Origin: Azolla caroliniana
Lineage: Eukaryota > Plantae > Polypodiophyta
Length of the DNA: 64,000 nt
Direction: 5' to 3'
NCBI GenBank assembly: GCA_043228905.1
Contig: JBHGNT010000005.1
Span: 22,320,001-22,384,000 of the forward strand
This document shows, in pieces, positions 1 through 64,000 of the stretch. The notes under the pieces are model-generated. The model worked only from the letters and a program-made list of their open reading frames with translations. It searched no databases and was not told the origin of the DNA. The position numbers and the translations under genes were made by a program. Position 1 is the first letter of the stretch; each line of letters starts with the position of its first letter.

Positions 1-53
1 GAATAGTTTTCCACCTTGCTTTGCATTCAGGGAAGAGAAACGTCTATACTTAC

Positions 54-207
54 CTCTATTCGGGGGACCTCGGATTGGTGCACCCGTCTCGTCTCTTCCG
101 TCGTTTTGCTCGGCGGAATGAGGGGATTCTTTCGATTTCTGAGCATTTTGCCACCGTCTTGCGAGATAGCCGGAGCCAGCTGCTGCAAGAAGGATCCATA
201 CTTCCAT
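54..207 (-). CDS. First coding exon of a POLAR-like / At5g61040-like plant protein; gene continues off the left edge
   Basis: ATG at 207 reads MEVWILLAAAGSGYLARRWQNAQKSKES...PNR, then a strong donor G|GTAAGT at 53. The N-terminus resembles the M[DE]xWxxAAAxGxGYxAxxWQN start of that family (from memory). This frame is not in the ORF track. Confidence 0.6.
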
Positions 208-547
208 CTGAGAGAGAGAAGGAAGGCGGGCATTCTTTTGTCAAGGATTTCCAGGCAAAGCGGGGCAAGGATGGGCGGCGCGCATTGGAGAGACAGAGAT
301 GGGGCTATGTGATATGTGATATGTGCGCTCAACCAAATGGCAGAAACAGGGGAGGCTCTGTTTCTCTGTCTCTGTTCTCAGTCTCTTGTCTCTCAGTCTC
401 TGTCTCTGTGGAAACTTGAAAGAAGACCTTTGAGATTTATCAAAATTTGGTAGACCAGAGAAAGAGGCAGGCAGGCAAGCAAGCAAGCAAAAGCATCAAG
501 AAGGCAAATATAATCAAATCAATGAGAGCACAAATTCTTCCCCTAGA

Positions 548-826
548 ATAATGACCTATCAGATCGATCGACATACAAAAGAGCTTTTGCGATCGACAAA
601 CAAGAGAGCTTTCATGATCAATTCACACGCATGCATCAATTGAATGACCTATTGATCGATCGATGCATCGATCGGCTTCATAAGCCATCCAACAAACGAA
701 ATGAGAGAGCTTTTGTGATCGATTCACACTCGTGCATCGATCCGAATGACCTATTGATTGGCTTCAGAATGCCGTCCAACAAACGAGAGAGCTTTCGCGA
801 TCAATTCACACGCACACATCAATCGT
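548..826. repeat. Degenerate tandem repeat, about 3 units of ~85-110 bp rich in GATCGA
   Basis: Recurring blocks AATGACCTATTGATC, CAACAAACGA..GAGAGCTTT and GATC(A/G)ATTCACAC. Confidence 0.55.
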
Positions 827-2465
827 GCTCGTATACCATCCACACAAATGCGGGAGCTTTGCAGCCCATAGTCAATTTTGTTGTCATCGCCTTTATGCAA
901 TCAGTTTCGATGGGATCATGATAAGAAGCTAATCGACCATCGCCAAGATAAATTCAACGAGATACTCAGACTCCCCAACATGACTTATCCCACGAGTTAT
1001 TTTTCGCACATATGAGTAATGTCTCACTCGTGTCCCTACTAGCCTTAGATTGTGTACGCTTCAAATAGTAGTCATTTAGATGAGCTTTGAAGACATTTTT
1101 GGCATTGTGTATCCATGTTTGTGTACCATGGTTGAAATGTGGGGAAACCAATTGTTGATATGATAGAATGATGAGATCTCAAGTAAAGATATATATATTT
1201 TATCGTCCTCCAAAGCAAGAGATGATACACAGTACTAAGATACAATCCTCTTCCAAACTAAAGGAAACATTGGCATGTACCTTGTGTCTAGTTTTAGGAC
1301 AAAAATGTAATATATTAACAAACACACCAAGAAAGCACCAAACACAAACAAAGGCATGATGTACACTATGAAGTACTCTTTAAAGAGTTATATATTAACA
1401 TCTTTAAAGAGATACAAAGGAGTGAGTCCTCAACCTTACCCCTCTACAAGAGTGAAATTGTATCTGCAAGAGTAATATGTAAAGATCCTCCAAAGTAAAG
1501 AACTTTCAACCACCACCACCTTGCTAGTGCTTGTTATGCTATACAACATATTAAAATGTTTGTTGACACATCAACGCATTCCTCTAGTAATCTATCTTGT
1601 AAATCTAATGCAAGTCACAAGAAAGTTTGTAGAAAGTCCTTCATGTCTTCACTTCACACTTCCCATGGCAACCTGTTCTCTCCATTTTTACAATTGTCGT
1701 GATATATCTAAATTAATCAACAACACATCTCCAATACCATTGCCGAATATAGTGCCAAATATCTCGAAAATCATCAGCAATTCTACGTCGTAAGCTCATT
1801 TCATACCGTGATTGTTGTTTCTTTCGCGAGCCTAACTCTTTCCACGCAATGCATGTATAAAAAGAGCATGTTTCTCACCTTCAAACTGCTTGTGTCAATA
1901 TATTTTTAGACCACTTACCCACACCTACCCATGTTTCAGCAAGATCCAAATCCCAAGAACATGCAATATGGCAATAATAAGGTGGAATGTTCATACTATC
2001 ATAGATTCAATTTAACCATTTACAAAGCAAGTAGAACCACAACAAGAGAGTAACTAACTATATATCTCGTACCACCACCACAATGCCCATCCCCATAGTG
2101 TGTGAACCAGGTCTATTTGGCAAAATATAAAAAAAAATGTGCAATCAAATATTAATTTCAGTATGTACCAAACAATTATCAATACAAATGTGTGAATTGT
2201 GTCTAAAGTTTACACTTAAACCCGTGATAAATGGGAGAGAATGTTGGATGAGGCTGAAAACATGTTTGAATATACAATAATCCCCTGACGGAATATCTTC
2301 ACGCCAATCCTTTTCCTCATAAGAATTTGTGGAGGGGTGCTTGATCCCCAAAGGTATGTGTGTTAATAATTATGGGGAAGTAACCCCACAGAGATGTACA
2401 TCATTTCCCAAGTAACTATACAAGTTGTTTAAATTAGCTTTAGAATCATAGGATGAGATAATTTA

Positions 2466-4876
2466 TTATGGCTGCAAACGAATGTGCAATTCCCCTATAT
2501 TTGGAGTCCTACATTCCCCAACCGAATTATCACCGTTCAAGTGGGTCCTTGGTAGAGCTAGATGCATTAAGCGCTCACTCAAAACACAATGTGAGGGAAT
2601 GCTAGGACCCTCAGAATCTCGGGATGATTCTTCTACAATTTGAGTTTCCCCTCGACGTTGCCATCTCGAGATAGAAGATTCAGCAGCTTCAGAAACCAGA
2701 TTGTTTTCCACAGTCATTGATGTACTGGCATTGAGATAACCCGTCGAGATTCCTGAACCAGGAGTAACTGTTTTGTTAGAAGCTCCATGGACTAAGCTAT
2801 CTTTTGAAAGTCCCGATAAAGCTGATTTTGGTGCAATATGAAAGCCACTTGGACGCTCAAACATTGTATCTGGAAGAGCTCCAGGAACAAACCTAGGCTT
2901 TGCAGATAAACTTATAAGTGGACACGAGAAATGCCTCCATTCAGGAAATGTTCTCAAAGATATGCGGCAAATAGGACAAGTGGAATGCTGTCCAAGCCAC
3001 ATGTCAATGCATGCCACATGGAAGGCATGGCCACATCTTGGTAAGAATCGGAGAGCTTCCTTTTCCTTATAATCACCAAGACAGATTGTGCACCTTGTTT
3101 TGAAGTGGGGAAAATCATTAATTTACTTTAAACATAGCGCTAGATAAACAAAAGGCACATAAAAGGGCTGTGAGTTAGTTACAAGTTATCTTCTGAAGAG
3201 ACGAATATTTGTTGATTGAACTTGATTGTTGGAAACACTTTCACAATGGATGGATCCAAACCTTGCCAGGCTTGATTGACCTAAATGATACGCAAAATGA
3301 ATCAGTAAATTATCTAGAAAGAAAGCAAGGAAATACAACATCCATGCATACAAGGGAAATATGATATGCATGGTAAAGGTGGGAGCCAAATTTGGAAAGA
3401 TAAGAAAGAATTTAAATCACAAATCCCAACCACAAGTCTCAACTACAACATTGTTTTGGGTGGACAAGAGAAGAATACCTTACAAAAGTTTGTATATCTA
3501 TATCTATATATAGACAGATAGATATAGATATATAGATATATATATACATATATTTCAAACGTTTCCAAATGAGCTTTAACTTTACAGTGTTTCCAGGAGA
3601 CAGTTAACACAATTTGATTCCAGGAGAATTTAAATAGGCAAGAAAATTATGTGCTTCAGAGATGCATTGGAAGGAAGTCTTTCAAAACCTTATTGCATCA
3701 ATTACTAAATGCTTGGTCTTTAGTTGAATATCATCTACATGAAAGCTTTTTTTCTCACATAGCAAGAACAAGGTGCAGAACCAGTACAAAACCTTCAAGG
3801 ACTAAAAAGTATTCATACACAGGAAAATATGGGATTTTGCACAAACTAAATCAACAGAAAGTGAATTTTAATTATGATCAAATTAAATGCAATGTTTGAC
3901 ACTGAATGGAAATCTAGAAACTAGCATCACAGAACTCTGTCAGCCCCCCCCCCCCCCCCAATTATATGGGCATGGCATTAAGAATTGCATCAAATCTCTT
4001 TTAAAATCCCTTGTTTGTCACTTACTCCAATAGCCTTTGCCCATATGTTTTGCACACTATTCTGTTTGCTGATATTGAAAACAATGAAAAGAGAACTATG
4101 TACATATTAGAACAAAATCCAAATTACATATGAAACACTGAAATGGAAATCGCACTCCATTGTCCAAAAAAAATCTCCTCCCATTCTATTGCAATCTCAA
4201 GAACGACAGAGCCACCCATTGCAAGACTCTCAGAACCCCACAAAATCCTCACAGGTCATATTCAGAGGCTATCTTACTGACTCTCTATACCCTGGCCGTG
4301 GTTTGTACTTTCATTAACGAGTAGATTAAAGTAAAAAATCAACCAATTTACTAGATGTCCATGCAGAATGTAGGGATTGGAGGCTCTCCCTCTAGGTTGT
4401 ACCCTAGATGCAAGCCATTTTTATAACCCATTCACCTCAGTTCAGACCTCACTAGTTTCACAAATATACAGTATAAGGCTGCAGATTGTAGGTCTTGAGC
4501 TCATGAACTTCTGGTTCCCACCAACTGAACTACATTCTTCTGGTTTTGTCTTTCTGTCTCTCTACTTCTCTCTCACAAAAACACACCCAAAAGATAACAA
4601 AACAGGTGTATCTTGCTCTCAAAAAAAAAATTGTCCAAAAGAAAGAACAAAAACAAGAAAAAAAAGAAGCTTTGATCCTAAGATATCAAAAAGACTCACA
4701 GGAGAGCTTCTTCTAGCAGCATGCGCAATCTCGAGGTTATTTCCACGGCGCAAGCGGAAGCAGAGGAGGCGGCAGCAGATGATGAACATGAAGACGGCAC
4801 TCAAGACAAAGCCAAAGATAGTGATCACCATGTTCATACTAGAGCTCAGCACAGACCTCGAATGTACACTTCCCAT
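2466..4876 (-). CDS. ATL-family RING-H2 E3 ubiquitin ligase; exons 4876-4700, 3280-3183, 3093-2466
   Basis: Exon 1 has a TM helix (MVITIFGFVLSAVFMFIICC). Exon 2 has the GLD motif (QGLDPSIVKVFPTIKF). Exon 3 has the RING-H2 CTICLGDYKEKEALRFLPRCGHAFHVACIDMWLGQHSTCPIC. GT-AG sites and phases (0, 2) all match. Confidence 0.92.
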
Positions 4877-5299
4877 CAGAAATCAGGCCCAAAACACTCC
4901 TTCACCGCCCCATCCATGAATCCGAACAGAATCTTTAGGAAGAAGTCTTGACACAAAATCCTTATAAAGAAGAACATGCTGAAGACTTCATGAAGAATAT
5001 TAATGTGGATCCTTAGAAAGAAGAACCTGTCAAAGAATCCTTATGGAAGAGCATGCCGAATACTTGCAGTGCCAGAGGATCTTTACAAGAAGTATTATAT
5101 GAGGGATTGCTATTATGCCCGTGAAGCTTAACAGAAGCAGAGGAGCTAGAGAGCTTGTTCTCTTCCTCCTCCTCCTCCTCCTCTTCTTCTTCCCACTACT
5201 GACATATGGGCAAAGAATTGCTCTACTTTTTTGTAATCCTAAATTTTCCCTCGCCCCCTGTGTGTCGTTCTTTTTTGCACAATCCTGGTTCTCTACTTT

Positions 5300-5395
5300 T
5301 CTACCCTAATTCTCGCTGTGTGTGGATGTGCTCTGTTCTCACAAAAATCCAGGTTCACTGCTTTTTGAACAAATTAACCCTCTCGTTCTCTCTCT

Positions 5396-5426
<31 letters not shown>

Positions 5427-5578
5427 GTACGTCTGTATGTGTGTCTCTGTGGATGTTCTGTTTTTACACAAGCACGGTTCACTGCATTCGTACCCTAATT
5501 CTCACCCCCCGCACCTCTCTCTCTCTCTCTGTGAATGCTCTGTTTTTACGCAATCACAGTTCTCTGCAATCGTACCCT

Positions 5579-5648
<70 letters not shown>

Positions 5649-5690
5649 GGATGCTCTGCCTCTCTGAATTTTACCCTAATCCTCTGCATC
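5300..5690. repeat. (CT)n microsatellites interleaved with a degenerate repeat ending in ACCCTAAT, upstream of the ATL gene
   Basis: Long (CT)n at ~5583-5646; recurring GT(G/A)GATGTTCTGTTTTTAC...CGTACCCTAATTCTC units. Confidence 0.6.
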
Positions 5691-6265
5691 CAAAAGCTTG
5701 TCATACCTTGCTGTTGAAAAGCAGCTCTTAGGCTTTTTAGCGTTCTGCTTTCCTTGCTTTCTGCTTATTCTTTGCGTTCTGCTTTTTTTGCTTTTTGCTT
5801 TTTGCTTTTCTGATTGCTTTTCACAGCTTGCTGTTTTCGACGTGGAAAATACCCGGCCGTGCCGCGGGCCCGCTTTCACTTCGATTTTTTGCCATTCACA
5901 TTTTTGTGTTTCGTTTCTCTGCCCCCGATCCGCATTGCATGCGTGTTGGGACAAGGAAGGCTCTCAAGTGGTGACAGGCACAGAAGGCAACATACATTAC
6001 TCGTCCTAGAACGGGCGATCACATTCGGCAGTTTAAAGCTGTGAACAAATGAGACATTCGCCGATTTTTGTCTCTGGACTCATCAGATAGATCTCCGCTC
6101 GGGCACCCCGAGTGGCCACGATGGACATTACTTTGTCCGAAACTGTGAGAAATGTGATCATGTGTTTTCATTTGGCATTTCCTCCGGCCCCATAATATGA
6201 TCGAAACCGTAGTTTTTGTCTATGCACATATAATATATATATATATATATGTTACTTGTTTCTCT

Positions 6266-6315
<50 letters not shown>

Positions 6316-9300
6316 AATCGGTTTCTAAAAGCGAGATTCATCATTGTAATCGCAAATAAGAGGCAAAGCACCACATTGTGCTTTGCACGTAATGCCTTGT
6401 GAAATTATTTGTTTAGCTATGCTTTGGGTGGCACACACTTGTTTTTAGCATCGCGTACACCCCCCCCCCCCCTTCAACATCACCCTTTTTATTTATTTAT
6501 TTATTGTCATAAACGCCGCTGCTCCTTGAAGCTTTTTACCTTATTTTTCTCGGTATGCTCTACTTTAACGCAATTCTGATGCGAGAATGAAGGTAAGATT
6601 TGCGAAAGAGTTTATGTATCTAAAAGGAATATCTTAGTGAATGAGCTTTTCATTTGCATAATTTTGTCATTCTCATCTATGCATTGAAAAACTTGGCTTT
6701 CATGGGCCAATTTCGTATCCCTCATAGTTCATATATTATTTCATGTTAGCTCAACACACCAATCCTAGTTGTCATGGAAGTCGTCGACCCTCTAAGATTG
6801 AGTATGTGGTAGTAGTAGTTGGACAAGTAATCGGAGTTTGAAACTTATTAACATGAATTCAATGGAAGGTGTTTGCCTACACACACTTGCATGGGGTATT
6901 AATATTATAAATACACCCAATTCTTTTTTCAAAATTATACTTAGTGTTTGGAAGTTGGGACATGGTTTCAGGTATATCATAAAATGGGTTGTTTCTATAC
7001 CCATACTAAAACTTGCAACTTCATGTTCACTCCGTTCGCATGTGATCTGCTTCCTCCTTTCAATATTGCATATATCAAGCTATTGAACTTATATATGTTA
7101 TTATCTTATAAACGGATGGTGCCATGGATTTGATATCGCATATCTCTCTACGCATGCTTCATGCTACATGCATATGTGGTTATATGACATCTTACTTGTC
7201 CTAGAACTGTGGAGAACATTGAGTTTGAAAGCAAGATATCTTATTCTAGCATGTTATCTTGATGGAACACATTATTGTCCACCCAACTTTTTTATGTGAT
7301 GTTCTGCTTTATTGTAGGCAATATCATGTGAATAGGAATGAAACACTTGGATTTCGGGATTGATTTGATGTTGATGTTGTCAACCAATCAAACAATTAGT
7401 GGCATCGATTGAAAGATGCTTTCCTTTCCTTTCGTTGTGTGAGATTGCATGGTTTTACCTTTAGAGCTTTGTGCTGATATGTTTTCTCATGTTTGTTTAG
7501 CCAAAAACGAGTGTAGAATATTGAATCTTGAATCAAGCATGATTATCATAGATTCTTTTACTCTAGCTGAACATGTTGTGGTCCAATCAATTGCTTTACA
7601 CGCCAACACTTCCCTTTATCATTAGTACTGTAATTATCACACATTGGGTCTTTATGCAAAAGGATGGGATACTTTGCCTTACAAGAACAAACATCTTGAT
7701 CGTGTTTCATGCGAGAGCATCAAGGCGTGCAAACGTCATGATAATCTAGGTGACACAAGCATGTGATAAAATTTGGATGGCATCAACTAATCTGCAAGCA
7801 CATTTGGTTAACTAAATCAAGTTTATCAAGCACAGACAACATGGTTGTTATTCATGTGAGAGCATTGAGGCATGCAAACATGTCTTAAAAATTGGACAAG
7901 ATCAACTAATATGCAAGCACCTTCGGTTAATTGCGTCGAGTTTATGAACATATTGATATTGAACAAGGGGAATTCTCATTGTTGTAATTAGGGCACACTC
8001 TAGTTATCTCATATAATAGGTTATTGGTTAACTTAAACTTGGTTCCTCGTGTTTGCTTTCTTTTCCTAGTATTTTTAAACGAAAACCAATTATGTTCATG
8101 TAGAGTTTTCACAATTAATATCTTAAAGCAACTTCATATGTATCTCTATTACAAATGGGAATGTAAAATAAAATAATTCTAGTTTAGGCATATCACCGCG
8201 TGCATTATAAATTTGACACCCTGAGGTTCATAAATTGGATAATGTTTACGACATTCAACATTTCCACATCTTGTGATAGTAGAAATAAACAAAGCACGTG
8301 AAGCCAATATTACGACATATATCATTGGCATCCCTTACCTTAAGCAATCATGCACGCTATACGTAGAAACTAAACAACAATGTTAGATTTCCCCATAATC
8401 CAAGGATACAACCTTCACACAATAGATTTCGTCTTAACATTGAAGAAATGTGTTTGCACAAACATTATATTCATGTAAATATATGTAAGAGTACTTATTG
8501 TAAATTTATAAGGTTACAATTTGCTCTTTGTAGAAGTCAAAGTTGTGTGTGAAGTCGGAAGATGTATGTTATCATCATGTCGAAAACATGAGTTTGATGA
8601 GCTGAAAACAAAATATGACAATCTAAAGATTTGCTCTAAAAGTCAGTGTTTGTGGCTTGAATGTTAGAAATGATAGGTTGTTACAATAGCCTCCACATTA
8701 AAACATCGGTCAAAGGACAATCACTTTAATTTGAAAAGTGTAGAGCGATACACAATCATGAATCATGATCATTACTAATTTGTATTATTGTCCAAATATA
8801 TATATTCCTTGTAATACAAACATTGCCACCCATTGCATATGTTCATTTATAGACAAAAAAGGCATAAAAAGTGACCGCTCAAAAAGTCTTGCATCTTCCA
8901 AGCGTACGCACACAACAAATGCACATATACATGCATATATAAATTGTGTATGCATCTTTATGCGTGTGTTAGGCACATGTACATGCACACAATCACATTC
9001 ATGATTCATAGAATGAAGCTTGGAAAGAATAATTCTTATTGCAAGTGATCTTATCTACCCATCATCAAAGTATTGATTCTTAGAACAATTAGATATCATT
9101 CCACGTAGAGAATTCATTGTTGAGGGTTAGGTTCATCAGTTGACTGTAACTAGGATAAGGAGCCCACGAGAAGAGTGTGATGCACACAAATAATATGTGG
9201 GAATGTATTTCATGATCAAGATATTCTATAGAACAAGTAACTAACAATCATCCACCTGCGTATTTATCTCTTTATGGTTCAACATGTGGAGGATATCACC

Positions 9301-11693
9301 CTTTGAGTATGTGCAGTTGGTCAAATTGTAAGTTATATCGGGAATCTAAAATGCTCATATTGTCGCATCAAGTTATGAGGTATATTATGCCTCAACGACC
9401 AAACGTTGATCGAAAATTATTCCATTGCGTTCTTGATCGCCTGAAATAAAAGGTGTTGTAAATTAGCCCTAAAATAAAAATGAGTGTCTAATGGGCGTGC
9501 TTTTCAAGAAAAACTACACCAAGATATTATTATTGTTGTTGTTATTGATAAGACATTCACATTCATACTTTACTTTGGGTAAAAAAAATCAATCTTTGTA
9601 TGAAAGTTATCCCTTTCGAAGTTACTCATTCCTTTACAACTGGTCTCTACATACTTGACATTTATGTAATGGGTACGAGTCCTTTTTGCCTACTTCGACA
9701 AATTTAGTGGCCATGCTTTCCCATCTAAAAGATATACAATTTTGCTAAAAATATATTCGTCCATTATTGGGGTGATTCAGGAAAATAGTTGAAATGAGGT
9801 TTATGTGTGACGTGGAATTTTGAGTGTTTTGTCATGTCATGTTTTTTAATTCAAGTTTTGTTTTATAGTGTACATTGTCTTTTCCAAATATTACATTGGG
9901 TTTTTCATCCAATCATATCCAACTTCTGTTATTGTCTATCTAATCAATGCATAAAATGTTTCTTGGAGTCGTACCGTTGTCGGCATTCTGTTATCATTCA
10001 TGTGTTCAATAGAATAAAAATGGAATAAACTCATGGGACAAGGTAACATAAACAACAGGAATTTATGTGACACACTTTGAACACCTTGGAACAGTGAGAT
10101 TTTTTAGATTTTGCACTATAACTCACACTCCACAAGCAATCAATATTTGTTATGTTTCACACATTTGCTCTAATGCAAAAATATCCTTTTTCTTTGATCA
10201 CTAAAATGGTATTGGTAATTGATGCTTTATAAAATACACACTGTCATATTTGTACATATTTAAAAGTTGGATATGGATAAGTTTCATATTTGTATTTAGA
10301 AGTTGGATATGGATAATGACTGTTGTATGATTGATATAAAATAACATCTAAATTTCTAGTTTCATAACATTGTTTTTGGTGAGATTATCAAGAGTGGTCC
10401 TGTCCATGTCAAGATATCATCAAATTGCATTGATTTATTGCTCTCCATAAAGAAATCATATAAGTGAGCTTATAAACGGGGAGACTAGTTTATAGTCCAC
10501 AAAAACTTTTTGTTTTTTTAACTGCTAATTATGCAAATTTAGTTATTTTCTATTTAAAAATACAATTGGTAAACTATGAATCCTCATCCTGGCAATAAGG
10601 AAATTTAAGCTTGAGTTGAAGTTGTGTATTCGAACATTCATCATCATCTATAATGGTTAGGTAGTCCCTAGCAACGAACTTAGAATTCCTCGAAAGAAGT
10701 TGGTCATTCTATATTTCATTCTAGTTGCAATCCTCTATTTTAAATTCATCTCTTTCAAAGGCTTCCCCACATGTTGTCTCCCTTCAATATCAGAGCTATG
10801 TTTCCATCCTTAATCCAAACGATCACTCAAATGTGGCAATATAATATCAAGATTCTTCCAAAAATGTCAAGTCTCAAAAAGTGGATCACGCCCTTTTTAA
10901 TCCTATCAAGTGCAGTGTTTCCTACGCTAGTTAACATCCATCTTTCTCATTGAATGATTGAATACAACACATTGGCATCTATAATGTTATAATTGGAATT
11001 TAGCATGACAATACACAAGGATATCGTGCCATGAAGATCAATCGACATGAAATCAATTATAGGATTGGTACCATCAACACACATATAATGTTATTACACA
11101 TTGTGAAAGCAAATTTTGAATGATCGTAATGCCCCACAAAGTAATCAAAAGACCGTTTGCATGACTTATATGTCAAACTTCACAATATAAATATTAACGT
11201 ATATCTTTCTCATTAGATGATAGATTATAACAATAGCTACCTACTACTATACCCATACAATATAAAGAATTAAATCACAACACAAGATGGCGATTTTCTT
11301 CCCTACACAACCTTGAATCCACCACTTGTTATTACTCTCTTGCTCTGTGCATGGAAAAAGCACTAGGCTATAATGTTCTTTACATTTACGACATATTTAT
11401 GCAACAATCAAGAAGAGCAAATTAGCATTATACACCGATGTATTTTCGAGAAAATTATAAACATGACATCACTTAGAAAATATGTTTCGAAAAGCCAAAG
11501 CTCGAGAAGCTAAATATACCTACAAGTGTTTAAGAGATCATTGATTAATTGAACAGATCACAGGATTGAATCTGAGTTCGCTTTATTCGTTTCGAAATTG
11601 TTCGACAAATTCGGTGGTTGATCAAAAACTTACAATCCCAAGTGTTTATACAGAGTAAACCACAATGAGAAAGCAAAAAAGGGCAAAATCATT

Positions 11694-13771
11694 CTATTTG
11701 ATCAGTTTAACATGAGATATGTGTGAACCATATTGTCTTTCCTGCTCCTTGTGAAGCAAGTTCTCGGCATCTCTCAATGCTTTCTGCCTCTTCATCTCAC
11801 TTTCTTCAGCACACGACCTCACTTGTGATCCAAACATATACAAAGCTTTTGCAGCTTTTTTCCTATGTAGAAAAAACTTATCTTCAACATTTGGAAAACA
11901 GAACATGATCCTCGTAGCTCCATCTACTGATTTAAATTCAGCGGAAATGCAGTCCACAAGTTTTTCTTTACTTCCCCAAACCCCCTAATATGTCCACTGT
12001 TTCCACCAGTGGCATTGAATCCCCATCTAGTTGTTCAAATAGCATTTATAATTGGGACAAAAGGGGATGATATTCATAGAATTTACCCAAACAGTACATA
12101 CAATTGCTCAAGAAGGGGGGATTGATTAAGGGCATCTGGGGAAATAATGAAAACTTAAAAGGGAGGTTGGGGGGGTCTGGCAAAATAAAGAAAAACTTCA
12201 GGGCACATTGTCTGGAGTTTTTATAATTAAGACAGATATGAATTATACATAGTCTGCATACCTTGCCTCGGTTTTGCTACCAGAAGTGGAATGAATTGCA
12301 TTTCCAACCACACGAATTGCGGCTTCTCGGAAAATTTGCTCTACATTTAAACACTCTGTTCCAACTGTCTGCATTAGAACATATTAATTTCATTCAGCTA
12401 TATGCCATAACTCCTTAACAATAGTTATCATTATTATTCGCAGTATATTCGATATAAGAAATCATTCGCAAGCACTCTTATTCAATGACCTATCATAATG
12501 GGGTAGAGAAACCAATCGAAACATAAAATGCCATGTCTTTCTTTCACATGGCAATAGTATATAATACATAAACTTAAATGCTATTGTGTATCACCATGGA
12601 TCGCATGCTCTTTTAAAAAAAGGCAATAATGCTGCATACTTGTCACACAAGAAAAGACCTTTCAAAACACTCTTTCAGAAGACATTCATTTGAATGGCAC
12701 TCCAAAACAATCTCCGGACGGAGCTAATATACTAGTAATAGGGATGCACAAAAAACACATCAATGGATGTAGTATGCGATAATACACACTGACAATTTGA
12801 TCCAAAGCAAAGAGAAAAACAATGAGTTTCTGAAATCAATGCACCTTCATGATGACAAAAAGAATAAAACATGAAATGAGCGTGAACAAAATTGGCAAAA
12901 GGACTTTAACAAGAATCAAATGAGATGTTTGGATATTTAGCCTACCTCAGTAGTGAGAAGCACAGAGTAGTAGATATCGTGGACAAGGGCATCTCGATCG
13001 AAGTGTTCTTCTCCGGTTCTTGCCTTGCTTATGAAATCTTGCATAGTTTGCTGGAATTTCTTTTTCTCAAAATCTCCATATTTCCGAGACTCATCGCATA
13101 CACAATGCCCAAACACAGAGACGACATCGAGTGGAATACTACTCTTCTCTGCATCTGACTGCATTTCAAGAGAAAAGAAGAACCAGAATAAATCTCAGAA
13201 GCATAAAAAATGGAGATTGAAAAGACTCTTGCTGCATATTCCTATCGATTCCATTCATCAAACAAAATGCAAAAAAACATTTCTTCAAGCTTGAAGAAGA
13301 GAAATGATGTGGATTATTACCATGCGCTTTCCCGTCTGCACGGCTGTTGCAACTACTTCATGCTTGTAACCAGCCATGTAAAGGAAGTACACCTTCTGTA
13401 GAACTGCCATCAGTAGATAAAAGATCAATCGTAGAAAAATAAATCTGAGTAGTGATGATTCAACAACGACCATCATCGGCAATGACAACTATATGTGAGA
13501 AGTGAGAGATTGAGAGACGTAGAATCTCCTCCATGGTGTCAGAATTAAACACAATAGACATAGATTTTATATAGAGGGCTTTAGATGATTAGAGAACACC
13601 TTCGAAAATCAGGTCTTCTGGAGGGAGACCTCGATTTCTGAGCTCTCCAAGGACGTTACGTTCATGGTTGCTGCCATAGCTTTTCCTCACTTTGTTCACA
13701 GTAACTGAGAGAGCAGAGAGGCCACTCTTGGTGGCACTATAGAAAAACCCAGCGCCTTTCTTCGCAGACAT
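11694..13771 (-). pseudogene. Unidentified multi-exon gene, probably disrupted; exons ~13771-13600, 13488-13393, 13154-12946, 12368-12262, ~12026-11694
   Basis: GT-AG-bounded exons with protein-like content (MSAKKGAGFFYSATK...; DAEKSSIPLDVVSVFGHCVCDESRKY...; TVGTECLNVEQIFREAAIRVVGNAI...; KEKLVDCISAEFKSVDG...). In the best-phase model exon 2 has an in-frame TGA (13462-13460) and the last exon needs a 1-nt frameshift in a G-run near 11981-11985. Confidence 0.55.
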
Positions 13772-14254
13772 TCTGAATGCTAGCTGTATATACATATATA
13801 CATACACAATCACACACACACACATATATATATAAGCATAATCTCTTCTACAAAATCATCAAAGATCTGAGAGGAAGAAGGGGACACATGATCATAGCAG
13901 AGAGACATAGCAAAAGAAGAAGAAAAGAACCAGTCTTTTATACTACCTCATCTTCGATTGTTCGGCTCCAGAAAAGACAAAGCTGTGTGTCAGAATTAGG
14001 TTTAAATTTGTCAATCCTACAGAAGTTTGCTCAGAGAGAGAGAGAGGTATTTCAAGAACTACTGCAGCTGAAGGCGACAAAGCCTTGACTTCAACATATA
14101 AAGAAAGTCTCTCTTCATTTCTGCTTTCTTTTTTCCTTCCATTCTTCTGTCTTCTGTTGTCCATGGTGTCAGGGAGGTCTGCAACAACCACCATACCAGA
14201 CAGCAGGAACAGAGTGAATGGGATCTCCTGATGGAACCCACCATATCCCTCTCT

Positions 14255-14348
14255 ATATGTATAACAGTATATGTATTATGTATTATGTATTATGTATTAT
14301 GTATAACAGTATATGTATATCATATATGTATAACAGTATATGTATATG

Positions 14349-14380
<32 letters not shown>

Positions 14381-14480
14381 TGTATGTTTGTATGTATGTA
14401 TGTATGTGCATACATGTGTTGGTACCTTCGTAAATGTTTGTGTAATGTGCATGTATGTGCATGTGTATATGTATGTATAG
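14255..14480. repeat. (TATG)n / TATGTAT microsatellite field
   Basis: Directly visible; it generates several spurious ORFs. Confidence 0.9.
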
Positions 14481-14659
14481 CTTCGTCAATCGACGTTTCT
14501 ATTTGCTACCAAAATCATAAAGAGGCTCTGTGAGGGAATCGCGGTCAGAGACGGTGCATGGCATGTGTTCAGTAATCCTGTGCGATCCGCACCATCGTTT
14601 CATTTATCCTTAAAAAAAAGTGTGCATCCATTGGCTCTGACAAGCCTCCACACATCTAA

Positions 14660-16650
14660 CTCGGGGCAATTGTAAATTCTAACCCGGACCAATGTGGGTT
14701 GACACGACCCCTATCACTTTTAACTCGACCCAGGGTTTTTCTAACCTAACCAATGGTTTGGCTAACCCGGCTCAATCCTGCAGGAACATCACTAACTAGA
14801 CCTTGGTCATTGTTAACCCGGTTGAGGTAATTACTAACCCAACCAATTACTCTAACCTGGTGGAGAATAGTACTAAACCCGTGGAAGTCACTACAATTAT
14901 AACCCAATGCTTTTTATAGCTAACCCGGTATTGCGAACCTAACCCAACTCCAAATGCAATGTCATTAAAAACCTACAATCAGGTCATATGTGAATCAAAA
15001 ACTTGTTGCATGGGAGGGGAGAAAATCGAGACGCTCAACCTACACATGTGATATGGTATGTAATTTAGCTTTATTCTTATGTGTTTTCTATGCATTTTGT
15101 TTTCAACAATGCAAGTTGTGGATGAGCATGCATGCATTCAAATGATGTCCCGCTTTCTTGGATTGATGCCCTTTCACTTTTTGTTTGCATTGCGACCAAT
15201 GTTATATTTCTATTGCATAGACCATTCCAATTTGGAATAAATGTGTAAGAATGTGATTGTGTTACTGCATTAACTCATTTTATGTGATTATTGTGGATGG
15301 TATTGATGGTAATGTAAGAGAGGGTATGATCATAATGCACATCAATACCTTTCCGATTATGCATGCATTCATGTACTTGTGGATGGTATTGCCCAAAATG
15401 TTCATGCATTCATATTGCAATGGATGGTATTCCCCAAATTTTGGTACACACAGACAAGTCATTTAATCCACTCTTGTCTTTTAATCCATTGATTTGTGCA
15501 TTGATTGCATAGATAATTGTTAGGTTCTCAACATTCCTTAGCATGATTCATATTGGGGTGAGGGAGGTATTATTCATATTCATTTTTCAAATGTATTTGT
15601 GATTATACTTCTAATGCGTGGGTTTTTGTAAGAAGGGGTATTAGAAGTAACAATTCAAGAAAGACGGAGGCCCAAAATAACATGGAGGTGGCAAAGGTAG
15701 AGACTATCTAGGATGTAGACCAAACGAGCCAACGTGAACACTAAATGTTTATGCGATTCCAACATATAGGAGTTTAGATCCTTGAATTTCAGTTGCGGAT
15801 AGATATATATTTGCTTATTCCAATGCATATTAGACATTACCAACGTTGTCAAATTAGGTGGAGTTGACCCACTTTCTATCTTCAAATGTGTTCAAGTTCC
15901 AATGGGGATACAATTTGGAGTATGTACAGTTAAAGAGTCATACCAGAAAAACCAATGATGGTTTCATAAGAAGATGGACATAGAGGCATATTTATTGAAG
16001 GAACATGGCATTAGGAGGTTGCTTCCAAGAAGGATGAAGACAGTGAAGAGTAGTCGTCATAAGGGGAAGATTATGGTCCCTCATACTTCATCAACTATGA
16101 AAGGGAAAGGTCAATAAAACATTTTTTTTAGTGGTGAACTAAAATACAATAGAGTTCGTTAGTGAGAACAATATGGAAAAAAAACACTTGATAAAATGTA
16201 ATCCCTTAACCACTTTGAACTTGTACAAAAATTTACAAGTGATGAGATGACGATATACAACTCCACAAAAAGACAACCGAATGGAGAAGATTCATCGAAA
16301 GATTGCAAAAGGACACCAATTTTATGTAAGTATTATATTTCTCAAGACATATTCATTCCTAATATGCAATTTCCAATCTACATATTTGTACTATGTAGTG
16401 TAGGACTCATTGGTTGCAAGTAACCGAGAGATGATGGAAACATCTCAAGTGGGAGTAACCAAGAACCCACTGTCAGATTCAATGCCAAGTCAACCCAAAA
16501 GAGAAAAAAACCAAGTCAGATGACAAGAGGTGAACCCAACCCTATGTGTGTGTCTTCAAACTAATTCGAAGGAGGAACCGAAGGACGTTGGGACTGTTTA
16601 GATTGCGTATGGGAAAGCCATGAGCTCAACGAACATGACAAGTAAGAGAT
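14660..16650. mobile_element. Possible degraded DNA-transposon remnant with subterminal AACCC(GG) repeats
   Basis: Many TAACCC(GG) motifs at 14680-14950, followed by decayed coding-like sequence. No TIR pair or TSD identified. Confidence 0.3.
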
Positions 16651-17333
16651 TCACCAAGTATAGAAAGTTTTAATGGTTTAGGGTTCATGTCGTCATTATT
16701 TCAAGGGTTTGTTCATTTCTTATTTTGTGTATAAAAAACCGGTTCCAACTTGTTTGTAGAATATTGAAGTTGTTAGTTTATGTCAAAGGCTTATCAATGT
16801 TGGTAAGAGATTGTGTTATGTTTTTTGTAAAAAAGAAAAGAAAGAGATTGTGTTATGAGTGAGAGGTTAAGGTTTCAATATTTGCTTTGATTATAGGATA
16901 TTATAATGAGATTTTTGCTACCATCAATTTGCTAGAGTAAAGTAGAGCATGCAAGACAGAAAAAAACGCGAGGTGCATGTTAAAGTTTTATAAACAACAC
17001 ACATTGTTTTTATTTGCTAGAGAGCCTCTTGAATCCTATAAAAGGGTGAGGAAAGCTCGTTGTTGGAGAAAGCTTTGAAAACGAGGGCAATGCATTATCT
17101 CTAGTCATGATTAGTGTGTAGCTAAAGGAGCAAGGAAGTAGATTGAAGGGAAATAGCATTAGGATTATAAAGTTTATTACATGTTACTTGCTACTACATG
17201 CCAATGGGGACAAAAGCAAAGAAGTAGTAGAACCCTTGCCATGAATAGGGCAGACGAAAGGTTGTTCCACGATAATTTGTTTATCGATCGATTATTACAA
17301 GCATCGCACCAAGTTTCCATACTCCTTGTAGAG

Positions 17334-18443
17334 CTACTGATAGAAGCCTCCACAAGAAGTTCGGTAAGCGAAGAGAAAGCCGGTGAAACTGAGCCGGGAC
17401 TTGGCAAGGTCAAACTCCACCAAGTTCTCTTGTTGTTGGTAAGTGCCTAGGACAGATGGTGCGTTCGCACCGGCATCTACAAACGCCCAACAAAGGACAT
17501 CACCGGCCACATTAACCATAGAGTTCCAGCCGAAGATCGTCCACACTGCGCCCCCAGACAATTTGAGTTCGATATCGGCGACACCAGGGCGGTCGAGCGT
17601 GTCGAAGAAGTTAGTCCCGTTGAAGCAAGTGTCGAAACGGGCGGCCCTCGTGGTCGGCAATGGGACGGCAGGCGTGGAGCTGCCGAACCCGATGGCCTTC
17701 CGGAAGGCCGAGCGCACACGGAGGTATAGCTTGTGTTCCAAGAGGGTGTAGACGGTAGTGGCACTAATGTAGAGCCGGAAAGGGGCCAAATTCAGAGATT
17801 TCGTGCCGACCACGATGTCCCGGACTGAGATCGAGTAGGGGCCAGACACGTGGCTACTCCGCGATGATGACACGTGGAGGGTTGTGTGAGAGAAGACATT
17901 GGAGAGATTCCCGTAAGCGCCGCCCGCCCCGCCTCTCGCGAAATACCCATCCCGGCTTCCCCCAAGGAAAAGTGGCCCGTCCGGCAAGCAATAGGCAAAG
18001 ACAGGACGGCTGCCACTTAGGCTCCCGGCGATCTGAGCTGGCAATGCCAGATCACCGCTCCCGAGGGCCGCCTGCCCCGACCCGCCACACCGGAATGCCA
18101 CATGGCGGACTGCGGATGGAAGGACCGGAGGCATGCCATTGGTTCGGTTGAGACGGAGCGTGTCCTCAGAGTATCCACGGCGGTGGCGGAAGGTGGAGGA
18201 TCGGGAGGGCCGGAAGGTGGAGGAGGTGCACCGGACGGTGGACACGGGGGCGGTGAAGGTGATGGTCACATTCTGGGGCTGGGGCGGGGTGCCAAGCAGC
18301 AGGCTCACGGTGTACACACCGTCGATGAGGTGGACATTGGTGCGTAAAGGGGTCGAGGTCGAGGACACTTGTAATGTAGCCATGGAGGAGCACATCATGG
18401 TGATGGTGAACATCACAAGGAAAGTAGAGAAGAAGTTCTTCAT
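17334..18443 (-). CDS. Secreted non-catalytic pepsin-fold protein of the XEGIP/EDGP/basic 7S globulin/TAXI family, copy 1, intronless
   Basis: Signal peptide, then YTVSLLLGTPPQP. Both DTG/DSG motifs are replaced (ITFTA, ISATT). FAYCLP is present, and the C-terminus VLGTYQQQENLVEFDLAKSRLSFT...RTSC is typical of the family. The ATG shared with the paralog is 18443; an upstream ATG at 18449 is possible. Confidence 0.88.
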   Translation of the reverse strand: MKNFFSTFLVMFTITMMCSSMATLQVSSTSTPLRTNVHLIDGVYTVSLLLGTPPQPQNVTITFTAPVSTVRCTSSTFRPSRSSTFRHRRGYSEDTLRLNRTNGMPPVLPSAVRHVAFRCGGSGQAALGSGDLALPAQIAGSLSGSRPVFAYCLPDGPLFLGGSRDGYFARGGAGGAYGNLSNVFSHTTLHVSSSRSSHVSGPYSISVRDIVVGTKSLNLAPFRLYISATTVYTLLEHKLYLRVRSAFRKAIGFGSSTPAVPLPTTRAARFDTCFNGTNFFDTLDRPGVADIELKLSGGAVWTIFGWNSMVNVAGDVLCWAFVDAGANAPSVLGTYQQQENLVEFDLAKSRLSFTGFLFAYRTSCGGFYQ

Positions 18444-19589
18444 AGTCATGATGATGATGAATTCTTTGAATGTAACTAACTCCTTACTCATCTTTTATAG
18501 ATGAATTCTCTCTCCTAGTTGGGTTGGGGGTAGGGGTAGGGGTTAGGATCGGTAGTCTAGTCTATCACATAACACGATTTCGAAACATTATGTGCATTAC
18601 ACCTTACAACAGATTTCGCACCTGAACCCTATCGAAGCGATTTAAGGTGTTGTTTGCCATCTACATTGAAAATATTAGAGTCTTCGAACATGCCCCACCT
18701 GGAAATGGGTTGAGTCGGCGTGCCATGTATGGGAAATTCTATCGATTTGCTTTTGAAGTTTGGGAAGCATTATGTAACTTGCCATGTAAGCTTTCCGCTT
18801 CTCATACAAAATGCAATCCCTTTTACCGATTTCTCACTGTTTTATGTGTGAGATGGAAACTCCCAACACATTTCCCTTCAAAGAACCCCAACTAATAATC
18901 TAGATTTTAATTGACCAATCCACATCAAGCATTGAAAGTCATATTGATGGCTTAAGTATTGATGTATATATTTTATATACATAAATGTGTGTGTGGGTGT
19001 GTCAACATTTTGGAGGTTTTGTTCTATTACATCTTAATTTTGAAGATTTGCATCTTCAATTCCAAAATTTAACTAGTTTTTCAGGACATTGTGGATAGGT
19101 TTTATGCCATCATTTTCAAACAAGGCTTTATATAAGGTGCAAACCAAATGCATCACTTTCTAAACAATGTCTACATGATATTCCCACTATGGATTGTTTA
19201 TCAATAAGAACATCGTGGAATAAACTAAAATTTCGTATGTTGTGGTGCCCAAGGATTCAATTTTATGTTAAAAAGTCAATACCCTTGTTATAAGCAAGTT
19301 GGCATGATAAAATCACCTTTAGCTCCTTAAGTGAAGAATGCGCCAATGCAATGGTAAAATAGGTAAGATTGGTCATCCATGTGTGGATTTGCATGAACAT
19401 TTGTGCAATTTGTATCAATGCGCGTGTTTAATATACAATAACATGCAATATAGCCCGCAAGATTCAACTTATGTATAATTAAGGAGCCCTGACTTCTAGT
19501 TGAAAATCTTTGAATCATATCATTTCGCGATCCAATATCCCAGCTTTGGCGATAAGGCACATAACTCTATGTCAACTTTTCATTGTTTT

Positions 19590-20092
19590 TGCAACATTTT
19601 GGCAATGTTGTTAGAATCTAGTATAGTTCTATGAAGCGGAAATAGATGATCAAACCTTTGTTTGGACTTCTAAAGTGTTGCACTTGCACTCAACGTTTAG
19701 TTGGGAGACTCAACCCGATCCTTCTTCCTTGTTCGAGATGATTCATCAAGGCCACACTCCTCGAGGTTTATATCAAAAGTTACCCAATCCGAGGTTGCTA
19801 CTTGTATTTCTAGGATTAGAGAATGAAGGTTTGAAGCTACGATCCTTGCAAAGCTTGAATGTTGCCTTGCCACAGGTAAATACCTCTCATTTGCATTTCA
19901 GTTTTATGGGCTTCCATGTATTGGGTCACATCGTCCCCTCCATGATCGTTTCAATGGCGTTGTCAATGCTTGTACTATTGTCCCTCTCACAAAGCATGTG
20001 GTCCATCATCATGGTCATTACTTGAGCCAAGTCTTCACTTGATTCACTGGCCATCCTCCCTTGTAGCCCATTTCATGTTGGGTTCACCAAAT
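19590..20092 (-). mobile_element. Ty3/gypsy-type gag remnant, duplicated with the inhibitor gene
   Basis: Homologous to 39760-40732, which translates as ...GLDKAIEKIVDANGFFDGEDVTRYMKSYKTKMRMRG (gag-like). Confidence 0.5.
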
Positions 20093-20612
20093 TTCGTGAA
20101 AGTTACACACATGCATGTGAAGTAGAGTGGATCCACTAGGGACTTGAACTACGGAGATTAAAGTAGTAAACCTTTGGGCATATTGAACTATGTACATATT
20201 GACTCGATGATTTACTATGTGCAAATGGGTATATCAATGGATCTCCCATACAATTTTTATTTGATTCGGGAAGATCACACAATTTTGTGAATGATCGTTT
20301 TTGAACTATGTATGTATTGAAATAATTGGGCATGCGGTGTCTTCTTTGCCACAATAATGCACACAAGAATGTTTGATAACATCAACATTACAATCCAATA
20401 TAGTAGATTTAGTCGTTATTCTATGATAATCTCAAATAGGTCTCAAGATAAGTTATGAGAATATATGTCGTTGGAAATCAACATTGCTTCTTTGGAACCT
20501 TGTCTTGGATTTATCCTAGGAGTTCATAAACATGTAGTTTGATTCGATGTGCTCATCGTGTGAATCACATTCCTTGTTTTGAAAATAGCACAAAAAGGAA
20601 TTCTATATATTA

Positions 20613-21400
20613 TGTAAAGAATAAGATATGATTCTTGTGCAATGGAAGAGATGTGCGTTATGTGTATGTGTGAGAGGAAAGAGAGGAGAGAAGAGAAAAC
20701 ACAAGATAGATTAGATAGAATACTCGTGAAGGTGTATATTCACAAGGAAAATATGAGATACAAAAATGTAGCATTACAAGGAGTCACAATCAACACTATA
20801 TGAAGTAGGAGGAGGGTGCTTTATATAAGGTCACCTTCTCTCTTCATTAACTCACTACAATGTCCACTCTCTCTCTAGAACCTTGAGAAATTTGAAGACT
20901 CATTAGTCATGGGGAATATGGAACTCATTAGTTATGTGTCATAGAATATGATTCTATGACACATAGTTAATGTGTAGAGAGTGGTGTGACTCTTAACTTT
21001 TGAGTGCTCATAGATTCTCAAAGAGTGTGTTCACACATATGTTATGTTGAGCTTGATTCTCAACACGCCCCCTCAAGCTCAACTCGGGTCGGCTCCTTTC
21101 AGTTAATGTTCGCTTCGGCTGGTACTCGGTTCGGACGATATTTGGTTCTCTGTTGTACTCCCCCTCAAGCTTGGCAAGTCAGGGACCGTCAATCCAAGGT
21201 TTGACATGAATTGCCGAATCTTGTCGGCTCCTAGGGCCTTGGTGAAGATGTCAACAATTTGAAGATTCGTGTTGATGTATTGAAGGTCGACATCTCCGGC
21301 CTGAATGCGCTCTCGAATGAAGTGATAGTGCACTTCGATATGCTTTGTGCGTGCGTGGAACACCAGGTTTCGAGCCAAGTAAATACTTCTCATGTTGTCG
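20613..21400 (-). mobile_element. Truncated Ty1/copia: 3' LTR 20613-21065, PPT and RNase H fragment
   Basis: RNase H peptide LARNLVFHARTKHIEVHYHFIRE; PPT GAGCTTGAGGGGGCG abutting TGTTGAG; LTR bounded by TG...CA. Confidence 0.8.
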
Positions 21401-21469
21401 CAGTAGGATCCTTGATGGGAACGCCAAGATCCTTCAAAAGAGCTCGTGGGACAAGAAGTTGGTGGACAG

Positions 21470-21700
21470 TGAAATCAATTATAGCGTGATGCTAGGTGAG
21501 GGGGAAGAGTTGGTGGGGCAAGACATAAAAGTGGTGTGAGAAAGTGAGATTGCCTAATGTGGCAGTGCAACGGGCTTGCATGCGAGAGTGGTATAGATGT
21601 TGGTGATCGCCAAAAAGGACTTGGATGGAGGGAGTGGTGGATGTCAGGAGGCCTAACTGATGAACTAAGGCGGTGCTAATGGAACATATACTACTACATG
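21470..21700 (-). mobile_element. Gypsy-type aspartic protease remnant
   Basis: SISTALVHQLGL...IQVLFGD...FYVLPHQLFPLT resembles a retrotransposon protease; degraded. Confidence 0.4.
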
Positions 21701-21934
21701 TCACGGATGGGTAGATGTCGCTCTCTCTTAGTATTTAGCCTCGTCTACCCATCCGTGATAGTTTGTTCACCAGGTGCCCCCGAGTATTTATACAAGAATG
21801 TGGAGGTATGCATGTAAGCAATGAAACTTCTGGAGACTGCATGAAGATGAATTGTCCAGAAGTTTCTTGAATGTTCTAGTGATTAATCTACAATGTAGTA
21901 AGTTGAATCTTATACAATACAATAATGCATAGAT

Positions 21935-22003
21935 GGATGTAGTTTAACTGGTAAGGTTGCCCAATAAGACTAGGAGGTCATGGGTTCAACCCACTACATT
22001 CCA
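21935..22003 (+). other. tRNA-like or SINE-head-like sequence
   Basis: Box-A-like GTAGTTTAACTGGTAAG, box-B-like GGGTTCAACCC, and complementary ends GGATGTAG / CTACATTCC. No clean cloverleaf. Confidence 0.35.
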
Positions 22004-22597
22004 TGTGGCATCCTGTCTATGACACTACCAAAGATTAGCAAGGTAGTGTGGGTCAAGTGATTGATGGTGGCGAGAGCAATGCATACCTACAAAGCGGAAA
22101 AGGCAGATGCTTGGACGTGGGGTTCTGGTACTTACATCTCCACCAATATGTGAAATGCACTTGAGAGATAAAAACCAGCCTACTTCAGTAAGCTCAATTT
22201 ATAGTTGATACAAAGGTACCCATTTCGGTTGGCTTAGCTACATGTGTGCTAAAAGGGTGGGTTGGCTTAGTGTTGAGCGGCAAGCTCAACAGGATCCGGA
22301 TCGACATCCAGAAGGATGAGCTGGATCGGTGAGCAAGTGGGCCGGTGAGCTGGGGAGCCGGTTAGCCGGATCCAGCAGTAACCGGAAGCTTAGTTATAGC
22401 CTAGGCTACTAGGTAGTTAATGTCTCGTAGTTAGTGTCAGACGCTCGTGTGAGCATTGAAGTACACCGTACTTCTGTCAGTCCGCATGGACTTGTATAAA
22501 AGTGTTCACTGAACACATACGATGTACAGATTGAGTAATATTTTGAATTGAATTTCTCTGTGCTCTCTGTCTCTCCCGTGTACTGTGTATATTCTAA

Positions 22598-23283
22598 GCT
22601 CTCCATTAACCTGCGGTTCTGTTTTTGGTTTTCTATTGCTTCCACATGCTATTCTTTTTACATGGTATCAGAGCACGAGGGTTGAGAACCTCTGCAACCG
22701 ACATAGCTTGAAAGGAAAACCAACCCGGTAAGAACAGAAAGAGAAGTAATGGACAGAGGAATGACTAGCTTGCTCTTGGTGGAGAAGCTCGACAGATCCA
22801 ACTACGCATATTGGTCATACAAGATGCTCTCCATTAAACCTGCGGTTCTGTTTTTGGTTTTCTATTGCTTCCGCACGCTATTCTTTTTACATGGTATCAG
22901 AGCACGAGGGTTGAGAACCTCTGCAACCGACATAGCTTGAAAGGAAAACCAACCCGGTAAGAACAGAAAGAGAAGTAATGGACAGAGGAATGACTAGCTT
23001 GCTCCTGGTGGAGAAGCTCGACAGATCGAACTACGCATATTGGTCATACAAGATGCTCTCCATTAAACCTGCGGTTCTGTTTTTGGTTTTCTATTGCTTC
23101 CGCACGCTATTCTTTTTACATGGTATCAGAGCACGAGGGTTGAGAACATCTGCAACCGACATAGCTTGAAAGGAAAACCAACCCGGTAAGAACAGAAAGA
23201 GAAGTAATGGACAGAGGAATGACTAGCTTGCTCCTGGTGGAGAAGCTCGACAGATCGAACTACGCATATTGGTCATACAAGAT
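22598..23283 (+). repeat. Three ~229-bp tandem units, each U5 end + PBS + gag start
   Basis: Units start at 22598, 22826 and 23055; PBS at 22663, 22892 and 23121; identical ORF starts at 22749, 22978 and 23207. Confidence 0.95.
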
Positions 23284-25281
23284 GCACCAGTACCTGCTTG
23301 GGCATGGGTACTGGTGCTATGTCGACGGAGCTAACGACACAACACCTGATGCGGCACACAACGACTTCCCAGTGTGGGAACAAGCAACAAGCAGAGTGAT
23401 GTACTGCTTCGCGTTCAATGTCGGAGACTAGCTACTAAGCCATATCCGAGATGCCAAGATGCCAAAAGAATCTTGGGGAAACCTGAAGAACGTTTTCGCC
23501 GCAAGCACAACGACCAGGAAGCTGCAGCTTAGGCAGGAGCTCAACAATGTTCAACAAAAAATCTGTCTGTGGCCGATTACACGGCCCGAATCAAGGAAAT
23601 TATTGACTCACTTGCCTCCGTCAATGTGAACGTCAAGGAGGACGAGATGGTGCAAGTTTGTCTTGGTGGGTTAGCGTCTAAGTTCGGAGCTTTCCGAACG
23701 ACGGTCTGTACGAGGGAGAATACGCCGTCATTTTTCAACTTACAGTCGATGCTCCTTGTAGAGGAGAACCATGCCGGTGCATCAACAAGTGCACACACCG
23801 ACAACCGGATGCTGTACACGGAGGCGGATCGGCCCCGTGGGCGTGGTGGACGAGGCGGATCAGTCCGCAATGGTAGCGGCCGACAAGAGCAAGACCGAAG
23901 GTAGAGAGAACGTGCCGACAATAGTTCTGGACCCTCCACAAGCAGGGGGGATTCAAGGCGGCGCCGGAGGCCGGCAAGCAAAGGCCGACACAGAATGCTG
24001 GTATTGTGGTAAAAAGGGCCACAAAGAAAGCGAGTGCTGGAAGAAGCACGCCGATTCGGACAGATCTGGATCCGGCAATACTCGCACTACGTAGAAGGAT
24101 CAAGAGGATCCAAAACCAAAAAAGCTGGTAAAGGGCCAGCCTTGGTGATGAAACACGAGCCTAACTCGATGAAGAAGACCACTTCCAAATCAGAGGAAGT
24201 GTGGTACGTTGATTCCGGTGCGTGGAATCACACGACGAACCACAAAGAGTGGTTCTCCTACCTAGAGAAACCGGAACAACTGGGAGTTGTCGAAACCGAA
24301 GACGACACTCCTCACCCAATCGTGCATGTCAGTGAAGTCCCTTTGAGCCACGTTGGATAGAGGGGAAAGTTGATGAACGTATTACACGTTCCGACTATCA
24401 CGAAGAACCTAGTGTCAATCAGTCAAATCATTGTCCAGGGGATGCAGGTGTGGTTTACGCACCTTGGGTGCTTCATCGAGGAAGAGGGCTAGATTATTGC
24501 GCAAGGGCGTAGAGACGGGAGGATGTTCATCCTCGACACCAATGACGTCGGCACCACTTTGTTCGCCGAAGGACAGAAGATTGAATCGGACATCGATCTC
24601 TGGCACAAGTGGATCGGCCACGTCAATTACCAGAGGCTTCAAGATCTACAAATGAAACAAGTTGTTTTCGGTTTGCCGAAGTTCAGTGGCCGGAAGGCCC
24701 AAATATGTGAAGCCTGCCAACTCGGGAAGCAGCACTAGCTTCCATTCCCCACCCAACAAAACCATAGCTGTAACAAGCTCGACCTTATTCATTTGGATGT
24801 ATGGGGACTGGCATAGAATGTTAGTCTTGACGGGAGTCGGTATTTCATCTCCTTCATCGATGACTACAACCGTCACACATGGATCTACCTCATTGAGCGG
24901 AAGAGCGAAGTCTTCGAGTGTTTCTGGAACCTGCAAAACCTGGTTGAACGGGAAACGGAGAGGAAGATGAAGTGCTTGCGGTCGGATGGTAGAAAAGAAT
25001 ATTTTTCCGGCCAATTCAACAGTTATCTGCAACAAAAAGGAATTCGGAGAGAGTTCAGTTGCAGATACACACCGGAGCAAAACGGTGTGGCCGAGAAGAT
25101 GAACCGGTCGATTGTCGACGCGGCAAGGGCGATGCTGGAAGAGAAGAGCATGCCCCATTTCTACTGGATGGAGGCGGTCCGGACGGCCCTCTACATCCAA
25201 AACCGGATCGGTGACAAGGTGTCCGCGCATGAGCTATATTTCGGGTGCAAGCCGAATTTGAGACACCTTCGGATATTGGAT

Positions 25282-25732
25282 ATGTGCATGTGCCGGATGA
25301 GAAGCGGAGGAAGTTGGATGCAAAGTCGGAGAAATGCCTCCTTGTCGGTTACTCGCATGAGCAAAAGGGGTATAAGTGTTATAGCCCCCAGATGAAGTAG
25401 GTCCGAGTTAGTCGGGATGTTGAGTTTGATGAGACGACATCATGGTATGCCTTACCGGCTCCGACTTTGATCCCGACCCGATACCGGAGGATGAGGCTAG
25501 TGAGCCGGATGTGCATGTGTTGGATGAGAAGCGGAGGAAGTTGGATGCAAAGTCGGAGAAATGCCTCCTTGTCGGTTACTCGCATGAGCAAAAGGGGTAT
25601 AAGTGTTATAGCCCCCAGATGAAGTAGGTCTGAGTTAGTAGGGATGTTGAGTTTGATGAGACGACATCATGGTATGCCTTACCGGCTCCGACTCTGATCC
25701 CGACCCGATACCGGAGGATGAGGCTAGTGAGC
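25282..25732 (+). repeat. 227-bp tandem duplication inside copia pol (integrase C-terminal region)
   Basis: ATGTGCATGTG...GAGGATGAGGCTAGTGAGC occurs at 25282 and 25509. Confidence 0.92.
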
Positions 25733-28700
25733 TTAAACCGGCCCAGATAGAAGATGAAGACCTCGACACTCTAGAAGAGAGTTTGATCTCATTTCGGTTA
25801 AGTGGACCGAATGAGCAGCTGAGTTGGGATGACCAGTCGGATGAGGAACTGGCAAGTAGTGGGGACTTTGTCGTGCTCTCCTCGTGCAAGGAACCGAGGA
25901 GACGGTTCACGCGCAAAGAGAAGGGGAAGAAGAAGATGCCAGAATACGAAACCGGCAACAATAAGTCGGATCGGAGCGAATCCGACTCCAGTATGGAAGA
26001 AGGTGGATCTTTGGGAACGAAGTCCGGACCGGCCAAGAAGGGCCTCAAACCGGGTAACAGTAGATTACGCCGGTCTTCCCGCCAGAAGAACCCCTTGAAG
26101 CGGTATGGGTACAATGAGTACATGGCGCATCACTATGCGTACATGACCAAGGTGGCGGAAGTGCGTGAGCCGGAGAGCTACGCAGAAGCGGCAAAGGACG
26201 CACATTGGCGTGCCGCTATGAAGGAAGAAATGCGGGCACTTGATGCCAACGACACATGGACCTAGTTGATCCTCCCCAACACTGTAAACCGATCGAATGT
26301 AAGTGGGTGTACAAGGTAAAGTACAACACCGATGGTTTGGTTAACTGGTACAAGGCCCGATTAGTGGCGAAGGGATACGCGTAGACCCACAGAATCGACT
26401 ACGATGAGACCTTCGCTTCGGTAGCGAAGATGACGAGGGTTCGTGTGGTGCTGGCGGTTGCTACGGCAAGGAGGTGGCATCTTCACCAGATGGACATGAA
26501 GAATGCATTTCTTCAAGGGCGATCTTGAAGAAGAGGTCTTTATGACCCAACCCCCCCGGTTTCTAGTCGGAGATGAACAAGTTGGCGGTATGCTGGTTGA
26601 AGAAGTCACTTTATGGCCTGAAGTAAGCCCCTCGAGCTTGGAATGCCAAGATTACGCACCGGTTGCGTAAGATGGGGTTTGCGGCCTCCAAGTCTGACTC
26701 TTCGTTGTTTATCCGGCAAGGTCCAGACGGTCCAGTTTGCATCTTGTTGTATGTTGATGATTTGGTCATCACTAGACTTGGACTCGATGAAATCAGCCGA
26801 GTCAAGTCCCAACTGTCGGACGCATTTGAGATGAAGGACATGGGGGACCTTCACTATTTCCTTGGGATCGAGGTGATCCAAACCCCTGACGGCATATTAC
26901 TCTCACAAAGACACTATGTGTTGAATATGCTGTACAAGTTCGGCATGACGGAATGCCGACCGATATCCATCCCCCTAGACCGGAACTAGAAGCTCTGTCC
27001 CGACTCCGGACCGGCCTGCGATGAGAAGCGGTTCTGACAAATAGTCGGAAGCCTTATATATTTGACAATCACCCGACCCGACATCAGTTATCCGGTCGGC
27101 GTGATCAGCCTAAAAATGCAGAAGCCGACCGTGGAGCACCTTCTGTGCGCGCATCAAATTTTGCGATATGTGAGCGGCACGAAGGAACGGGGACTGGTAT
27201 ATCGGTATGGTATAACCAAAGAGCTAGTCGGCTACACCGATGCCGACTGGGCCGACGATGCATCGGATCGCCGATCCACCTCCGACTATATGTTTTCCCT
27301 TGGTAGCGCGACTGTTGCATGGAGCAGCAAAAAGTAGCCAACAGTGGCCCTTTTGAGCACTGAGGCTGAATACCGGGGCGCTATCGTTGCCACCTGTGAA
27401 GCCATTTGGCTTCCGCGACTGCTACAAGACCTCCGGATCGAGGTGCCGACCCCGATCCTTATCTACTGTGACAACATAAGCAACATGCAACTCGCCAAGA
27501 ACCCCGTATTCCATGCTCGCACAAAGCACATAGAAGTGCACTACCACTTCGTGCGTGAGCGTGTCCTGAGAGGTGAACTTGAACTTCGGTATGTTCATAT
27601 GGATCGGCAAGTTGCCGACATCTTCACCAAACCGCTCGGATTGGACAAGTTGTAGCACTTCACCAAAATGCTTGGTGTTCAGCATCTCGACGTGCCACAC
27701 TTGGAGGGGGAGAACGGGCAAAGGCAAAGAAACTGCCGATTGCGTCGGTGAGGGAAGAACCGACAAAGGGGGAGACAAGAAGAAAAAAAGAGCCGAGTCG
27801 ACAAAGGAAGTTGACACATCCGAACAAGTCGGAAAAAGCGGCAGTGATGACAGAGTCAAGAAGGATAGAGCCGACCGGAAGAAGAAGGCCAAGACCCGGA
27901 TATGGTCCGATGTGGTGAAGGGCCTGGAACCGGAAAACGAATCGGGAGCAACCGATTCGGACAAGAGCTGGAATGAATCGAAGACAACCGATTCGGTTCA
28001 ACAGACGGATTCGGAAGAACTTGATCAATTCAAGGCCAAGAGGATGAGATGGTAGCAAAAGTCGACAACAACACGAAGGAATCGGCGAGTTGACAAGCGC
28101 CGAAGTCACAACAGCGAGGGAGCTGATTTGGGTCTGCTAAGCAGACAAGCCGACCAAGGAGGTCGAGATGCGCAGAAACAGAAGGGTTGCAACAAACGGG
28201 ACTGGACTGGACGAGGAGCGCAAGCAAGGCGGAGTGACGCAAGAAGGAGCCGGGTGGAAGGACCGGCTGCCATGGAGACTGACACTACGATCCGACCTCA
28301 AGTTGAGCTTGAGGGGGGGTGTTGAGCGGCAAGCTCAACAGGATCCGGATCGGCATCCAGAAGGATGAGCTGGGGAGCCGGTTAGCCGGATCCAGCAGTA
28401 ACCGGAAGCTTAGTAACAGCCTAGGCTACTAGGTAGTTAATGTCTCGTAGTTAGTGTCAGACGCTCGTGTGAACATTGAAGTACACTGTACTTCTATCAG
28501 TCCGTATGGACTTGTATAAAAGTGTTCACTGAACACATACGATGTACAGATTGAGTAATATTTTGAATTGAGTTTTTGTGTGCTCTCTCTCTCTCTCTCT
28601 CTTTCTCTCCCGTGTATTGTGTAAATTCTAAGTTCTCCATTAAACCTGCGGTTCTGTTTTCGGTTTTCTATTGCTTCCGCACACTATTCTTTTTACACTT

Positions 28701-29297
28701 AGGTACATACTAAAAGGGTGGCACATTAAGCTCAATTTATAGTTGATACAAAGGTACCCATTTCGGTTGGCTTAGCTACATGTGTGCTAAAAAGGGTGTG
28801 CTAAAAGGGTGGGTTGGCTTAGGTACATACTAAAAGGGTGGCACAAAGGAACACATGCACACCACAATATATATATATATAAGGTTGAAAGAAAGGTAAA
28901 CATATGGCAAGAAGGAGACATATTGTGTTATATAATAAGAATGAAAAGGCTAAGTTTGCTCAATTCGTAAGAGCTTATGTTATGAGTGAGAGGTCAATGG
29001 TTCAGGACTTGTTTGGATTATAAAGAGATTTTTGCTAGCATCATGCTGCCACAGTAAAGTAAAGCATGCAAGTGAGAAAAAATGTAAGGTGCATGTTAAT
29101 TTTTTTATTTGCTAGAGGGCCTCTTGAATCCTATAAAAGGGTGAGGAGAGCTCATTGTTGGGGAAAGTTTTGAAAATGAGGTGGAAGTGCTACTAGAATT
29201 CAGATACATACGATGAATATGAATACGAACGCATGAAAAAGTAATCATTAAAATGTTTTAAAAAATTATAAAACTCCATCCTTTTTAGTCTCCCATA

Positions 29298-30047
29298 CAT
29301 AGATTGACCCATGCATGATATTCGAGAATACAAAATGGCCCCGAGAATATTACAGAACCATTGGTTTTTAATTTACATAATTTTTTTTTTAATTTACTAA
29401 AATATTAACCAATTCACTAATAATGAATTAATTTACAAAAAATAGTAATTAATTCATTATTAATTAATTAATTAGGGTTTTAAAATTAAAATATTAATTA
29501 ATTCACTAATAATGAATTAATTTACTATTAATGAATTAATTAGGGTTCCTAATTTCAGCCAAAATTAGAGTTTTAAGAATTAAAATATTAATTAATTCAT
29601 TAATAATGAATTAATTTACTAAAACATTAATTAATTCATGATTAATTAATTAATTAGGGCTCCTAATTTCAACCAAATTTAGGGTTTCAGCACCACCCTA
29701 GGTTTGGAGGCCGAGAATAATATGTAAGTGACACTTTGAGGATGAGGGGGAGGCGAAGATGCAGGCCGGAAAGAAGAAATATGGTCAAAATTAGGGTTTT
29801 CAGCCGAAACCCTAATTTGCAGGCCGAGAACAGGATGCAAGGGGAGGCAAGGGTGTAAGCATCAAGTACAAGATGCAGGGTGTAGCCTCTACGCTCACTA
29901 TTCTGTGTTGCTTGCTCACTAGCTAACGTTAAAAAAAAAGGATTCTTTTTTTCAAAAAATTTTAAAAAGGAAAAAAACTAATATTATTACTTGTATTCGT
30001 ATGCATTCGTGGGGGAGGCCCCACGAATGCGAATATGTCAATCTATG
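29298..30047. mobile_element. Non-autonomous hAT-type MITE
   Basis: TIR CATAGATTGAC / GTCAATCTATG; 8-bp TSD CTCCCATA / CTCTCATA (1 mismatch); internal AT-rich tandem repeats. A further orphan right TIR ends at 36897. Confidence 0.8.
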
Positions 30048-30459
30048 CTCTCATATATAAAACAAGCTACATTGACAATAAAAAGAGTTCTTAACACTAA
30101 AGATACTTTAATAATAGATGTAAAAGTATTTGTTTTTTTATAATAAATAAATATAAATAAATTAAGGTTCATCAATTACCCCCTTTTTACTCCCCCAAAT
30201 TTTGTGAATATTTTTATGGGAAAAGTACCAGGATACCCCTGGAAGTTTGTCTATTTACCAGAATGCCCCTAGAAGTTCCAATTTTACCAAACTACCCCTA
30301 TGTCCAAAAAAATACACTCTATAAAGTCAATATACACTCAAATATACAAGCCATATTTACCAAAATACCCTTCAAATACAAAATTCTTTACTTAGCGATT
30401 CTTTGGGTAGTCTTTCTCTTCTTTCTTGTTCATCATCAATCGTCTTCATCAGGTCAGTA

Positions 30460-30535
<76 letters not shown>

Positions 30536-30631
30536 TTGTGTTTATATGTAGTCAATTCTCTATTATTAGGTTTGCTCTTTCTTCTTTTATTATTCAATCC
30601 CCTTTTCCTACTAATTTCTCTTTTTCTTGTA

Positions 30632-31258
30632 TCCTTCAAAGATTTCTTCTTCTTCTTCTTCTTCTTCAAAGAAAACCCCTTCTTTCAACCTCACAATGCA
30701 TTACTTGGCCTTCATTGATTGATCTTGAGTTGCAACATGCTTTGAGAATGCTCATAAATGTAACAATATCAAGGAAGATACCATTAGATTGCATATTTTC
30801 AAAGCATTCAACAGCTTCTTCAGATTTTCCATATGTAACTTCTCACCCATTCTTCTTAACATAGAGCTACAATTCTCAAGCTTAGATCTTCTTTGACCCA
30901 TTTGATTCATTTCGTCTTCTTTCCTTTTTAAGGCCTCAATGCATCTAAGAAGAGATTTTTTAGATCTTCTCAGGTGAGGTTCATAACCAACTGTATGTGG
31001 TGAGAAGCTATGTATAGCTAGATCAACATAAGAATCGTAGGTTTTTATATCTGAGATGGCATCTCGTAGAGTTCGGCAAATGTCAAGAAGCTTAACATTG
31101 TCATCTAAGTACTCATCTGACCATTTGAAATCACCTTATGCAAGAGCCTGTTGAAGATCAGGGATAAATACCTCTGCATATCCATGTGTAGAAAGAACCA
31201 CTTCTTCCATAGCTTGGCAAAGCCATAGAATACTCAAATATCCGCCTTCATCGGTTGA
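30632..31258 (-). pseudogene. Captured chimera in the left MULE arm: BPS1/ROH1-like (DUF793) fragment ~31258-30839 fused to a PLS-PPR fragment ~30838-30670
   Basis: Reads GYLSILWLCQAMEEVVLSTH...FIPDL...*GDFKWSDEYLDDNVKLLDICRTL, like the BYPASS1 core, followed by YGKSEEAVECFENMQSNGIFLDIVTFMSILKACCNSRSINEG (PPR). Confidence 0.8.
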
Positions 31259-31344
31259 CTTCAATCTCTCCAATTGCTGACAAAGATGTGATTCTCTCCA
31301 ATTGCTGACAGAGATTGTATCTCTAATATGTGATTCTCTTCTTT

Positions 31345-31641
31345 GGGTAGTCTTTCAAACACAATCAATGAAGTCCAGGAGATTGTATTTCTAACATGTA
31401 AATTATCGAAAACCTGTCTAGCTCTCTCGATTGAGCCACATTTTGCATAAGTATCAACCAAAGTGGTAGCCAATGAGACATCACTATGTAGGAAACTTGT
31501 CGAATCACATTCTACATGTACATGAAGACTTGTTCTCATGTCTCTTAACCTTATACAAGCCTTGAGCAAAGCAACAAAAGTATGTTCATTTGGATGTGAA
31601 GAAGAAACATCAACGTTTCTCATCGTTTTGTATAGATCCAA
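31345..31641 (-). pseudogene. Captured PLS-class PPR gene fragment
   Basis: PNEHTFVALLKAC...TLVDTYAKCGSIERARQVFDNLHVRNTISWTSLI. Confidence 0.88.
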
Positions 31642-31721
31642 TGCTTTCTTCTTCTTCTTCTTCTTCTTCTTCTTCTTCTCTTTGTCTCGCTCTCATTTCG
31701 ATGTTTGATGTCTCTCATAGA

Positions 31722-33561
31722 ATGGCTTTGGCAGAGGGAAGGCAGTTTGACTCTTTGAAGGAGCTTCGACAAGCTGTGAGAGATGATGCAATTGGCTCTC
31801 ATGTTGAGCTAAGAGTGATCAAGTCAGATAAAACAAGGTTCACATGAATTTTGCACTCATATGCTTTTACACTCGCTTGACTTTTAATCTTAAATTTGTG
31901 CTCACATGACTTTTGCTAGATTAACAATTGCATGCAAAAATTCTGGATGTCGATGGAGGTTGCATGCATCTTGTATTGAAGGAGGTCCAAAATGCCAGAT
32001 CAAGAAGAATAGGGAAGAACATAAATGTGGTGGCACTCAACACTTGGGGAACAAAGAAGTAAGCTCAAAATGGTTGGCTGAAACAACATTGGAGAAGTTT
32101 AAAGATCATCCCACATACACACCAAAGCAACTAATTGGTAATGTGTGTCGTGAAAATCGCGTCACTATCTCTTACAGGGTAGCGTGGAAAGCAAAAGAAA
32201 GTGCACATGCTCAAATCCATGGGGATCATGTATTTGCATATCAAAATCTTCGAAATTATTGCCAAAACATTTTAGAATCTAATCCTAGTAGTGTGGCACA
32301 TGTTCAAGAAACAATTGAAGGCCTCTTTCTTCGCATATTCATTGCTTACAATGCAAGCATAAATGGTTTCATGCATTGTAGACCAATAATTGGTCTAGAT
32401 GGAACTCATTTGAAAGGAAAATATCTAGGAATCCTTCTCACGACTACAACCATCAATGCACAAGGTGCTTTGTTTCCGATTGCATTTGGTGTAGTTATAG
32501 CAGAGAATGATGATAATTGGTGTTGGTTTCTTCAAAGTTTGAAGGATGGTCTTCGACACACAGATCCACTAACGTTTATTTCAGATAGACAAAAGGGTTT
32601 AGTGGATGGTGTCATGTTGGTGTTTGGCAATGATACATCACATGGATATTGCATGCGCCATCTATTAGACAATTTCAGAAAAGCTTTTAAAAGCACTCCA
32701 CTATTGGGGATGTTGTGGAAAGCTGCAGATGCAACTAATACTCAAGACTTTGATGTTATCATTGGAGAAATTTGCACTTTAAATAGTAATGCAGCTAAAT
32801 GGCTAATGAGCACCGCCGACCCCTCACATTGGGCTACATGTAAGTTTTCAGGGAAAAGGTTTGGACACTTGACATCTAACATTGCTGAGTCCCTAAATGC
32901 ATGGTTGTTAGAGGCTAGAGCTATGCCTATTCTAGGGATGATGGAATTGATACGCCAGAAGATAATGTCATGGTTTTATGAAAGGAGGGTTAATGGAGAA
33001 ACTTCTAAAGCACGTACTGGATTGGTTAATGGAGAGATAACACGTAATGCATTGGTTGGATATGCAGAGAAATTCATTAGAGAATCCATACAACGTGGAA
33101 GACTATATCGTATTTTGCCATCTACTAATGATGTTTTTGAGATCCATACTCTGAAACATGTTAGGATTGTTTATGTGGATAAGAAGATATGTACTTGTGG
33201 ACAATGGCAGGATATGGGGTTACCTTGTGCACATGCAACGGCTGCTATTTTGTTTCGAAAAGAAAGAGTTCAATATTTTGCACACAAGGCATATTTGTTG
33301 CAATCATATTGTGATACTTACAAGGAGCCAATATTTCCTATTGTTGTTACGCATGATAATTTTGTTGCAGGCATGTTACCACCAGCCACACGAAGACCTC
33401 CGGCACGTCCAAAAACCAAACGTATACGCACAATAGAAGAAGGCACAAAGAAGAAGAACATCGTTGTGGAAGGTGTCGTGGGAAAGGACACAATGCTCTC
33501 AGTTGAAGGGCCCCAATTTAGTGATGATTGTGCATTATTAGATATTTTGTTGAGTCAATAG
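31722..33561 (+). CDS. MudrA-like MULE transposase; exons 31722-31837 and 31920-33561
   Basis: N-terminal zinc/WRKY-like domain (CKNSGCRWRLHAS...EHKC); DDE triad IGLDGTH / FISDRQKG / SNIAES; CMRH; SWIM CTCGQWQDMGLPCAH. The C-terminal knuckle is frameshifted (other frame reads HRCGRCRGKGHNALS*). Confidence 0.92.
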
Positions 33562-34890
33562 ATATATTTGATTTTGTGGATATTTTTGGAATTACACTTT
33601 TTGTATTGGATTGGTAAAATTTGGAATTACACGTATTTGATGTTCTTGTGTATAAGTAAGAGATGGATAGGTAAGGATTTCGTTGTAACTAGTTTCGTAT
33701 GGGAAAGGAATGGAAGAGGTTTATGTGAAATTAGTAGTAAGAATCATTACGATGATTTGTTATAAGAAAAAAATTGGAAAAAAATTCATTTGAGATTGGC
33801 AGTAAATACTTTTGTTTTGTATGAGAGAAATTGAGAATAAATTCATCTGAGATTAGTAGCTATTGTACAATGTTCTTTGTGCTTTTGCTACTTATCCTTA
33901 TGTATGTCTGATGCTAGTAGTCGTTGTTCTTATATGAGAGAAATATAGTAGTAACTATGTGGAAACTATTGTTCTTTCGTGCGGAATGTTATTGTATGGG
34001 AAAAAGGAAGAAATTCGTCTAAAATTAGATATAAATGCAGAATCTTTGTTGTTTCACTCTTCATGATTGTTGTTTGACAAAAGAAAATGAAAATAAACAT
34101 TTGAGTTACTGTATGAAATTTTTGTGATTTGACTCCTTCTTGATGTTGTGTGTGCAAATGAAATGGAGGAAATTTGGCTGAGGAAATGATTAACTATAGA
34201 AGAAAGGGGGAGAGCCCTACGAGATTAGTAGTAGCTTGTGCTAACACTATGTGTTCATGTGACAAAAAACATGGAAGAAATTCATCCGATATTAGTAGTA
34301 TGTGCATATTATTCCAGTGCATTTTTTTATCTCTATAGTACTGTGGTATACATTCATATTCAAAGATTGTAAAGCCTACTATTGTTACTTAGGATTCTTT
34401 TGAATTATTAGATGATATAGAAGTTGTGATCCAAGGAATGCTTGGCTAGTAAGTATACGGAATTATTCTACAATCAAGGAATTGGAAAACGTTTTGTATT
34501 TTATCCCTGATTATCAAGTACATGAAACTCTTGTGCTAAGCATTCACATGAATAGGATTTGGAAAACCTAGAAACTCTATCCTACAATTCTTATGAATTG
34601 TCGAATAATTACTAGCCACTATAGTTCTCCACTACTCATATCCCCCTCATCCTTTGGATTAATGGAGAGATCATGATGAACCATCCTTGGCGAATATGAT
34701 GCAAACCTACTGAATTGTTGTTCATGATGCCGATCGGTAGGCCTTATATGCTCCACATCATGTTTACATTGGCAATTAGCAAGCCTACATTGAGGTAGTG
34801 TAAGATTGTGATGTGCTACTTTGGGAGATTTTGCAACCATATAAAATTGTGGATCATGATGAGAAATAAAAGTGGTCAAAATTGGCTGAT

Positions 34891-35460
34891 GTTCTTTCTA
34901 CACATGGATATGCAGAGGTATTTATCCTTTATCTTCAACAGGCTCTTGCATAAGGTGATTTCAAATGGTTAGACGAGTACCTAGATGACATTGTTAAGCT
35001 TCTTGACATTTGCCGAACTCTCCGAGATGCCATCTCAGATATAAAAACCTACGATTCTTATGTTGATCTAGCTATACATAGCTTCTCACCACATACAGTT
35101 GGTTATGAACCTCACCTGAGAAGATCTAAAAAATCTCTTCTTAGATGCATTGAGGCCTTAAAAAGGAAAGAAGAGGAGATGAATCAAATGGGTCAAAGAA
35201 GATCTAAGCTTGAGAATTGTAGCTCTATGTTGAGAAGAATGGGTGAGAAGTTACATATGGAAAATCTGAAGAAGTTGTTGAATGCTTTGAAAATATGCAA
35301 TCTAATGGTATCTTCCTTGATATTATTACATTTATAAGCATTCTCAAAGCATGTTGCAACTCAGGATCAATCAATGAAGGCCCAGTAATGCATTGTGAGG
35401 TTGAAAGAAGGGGTTTTCTCTGAAGAAGAAGAAGAAGAAGAAGAAGAAATCTTTGAAGGA
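34891..35460 (+). pseudogene. Inverted copy of the BPS1-like + PPR chimera in the right MULE arm
   Basis: Reverse complement of 30632-31198 with few mismatches; KWLDEYLDDIVKLLDICRTLRDAI and FENMQSNGIFLDIITFISILKACCNSGSINEG. Confidence 0.88.
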
Positions 35461-35999
35461 CATCCATAATATCCTGCATCGCCATGGATAGGAAGCTTCA
35501 TGAAGGTGTCATTGGAGCTGTCTAGGTCAGTAGAGAGGTGTTGCCGTGTGAACAGATGGTAAATTGGGGGAGGAAATTCTTGATGGTGATGGTGGTGGTG
35601 GTGACGAGGCAAATGTCGAAGAGGAAGATGATGATCAGGACGATGGATATGACGAACAGATGGGGATGTGGAGGGTTCGAGGGGGATATGATTTATGATG
35701 TATTTTGAGAAATAAAAGTGGTATAAATTGGTCAAAATAGGTATATAGTGGCATTATGGTAAATAAGTTTAGGTTTAAGGGTATTTTGGTAAATATGGCT
35801 TGTATATTTACTTTATAGAGTGTATTTTTTGGACATAGGGGTAGTTTGGTAAATTTGGAACTTCCAGGGGCATTCTGGTAAATAGACAAACTTCTAGGGG
35901 TATCCTGGTACTTTTCCCTATTTTTATTGAGATTAAAAAGAGGACTTGACACTAATCATATTGGGAAATGCACATAAAAGGGACACCACAATATTAATA

Positions 36000-36730
36000 T
36001 TTCGTAAGTTTTGGCAAAAAATCTGGAAACAACAACACACTAGGTGAATTACTACATTCAAATAGATATTAATACATAAGTCACTACCGGTTGGAGCATA
36101 CCTTAGCCCTCCTAATTGTGTAGCATGCCCAAATGCAACAGAATCAATTTGACATGCTCTATGGGACTTCCCAAAGACCCATCTAATATGGCAAGGGGTT
36201 GGCCGCCTATTGCAATTATGTTAGTTGCAAGGCACAATCAAGTGGGGAAATGTATGTTGGTTATCATGGCAGGCCCTAGTTGGCAGGCACGAACATTAGG
36301 AGGAGGGGATTACTTTGGTGATAAAAGCAAAAGAGGTTTTTTTTCCACCATCGACAATATCCACTCAACTCCTATTAATGCCAAATCTCAAGTTGTGTTG
36401 GAATTGGCCAGCCCAATAACTCTTTGGATTCTATGGAAATAGCAGTGGATGGGTCTTCTCCAACCAAACCGAGCATCCAATAATGTTAATGCAAGAGATA
36501 TTAAGTGAAGTTATGGCCACTCTAAAGAGACAATACAATGGCCTCAAGGGCAGATCCGGTGGAGTTGCAAGAAAATGACTAGTCTTCATCCAACAATGGT
36601 TGTCCTCCCTTTCTCGACTCAGTGGGCATCCACATATGATGGAACTATCGCGTCCCTACAGGGATTTGTATATAACATTCTCAAATGTAAAAGTTTATAA
36701 CTAATGGAAGGAGTTTTTTTTCGAAAAAAT
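36000..36730 (+). mobile_element. 5'-truncated, decayed 3' end of the same L1-like LINE family as 54986-60330
   Basis: [11 protein letters not shown]...PITLWILWK; 3' end CTAATGGAAGGAGTTTTTTT..GAAAAA matches the reverse complement of ~54986-55020. Confidence 0.8.
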
Positions 36731-37556
36731 AATAATATTATTATATCACATATAAAAATATTTATTTTCTTTAAATAAATTAATTAATTAAATAAACGAA
36801 TGATTTTATAATATGCTTGAGGCCATTTCTTATTCTCGAATTTTTGAATATCACAAATGGAGAATATCATGAATAACATGCATGTGTCAATCTATGCAAC
36901 TAATTGGCATCTCCACCCAATGTGTACTAGTTACAACACCTCTTTTTGTTGATCCTTAGCTCCAACATTAGTTGAGAACGCAATCCAAGAACTTTATTGG
37001 ATAGGTTGCATGGATTATGAGGATTGAGTTATGTATATTCACCAAGAATGATTATTGTTTAGCCAATTACCCAAATGTCATTGATATTGATCATGTGCAT
37101 GGGGCCTAATGGGTGCATTAATTTCAAAGAATAGGGTATTGATCATTATTGACTAGATCTCGTTTGTGCACATGAAGACCCTTAGCCCATAGGTAGGGAG
37201 CCTTGAATATTGAATAAAGTATGATTATGCTCATCGGAGTTGTGATGCCTTTGACAATATTGCATGTGTAAAAAGAAACACGACACTTTTAAACAAGAGC
37301 AATGCATTATCTCTAGTCATGATTAGTGTGTAGCTAAAGGAGAAAGGTAAGTGGATCGAAACGAAATAGCATTAGATTAGCATTAGATTAAGTTAGAGAG
37401 ATTAAATGTTACTTGCTACAACATGCCAATGGGGACAAAAGCAAAGAAGAACTAGAACCCTTGCCATGAAAGGGCCTAAGGTTGTTCCATGATAATTTGT
37501 TTATCGATCGATTATTACAAGCATCGCACCACGTTGCATTTTACTTTGTAGAGCTA

Positions 37557-38651
37557 CTAATTGAAGTTTCCACAAGAAGTTCGGTCCGGTAATAGAAGGC
37601 CGGTGAAACTGAGCCGGGACTTGGCAAGGTCAAACTCCACCAAGTTCTCTTGTTGTTGGTAAGTGCCTAGGACAGATGGTGCGTTCACACCGGCATCTAC
37701 GAACGCCCAACAAAGAACATTACCGGCCACATTAACCATAGAGTTCCAGCCGAAGATGTACCACACAGCGCCACCCGACAATTGTAGGTCGATATCCGCC
37801 ACGCTAGGGAGCATGCTCATGTAGATGAAGTTAGTCCTGTTGAAGCAAGTGTCGAAAGGGGCTTGAGTAGACAATGGGAGGGCAGGTGTGGAGGTGCCGA
37901 ATCCGATGGCCTTCCGGAAGGCGGAACGCACACGGAGGTATAGCTTGTGTTCCAAGCGGGTGTAGGTGGTCTCGATGCTCACGTAGAGTCGGAAGGGGCC
38001 CACATTTAGAGATTTGGAGCTGACCACAATGTCCCGGACGGATATCGAGTAGGGGCTAGACACGTGGCTACTCCGGGACGATGACACGTGGAGGGTCGTG
38101 TGAGAGAAGAGAGCTGAACGGTCACTGTAATCGCCTCCCGCCCCGCCTCTCGAGAAATACCCATCCCGGCTTCCCCCTAGGAAAAGTGGCCCCTCCGGTA
38201 AGCAATATGCGAAGACACGAGAGGCATCACTTAGGCTGCTGGCGATCTGAGCTGGCAATGCCAGGTCACCGCCCCCGAGGGCCGCCTGCCCGGACCTGCC
38301 ACACCGGAATGCCACATGGCGGACCGCGGCCGGCACGACTGGAGGCCTGCCATTGGTTTGGTCGAGGCGGAGTGTGTCCTCGGAGTGCCCGTTGCGGCGG
38401 CGGAAAGTGGAGGATGTGGAGGGCTGGAAGGCGGAGGAGGCGCATCGGACGGTGGACACCCGGGCTGCGAAGGTGATGTTCACATTTTGGGGCTGGGGCG
38501 GCGTGCCGAGTGGCAGGCTCACCGTGTACACACCATCGACAAGGCGGACATTGGCGCGTAAAGGGGTCGAGGAAACATGTAATGTGGCCATGGAGGAGCC
38601 CACCATGGTGATGGTGAACATGACAAGGTAGGTAGAGAAGAAGCTCTTCAT
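37557..38651 (-). CDS. XEGIP/EDGP/TAXI-family inhibitor-like protein, copy 2, intronless
   Basis: Intact ORF paralogous to 17334-18443 with the same non-catalytic motifs (ITFAA, VSIET) and ENLVEFDLAKSRLSFT...RTSC. Confidence 0.88.
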   Translation of the reverse strand: MKSFFSTYLVMFTITMVGSSMATLHVSSTPLRANVRLVDGVYTVSLPLGTPPQPQNVNITFAARVSTVRCASSAFQPSTSSTFRRRNGHSEDTLRLDQTNGRPPVVPAAVRHVAFRCGRSGQAALGGGDLALPAQIASSLSDASRVFAYCLPEGPLFLGGSRDGYFSRGGAGGDYSDRSALFSHTTLHVSSSRSSHVSSPYSISVRDIVVSSKSLNVGPFRLYVSIETTYTRLEHKLYLRVRSAFRKAIGFGTSTPALPLSTQAPFDTCFNRTNFIYMSMLPSVADIDLQLSGGAVWYIFGWNSMVNVAGNVLCWAFVDAGVNAPSVLGTYQQQENLVEFDLAKSRLSFTGLLLPDRTSCGNFN

Positions 38652-39898
38652 AGTCACGATGACGATGAGTTCTTTAAATGTAAGTCCTTACTCATCTTTT
38701 ATAGATGACTTCTCTATCCTAGCGGGGTTGGGGATCGGGGTTAGGATCGGTAGTCTAGTCTACCACATAGCATGGTTTAGATATATTATGTGCTTTACAC
38801 CCACAACACATTTCACGCATGGACCCTGTCGAAACGATATGTGTTCGGCTTTTAGGAATAGATTTAGGTGTTGTTGCTCATCCACATTGCAAAGAGAACA
38901 AGCCTTCTAACATGCCCCACCTCGACATGGGTTGAATTGAGCATGCCCCTTGGAAATTATATTGATTTTCTTTGAAGTTTGGGAAGCATTGAGTGAGTAA
39001 CTTGCCATGTATGCTTTCCATGTCTCATACAAAATGCGACCCCTTTTACCGATTTCTCACTATTTTATGCATGAGGTGGAAACTCCCAACACATTTCCCT
39101 ACAAAGAAGCCCACTAATCTAGATTTTAATTCATCAGTCAACATCATGCATTAAAAATCATAACGATGGCTTCAACTTGGTCAACTTTAGTATTAATGTG
39201 TATATTCTATATAAATAAATGTGTGTGTGGATGCGTCAACATTTTGGAGGTTTTAATCTATTACATCTTAATGTTGACGATTTGCATCTTCAATTCCAAA
39301 ATTTAATTAGTTTTTCAGGACATTGTGGATAGGTTTTACACCGATCTCGTTTGACCATGTCCTTTTCAAACAAAGGCTTTATCTAAGGTGCATTTCGTAT
39401 CTTGTGGCTGTGGCGCCCAAGGATCCAATGTTAGGCTAAAAAGTCAATACTCTTGTTATAAGCAAGTTGACATGATAAAAGCACCTTTAGCTTCTTTATG
39501 TGAAGAACACGCCAAAAAATGAATTCAATGGTAAAATAGTTATGATTGGTCATCCCTCTGTGGATTTTCTTGAGTACGTTTGCAATTTGTATCAACACAT
39601 GTGTTTAGTATACAATAACATGCAATATAACCCGCCTAGTTTCCACCTATGTATAAGTAAGGAACCCTCAGTTCTAGTTCCAAATCTTCAAATCATATCG
39701 TTGCAGGATCCAATATCCTAGCTACAACGATAAGGCACCCAACCCTATACCAACTTTTAATTGTTTTTGCAACATTTTTGCGACCTGGTTAGAATCTAGC
39801 ATAGTTCTATCAAGCACAAATAAATGACTGAACTTTTGTTTGAACTCCTGAAGTGTTGCACTTGCACTCAACATTTTGTTGGGAGATTCGACCCAATC

Positions 39899-40353
39899 TG
39901 TTACAGGCATGACCATATAGTATCCCGTGGTGAGAATTTACCGTAGTATTCTATACACGTGGATAAGTGTGAGGGTTAAACGAGAGTGTAAAGAAGGGGA
40001 GGATTACTTTTAATCCTCATGATTGAGACAACCCATTAGGCCAAGTGTGAACTTGCCTGGGGGCCTTGGGTATCGCTATAAATAAGAGGCCTAGCTACCC
40101 TCATTTCATCATCTTGTTGACTACGTCGAGACTCTGTCTTGTGGTGGGTCAACTCTTGTAGCGAGCGCGCCAGCACCAGGTACGACTCGACACCACGACG
40201 GTGGTATGGGACGTCGATCGAGGCTCTAGTCCGTCTCGATCCCTTCGCTCGGGGGTGGTCGGGTGGATCAACACCCTTCTTTCTCTCTCTCCTTTCTATC
40301 AAGATCTATATTCTATCCTTATCTAATGCTTACATTAGTTCATGTCTCTAATA
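39899..40353 (+). mobile_element. Solo LTR (455 bp) present only in duplication copy 2
   Basis: TGTTAC...CTAATA (terminal CA probably mutated to TA); 5-bp TSD CAATC; TATAAATA inside. Absent from the homologous site near 19715 in copy 1. Confidence 0.85.
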
Positions 40354-43300
40354 CAATCCTTCTTCCTTGTTCGGGATGAGTCATCGAGGTCATACTCCTC
40401 GAGTAGGTTTCTTTCAAAAGTTACCCAATCGGGCTTGCTACTTGTATTTCTAGGATTAGAGAATGAAGGCTTGAAGCGACGATCCTTCCAAAACTTGAAT
40501 GTTGCCTTGCCATGGGTATATACCTCTCATTCGCATTTTAGTTTTATAGGACTTCATGTATCGGGTCACATCTTCCCCATCAAAGAAACCATTTGCATCC
40601 ACGATCTTTTCAATGGCCTTGTCAAGGCCTGTAGTATTGTCCCTCTCGCGAAGCGGTCCATCATCATGGCTATCACTTGATTCACCGGTCATCCTCCCTT
40701 GCAACTCATTTCATGTCGAGTTGACCAAATTTATGTCCATTATTTTAATTCTTATTTAACATTGTATCCTTTAATTATTATTATTGTTGTTGGAAGAGCA
40801 ATGGAAAGCGGAGAGTTGTTGTTTTTCTGCAGAGGAAACGATGAACAACACACACAGAAGACAACACAAGAAAAAAGACACACACAAAAATATTTTAGCG
40901 GGCACACAGAAAACCCTCATATTATTAGCTTATATACCTATTCATAAATAGTGAGAATTTACCTTTTTGGCCTTTCTCACTATCTATCAATTTCCCACTA
41001 AAGGCCAAACAAGGGATCAACAAAGCTTATGGGAAGACTGCACAAGACCTAGACATCCTACTTGATGAATATGTTACACAATATACGTAAAACAGTGTGT
41101 AACCTGAGGAACTAAGTAATTCCCATCAAGTGACAATAATGCTCTATCGCATCACGTGGTAGAGCTTTGGTCAATGCATCAGTGGCATTTTCTTGAGAGA
41201 CAACATTCTCAAGACTAATGTAGCCAACAACTATGCATTCTCAGATGAAGTGATACCGCACTCCAATGTGCTTGGTCTTTGTATGGTATATTGGGTTTTT
41301 CGCTAATGCAATGGCACTCTAACTATCACAAAACAATACGGGTACAAGTTTAGGTATGCCCATGTCACAAGCTAATCTGGATAGCCATACAGCTTCCTTG
41401 CATGCTTCGCTAGTAGCAACATACTCTGCTTTTGTAGTGGACAGAGCAGTACATTCTTGGAGACAAGATCTCCAAGATGTGGTACCTCCCATAAACTGAA
41501 AAATATACTCTGAAGTGAGTTTTCTACTCCTATAATGTATACATTTCTGCCACCTAAACATAGACACTTATTCTTGATGCCACACGGATATCTTATTATC
41601 ATTTTAATTGCCTCCCTATGTTTCTTACCAGGGTTTGACAAAAATCTGCTCACAGCTCCCACTACAAAAGCAATGTATGGCCTAGTCGCTATCATAGTGT
41701 ACATAAGACTACCAACAACTAACTGGTAATGAATTTTACTCATGAACTCCTTTTCATGATTAGATTTGGGGCATTCATCTTTGCTCAATTTAACATGCAT
41801 AGATAATGGAGTGATCAAAGGCTTTGCATTCTCCATATTAAACCTCTTGAGTATTTTGCATACATAGTCAAATTGAGACAAATAAATACATCCATTACTC
41901 CTATCCCGAGTAATACGCATTCCAAGGATCTATTTAGCATTTCCCAAATCTTTCATATCGAAGGTTTGACTCAGATTTTTCTTTAGTTTGGACAACTCAT
42001 CCTTGTTTTTACCGGCGATGAGCATGTCATCTACATAGAGTATCAAAATCACATATGAGTCATCTATACATTTCTTCGTATATAAGCATGAGTCTTCATT
42101 TCTCCTAGCATAACTTTGGGACGTCATAAAAACATCGAATTTTTTATACCGTTTTCGAGGTGATCGCATAAGGCCATATAAACTTTTCTTAAGTTTACAT
42201 ACCAAAGGCATTTTCCCATAAATTTCAAAACCCTTTGGTTGCTCCATTGAGATCTCCATGCAAAAAAACCATTTTAACATCCATTTAAAATAAATCAAGA
42301 TCATTTTTTGCAACCAATGCAAGCATCATGCGTAATGTACTCATCTTGACTACCGGAGAGAAGATTTCATTGAAATTGACTCCTTAGTATTGTTTAAAAC
42401 CTTTTGCCACAATGCGAGCTTTATACTTGGGATGAACACTATCGGATGTGTATTTGTACTTATACACCCATTTACATGGTAGTGCTTTCCTAGCTTTTGG
42501 CAAAGGCACTAAATCCCGAGTTCCATTCTTATGGATACTATCCAACTCATTTGGCATTGCTTGCTTCCATTTAGCATGATTGTGAACAAATATGGCTTCA
42601 TTGTAACATGAAGGCTCACCGACATTTGATAACATTACATAATCAACAAATTTACTAGGTGTTTTGGAGACACGGGTAGATCTCCTCAATGATTCCTAAA
42701 CATGAATACCATCTGACACGTTCGCATTCACAAGTGGAAGGATTGCGCATTCCACTTGTAGAATCTTCTTGAAACGAAGCAAATACACCCTCTCTACAAA
42801 AATTGGATGCACTAGTATCACATGTTCCTCAACTTGATTAGAATTTGCAAATATAAAAATACATGATAGGTCTACGAGTGGTGATACTATTTTTCGATGA
42901 CTGGTGATGAGCAAGACACTTACTTCGGGTCACATATGCAACTAGTATCTGACAAATGTACGGGGATCAAAGTTTCATTCGAGTATTATATCTTCCATGC
43001 GCAACAAATATGTAGAGTTGCATTCGAAATTGCGTTATGTGTTAGTAACATGTGGCTACATAGAGTACAACAACGTCTACTTAGCGGGGATCAGATGCTC
43101 AATTGTAAAGAGGTTCTAAGTATGAAAAGTGCAATTGGAAGACATGCTATTGGTTGGATGAAAAGTTACTTTCAGTTAAATTGTGAAGTAATGCCCACTA
43201 CAGGTAGGATGCACGTTTCTGATAATTATACACGTTGGGAAGTTTATGATGTTTATCGATCTAATATGGTGGGCTCACGTAATAAGTCTATTACATATAA

Positions 43301-43858
43301 CCAATTCACAAGATTATGGAGAGCTCGGTTTTCAAATGTTATCATTCCACGTAAAGTACGCATGGGGTATTGCTCCATTTGTGCAAATCTTAAAAGTTTG
43401 GCTAAAGGTGCAAAGACATCAATGGAAAAGGATATGAGTAAGAAGTTACTACAAGAGCATCGTGAGGCACAATCGTTAGAACGAAAGAAGGTGATGCATC
43501 ATAGAGAGAAGTGTTTGAAGAGGCCCGAACAATACATGTGCTTAATGATAGATGGCATGGACCAGAAGACATAGTTCCTAATATTCGCGTACGTCCAATT
43601 TACTGGACGTACGCGAACGTTTGCAAACGTACGCGTATGATATGCGATATTCGTTTGGCTTTTTTTTTTTTTTGACTTTTTTTTGGTTTTTTTAATTTTT
43701 GATATTCATAATATTTTGTGAATAGAAGTGACATCTGACACACATACACACTCTCTCTCTCTCTCTCTCACACGAGAACTGACAGATTTTCTCTCTCTAC
43801 AAAATCTAGATATCTAATATACATATTACATACTCCCTCACACAGACAAAACCCATAG

Positions 43859-43890
<32 letters not shown>

Positions 43891-43998
43891 GTGTCTAGAT
43901 ATACACTCAATCACTGTCTCCTCACACATGCAAAACAGGGCTTCTCTCTCTAGACCACACACGCTCTCAAAAAGGTTAAAGAAGAGGTTAAAAGTGAT

Positions 43999-44487
43999 AT
44001 GGAATTAGCTAAAACTGGGTGGGTTGATGTAGTAAAACGTAATATTAAAAAAGAACTAAAGGATGAAAACATTGTAAACACTACCCTCGAGGAAGAAAAA
44101 ATGCGTCAAGCTCGACGCCTAAATGTACGAGTTACTGGGCTCAAGGAAGGGGCATCTCCGGATGAAGATGCACAAACATTAGGGAAAATGATAGGGTACG
44201 AAGCCCTACCAATCACTAAAACCTGGAGGGTAGGGCGTGACACAACTAGGAAAAGAGCTTTAGTCCTTCAGTTTAAGGACTCAGAATCTAGAATCGCCTT
44301 TTTTAAAAAGAGACCAATTCTTCGAGGCTTGGGCGGGGAGCCTATCTACCTCGATGAAGACTTGACCAAGATGCAAATTGAGCATCGTAAAACTTGTATG
44401 CCACGAGTCATACAAGCTCGTAAAGAGGGGCATCGTGCTTTCTACCGGGACGGACGTGTCATAATAAATGATCGTGCCGCCAATTGA
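43999..44487 (+). CDS. LINE ORF1, C-terminal RRM/CTD-like part (5' truncated)
   Basis: NVRVTGLKE...IYLDEDLT...ARKEGHRAFYRDGRVIIN is typical of CR1/L2/RTEX-type ORF1. The frame is open upstream of the ATG. Confidence 0.75.
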   Translation: MELAKTGWVDVVKRNIKKELKDENIVNTTLEEEKMRQARRLNVRVTGLKEGASPDEDAQTLGKMIGYEALPITKTWRVGRDTTRKRALVLQFKDSESRIAFFKKRPILRGLGGEPIYLDEDLTKMQIEHRKTCMPRVIQARKEGHRAFYRDGRVIINDRAAN

Positions 44488-44493
44488 CGGCGT

Positions 44494-47400
44494 GTGGCCC
44501 ATGTGACAGATAATAAACTTAGGATCACTTTATGGAACTGTAACGGCGCACTTTGGACACATCCTGGCCTTCTAGAGGAGATTTTGAAAGTATCTGATAT
44601 ACTTTTTGTAGTAGAAACACATCAAAGCCCAAATCGAGGACTGCCACGAGTTGACGGTTTTCGTTGGGAATCTGTCTTTAGACAAACCTCACGTCGACAC
44701 ACTACTAGAGGGTCTGGGGGGGTTGCGATATTATTTCGGAAAGAGATAAATAATAGGATAGAAATACTAAAGTCAGACCCAGAAGCCCGTTTTATGTGGG
44801 TGAAAGTCCTCACTAGTAAGGATCAGGTGATATTTATCGCAGTTTGTTACTTCCCCCCGAAAGGGTCCCGCTACAATATGGCTGGAGAGGCGAGTATAGT
44901 TGATGAAGGAACGCCACATGGGCCTTCTCCATACGAACCTTTGTCGGATGACATAATCCGATATTCTTCTCAAGGGGAAGTCTTCCTGGTAGGAGATTTC
45001 AATGCGAGAACCCAGTCCCGACAATGCACAATATTTCAGATGGATAGAAACCTAGAAATGGTGAATGTCGACCCTTTAGCCTTAGGCATAACACGTACAT
45101 CGAAGGATCAAGGTGCGGATGCCACAAGCTTTGGCCATCATCTGCTTGAACTTGGAAGCCGACACCAGATGATCATATATAATGGCTTAGCCAAGTGGCC
45201 GGGCTCGGAGGAGCTCACATGTTTCCCACATGGAGGAGGGGAAAGCACTGTTGATTATCTAATAGGACGCCCTGAAGCTACCCACATGGTTAGCTCCTTC
45301 CGGGTGGCCCCATGCCCCATTGGGGCAGACCATACCTTCCTATACTTTGAGCTAAAATGTGACACCTCCCACACCACCAACTCTAGTAAACCAACCCATC
45401 ACACTATAATACATTTCACGCATGAGCTCGCGGACATCTACTCTCGACATGTTCAAGCCCATCTTTCCTCGTTTGATTCTTCCTTGCCTTTAGAGAACCT
45501 CACTACAGAACTCACACACATCCTTCACTCAGCCGCCACTAGTAGCTTCCCATACACGAAAGACTCCAATCATAGTAGAATAGGGTCTATGCCACAAAAC
45601 AAGTGGTATGACGAGGATTGTAGAGAGTTGTATAGACAACTTAAAGTATCGCGACTCAGTGGTACTATCTCCTTAGTACAGGCTCGCAAAGAGATGCGCA
45701 AGATGACACGTCGTAAAAGACGAGCTTGGGAAGCATCTCAATATTGGGAACTCTACCATATGCTCATGAGTAGGGATTGTGCCCTTGCATGGAAGAGACT
45801 ACGGGAACCGAGACCACAAACACCCATCGAGGATCCCAATATTTGGCACACATATACCGAGAGACTCTACCATGTCCCGAACCAACCACCCATTCCAATG
45901 CCCTCCACACCTCGACCTACCATGGGGACACTTTTCACGACCTCTAGGGTCACGAAGGTCATAAAAAAATTACAACATAGGAAATCCATGGACCACACAG
46001 GATTGCGAGCCGAGCACATCATATATGCTCGAGAGTGCCTAGCTCCCCTTCTCACTCTAATCTTCAACCGCGCCCTCGCCGAGGGTTTTCCACCACAATG
46101 GGCCATGAACACTGTGGCCCCTATACATAAAGGAGGGGACCCAATGGACCCAAATACATATAGGACCATTATGATAGGTCATACGCTTGCTAAACTATAT
46201 GGTGCAGTAATGGAAGCGGAGCTCAGTGATTATATGGAAACATTAAGTCTTCGAGCACCTGAGCAGGCTGGCTTTAGACGAGCCTTCTCCACTATTGACC
46301 ACATCTTCACACTTAGGTGCTTAATTGACCAAACAAAGGCTCGTAAGAAGAAACTATATTGTTGCTTTGTGGACTTTCGCAAAGCCTTTGATACAGTTCC
46401 TAGGGAGAGGTTGTTTGATAGACTTAAGAGCTTGGAGATACCAAATGACATGATTTGGGCCATTTATGCCCTATATGAGCAAGTCTAAGGGCGCGTAAGA
46501 TGCCCAGGTGGCCTATCCGATTGTTTCACTAGCACCATTGGTGTAAAACAGGGTTGCCCCCTATCACCGACTCTTTTTGGGATCTACATTGATGAGATCA
46601 CTGATTTTATTGCTCGTAAGGGAGGCAAAGGAGTGGCTATTGGGGATACGCAAGTTAGTCTCTTACTCTACGCAGACGACATTGTCTTGCTCTCGGAGTC
46701 GGAACACGACCTACAAAAGCATCTTAATGCCCTAGATGACTTTTGTACACAACGAGGACTGGTAGTGAATCTAGCGAAAACTAAAGTCCTTATCTTTCAT
46801 ACATCGTCCAGAGTTAGGAGTAAATGTCACCTCATCCTCTCTCATAAACTAGTTGAGGTGGTGGGATCTTATGTATACTTGGGAGTCACTTTTAGTGCTC
46901 GCTCAGGTAAATTCTCGATGACCCAGGCAGCCAAAGATAGGCTAACGAGAGGATATGCATCCCTCTCACTCTTTGAGAGACAATGCCACCAAGCATACTT
47001 TCAAGAGCCACGGACTAAGGGATGGCTTTTCGACTCATTAGTGACCCCGTCCCTCATGTATGCATCAGTAGTATGGGCTCCAGGTCTACCATCTTTCATG
47101 TGGACGCAATTGGAGAGACCTTTAGTGGTGATGTTATCACGTCAACTCCGAAGCAAATCGACAGTACCACATGACATTATTAGAGCGGAGTTTAGCCTAC
47201 CCCCGATGTTAGTAGAAGCACTCTTTCAAGTGGTAGCTTTTATTCATCGGATACATAGTCAACCACAAGATAGGATATCCCGTCGAGCCTTTGAGGCATC
47301 CCGATCCTTACATGTGTCTGGAGACACCAACTCTTGGTATAGCATTGTGGTGAGTTGGTTATTTGCAAATGGCATAGACATTAATAACCTACCTCCCCTT

Positions 47401-48240
47401 AAGTACAACCATGGGACTGATCAAACTTTAATCTCTCGTGAAGATCGTAATAAAGTGATACGCCAAGAAATATGGCAAATCTACACTCGATACAAATGGA
47501 TCACCCCACGAGAGCCACTCCCATCTAAAATGGTGTACTATAAGGAACACTTCTTGCACTTCTCTAAGTTAGGGTTTATTACACGACCAAGATACCTAGA
47601 TACTTTCTTATCAAATGCACTAAGGGTGGCCATTGGACAACTTAGGATATCATCTCACCAACTTGAGATTGAGAATGGTCGAGCTAATAGAGTCCCTAGA
47701 GAGGAAAGGCTATGTAGGTTATGCCACATAGAGATAGAGGATGAGTATCACTTCACATGCAAGTGCCCAACTTATGCCGAGATACGGGCGGAATACCAAG
47801 ACATACTAGGACCCTCTCCCACCCTCTCCAAACTATTAGATACCCCGAGTGTAAAGAGACTAGGTAGGTATATCTTAGAGCTAAAACAACATAGGGAGGA
47901 TAAATTACAAAGTGTTAATCATAACCCTTTTACTACTCATCAACATGTACCTAGTGTAATTTTTCAGGAACATGGGGAGACGATGAATGTGGATACACTT
48001 ATGCCGCTCGGCCTCTCCCTTGAGGAAGCAGAAATACAAAGAGCAACCAAACGTCCTCGGATGTTGGGCTTCAACACAAGTCAACGTGGAGTAGAAAAGA
48101 TTAAGAAGATAAGGGAACGTGAGCTACGTCGACTCGAAGCTATGGTTGGGGCACCTCTTACATGGGGACCACGGGCCACATCCACATCATGGCAACCCTT
48201 TGACCCCCCGCTTCTCTTCGAGAGACTTGGATGGAAATGA
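44494..48240 (+). pseudogene. LINE ORF2 (endonuclease + RT + zinc finger) with one in-frame TAA at 46486-46488
   Basis: LRITLWNCNG, VETHQ, LVGDFNART, STVDY, GADH; EQAGFR, FVDFRKAFD, GVKQGCPLSP, LLYADD. Both ORF halves are in the same frame. Confidence 0.9.
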
Positions 48241-50563
48241 AATTAGGCCTAGTATAGAATCATTCTCATTGTAGAACATGTTTTTTATATAGAACATGTT
48301 TGTTGTTTTCTTAGAACTATTTAGCTTAAACTCTATTTTATCTTATTTTTATTTTTACTTTCGATGAATGGGTAAATATCCCATTTTTGTTGTACACCTT
48401 TTGTCTCATGGGCCAATTTTGGCCTTAGAAGACGTTAATATATCTTTCTTTCTTTCTTTCTTTCTCTCTCTCTCTCCCCCTCACACACACACACTATGTA
48501 CACCATATACACCATATGTATATATAATATATCTATGTACCGTGTATGGATTTCAATCATACTTGGAGCCTTTTCACGTATGAGTATGATACGAATATTG
48601 ACGTTTGAGTATGACACGAATGAGACGTATGGCTAGAACTATGCCAGAAGAAGACGTGCTTGCCGCATATGCGGAGGCTCCCCAAAGATGTCAATGATGA
48701 GTGCCTTGTTCAAATGCACTTGGTGGGATGCTTGGCTTATAATAGGTCTGTTGGACCTCACGTCTTCATTACATACCCCAATGTTCACAATGACCTTAAC
48801 CTAACAATTACAATGATTCACCAAGTTTTGATGTCTTGGGGCCAACCTTTCCCCCTATTCTATACATTCAATTGGACAATACTGCTAGAGAGAACAAAAA
48901 TTCAACTGTGTTTGGCTATCTAAGTATGTTGGTCAACCAAGGATTGTTTAGGAAAGTGAAAGTCAATTTTCTTTTGGTTGGCCACACACATGACCATATA
49001 GATCAGATGTTTAGCACATTCTCCAGACAGTTGTCTTGACATGATGCTTTCACTTTACCTAAATTATTTGATGTCATTTGTGATGCATATACACCACGCC
49101 CAAAAGTGTTACACTTGAAGGAGGTATATGACTTTAAGAGATATATATCAGATGGGGGTGGTGGGAATGCTAAAGTGCTTGCCCTGGTAAACAATATAAG
49201 TTTCAATCACATTTTTATGATAAAGAAAAATGGAATAAGTGGTTCTACACTTTTGTATGCTAAACAATATTCATCTTCTACAACATGGGAACCTGAAGGT
49301 GGTTGCCAGTTATTACTTTGTATGCCGAGTACAATTGCCCATGGAGCTAAGCAAATGCCAATTGAGAAGAAAGGACAGTTGTAGAGTGACTTGGTATCGG
49401 ACCAAAAACGGTCATGGCTCCAAGCCTTAGAAGAAAAAAGAAAGCATATTGAGGTCGCCAAGAAACATGCTGCACAACAAGACACAAGACACGTCATGAT
49501 GGGATGTATTTTATAGTGATAACAAAGGAATTATAGACAATTGTGTATTTGGTGATAATTGGAATTTGGAAACGTCATTCACATGGTAGCCGCAACATGA
49601 TCGTGTAAATAGAACTCCGGAGCAACCAACAAATGCGATTAATGACAACTTGGTCCATCCACAACAAAGAGACATTTATGTGGGACCAAGGATGACCAAA
49701 GCAGCCGAAGCTAGATGGCAAGGCAATTTGCAAGAGCTCACCGCGGGGATGTTGATTGCAACGCCGACTGATGAGAACCACCAATTTTGGGTTGGTAAAA
49801 TTCTAGAAGTGCTAATGCATGAAATAGAAAACACGATCAAGTCTATAAATGTTCATTGGTACAACACTAGAAGTGCAAATGCTTTTACATGTAAGTATAC
49901 ATTGGAGATGATTGAATGCCCAACAAGAAGGGGAGGTAGGAAGCGGAAGTGAAACATTCCTAACACCTCGACCCTTGATATCTCTGATGTGGATATCATC
50001 GTGTACGACTTCACACTTACAAAAGCCGGACGATTAAGGAAGTCAACAATAGATATAATAAAAGAAAAATTACCAGGTCTACAAGGTGGCTCGAGTCAAA
50101 GGCAAACGAGATCTGCTACATATAATCTAGAGTCAAACCATTTGGTTTATGACGAAGATAATGCACTGATTGGTACATCCGAGGATGACGAGGAGGAATC
50201 GTCATTGTATATTAGTTATAGTAGTGATTCTCCGTAAAGGAGTGATCACGAATGTATATTTGGCTATTAAGTGTAACTACATTCCGCTTGTAACAAATCG
50301 AGTAATATAAAAGCATGTGTTTTGAATTCTTATGATTTCTAAAAAATCGTTTCTTATAAAATAACATTGGTTGTAAAGTTTGTGATATAAATTGAGAATG
50401 TAACTTTTTGAAATTCCTCTTTTTTTAGTTACTTCTAAATCACGAAAATAGTGGATTTTTAACCTTTTTCATAGTATGTTTGAACATGTATGATACTGGT
50501 ATCAATGTGTTTTGTAAAATCATTGAAAAAGCCCTAAAATCAACCAAAATTTCCCTTATCCTT

Positions 50564-50609
50564 TGTAAAGAATCAAGAGATGGATTCTTGTGAAGCGGAA
50601 TAGGTGTGA

Positions 50610-50657
<48 letters not shown>

Positions 50658-51302
50658 AGATAGAAAGAGAGAGACACAGAGAATACGCAAGGTTAAGTAT
50701 ATTAAGAAAGGAGAAAGACACCACACATACAAGGTCTGAGGAGGGTGCTTTATATAGTCACCCTCTCTCTTCATTAACTACAAGACTCATGGAGCATGGG
50801 GAATGTGAAAGCTCATAAGTTATATGTCATAGAATATGATTCTATGACTCATACTAAATGCTAGAATACAAAGTGGTGACATAATGGTGACTCTTGACCG
50901 TTGGAGAAACAATCGACAACGGTTCGGTTTTGTAAAGAATCAAGAGATGGATTCTTGTGAAGCGGAATAGGTGTGTGTGTGTGTGTGTGTGTATGAGATA
51001 GAGAGAGAGACATAGACTATACACAAGGTTAAGTATATTAACAAAGGAGAAAGACACAACACATACAAGGTGGGAGGAGGGTGCTTTATATAGTCACCCT
51101 CTCTCTTCATTAACTACAAGACTCATGGAGCATGGGGAATGTGAAAGCTCATAAGTTATGTGTCATAGAATATGATTCTATGACTCATACTAAATGCTAG
51201 AATACAAAGTGGTGACATAATGGTGACTCTTGACCGTTGGAGTGTCTCTTCAGTCTCGAGGTGAGTTCACACACTAGACCAAGTTGAGCTTGATTCTCAA
51301 CA
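50564..51302 (-). mobile_element. Compound solo LTR: partial LTR 50564-50906, 24-bp linker, full LTR 50931-51302; related to the LTR at 20613-21065
   Basis: 5-bp TSD TCCTT flanks the whole unit; TGTAAAGAAT...CTCAACA ends. Confidence 0.87.
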
Positions 51303-54300
51303 TCCTTCCATTTATGCGCGATCCTTCCACTTGTGAACGCGAACGTGTTATCAAGTTATGCAAGAGAAACATCATTTTGAGCATATCATCATTTTGAGCA
51401 TGTTTTTGTTGAAAATCATCATTTTGCACATCATTATGTTGAGCATCATCATACTGACCAATAACAGTTTTTTGTGACCAACCACATGTAGAAGCATCTA
51501 CATCAATAAGGTTTTTCTGTTTTACATCAACAGAAGGCATAATATCTTTAAACACAAACTTTCTCACTTCTACCTCCTTTACGAACTGTTTATGCATTTT
51601 GTTCTCATAAAAAACAACACCACTACTTCTGACCATAGTCCATGTGTCAGGGTCCCATAAGCGATATCCAAATTGTCCATCAATTCCATAACCAAGGAAT
51701 ACATTTTCTGCATTTATAGTCCAACTTCTTTCTTAGAGTTTTTGGAACGTGTACATATGCTTCACATCCAAAAACTCTAAGATGAACATAATAAGGTGTC
51801 TTGCATGTCCACAAATCTTGTGCCACTTTTAGACCTATGGTTGTGTTCGGTGATAGATTAATCACATGGACTGATGTTAAAACAACTTCTGCCCAAAAAC
51901 CTTGTGAGAGGTTTGCATGGTGTAACATAGAGACAACTTTGTCCTAGATTGTTCTATTCATCCTCTCAGCCACACCGTTTTGGACAAGGGTGTAAGGAGC
52001 TATAAACTCTCTCTGAATGCCTCTAGAATCACCTCCATTGTCCGAATGTAAATCCTTAAGCTTTATGTCCTTTCCCAGCTCAACCGGACTAAGCCATTTT
52101 CTGAAAGTAGGGTATACATCATCCTTACCCTTAATAGGATAAACCTAAACTTTCCTAGTGGCATCATCAATAAAAGTAACAAAGTACAACACACCACCCA
52201 AAGATCTTGTGGGTATAGGTCCACAAACATCCGTGTGGACAAGGTCCAATGGTTTAGTGGATGAGTTAACACTGGTCTTATGTGCACTTCTGGTTTGCTT
52301 ACCATGTTGGCAATGTTCACATAAGGCAAAATCAGAGAATGACAACTTAGGTAAGTGGCCACAACGAGATAAATTTTCTATGCCATTTCTCAACATGTGG
52401 CCTAAACGGCCATGCCAAATGCTCGTCATTGGTTGGTTTGTGACAGCCAACAAACGTTCTTTTTTATGAACAATTAGAGGGTAGAGGGAACCAAATTTGT
52501 TCCCTTTTGCAACAATCATATTTCCTTTCGTTATACGAAGAAGGATTCAGAAGCGAATGTCACCTTATATTCGTTGTCATCAAGCCGACCAATGGACATT
52601 AGTCTACAAGTTAGTTGAGGAACATTGCTTACATCTTTAATGGTAAGATGAGAACCATCACTAAAGTGCATTGAGATATCTCCAATACCAATCACATCAT
52701 ACTGATGTGAATCTCCAAGTCTAACTTTCCCAAGTGACTTGGCTTCATAACATGTGAACCACTCTCTATGTGGAGTCACATGGAATGATGCATCGGAGTC
52801 CAACAACCACGTATGTGATGGAGAAAAAACCATATTCACCCCGACATGTGTGCTAATATCATCTAAGACCAAGATGCCTACCTCATCATATGTTACATTT
52901 ACTTCCTCTATTTCCACCGAGGATGAGGGACCACTTGATTGTCTTTCATGCCCATCACCTTTGAATTTAGCATTATCCTTTTCCTTATTTTTCAGGGCAT
53001 AACAATCTTTCTTGAGGTGTCCCTTTTTATGACAATAATGGCACTCCATATTTCTCTTCCTAGATTTGCTTCTACCTCTATTATTTCGACTACTATTTCT
53101 CGTTTGGCTCCTACCATGGTGTTGGTTCTTGCAAGAACCAACATCATAAACATTATATGCATCTTTATTATGTGATGCAATCATAGATTTCCTACGAATC
53201 TCTTCACCCAAGAGTGCTCCACATATGTCATTATAGACTAATTTCCCATTTGGTGCACTAGCGTTAATAGCTGTGCAAAATGTGTCCCATGAGCTAGGCA
53301 AAGTGCATAACAGAAATACACATTTTAGCTCATCGTCCATAGTCATTTTCTGAGCCTGTAATTGTGACCATAATGCATCAAAATCATTCAAATGAGATGC
53401 GACACTATCGTTGTCCTTCATTCGAAGATCCTAAATTTTTCTCATTAGATAAACTTTATTTGATGCAATCTCTTTTTCGTATGTACTGCACAGTTTAGTC
53501 CATAACTTTTTGGCTTACTCATAGTCCAAGACCGTGAAGTATACATTGTCAGCTAGGTGCAATCTTATGTTAGACATTTCCAAGAGATCGAGCTCTTCCC
53601 AATCGTCCTTGGTCATGCCCTCATGTCTATTGGCTTTGCCACCTAATGGCCTTAATTGCCTTGTTTGAATCAGAACATCTCTCATCTTATTCTTCCACAA
53701 GGCGAAGTTGGATTCGCCAAATTTACGGATCTCAAGGTGGTCTTTTACACTCATAGAGTGATTTCTATGGGAATTAAAGGAACCACCGCGTGAGGTACTC
53801 GAAACCTTGGACATTTCAGAAGCCATTGAGTGGTAAGTAAACCTAGTCAGTTGCAACTCTAAGCACCTAATGATAGTTGGGACACTACTTACTTGTAGGT
53901 CTCAAGTACAACTATCACCGTGTTCAAAGGTATGTATGTGTGTTCGCCTAAGAACAACACCTCACTCTTATCTCAGCCAAAGGTAAATGGAATGTGATTA
54001 AGACACAACTTCCAATGTCACAATCTCGCATCAAGTGAGCAAGCATTTGAAAAAAAAAATGCAAGTCCTCTCTTTTGTAAACTAGAAACGAGTGAGTCCT
54101 CTCTGTTTCTAGGTTTAGAGAAGAAGAAGAAAACAACCTTTCAAAGGTATATTTCCCCCAAAAAAAGCTTGAAAATGAGTTACTACAAAAGCAAGTACTA
54201 GATATTACCTCTGTTCGACGAGTTCTTGACAAAACAGCATACGCAGAGGGGCAAAGACAAGGAAAAATGAGTGATTCCCACCACGAATGATGTCTTGCAT

Positions 54301-54985
54301 GTAGTCCAGGCTCCGATACCACTGTTGGAAGAGAAACGGGAAGCGAATGAGTTGTTGTTTTTCTGCAGAGGAAACGATGAACAACACACAGAAGACAGCA
54401 CAAGAAAAAAGACACACTGAAAAATATTTTAGCGGGCGCACAAAAAACCCTCGTATTATTAGCTTATATATCTATTCATAAATAGTGAGAATTTACCTTT
54501 TTAGCCTTTCTCACTATCTATCAATTATTACTTGTATTTTATATTTTATTATAAATATTTAATTAGTTTTGGGTGGTTAGGCGATGACAACCGATACCGT
54601 CAGACAGTGGACGGTGATGTTCAACCAATAACAATTGATGGCGGTGGGCGACGACCAGCTAGCAATAGTGGGTGGAGAGCAAAGCAATGGTGGTGGTGGA
54701 GACAACGGTCCCCCTTTCCCTTAAATTATCTTTGTAGCCTCCTGAAGGGGATGCACCTATAAGTTTAAACAATTTATTGTTTTGACCCCAACTTCGGGCA
54801 TCATCCGGTGGAGGGAACATCAGTTGTGGCCAACGTGGCGAGTCTGACTCCCATTGTCTGATAGTTTATGGGAGGGCATAATTTGTTCCGGACACATTGA
54901 CCATATAATATCCTATGGTAACAAGTATTGTAGTATTCTATACATGTCCTAAGGATTAAAAGTAATCCTTCCCTTCTTTACACTC

Positions 54986-57900
54986 TTTTTTTTTCCAAAA
55001 AAAAAACTCCTTCCATTAGTTATAAAATTTTACAAATGAGACGATTATGTACAAATCCCTGAAGGGATGCGATAGTTCCATCTTATGTGGATGCCCACTG
55101 ACTCAAGAAAGGGAGAGGACGACCATTGTTGGATGAAGGTTATTCGTTGTCTTTCAACTCCCTCAGAGCCGCCCTTGAGGCCATCATATTGGCTCTTCAG
55201 AGTGGCTACAATTTCACTCCATATCTCTTGCAGTAACCTTGTTGGATGTGCGGTTTGGTTGGAGAAGACTCGCCTACATCGTTGTTTCCATAGAATCCAA
55301 AGGGTTATTGGGTTGACCAATTCCAACACCTCTTGACATTTGTCATTAAGAGGAGTGGAGTGGACATTGCCGCTGGAGGAGAAAAGGACCTCTTGTGCTT
55401 TTATCACCAAAGTCATCCCCTCCTCCTGATGCTCGTATCTTCCAATTGCGGTCTGCCATGATAGCCAACATATATTTCCCCATTTGATTGAGCCTTGCAC
55501 CTAGCATAATTGTAACAAGCGGCCAACCCCCCTACCATATTTGATGGGACATTAGGCAGTCCCACAGAGTGTGTCGTATTGATTCTACTGCATGTGGGCA
55601 CTCTACACAATTAGGAGAGCTAAGGTTCCCACGTTGCCATGATCCCACCGGTAGGGACTTATGTATTAATAGCCATTGGAACGTGGTAATTCGCCTCGCG
55701 TGTTGTTGTTTCCAGATTTTCTGCCAAAACTTGGTGATTGGGATCAGCTTATATCCCAATCGACCAGTCTCAGAAAACGCGAATCACAAACATTGGAGGT
55801 ATTATCGGCATTGGACGTGGCGAAGCCGCAATGGTACCACTTCACCGCGATCGTGATCGCGGGAATGGGATTCTTCACTGATGCCTACGATCTCTTTTGC
55901 ATCTCCACGGTGTCAAAGCAAGGAACTTGAAATGTGGGCCAGACCTTCGCAACAGCCAGTTCTCGGGCAATTTGAGCAGCTAGAATGTGGCGACCCAATC
56001 TAGTTGTGAACTGGAAGAAAGGGATGGGTTTGCTTCCTTGCCCCGCGTAGGGATCACGCCATGTCCATTGCAAAGGGTCCCAACTGACCTTACGTAGCCC
56101 TGTGTTTTCATGAGTACATATATGCAAATCGGGTTGTACTTTGATCGGATCAGGATCTACAATCCATTTATGACCAATATATGCGAGTACTCGAATTGCG
56201 TTATTCTGTGTTGGTGTCTCAGTGTCTCTCAATTCAGAGCCTTCGACTCTGTCTGGTGGTCCCCTACCTCTCGGGATCAGAGATCCCTCCTCCTCGTGGC
56301 CTATCCTGTTCTCCATTGTCATCCTTTGAGTAGCAGATTCCCTAATTAGTAGGGCGTTAATGATTTCCGATCTCATAGTCCATCCGCCCCTGATTCCATG
56401 GAGTATGTTCACCTGATCTTGTAGTGGCGTTGACATAAACCGTCGCCAACATTCTATACTTTTTCCTGGACCTTCTGCAATGTATCCCCATGACAACCCC
56501 TTAGGTGATCCTAGTAGTTGATTAGATTCATCCTTGAGACATGGGTTCCATAGGATACGTTGACTGAGCCAGGCAAGTTCGGATCTCAGTTGATCACACT
56601 TGAGCCCTTGACGAATGTCACACCATGCCTTCCACATGGATGCACTAAATCTATCCTCCAATTGGCGGGAGAAACTAGGTTTGAGATCCATGTTTAGAAT
56701 CCATCCCATTTGGGGGGCCCAATTAACCCCTTTTTGTGGCCTAAAGTAAGCGAAACGTAACCTCAGTAGCATTTTCCAACAATCATTTCCTGGTTGGAGT
56801 CTTCGCACCACAAATTTGGCAAGTAAGGCTTTCGATTGTGAAAGGGGATCAATAAGACCCAATCCCCCTCTCGACTTACGCGTTGTGAGTATGGGCCACA
56901 CGACCTTGGCACGAGTTACATTGTCTTCCTTACCAAACCAAATGTAGTTGCGGACCAGTCGTTGAATTTGATGTATACTTTCCTTGGAGATTGTCCAGCA
57001 TGATAGACTGTACCATGTTGTTGCGAGTAGTACCTAATTTGCGACTATGATGCGACCCGCTAGCGACAATTTTTTTGAGCTCCAATGTATCAATTTTTGT
57101 CGAATGGAATGGATAACGGGTGCAATCATAGTCTTCGGCAGTATGTTGAAACCAATTTGGAAACCCAAATATTTGGTGCTCGCTCCTTGATTGATCCATT
57201 TGAAAGCGGGATGTGGGTGCCACTCTAGATGTGTTTCCTAAGAGAGCCATATTGCGCAGGGTTTGTGCCAATTGATCATGGCGTTGGATCTCTTGCAAAA
57301 TACAACTAGCCCACGTTCTAGCTTTTGGAGGTTTTCCAAGTCCCCTTGCAGCTAAACTGCTGTGTCATTTGCAAATTCTATATCCTGGATGCTTTGGTGA
57401 GAATGAGGTATGAGAAGACCACATAGGTTGAGATGTCGCGAGTTGAGAAAGCAAGAGAGTGCTTCGGCATATAATAGAAATAAGGATGGAGCTAGTGGGC
57501 ATCCCTGCCATACAGATCAAGATATTCGAAAAAAGGGGCCCCTTTCACCTGCCAGCAAAACGCAACTGCTACCATTCCTATAAAGTCCTACAATGCCTTT
57601 GATCCATGTCTCTTGAAAGCCGAGTTTCCTCATCACACTTTCTAGAAAGTTCCAGCATACCATGTCATATGCTTTCTCAAAATCTAGTAGCACCACCGCA
57701 ACCTTGTTGTTGGTACGCTTGGCAAGGGCTACTACTTCCCAGAATGAGAAGAGGTTGTCTAGGATGCTTTGATTTCTAACGAAACCTGTCTAGGATGGAT
57801 GAATGAGTTGAGGGAGAAGTGGTGTTAAACGGCGTGCCACGATTTTTGCGAGCAACTTATCGACAGTATTGAGAAGAGTTATGGGCCACCACTTGCTAAT

Positions 57901-60330
57901 GTCATTGGCATTCCCACCACTTTTAGGAATGAGATGTATCATCCCCTATCCAAATTCCTCCGGCATGCTTCTAGAGGTGATGATCTCCTGATATGCCTGG
58001 AGGAGGTCTTCTTTAATAGTGCTCCAAAGGCATGTGAAAAAGTGTGGGGTGAGACCGTCGATTCCGGGGCAGCTATCGGCATCTAAATCAATGAGGGACG
58101 CATGAGCCATGTATTCATTTCCAGCATGACTTTCTCGGGTATGCTTTGGAGGATAATATCTTCTCTTATGTCTTCCCCTATAGCTATAATGTCTTCGGTA
58201 AGTAGGCAGTTGTAATACCTTTCGGCAATATTCCTCATTTCGTCGACATCCTCAGTGGTCGTTCCATCCTCTCGGTTGAGGCTGCGTATCACAATTCTAG
58301 CGTGCCTCGGGCCTTTGGAGCGGAAGAATTCCTTTGTGGTTTTGTCCCCTACTCGAATCCATCGCGCCATGCTTCCATGAAACTCCATGTCATATAGTTC
58401 CTTTTCCACCATGCTAAGTTCATGTTTGGCCATGGCGACTTGTCCTGCGATCCAAATACAGGACGGGTATCTCTGTTGGAGTCATTGTAAGGCTATTAGT
58501 CCCCGTTTTGTCCTCTGTCGCTTCTCCTGAGCATCCTTGCTTCTGGTCTTGACAATCTCATGTAGGAGAGTAGAAGCTCTTGTTAATTTAGCTAAAAGTT
58601 TGTCCGATGTTGATGAGCCATTGACGGGTAATGATCATTGGTTGGATAGTTGGTCCTTCACGTCTATAAATGTGAAAATAGTGTGAGGGATGCGAGTCTG
58701 GAATGGGCCCCATTTCCAGTGCAATTGAAAATGACCAGCTATCGGGTAATGGTCAGAGAAAATCGTGCCTGGAGTTATGCGACATCACCCTCCCTTTGCT
58801 TCTAGAGCCTCCCCCACATAAATGCGGTCAATGCAAGATAGGGTGGGTCCACTATTCCGCCCGTCTGATCGGGAGAATAGGAGAGAATCCCTTTTCCGTT
58901 GGAAGTTGGCAGAATGCCAAATGTCTCGCAGGTTAAGGTGGACACATAGCTTCTCCCATTGCTTATGTTCCCTTCCTTGTAGAACTATGGGGTTGTTGTT
59001 GGAGCTATCGTGAATGGATTTGATCATATTAAAATCCCCTCCAATGCACCACTCTTCCGCACCCACTACTTGTAGGCAGATGCGGTCCCAGAATGTTGCC
59101 CTTTCTGTTCTGCTATATGGAGCATAAACATTCATGAAGTTCCATCGTTGCCCTTGGATGGCCAACGTGCAAAAATGTGCCCTACCAGGTATAAGTGATT
59201 CTTGGTGTATTAAGCCTTGGGCTAGATGTTCCCAAATCAAAGTGCAAATACCACCATGATTTCCATCCTCCCCAATTGTTGGCTCCCAAATCGTTCGCCA
59301 TGATCCTGGTAGAAGGTCTCTAACTTCCTTTAACTGTGTGCTATCGAGGTGGTGTTCTTGCAACATGATGATGTCAACACCACTCCCTAGTAAATATTCT
59401 TCAAAATCCCTTCTCAATGTCCATCTATTTTGCTGGTCTAGTCTACTTCTGAGTCCTTGCACGTTCGATGTTATAATCTTCATACTCATGCAATGGGGTG
59501 GGAGATTGCCAGTTGTTCCTGGTGCTTTGTACAGCAGGTCATAAGTGGGGAGCACTCACCATTTAGACATCCAGTCATTTCCAGGGATGGAATAGTGGTC
59601 CACATCCATGAGTGGAGTTTGTGGGCTATCCTATGAGCTTCAATCACCCCTTCATGCTTCTCATAGAAATAGAAAAAGCTTGGAGTTAGTTGGGTGTCTA
59701 TGATAGTCTGCAGGTGGATGTGGCAAAGATGAGGTCCCTCTTCATCCATGGTGCACCAAAATTCAGTGTTATGCCAATATTGCTTTAGTTCGTTCATGAG
59801 CTCTTCATCTCTTATTTGTGCTACAAAGCACGATGCTTGGCTACATAACATTGTCGTGTTACTACGCGTGTGCGTGGAGAAACGAGGCGGGACCACCGGG
59901 GTCTTGAACCGAAGAGCAGGTGATAGAAGGGGAAAGAGAGAGAGAGAGACACCTGTCACGTATGAGCAAAGAAACACAGGGGCACGGCCCGTCAACACAG
60001 AAGACGCGAATGGACACAGAGACAGGGAGACACAAGTTTTTGTAGATTAACGAATAACAAATACACAACAGAGCACGCGAGCTATTACAACCGAACAGAC
60101 CGGCGAACAGATGCCGATGCCTGTTCGTTTGCGCATGAAAGGAGAAAAGGGTGGAGGTGCTGCCGGAAGCACACGGGCGTTCCTCGAAGCAGCGCGAGCC
60201 TCCCGAAACCCTGCAGAGAAGAGCGATCGAGAACGAACAGAGGAGAAGCGTTCGGTTACGGTCCGACAGCACTTCGTCCTCCTTAATGCGCGATCCCTTC
60301 TTTCTGCGTCTCCCTCTCCCTTATAGCGTC
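54986..60330 (-). mobile_element. Degraded L1/Tx1-like LINE (ORF2 ~59489-55045; 5' boundary approximate)
   Basis: Endonuclease MKIITSNVQG / MLQEHH / IGGDFN / IDRIY; RT motifs including LLDFEKAYD and RQGCPLAP; GGLGL; zf-RVT-like C-terminus; A-rich 3' end at ~54986. Confidence 0.85.
55781..55919 (+). pseudogene. PHT1: N-terminal fragment of a PHT1 phosphate transporter inserted antisense within LINE ORF2
   Basis: Translates [42 protein letters not shown], close to the conserved PHT1 start [35 protein letters not shown]. Confidence 0.9.
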
Positions 60331-60806
60331 AAGAAGGGAGCCGTCTCCCTCATTTACGTCCTACCTACCGAATCTAACTACCCAGGATATACCTACGTAC
60401 TTAATCTCTATTATATACATTAAGGGCGCGCATGTGTGAAGAGCCGGTTCACGCGCGCTATGCACCGATTACGCTAAGGGACGGTTTTCTTCACGACAAC
60501 GTATCTTTAATCTTGGATTTTGACCAATCTTCCTGTGTCGGAAGCAAGAGTGGAAAGGAGATCGAGGTCGTCGGAACTCCGTTATTGTGTACCGCTAATA
60601 CATGTACCCTTATTTTTTCCACTGTCTTGAGCCCTATACCTAGCCATTTCAAGGCATTTTGTGGGTGTGGTTCAAGGCCTTGGCTAGAGGAAGCACACTC
60701 ATTTGTGTCTGGGACGACTATGATTTAAGGCGTGCCATTCACACTTCTGCCTTGGTTTGTTGCTTCTGCATTGGGTGCAGTTCCACTCAAGCTCCTTATT
60801 AAGGTC

Positions 60807-63800
60807 TGAAAACGTGAGTGTTTGCGGAAGCGTAAAACAGAGAACAACACACACAGAGAGACAAAGAGACAGAGAGAGACAGAGAGAGCAGAACGTAATT
60901 TCAAAATTATTTTCAGACTCTGTATACACACTGTGCTAAGTAGCACTATTTATACAAGTCCTCTTGGGACTGACAGAAGTACCATGTACTTCAATGTTCA
61001 CACGAGCATCTGACACTTACTACGAGACTATAGCTACCTAGTAGTCTATCCTATACTAGGCTTCCGATTGGACTTCCGGTTACGGATTGCACCCGGCCTC
61101 CACTGCTTGCCAGTTCGGTTGCTAACCGTCATACCGATCCGTTTCGCCCGATCCGTCTCGCTTACCGGCTCCGGCTTATTCAGCCGATTCGGCTCCGGTT
61201 GAGCTTGCCACTCAACACTCCCCCTCAAGCTCAACCTGAGGTGGGGTCGTAGTGTCGACCTCTGTGGCAGTCGGTTCTTCCAACCGACTTCTCCTGGCGT
61301 CACTCCGCCTTGCTCGCGCTCCTCGTCCGGTCCGGTCCCATTTGCCGTGACCCCTTTGGTTCTGCACGCCTCGACCCTCTCGGTCGGCATGTCTGCTCAA
61401 TAGGCCCATCTTAGCACTCACGTTGTTGTGACTCCTGCGCTTGCCGATCCGTCGGTTCTCCCACGATGGCATCGACTTCCGCTGTGTCCGTGTCCCCTTG
61501 TCCTTCAGTCGATCCGACTCATCCGGATCCATCTGTTGATCCGAGTCAGCTGTCTCCGACTCGTTCCAGCTCTTGTCTGAATCGGTACACTCCGATTCGA
61601 CTTCCGGCTTCAGGCCTCTCACCACATCGGACCACTTCCGAGTCTTGGCCTTCTCCATGCTTCTCTCGGCTTCTTCAGCCGGTGAATCAAAATCGAATTC
61701 TTCATTCGACTCCACATCATGGTCAGTACCGTCGTGATGACCTCCGCACAGCATGCACTTCTCTTCCTGAGTGCACAACTCTTCTTCACAGTTGCTTGCT
61801 CCGACCTGTTTGGATGTGTCGACTTCCTTCGTCGACTCGGCTTCCTTCATCTTCTTGTCTCCTCTTCTTCCGGCTCTCCTCTTACCGACGGGTTCAACAG
61901 TTTTTTGGCCTTTGCCCGTTTCAGTAGAGACTTTGCCCTTGCTTCTCCCCCTCAAGTGCGGCACGTCGAGATGTTGAATACCAAGCATGTCGGTAAAGTG
62001 CTGCAACTTGTCCGATCCGAGCGGCTTGGTGAAGATGTCGGCAACTTGCCGATCCGTATGAACATACCGTAGGTCAACTTCACCGCTCAGGACCCGCTCA
62101 CGCACGAAGTGGTAGTGCACCTCGATGTGCTTTGTGCGAGCATGGAACACAGGGTTCCTAGCGAGCTGCAGGTTGCTCATGGTATCGCAGTAAATCGGGA
62201 TCGGGGTCGGTACCTCGATCCGCAAGTCTCGCAGCAGTCGTCGAAGCCAGATGGCTTCACAAGTGGCAACGGTAGCGGCCCGGTACTCAGCCTCAGTGCT
62301 TGACAAAGCCACTGTGGGTTGCTTCTTGCTGCTCCACGCAACGGCCGCGCTACCTATGGAGAACATGTATCCGAAAGTGGAGCGGCGATCAGACGCATCG
62401 TCGGCCCAGTCAGCATCTGTGTAACCGACAAGCTCTTCGGGTATACCTCGCCGGTATAGCAGACCCCGGTCCTTAGTGCCGCTAACATACCGTAATATTC
62501 GTTGCACGCACTGAAGGTGCTCCACGGTCGGCTTCTGCATGAACTGACTTACCATGCCGACCGGATAGCTGATGTCGGGTCGGGTGATGGTTAAGTAGAT
62601 CAAGCTTCCGACAACCTGTCGGAACCGTTTCTCATTGCAGGCCGGTCCGGAGTTGGGACAGAGCTTCTGGTTCCGGTCCAGGGGTGTGGAGACAGGTCGG
62701 CAATACGTCATGCCGAACTTATACAACATATTCAACACGTAATGTCGTTGTGAGAGCAATATGCCATCGGGGGTCCGGATCACTTCGATCCCAAGAAAAT
62801 AATGAAGGTCCCCCAGGTCCTTCATTTCGAATGCGTCCGACAACTGGGACTTGACGCGGTTGATTTCGGGAAGACCCGGTCCGGTGATGACTAAATCATC
62901 CACATACAAGAGTATACATACCGGACCGTCAGAGCTTTGCCGGATGAACAACGAAGAGTCCTACTTAGAGACAGCAAACCCCAGCTTACGCAACCGGTGC
63001 GTGATCTTCGCGTTCCAAGCTCGGGGGGCTTGCTTCAAGCTGTAAAGCGACTTCTTCAGTCGGCATACTGCCGATTTGTTCATCTCCGATTGAAATCCGG
63101 GGGGCTGAGTCATAAAGACTTCTTCTTCAAGCTCTCCTTGAAGGAAGGCGTTCTTCACATCCATCTGGTGAAGATGCCACCCCCTTGCCGCAGCAACCGC
63201 CAGTACCACACGAACCGTCGTCATCTTCGCCACAGGAGCGAAGGTCTCGTCGTAGTCGATGTCGTGGGTCTGCGCGTATCCCTTCGCCACTAACCGGGCT
63301 TTGTACCGGTTAACAAAACCGTCGGCATTGTACTTGATCTTGTACACCCACTTGCATCCGATCGGTTTACAATGACGGGGAGGATCAACTAGGTCCCAAG
63401 TTTCGTTGGCATCGAGTGCCTGCATTTCTTCGTCCATAGCGGCACGCCAATTTGCGTCCTTTGCCGCTTCTACGTAGCTCTCCGGCTCACGCACTTCTGT
63501 CACCTTAGTCATGTACGCATAATGATGCGCCATGTATTCATTGTACCCGTACCGCATGACGGGATCCTTCTGGCGGGTTGATCGGCGCAACGCACCGTCA
63601 CCTTATTTGAGGCCCTTCTTGGCCAGTTCGGTCTTCGTTGCCGAAGATCCACCTTTCTCCTTTCCGGAGTCGGATACGCACCAATCCGACTCATCGTTGC
63701 CGGTTTCGAATTCTGGCATCTTCCTCTTCCCCTTCTCTTTGCGCGTGAATCGTTTCCTCGGTTCCTTGCGCGGGGAGAGCACGGCAGAGTCTCCACCACT

Positions 63801-64000
63801 TGCCGTCTCTTCATCCGACTGGTCCAACCAACTCAGTCGCTCGTTCAGTCCACTCAACCGTAACGATTCCGGACTCTCATCTTGAGTCTCGGCTTCATCA
63901 TCCTCTGCCAGGGCTGATTCATGCTCACTGGCCTGATCTTCCGACATTGGGTCGGGATCGGAAGTCGGAGTCAGTACGGAGTACCAAGATGCCGATTCAT
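60807..64000 (-). mobile_element. Ty1/copia 3' half, related to 22271-28697; runs off the right edge
   Basis: 3' LTR ~60807-61217, PPT GAGCTTGAGGGGGAG, RT ([14 protein letters not shown]) and RNase H (YTDADWA, KHIEVHYHFVRE). In-frame stops are present. Confidence 0.92.

What the first reader, a model, noticed from the sequence alone, without database searches (positions are those of the whole stretch)
30218..35918. MULE that keeps its transposase and carries captured BPS1-like + PPR exons as a ~570-bp internal inverted repeat: a possible mobile hairpin/siRNA generator
Seen: 30632-31198 and 34891-35460 are near-identical inverted arms inside the true TIRs. They are separated from the TIRs by different spacers and flank a transposase with an intact DDE core. 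Each arm is the same chimera of a BYPASS1/DUF793-like fragment and a PLS-PPR fragment. Both arms share the same junction and TAA, so capture came first and duplication to the other end came second. Known: Pack-MULEs usually lack transposase, inverted duplication of gene fragments is an accepted route to new siRNA/miRNA loci, and PLS-PPRs are organellar RNA-editing factors. Inference: a read-through transcript could fold into long dsRNA and trans-silence BPS1-like and PPR genes.
Basis: partly seen in the sequence, partly recalled or inferred. Interest (0 to 1): 0.8.

Follow-up and report, generated by a model that had tools for sequence, protein, structure and literature searches.

The report
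Fern transposon with mirrored gene cargo
A Mutator-type DNA transposon, likely from a fern, carries pieces of three host genes around a damaged transposase, and one 570-base block of that cargo sits at both ends as a mirror image, most likely left by a one-off DNA-repair copy; it could yield silencing RNAs, but that is untested.

Summary
The structure is real. A MULE at 30218-35918 has a perfect 9-bp target duplication, ~150-bp TIRs and inverted arms 96.7% alike. Against a related copy each arm has 8 private changes, so this is no assembly artefact. The left end holds one PLS-type PPR fragment split by a BPS1/ROH1-family insert. The right arm is a partial inverted copy of that chimera, sitting inside a third captured gene (PB1-domain) where about 1.1 kb is missing. 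Junctions show microhomology and locally templated filler, as expected from break repair. The transposase core is open, but its C-terminal zinc knuckle is frameshifted and stopped, and only 5 of 20 scored differences from sister copies are synonymous (neutral). Related copies share the left cargo, yet one (L002) has a different right end: an older inverted copy of the cargo-free left end. So mirroring likely recurs in this family, while this mirrored cargo looks copy-specific rather than mobile. A full-span RNA would fold, but no transcript or small RNA was testable, and mismatches show no sign of selection for pairing. Verdict: new variant of gene-capturing MULEs; siRNA role about 15-20%. The scan listed no look-alike elsewhere.

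The parts
30209..30217 (.). Left target-site duplication, 9 bp
   Evidence: identical to 35919-35927
30218..30375 (+). Left TIR
   Evidence: inverted match to 35774-35918, 4 substitutions, 2 indels
30376..30631 (+). Element's own leader with (CT)n tract; predicted splice donor at 30453 (inferred)
   Evidence: collinear in L001, where the donor is a perfect consensus; use of the site untested
30632..31198 (-). Left arm: the template of the inverted repeat (45 nt of leader with (TTC)n, PPR 3' piece, most of the BPS1/ROH1 piece)
   Evidence: continues without a break into more BPS1/ROH1 sequence at 31199-31294
30677..30832 (-). PPR fragment, 3' piece
   Evidence: PF13041; on one contig with 31361-31638, 14 letters apart, in X19, same joint in X3 and X16
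30827..31294 (-). Captured BPS1/ROH1-family (PF05633/PF03087) coding fragment, about codons 41-191 of a 351-aa fern homologue, with TAA at 31136-31138; 6-nt overlap with the PPR piece
   Evidence: donor-like contig in X19 covers 30827-31294 with 26 differences in 468; overlap
31295..31360 (.). Filler patched from nearby sequence (pieces matching 31265, 31286, 31379 and the left leader at 30399)
   Evidence: 10-18-nt exact local matches; same filler in L001
31361..31644 (-). PPR fragment, 5' piece, with 36- and 31-residue repeats (L and S type); present at the left end only
31722..31837 (+). Transposase exon 1 (MuDR N-terminal domain)
   Evidence: PF03108 E 1.2e-8; GT..AG intron 31838-31919 keeps the frame
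31920..33521 (+). Transposase exon 2: MULE DDE domain and SWIM finger open; C-terminal zinc knuckle broken by a frameshift near 33453 and TGA at 33504-33506
   Evidence: knuckle unbroken in L002 and in X1/X3 contigs
34619..34865 (-). Third captured gene, 3' piece (PB1-domain gene)
   Evidence: 93% identical to P0039; cluster member P0040 carries PB1, PF00564 E 3.6e-15
34866..34890 (.). Filler resembling the element's own right subterminal sequence
   Evidence: 34860-34885 matches 35706-35731 at 92%
34891..35460 (+). Right arm: inverted partial copy of the left cargo
35468..35631 (-). Third captured gene, 5' piece
   Evidence: one 6259-nt contig in X14 covers 35484-35629 and 34645-34865 with 1112 letters between; X21 contig covers 35468-35631
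35774..35918 (-). Right TIR
35919..35927 (.). Right target-site duplication, 9 bp

Best explanation
This is a damaged copy of a multi-copy, transposase-encoding MULE that carries pieces of three host genes, and its internal inverted repeat most likely arose once, when a DNA break in the right-hand cargo was repaired by copying 567 bp from the left end in reverse. Shown: the nesting (PPR split by BPS1/ROH1; PB1 gene split by the right arm), the cargo-free ancestral leader, the broken C-terminus, independent drift of the two arms. Inferred order: (1) a PPR fragment entered the (TTC)n tract of the transposase leader; (2) a BPS1/ROH1 fragment entered the PPR fragment; (3) a PB1-gene fragment was taken up at the right end; (4) the family spread with this cargo; (5) in this lineage template-switch repair replaced about 1.1 kb of the PB1 piece with the inverted left cargo. 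Inferred present state: a silent relic, movable only by a transposase from another copy, whose arms erode neutrally; any small RNA from it would be a by-product able to touch only the single donor genes.
For: TSD and TIRs. Both PPR pieces lie on one contig 14 letters apart (joint 30832/31361 in X3, X16, X19). X14 contig 9 (6259 nt, depth 29.5) and contig 12 (1126 nt, depth 131.6) join the two PB1 pieces without the arm; X21 shows the joint too. L002 joins 30667 to 31655 with no cargo in its inverted end copy. 6-nt microhomology at one junction, templated filler at two. Against L001, 8 changes are left-only, 8 right-only and 7 shared by both arms, of 564 columns; four shared bases (34940, 35133, 35276, 35294) also differ from the main contigs of X1, X3, X14 and X21, so the duplication postdates the split from those copies. 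Per-arm drift 1.4% (CI 0.6-2.8) equals per-TIR drift 1.4% (CI 0.4-3.5). Transposase differences from X1/X3 contigs: 5 synonymous of 20, neutral expectation 0.22-0.28. Arm mismatches that would still pair as G-U: 6 on +, 5 on -, 5 on neither, of 16. Hint only: single-contig depth over the arm (X1 378-427; X3 93-101) is near that over the transposase (X1 335-370; X3 114-142), not twice it; depth is not a copy number.
Against: No genome is held, so copies with the two-arm form could not be counted. No run was shown to hold this very copy (best share of words 0.46). One site conflicts with a simple in-cis copy: 34930 T is shared by the right arm, L002 and contigs in X3 and X14, while the left arm has G. 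The TAA is shared with L002, so it predates this copy. The arms are still good dsRNA substrate: 302 of 547 21-mers pair perfectly. An aspartyl-protease gene at 37557-38687 points toward the right TIR 1.6 kb away, so read-through has the right orientation. The synonymous test uses 20 sites from a truncated table and has low power.
Confidence: 0.7

Rival explanations
1. The locus is a working hairpin-siRNA source: a transcript from a TIR promoter or from the flanking gene runs through both arms, folds, is diced, and lowers or methylates the BPS1/ROH1-family donor gene (and perhaps the one PPR donor).
For: Predicted fold pairs 554 of 567 left-arm bases with the right arm across a 3.7-kb loop; duplex -992 kcal/mol; longest perfect run 152 bp. 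Arms differ from donor-like contigs by 2.9-6.5%, so an estimated 25-54% of 21-mers would match exactly. MULE TIRs hold promoters (PMC3310237). Inverted TE duplications do make dsRNA and siRNA in maize (10.1101/2020.01.07.897926 abstract). Ferns have 21- and 24-nt small RNAs (PMC5569507 section 8).
Against: Needs a transcript of at least 4.8 kb, or about 6.9 kb past the flanking gene's stop. The left arm may lie in a predicted leader intron (30453-31720; inferred) and the right arm starts 1.37 kb after the transposase stop, behind three AATAAA motifs. No strand bias toward G-U pairs. In maize, capture did not lower expression of syntenic donor genes (10.1101/777037 abstract and headings). Even for Mu killer the read-through hairpin model was disputed (PMC3440606 passages).
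Confidence: 0.17
2. The two-arm form is itself a mobile subfamily: the mirrored cargo acts as an extended TIR and has been transposed to several sites.
For: Perfect TSD and TIRs 97% alike. Acquired sequence is reported to become part of extended TIRs, and symmetric double-TIR MULEs amplify well (PMC3310237 discussion). The TIR family is very abundant in the laid runs, so helper transposase may have been at hand.
Against: The arms are separated from the TIRs by unrelated spacers, so they are not extended TIRs. L002 and the X14/X21 contigs show right ends without the arm. Arm age matches TIR age.
Confidence: 0.1
3. The right arm is an assembly artefact.
For: Long inverted repeats are error-prone, and no raw reads of this genome were available.
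Against: The arms differ at 16 sites, split 8 and 8 against an outgroup copy; the right arm has its own filler junction.
Confidence: 0.02

Closest known systems
Pack-MULEs (Jiang et al. 2004, recalled; described in PMC3310237, PMC5861414, PMC8277862)
   Same: Long TIRs, 9-bp TSD, fragments of several unlinked host genes fused into chimeras, multi-copy, cargo degenerate.
   Different: Pack-MULEs are defined as non-autonomous; this family keeps a full transposase gene between the cargo blocks, and this copy mirrors one block.
Transposase-encoding elements with transduplicated genes: KAONASHI/ULP1 MULEs, grapevine Mutavine (cellulose synthase) and Cactavine-5 (antisense PPR fragment) (PMC2528002, PMC13317346), barley Abermu ORFR (PMC9168764)
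   Same: Host sequence beside a transposase gene; the PB1 piece sits downstream in opposite orientation like ULP1 or ORFR; an antisense PPR fragment with possible regulatory effect was already proposed in grapevine.
   Different: Three nested donors, cargo in the transposase leader, and an inverted second copy; none of the passages read describes that.
MULEs with extended or multiple TIRs (Ferguson and Jiang 2012, PMC3310237)
   Same: [quoted passage not shown]
   Different: Their inner pair is TIR sequence; here it is gene cargo, set off from the TIRs by unrelated spacers.
Mu killer and Ac/Ds composite-insertion killers (PMC3440606; 10.1101/2020.01.07.897926)
   Same: Inverted duplication made inside a DNA transposon, potential dsRNA source. 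L002's right end, an inverted copy of the leader and first 28 transposase codons, is closer still.
   Different: Those arms are transposase sequence with short or no loop and have shown siRNA output; here the arms are host-gene cargo 3.7 kb apart and output is untested.
Gap-filling / template-switch capture by TIR transposons (Tan et al. 2021, PMC8277862)
   Same: Microhomology at one breakpoint, extra sequence at the other, capture inside the element.
   Different: Described in animals; here one template is the element's own other end.

Membership tests
MULE superfamily | 9-11-bp target-site duplication | tested here: met
   9 of 9 identical; range from PMC3310237
MULE superfamily | Long TIRs (100-500 bp) | tested here: met
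   158/145 bp
MULE superfamily | MuDR-type DDE transposase | tested here: met
   PF10551, PF03108, weak PF04434; D199, D261, CxxH 283-286, E362 in the spliced frame (catalytic roles recalled)
Autonomous MULE | Unbroken transposase reading frame to the native C-terminus | tested here: not met
   frameshift near 33453 and TGA at 33504-33506; unbroken in L002 and X1/X3 contigs
Autonomous MULE | Transposase under purifying selection | tested here: inconclusive
   5 of 20 synonymous fits neutrality; few sites
Autonomous MULE | Demonstrated transposition | not testable with these tools
   no genome or population data
Pack-MULE | Host gene fragments between MULE TIRs with a TSD | tested here: met
   three donors
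Pack-MULE | Non-autonomous, no transposase gene inside | tested here: not met
   full-length though damaged transposase gene present
Extended-TIR / tandem-TIR MULE | Inner inverted pair contiguous with, or similar to, the TIR | tested here: not met
   unrelated spacers of 256 and 313 nt; arms are cargo
Mu killer-type hairpin silencer | Long inverted duplication able to fold | tested here: met
   predicted fold
Mu killer-type hairpin silencer | Arms contain transposase sequence | tested here: not met
   arms end 524 nt before the ATG; met instead by L002's right end
Mu killer-type hairpin silencer | Transcribed across both arms and processed to siRNA | not testable with these tools
   only contigs were available, no raw or small-RNA reads
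PLS-class PPR donor | P-L-S repeat pattern (35, 35-36, 31 residues; lengths recalled) | tested here: met
   36- and 31-residue spacing; 9 of the top 12 hits carry the E motif PF20431
PLS-class PPR donor | Donor has E/DYW domains and edits organellar RNA | not testable with these tools
   full donor not recovered; best listed identity 52%
BPS1 proper versus ROH1 clade | Orthology by phylogeny | not tested
   Pfam scores ROH1-like above BPS1 for the fragment and for P0002; no tree was built

The most novel reading that the evidence does not exclude
This fern MULE family repeatedly copies its left end into its right end in reverse, so whatever sits in the transposase leader becomes a long hairpin template: first its own leader and first exon (L002 type, a self-made Mu killer), later captured host genes (this copy, a silencer of a BPS1/ROH1-family gene). 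That would be a built-in route from gene capture to new siRNA loci.
Probability: 0.15. Interest if true: 0.72.

Novelty: new variant of a known kind. Interest (0 to 1): 0.4.

Why it matters
The locus records the steps of gene capture in unusual detail: three donors, nested, with repair scars at the junctions, in a family that still carried its transposase. It shows how an inverted gene-fragment duplication, the assumed first step toward new siRNA or miRNA loci, can form inside a transposon, and it does so in a fern, where such elements are little described. Two independent left-to-right inverted copies in one family suggest a repeatable process. The arm-specific bases make the siRNA question directly testable with existing kinds of data. 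Without small-RNA evidence it is a well-resolved relic rather than a regulator.

Tried and rejected
No whole genome is held, so donors and copies could not be mapped or counted. No RNA holder listed: none of the 22 runs is on record as RNA; this is no evidence on expression. 6 of the 22 runs were laid (X1, X3, X14, X16, X19, X21), all contigs. No listed contig crosses the right junction 34866-34890 in X1, X3, X14 or X21, and X19 has no cover over 32140-33299; such holes prove nothing. Rfam: 0 matches at gathering score in 29000-37500. ESM Atlas gave no usable hit for P0039. The PPR search did not recover the donor (425 hits of 484 candidates, best listed identity 52%). Hanada et al. 2009 is not held and Lisch 2002 was not sought; both are cited only through PMC3310237. 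Earlier-findings look-up by place gave nothing. Rejected: two separate PPR captures (one contig holds both pieces); right-to-left copying (the right arm interrupts a third gene, the left runs on into donor sequence); the TAA as a mark of this copy (L002 has it, L001 does not); a larger outer element 29298-36896 (the left end pairs better with 30047). Not resolved: whether L002's full-length BPS1/ROH1 tail is an ancestral longer capture or an assembly chimera with the donor gene (low-coverage contig). Literature searches for a transposase-bearing MULE with mirrored cargo listed none; most were judged from titles and abstract starts, and most subscription journals are not in the library. No supplements were opened.
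Full report
1. Observation. The element runs from 30218 to 35918 and is flanked by an identical 9-bp direct repeat. Its TIRs (158 and 145 bp) differ by 4 substitutions and two indels. The inner arms, 30632-31198 and 34891-35460, differ by 16 substitutions and one 3-nt indel in 570 columns. Of 15 frames scanned against Pfam, the arm frames hit ROH1-like (PF05633) and BPS1 (PF03087) and, in another frame, PPR; the central frame hits MULE (E 6.2e-16). The host is likely a fern: the best of 37 hits (416 candidates) to the BPS1/ROH1 piece are from Adiantum (71%), Pteridium, Psilotum and Ceratopteris.

2. Transposase. An ATG at 31722, a GT..AG intron at 31838-31919 and exon 2 give an open frame with the DDE residues, CxxH and SWIM motifs (residue roles recalled). 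Two X19 contigs cover 31826 and stop or jump at 31837, one resuming at 31918, a hint that relatives use this intron if X19 is RNA. The C-terminal zinc knuckle lies in another frame and has TGA at 33504-33506. L002 and contigs in X1 and X3 have it unbroken; L002 has a frameshift of its own. Of 20 single-base differences from X1/X3 contigs upstream of the frameshift, 5 are synonymous, against a neutral expectation of 0.22-0.28. These 20 come from the 40 rows shown (336 rows not shown); 33499 and 33506 were left out as they lie past the frameshift. The copy looks dead.

3. Left cargo. A 1322-nt contig in X19 covers 30827-31294 with 26 differences and runs on into unrelated sequence at both ends, as a donor gene would. 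An 809-nt contig covers 31361-31638 and 30677-30832 with 14 letters between; X3 and X16 show the same joint. So there was one PPR fragment, later split by the BPS1/ROH1 piece. One junction has a 6-nt overlap; the other has 66 nt of filler built from 10-18-nt pieces of nearby sequence. Repeat spacing of 36 and 31 residues fits the PLS class, and 9 of the top 12 hits carry an E motif. L001, a related copy, has the same chimera and filler but no TAA. L002 shows 30667 joined to 31655 with no cargo, so the cargo entered the (TTC)n tract of the transposase leader.

4. Right cargo. The sequence on both sides of the right arm belongs to a third gene. 34646-34864 is 93% identical to P0039 (1 hit, 2 candidates), whose cluster member P0040 has a PB1 domain. 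A 6259-nt contig in X14 covers 35484-35629 and 34645-34865 with 1112 letters between; a second contig at 4.5 times its depth and an X21 contig make the same joint. In the window those 1.1 kb are replaced by 25 nt of filler that resembles the right subterminal region, plus the arm. The right arm is therefore the copy, and it came last.

5. Age and spread. Against L001, 8 sites are left-only, 8 right-only and 7 shared by both arms, of 564 columns. Independent, equal drift rules out a misassembled duplicate. Four arm-shared bases also differ from the main contigs of four runs, so the duplication is younger than the split from those copies. Per-arm and per-TIR drift are both 1.4%, with wide intervals, which fits a duplication near the time of this insertion. 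One site (34930) conflicts and may reflect conversion from another copy. As a hint only, single-contig depth over the arm is close to that over the transposase in X1 and X3. L002 shares the left cargo and transposase up to 33605, then carries an older inverted copy (87-88%) of the cargo-free left end, including 28 transposase codons; X1 and X16 show that joint too. Mirroring thus happened at least twice in the family.

6. Hairpin potential. A 4829-nt RNA across both arms is predicted to pair 554 of 567 left-arm bases; 302 of 547 21-mers pair perfectly. This follows from the identity and is no evidence of function. Donor-like contigs differ from the cargo by 2.9-6.5%, so about 25-54% of 21-mers would match the donor. 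Against function: no G-U bias (6 +, 5 -, 5 neither, of 16); the left arm may lie in a leader intron (inferred; an alternative acceptor at 30569 would put it in the 5' UTR); the right arm is 1.37 kb past the transposase stop. For: TIR promoters, and a flanking gene at 37557-38687 that points into the element. Only 156 nt of PPR are mirrored, and the nearest listed PPR proteins are at most 52% identical, so family-wide PPR silencing is unlikely.

7. Known systems. Pack-MULEs are non-autonomous by definition, and acquired sequence can join extended TIRs (PMC3310237, parts 1-4 of 6 read). Transposase-bearing elements with host fragments, including an antisense PPR piece, are known (PMC2528002 passages; PMC13317346 passages and section 7; PMC9168764 abstract). 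Inverted TE duplications that make siRNA are known (PMC3440606 passages; 10.1101/2020.01.07.897926 abstract). Cross-talk siRNAs from captured fragments hit donors, while syntenic donors keep expression (10.1101/777037 abstract). Gap-filling capture with microhomology is described in PMC8277862 (passages). Most ferns sampled have 21- and 24-nt peaks (PMC5569507 abstract and section 8). PMC10401008 (abstract) and PMC5861414 (passages) were background. Six searches listed no paper on this exact layout.

8. Verdict. Real, more layered than first read, and assembled from known processes. It works like a Pack-MULE built on an autonomous backbone, fails the strict Pack-MULE and autonomous-MULE tests, and has the shape but not the shown output of a Mu killer-type locus. 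Most likely a decaying relic with a one-off mirrored cargo (0.7); working siRNA source 0.17. Interest 0.4.

Noticed in passing
L002 3268-3520: Inverted copy of the cargo-free leader and first 28 transposase codons behind the transposase, a Mu killer-like layout; the same joint (31805/33605) appears in X1 and X16.
   Followed up: partly
L002 107-583: Carries the BPS1/ROH1 frame through to its stop codon, where the window switches to PPR; either an ancestral longer capture or an assembly chimera.
   Followed up: partly
window 35796-35918: Summed contig depth over the TIR is about a thousand times that over the element's interior in X1 and X3, with short head-to-head TIR joints: likely a very abundant MITE-like family using these ends.
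   Followed up: no
window 31020 (X1 loose end): A contig joins the BPS1/ROH1 piece directly to TIR-like sequence: a likely short non-autonomous Pack-MULE derivative.
   Followed up: no
window 29298-30047 and 36886-36896: AT-rich element with 11-bp terminal inverted repeats and a 7-of-8 flanking direct repeat, hAT-like by TSD length (recalled); a further right end at 36896.
   Followed up: partly
window 17334-18494 and 37557-38687 (-): Two paralogous single-exon TAXI-type aspartyl protease genes (PF14541, PF14543) on either side of the transposon block.
   Followed up: no
window 2466-3122 (-): RING-H2 finger coding exon (PF13639).
   Followed up: no
window ~21100-28100, 41372-42325, 51274-53901, 61212-63602: Copia-like LTR retrotransposon remnants, judged by eye from ORF translations.
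   Followed up: no
window 43954-48240 and 55045-59555: LINE-like endonuclease and reverse-transcriptase frames, judged by eye; 36006-36050 matches 55688-55732.
   Followed up: no
window 33606-34618: About 1 kb between the transposase and the PB1 piece with 25-30-nt imperfect repeats; absent from L002; origin unknown.
   Followed up: no

What the first reader, a model, noticed from the sequence alone, without database searches (positions are those of the whole stretch)
42714..51350. Sola-like DDD transposon in a land plant with unusual termini (TRACACG, 2-3 bp non-TA TSD)
Seen: ~37-bp TIRs. The reconstructed empty site (ACCATCAAG, which restores the copia reading LD-GIHV) allows only a 2-bp TC or 3-bp ATC duplication. 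Candidate catalytic aspartates lie in IDGMDQ, QLDN..RENKN and GHTHDHIDQ. Known: these motifs resemble Sola1-type transposases (DN..xNKN, FL..GHT...D), but Sola elements are described with 4-bp TSDs, and the ends are not CACT/CAC, TA-targeting, hAT or MULE type. Inference: an under-described or new DNA-transposon group.
Basis: partly seen in the sequence, partly recalled or inferred. Interest (0 to 1): 0.7.

Follow-up and report, generated by a model that had tools for sequence, protein, structure and literature searches.

The report
Decayed plant Sola transposon, ordinary 4-bp TSD
This is a broken copy of a common plant jumping gene whose sister copies duplicate four bases at their insertion site, as known Sola transposons do; the full-length sisters also carry a gene predicted to methylate DNA, a design already described in algae.

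Summary
The element is real, but the claimed novelty is not. Its terminal repeat matches about 620 times per strand in the genome. Paired copies end AACAC...GTGTT, and 22 of 23 have a perfect 4-bp target duplication. The window's target was ATCA (17 of 19 copia paralogs), and two bases at its left junction differ from expectation. The transposase is a DDD protein whose motifs match a published Sola1 profile by eye. Ectocarpus Sola1-1 has the same AAC...GTT ends and 4-bp TSD, and Sola1 is known from moss. The window copy is dead: a unique ~6-kb deletion, a MITE with a nested LINE, an LTR-like insert, frameshifts and stops. The deleted part holds a spliced ParB-like + beta-class amino-methyltransferase gene under purifying selection, plus a palindrome array. 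That gene pair is published for Ectocarpus, and ParB beside inverted-repeat arrays for red algae. This scan has already noted the same family and cargo many times, on this genome and others. Verdict: new member of a known kind, low interest.

The parts
42711..42714 (+). Left copy of the 4-bp target duplication; reads ATCT where the target was ATCA
   Evidence: paralog empty site ATCA in 17 of 19
42715..42750 (+). Left TIR, 36 bp; first base G where the family has A
   Evidence: first base A in 28 of 30 ends
42880..42885 (.). Junction of a ~6.0-6.4 kb internal deletion that removed the cargo gene, the palindrome array and the first ~170 transposase codons
   Evidence: blastn against full copies, junction; junction pattern found once in the genome
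42885..43569 (+). Transposase 5' remnant (aa ~170-397), with first candidate catalytic Asp (codon 43551-43553)
   Evidence: tblastn 92%; D392 nearly invariant among 24 homologs
43570..48643 (.). Nested insertion: ~580-bp hAT-type MITE (43570-43968 and ~48445-48643), 8-bp TSD at 43562-43569 and 48644-48651
   Evidence: 18 of 19 sister MITEs have an 8-bp TSD; 'hAT-type' rests on recalled 8-bp TSD rule
43969..48445 (+). LINE inserted in the MITE's (CT)n tract: short ORF 43954-44487, endonuclease-RT frame 44488-48240 with one in-frame stop
   Evidence: ORFs; Pfam Exo_endo_phos and RVT_1; boundaries
48652..50237 (+). Transposase 3' remnant with second and third candidate Asp (48875-48877, 49001-49003); at least 2 frameshifts and 5 stops
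   Evidence: D473 and D515 invariant
50564..51302 (.). LTR-like insert (TG...CA; a truncated plus a whole repeat unit) with 5-bp TSD at 50559-50563 and 51303-51307
   Evidence: related units occur in pairs ~5 kb apart elsewhere
51314..51349 (-). Right TIR, 36 bp
51350..51353 (+). Right copy of the 4-bp target duplication (ATCA)

Best explanation
The window holds a dead, internally deleted copy of a high-copy ~9-kb DNA transposon family with AAC...GTT ends and 4-bp target duplications, most likely Sola1, whose full-length members carry a second gene predicted to encode a ParB-like DNA-binding methyltransferase that would bind the element's own palindrome array. Shown: ends, TSD length, copy number, deletion, nested inserts, the two reading frames, and purifying selection on the second gene. 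Inferred: the DDD transposase binds the 36-bp TIRs, cuts the element out and joins it with a 4-bp stagger at weakly A/T-biased sites. Inferred and untested: the cargo protein loads as a dimer on the 51-bp-spaced palindromes and puts an amino-methyl mark (6mA more likely than 4mC, from the Asp-led motif) on element DNA, helping expression or transposition against host 5mC silencing. The window copy lacks that module and can no longer encode a transposase.
For: TIR pattern: 619 + 628 matches, reversed control 0. Ends identical in 18 of 18; 4-bp TSD in 22 of 23. Empty site ATCA in 17 of 19. 926-aa transposase open in 8 of 17 copies, Pfam DUF7869 E 3.8e-50. D473-H509 region matches Sola1 profile positions 86-105 at 10 of 20 consensus letters without gaps, with the same 36-residue D-to-H spacing (by eye). 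The model puts the Asp residues on RNase H-type elements. Ectocarpus Sola1-1: AACCG-CGGTT, 4-bp TSD, opposite-strand ParB+methyltransferase. Cargo: four GT-AG introns in 16 of 17 copies. Homologs carry PF01555, match CcrM, MboIIA and RsrI and fold like ParB/Noc (E 2e-5). dN/dS 0.05-0.50 in 15 of 16 comparisons. Palindromes number 2-12 per copy, mostly 51 bp apart, and a ~67%-identical non-autonomous copy keeps 8 with changed spacers.
Against: AWWT target preference, called a Sola1 hallmark in PMC3845634, is met by only 2 of 23 TSDs. No HMM score, tree or comparison with Sola2/3 was made. Foldseek gave no transposase match at E<=0.001 (best TnsB 1.7e-3). The window's own left junction needs two adjacent changes to fit a 4-bp TSD. 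The cargo's catalytic motif is DIPY, not the canonical DPPY/SPPY (recalled), so it may not methylate. One dN/dS comparison (L039) gave 1.04, probably misaligned across its deletion, and all comparisons share one reference copy. Copies show raised CG/CHG transitions (0.026-0.029 vs 0.003-0.005), so any anti-silencing effect is incomplete. Nothing ties the palindromes to the ParB domain rather than the transposase or a host factor.
Confidence: 0.8

Rival explanations
1. A new DNA-transposon group with TRACACG ends and a 2-3 bp TSD.
For: In the window alone, exact 2-bp (TC) and 3-bp (ATC) duplications exist and the 4-bp one has a mismatch.
Against: 22 of 23 paired copies have an exact 4-bp TSD; the supposed terminal T is variable (T in 11 of 30 ends); the 2-bp match follows from the shifted boundary. 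A published Sola1 has the same first three bases and a 4-bp TSD.
Confidence: 0.02
2. Same transposon, but the cargo is a catalytically dead methyltransferase fold that acts only as a DNA-binding helper (anti-silencing or end-pairing scaffold) on the palindromes.
For: Motif IV has a hydrophobic residue at position 2 (DIPY 48, DVPY 9, DAPY 8, DIPH 8 of 108 homologs covering it). Element copies bear the mutational trace of host 5mC.
Against: Asp, Pro and Tyr of the motif and the FSGxG SAM-binding motif are kept in homologs below 50% identity, and the gene is under purifying selection.
Confidence: 0.3
3. A Sola-superfamily lineage separate from Repbase Sola1 (an AAC-ended, methylase-carrying clade shared by algae and seed-free plants).
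For: No AWWT preference (2 of 23); AAC ends and the cargo are shared with Ectocarpus, whose TSD is also not AWWT.
Against: The Ectocarpus curators file their element as Sola-1 with best hit Sola1-1_PPa; Sola ends are described as very variable.
Confidence: 0.15

Closest known systems
Sola1-1_Ec32 of Ectocarpus (PMC12477816; passages and supplementary table 3 rows read, FASTA supplements not readable)
   Same: AAC...GTT ends, 4-bp TSD that is not AWWT, opposite-strand ParB-like + N4C/N6A methyltransferase gene.
   Different: 21.5 kb with 282-bp TIRs and 2 intact copies, against ~9 kb with 36-bp TIRs and hundreds of ends here; no palindrome array mentioned in the passages read; sequences not compared.
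Sola superfamily / Physcomitrella Sola1 (PMC10741241 and PMC9033089 passages; PMC6786969 passage on Azolla SOLA; Bao 2009 itself not held)
   Same: DDD transposase, 4-bp TSD, 2-9 kb size class, variable ends, presence in mosses and ferns.
   Different: No AWWT preference; second gene not mentioned in those passages.
Plavaka elements of Bostrychia (bioRxiv 10.1101/2025.02.11.637652; one passage read)
   Same: Transposon-borne ParB-like domain beside tandem inverted repeats, plus an N6-adenine methylase gene.
   Different: Different transposase superfamily; ParB is fused to a 2OG-oxygenase and the methylase lies in a separate gene.
Beta-class amino-methyltransferases (CcrM, MboIIA, RsrI; PF01555) and Marchantia DN4MT1 (bioRxiv 10.1101/2021.02.12.428880; passages read)
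   Same: Motif order IV ... QKP ... FxGxG.
   Different: DIPY instead of DPPY or TSPPY; ParB fusion; borne on a transposon. Relationship to DN4MT1 not tested.

Membership tests
Sola superfamily | 4-bp target-site duplication | tested here: met
   22 of 23 pairs exact; definition from PMC10741241
Sola superfamily | Terminal inverted repeats of 11-1124 bp with variable ends | tested here: met
   36-bp TIRs, AACAC...GTGTT in 18 of 18
Sola superfamily | DDD transposase with RNase H-type core | tested here: met
   D392 nearly invariant, D473 and D515 invariant in 24 homologs; strand/strand/helix placement; Foldseek hits are DDE/RNase H folds but weak, E>=1.7e-3
Sola1 subgroup | Match to the Sola1 RNase H profile | tested here: inconclusive
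   Positions 82-124 of 124 read and compared by eye: 10 of 20 and 4 of 13 consensus letters identical, same spacing; no score computed, Sola2/3 profiles not compared
Sola1 subgroup | AWWT target preference ('hallmark' in PMC3845634) | tested here: not met
   2 of 23; the Ectocarpus Sola-1 row also lists a non-AWWT bias. Filed therefore as Sola, Sola1-like
Sola1 subgroup | Nesting among Repbase Sola1 transposases in a tree | not testable with these tools
   No Repbase sequences are held
ParB + amino-methyltransferase transposon cargo (Ectocarpus type) | ParB-like domain fused to PF01555 domain, on the strand opposite the transposase | tested here: met
   Full-length copies only; domain calls made on homologs; absent from the window copy
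Beta-class amino-methyltransferase | Canonical (D/N/S)PP(Y/F) catalytic motif (recalled definition) | tested here: not met
   DIPY in 13 of 17 copies; D-[IVAL]-P-Y family variant
Beta-class amino-methyltransferase | Methyl transfer to DNA | not testable with these tools
   Needs an assay

The most novel reading that the evidence does not exclude
Seed-free land plants host a young, high-copy Sola family that encodes an active bacterial-type DNA amino-methyltransferase, clamps it through a ParB domain onto a parS-like palindrome array inside the element, and so writes 6mA or 4mC on its own copies and on non-autonomous derivatives that keep the array.
Probability: 0.35. Interest if true: 0.65.

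Novelty: new member of a known kind. Interest (0 to 1): 0.22.

Why it matters
As submitted, it does not matter: the odd TSD is a boundary error on a decayed copy. The family has some value. It is young (pairwise transposase differences 0.3-7.5%), very abundant, and has copies with both frames open (2 of 17), so it offers a land-plant test of the algal proposal that transposons bind and mark their own DNA with a ParB-methyltransferase. That part lies outside the window and has been reported by this scan many times.

Tried and rejected
2-bp and 3-bp TSD models: rejected. A deletion-derivative subfamily: the junction occurs once in the genome, so the deletion is private to this copy. A LINE with TIR-like ends, or a TIR element carrying a LINE: rejected, the ends belong to a ~580-bp MITE. 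Pfam on the ParB exon and on the methyltransferase exon alone gave nothing significant; domain calls rest on homologs. The ESM Atlas gave unnamed eukaryotic clusters, DUF3723 and, at rank 22, ParB_N (35% of members), a lead only. RNA search: no RNA holder listed. The methyltransferase half of the Ginkgo homolog model was low-confidence and was not used. Bao 2009 and Yuan & Wessler 2011 were not held, so their definitions are second-hand. Literature searches for a land-plant Sola with this cargo returned only the Ectocarpus paper as relevant; most subscription journals and Repbase Reports are not searched. bioRxiv supplements were closed.

Full report
Observation. The inverted repeats are there (42716-42750 and 51314-51348, 94%), as are the three Asp motifs. 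The window alone cannot decide.

Sister copies decide it. A 28-nt TIR pattern with one mismatch has 619 forward and 628 reverse matches in the 523-Mb own genome; the reversed control has none. Only the first 100 places were listed. From these I fetched 18 end pairs under 10 kb apart and used 5 longer pairs from the 30 single-end loci. All 18 fetched elements read AACACGTT...AACGTGTT. Of 23 pairs, 22 have an exact 4-bp duplication and one has a single mismatch. The first base is A in 28 of 30 single ends, while the base outside it is T11 A11 G4 C4. Moving the boundary one base out gives a '2-bp TSD' in 23 of 23, which is only the inner half of the 4-bp one. In the host copia, 17 of 19 paralogs examined (of 40 matches listed) have ATCA at the site. 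So the window's right copy is intact, and its left junction has two adjacent differences (last TSD base, first TIR base). Post-insertion mutation is the likely cause, given ~5% divergence from sisters; a one-off imprecise junction cannot be excluded. TSDs are 70% A/T and only 2 of 23 are AWWT.

Anatomy of the window copy. Against full copies it lacks ~6.0-6.4 kb at 42880-42885, a junction found once in the genome. The 43570-48643 insert is a ~580-bp MITE (8-bp TSD in 18 of 19 sisters) with a LINE in its CT tract (Pfam endonuclease and RT). An LTR-like piece with a 5-bp TSD sits at 50564-51302. The transposase remnant has at least two frameshifts and five stops. It is dead.

Transposase. Full copies encode 926 aa in one frame (open in 8 of 17), Pfam DUF7869, with named homologs in Ceratopteris (63%), Adiantum and Riccia; the host is therefore likely a fern (inference). 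D473 and D515 are invariant and D392 nearly so in 24 sequences. The model (mean pLDDT 71) places them at strand, strand end and helix, as in RNase H cores; Foldseek returns TnsB, integrases and RNase H, none at E<=0.001. I read positions 82-124 of the published Sola1 profile (PMC5751038 supplement): positions 86-105 match residues 473-492 at 10 of 20 letters without gaps, the F-L-x-x-G-H motif follows, and the D-to-H distance is 36 in both. This is by eye; Sola2/3 were not compared.

What is known. Sola elements have DDD transposases, 4-bp TSDs and very variable ends, and occur in Physcomitrella (PMC10741241; PMC9033089) and Azolla (PMC6786969). Ectocarpus Sola1-1_Ec32 has AACCG-CGGTT ends, a 4-bp TSD and best hit Sola1-1_PPa. 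AWWT is called a Sola1 hallmark (PMC3845634) and is not met here, so I file the family as Sola, Sola1-like.

The deleted cargo. Full copies carry an opposite-strand gene. Four GT-AG introns of 76-91 nt join in phase in 16 of 17 copies, giving 930 aa without a stop in 4 of 17 (the non-autonomous L047 was left out). A short upstream exon joins in frame in the one copy tested. Ginkgo and Ceratopteris gene models run across the first of the four junctions. Homologs carry PF01555, match CcrM, MboIIA and RsrI, and the N-terminal half of the Ginkgo model matches ParB and Noc (E 2e-5). dN/dS against one reference copy is 0.05-0.50 in 15 of 16 comparisons and 1.04 in L039, which is ~1.3 kb shorter and probably misaligned; the transposase gives 0.36-0.88. 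The catalytic motif is DIPY in 13 of 17 copies, and D-hydrophobic-P-Y persists in homologs under 50% identity (108 of 129 hits covered the motif). Each of the 17 full copies has 2-12 palindromes, mostly 51 bp apart, upstream of the large exon; the window has none. A 2.7-kb non-autonomous copy, ~67% identical at its end, keeps eight degenerate palindromes with other spacers, as expected for a site read on its arms by a dimer (inference).

Mechanism. Cut-and-paste with a 4-bp stagger is inferred from ends, TSD and fold (about 0.95). The cargo protein binding the palindromes through its ParB domain is inferred from analogy and co-retention (about 0.6). Active methylation is untested (about 0.5), given the non-canonical motif. 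Copies show five- to ten-fold higher transitions at CG/CHG, so the host still methylates them (inference).

Novelty. The gene pair is published for Ectocarpus Sola1-1, with the self-marking proposal. ParB beside tandem inverted repeats is published for red-algal Plavaka elements. My searches found no land-plant report, within a library that lacks most subscription journals and Repbase. The scan itself has 103 notes holding these words in at least 3 genomes, six of the eight shown... five from this same genome; these are leads, not support, and they gave me the profile source and the six-exon and palindrome readings that I then checked. The finding as written is an annotation slip on an ordinary decayed member; interest 0.22.

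Noticed in passing
window 43570-43968 and ~48445-48643: Young ~580-bp MITE family with CATAGTTC...GAACTATG ends and 8-bp TSD (hAT-type by recalled rule); at least 40 near-identical ends, 274-311 first-look candidates.
   Followed up: yes
window 50564-51302: LTR-like insert made of a truncated unit, a 22-nt linker and a whole unit inside one 5-bp TSD; related units occur in pairs ~5 kb apart elsewhere.
   Followed up: partly
window 30632-35460: 570-bp inverted repeats (97%) around a 555-aa frame at 31894-33558 that looks MuDR-like by eye.
   Followed up: no
window 17079-19720 and 37291-39898: Duplicated region (~82%) with two aspartic-protease-like frames (17337-18494, 37557-38687, minus strand; label by eye).
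   Followed up: no
window 39978-40022 and 54947-54991: 45-nt inverted repeat flanking the whole copia-plus-Sola nest; nature not resolved.
   Followed up: no
L031-L048 coding regions: Synonymous divergence between the same copies is often three to four times higher in the cargo gene than in the transposase (about 0.09 vs 0.025), which suggests exchange of the cargo half between lineages.
   Followed up: no
L047 (G000:C3:12341450-12344500): 2.7-kb non-autonomous relative with the same ends and a 4-bp TSD that keeps eight degenerate palindromes.
   Followed up: partly
P0027, P0032 (Ginkgo gene models), P0034 (Calypogeia), P0033 (Adiantum): The ParB-like cargo domain has homologs in a gymnosperm, a liverwort and ferns; their genomic context was not seen.
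   Followed up: no
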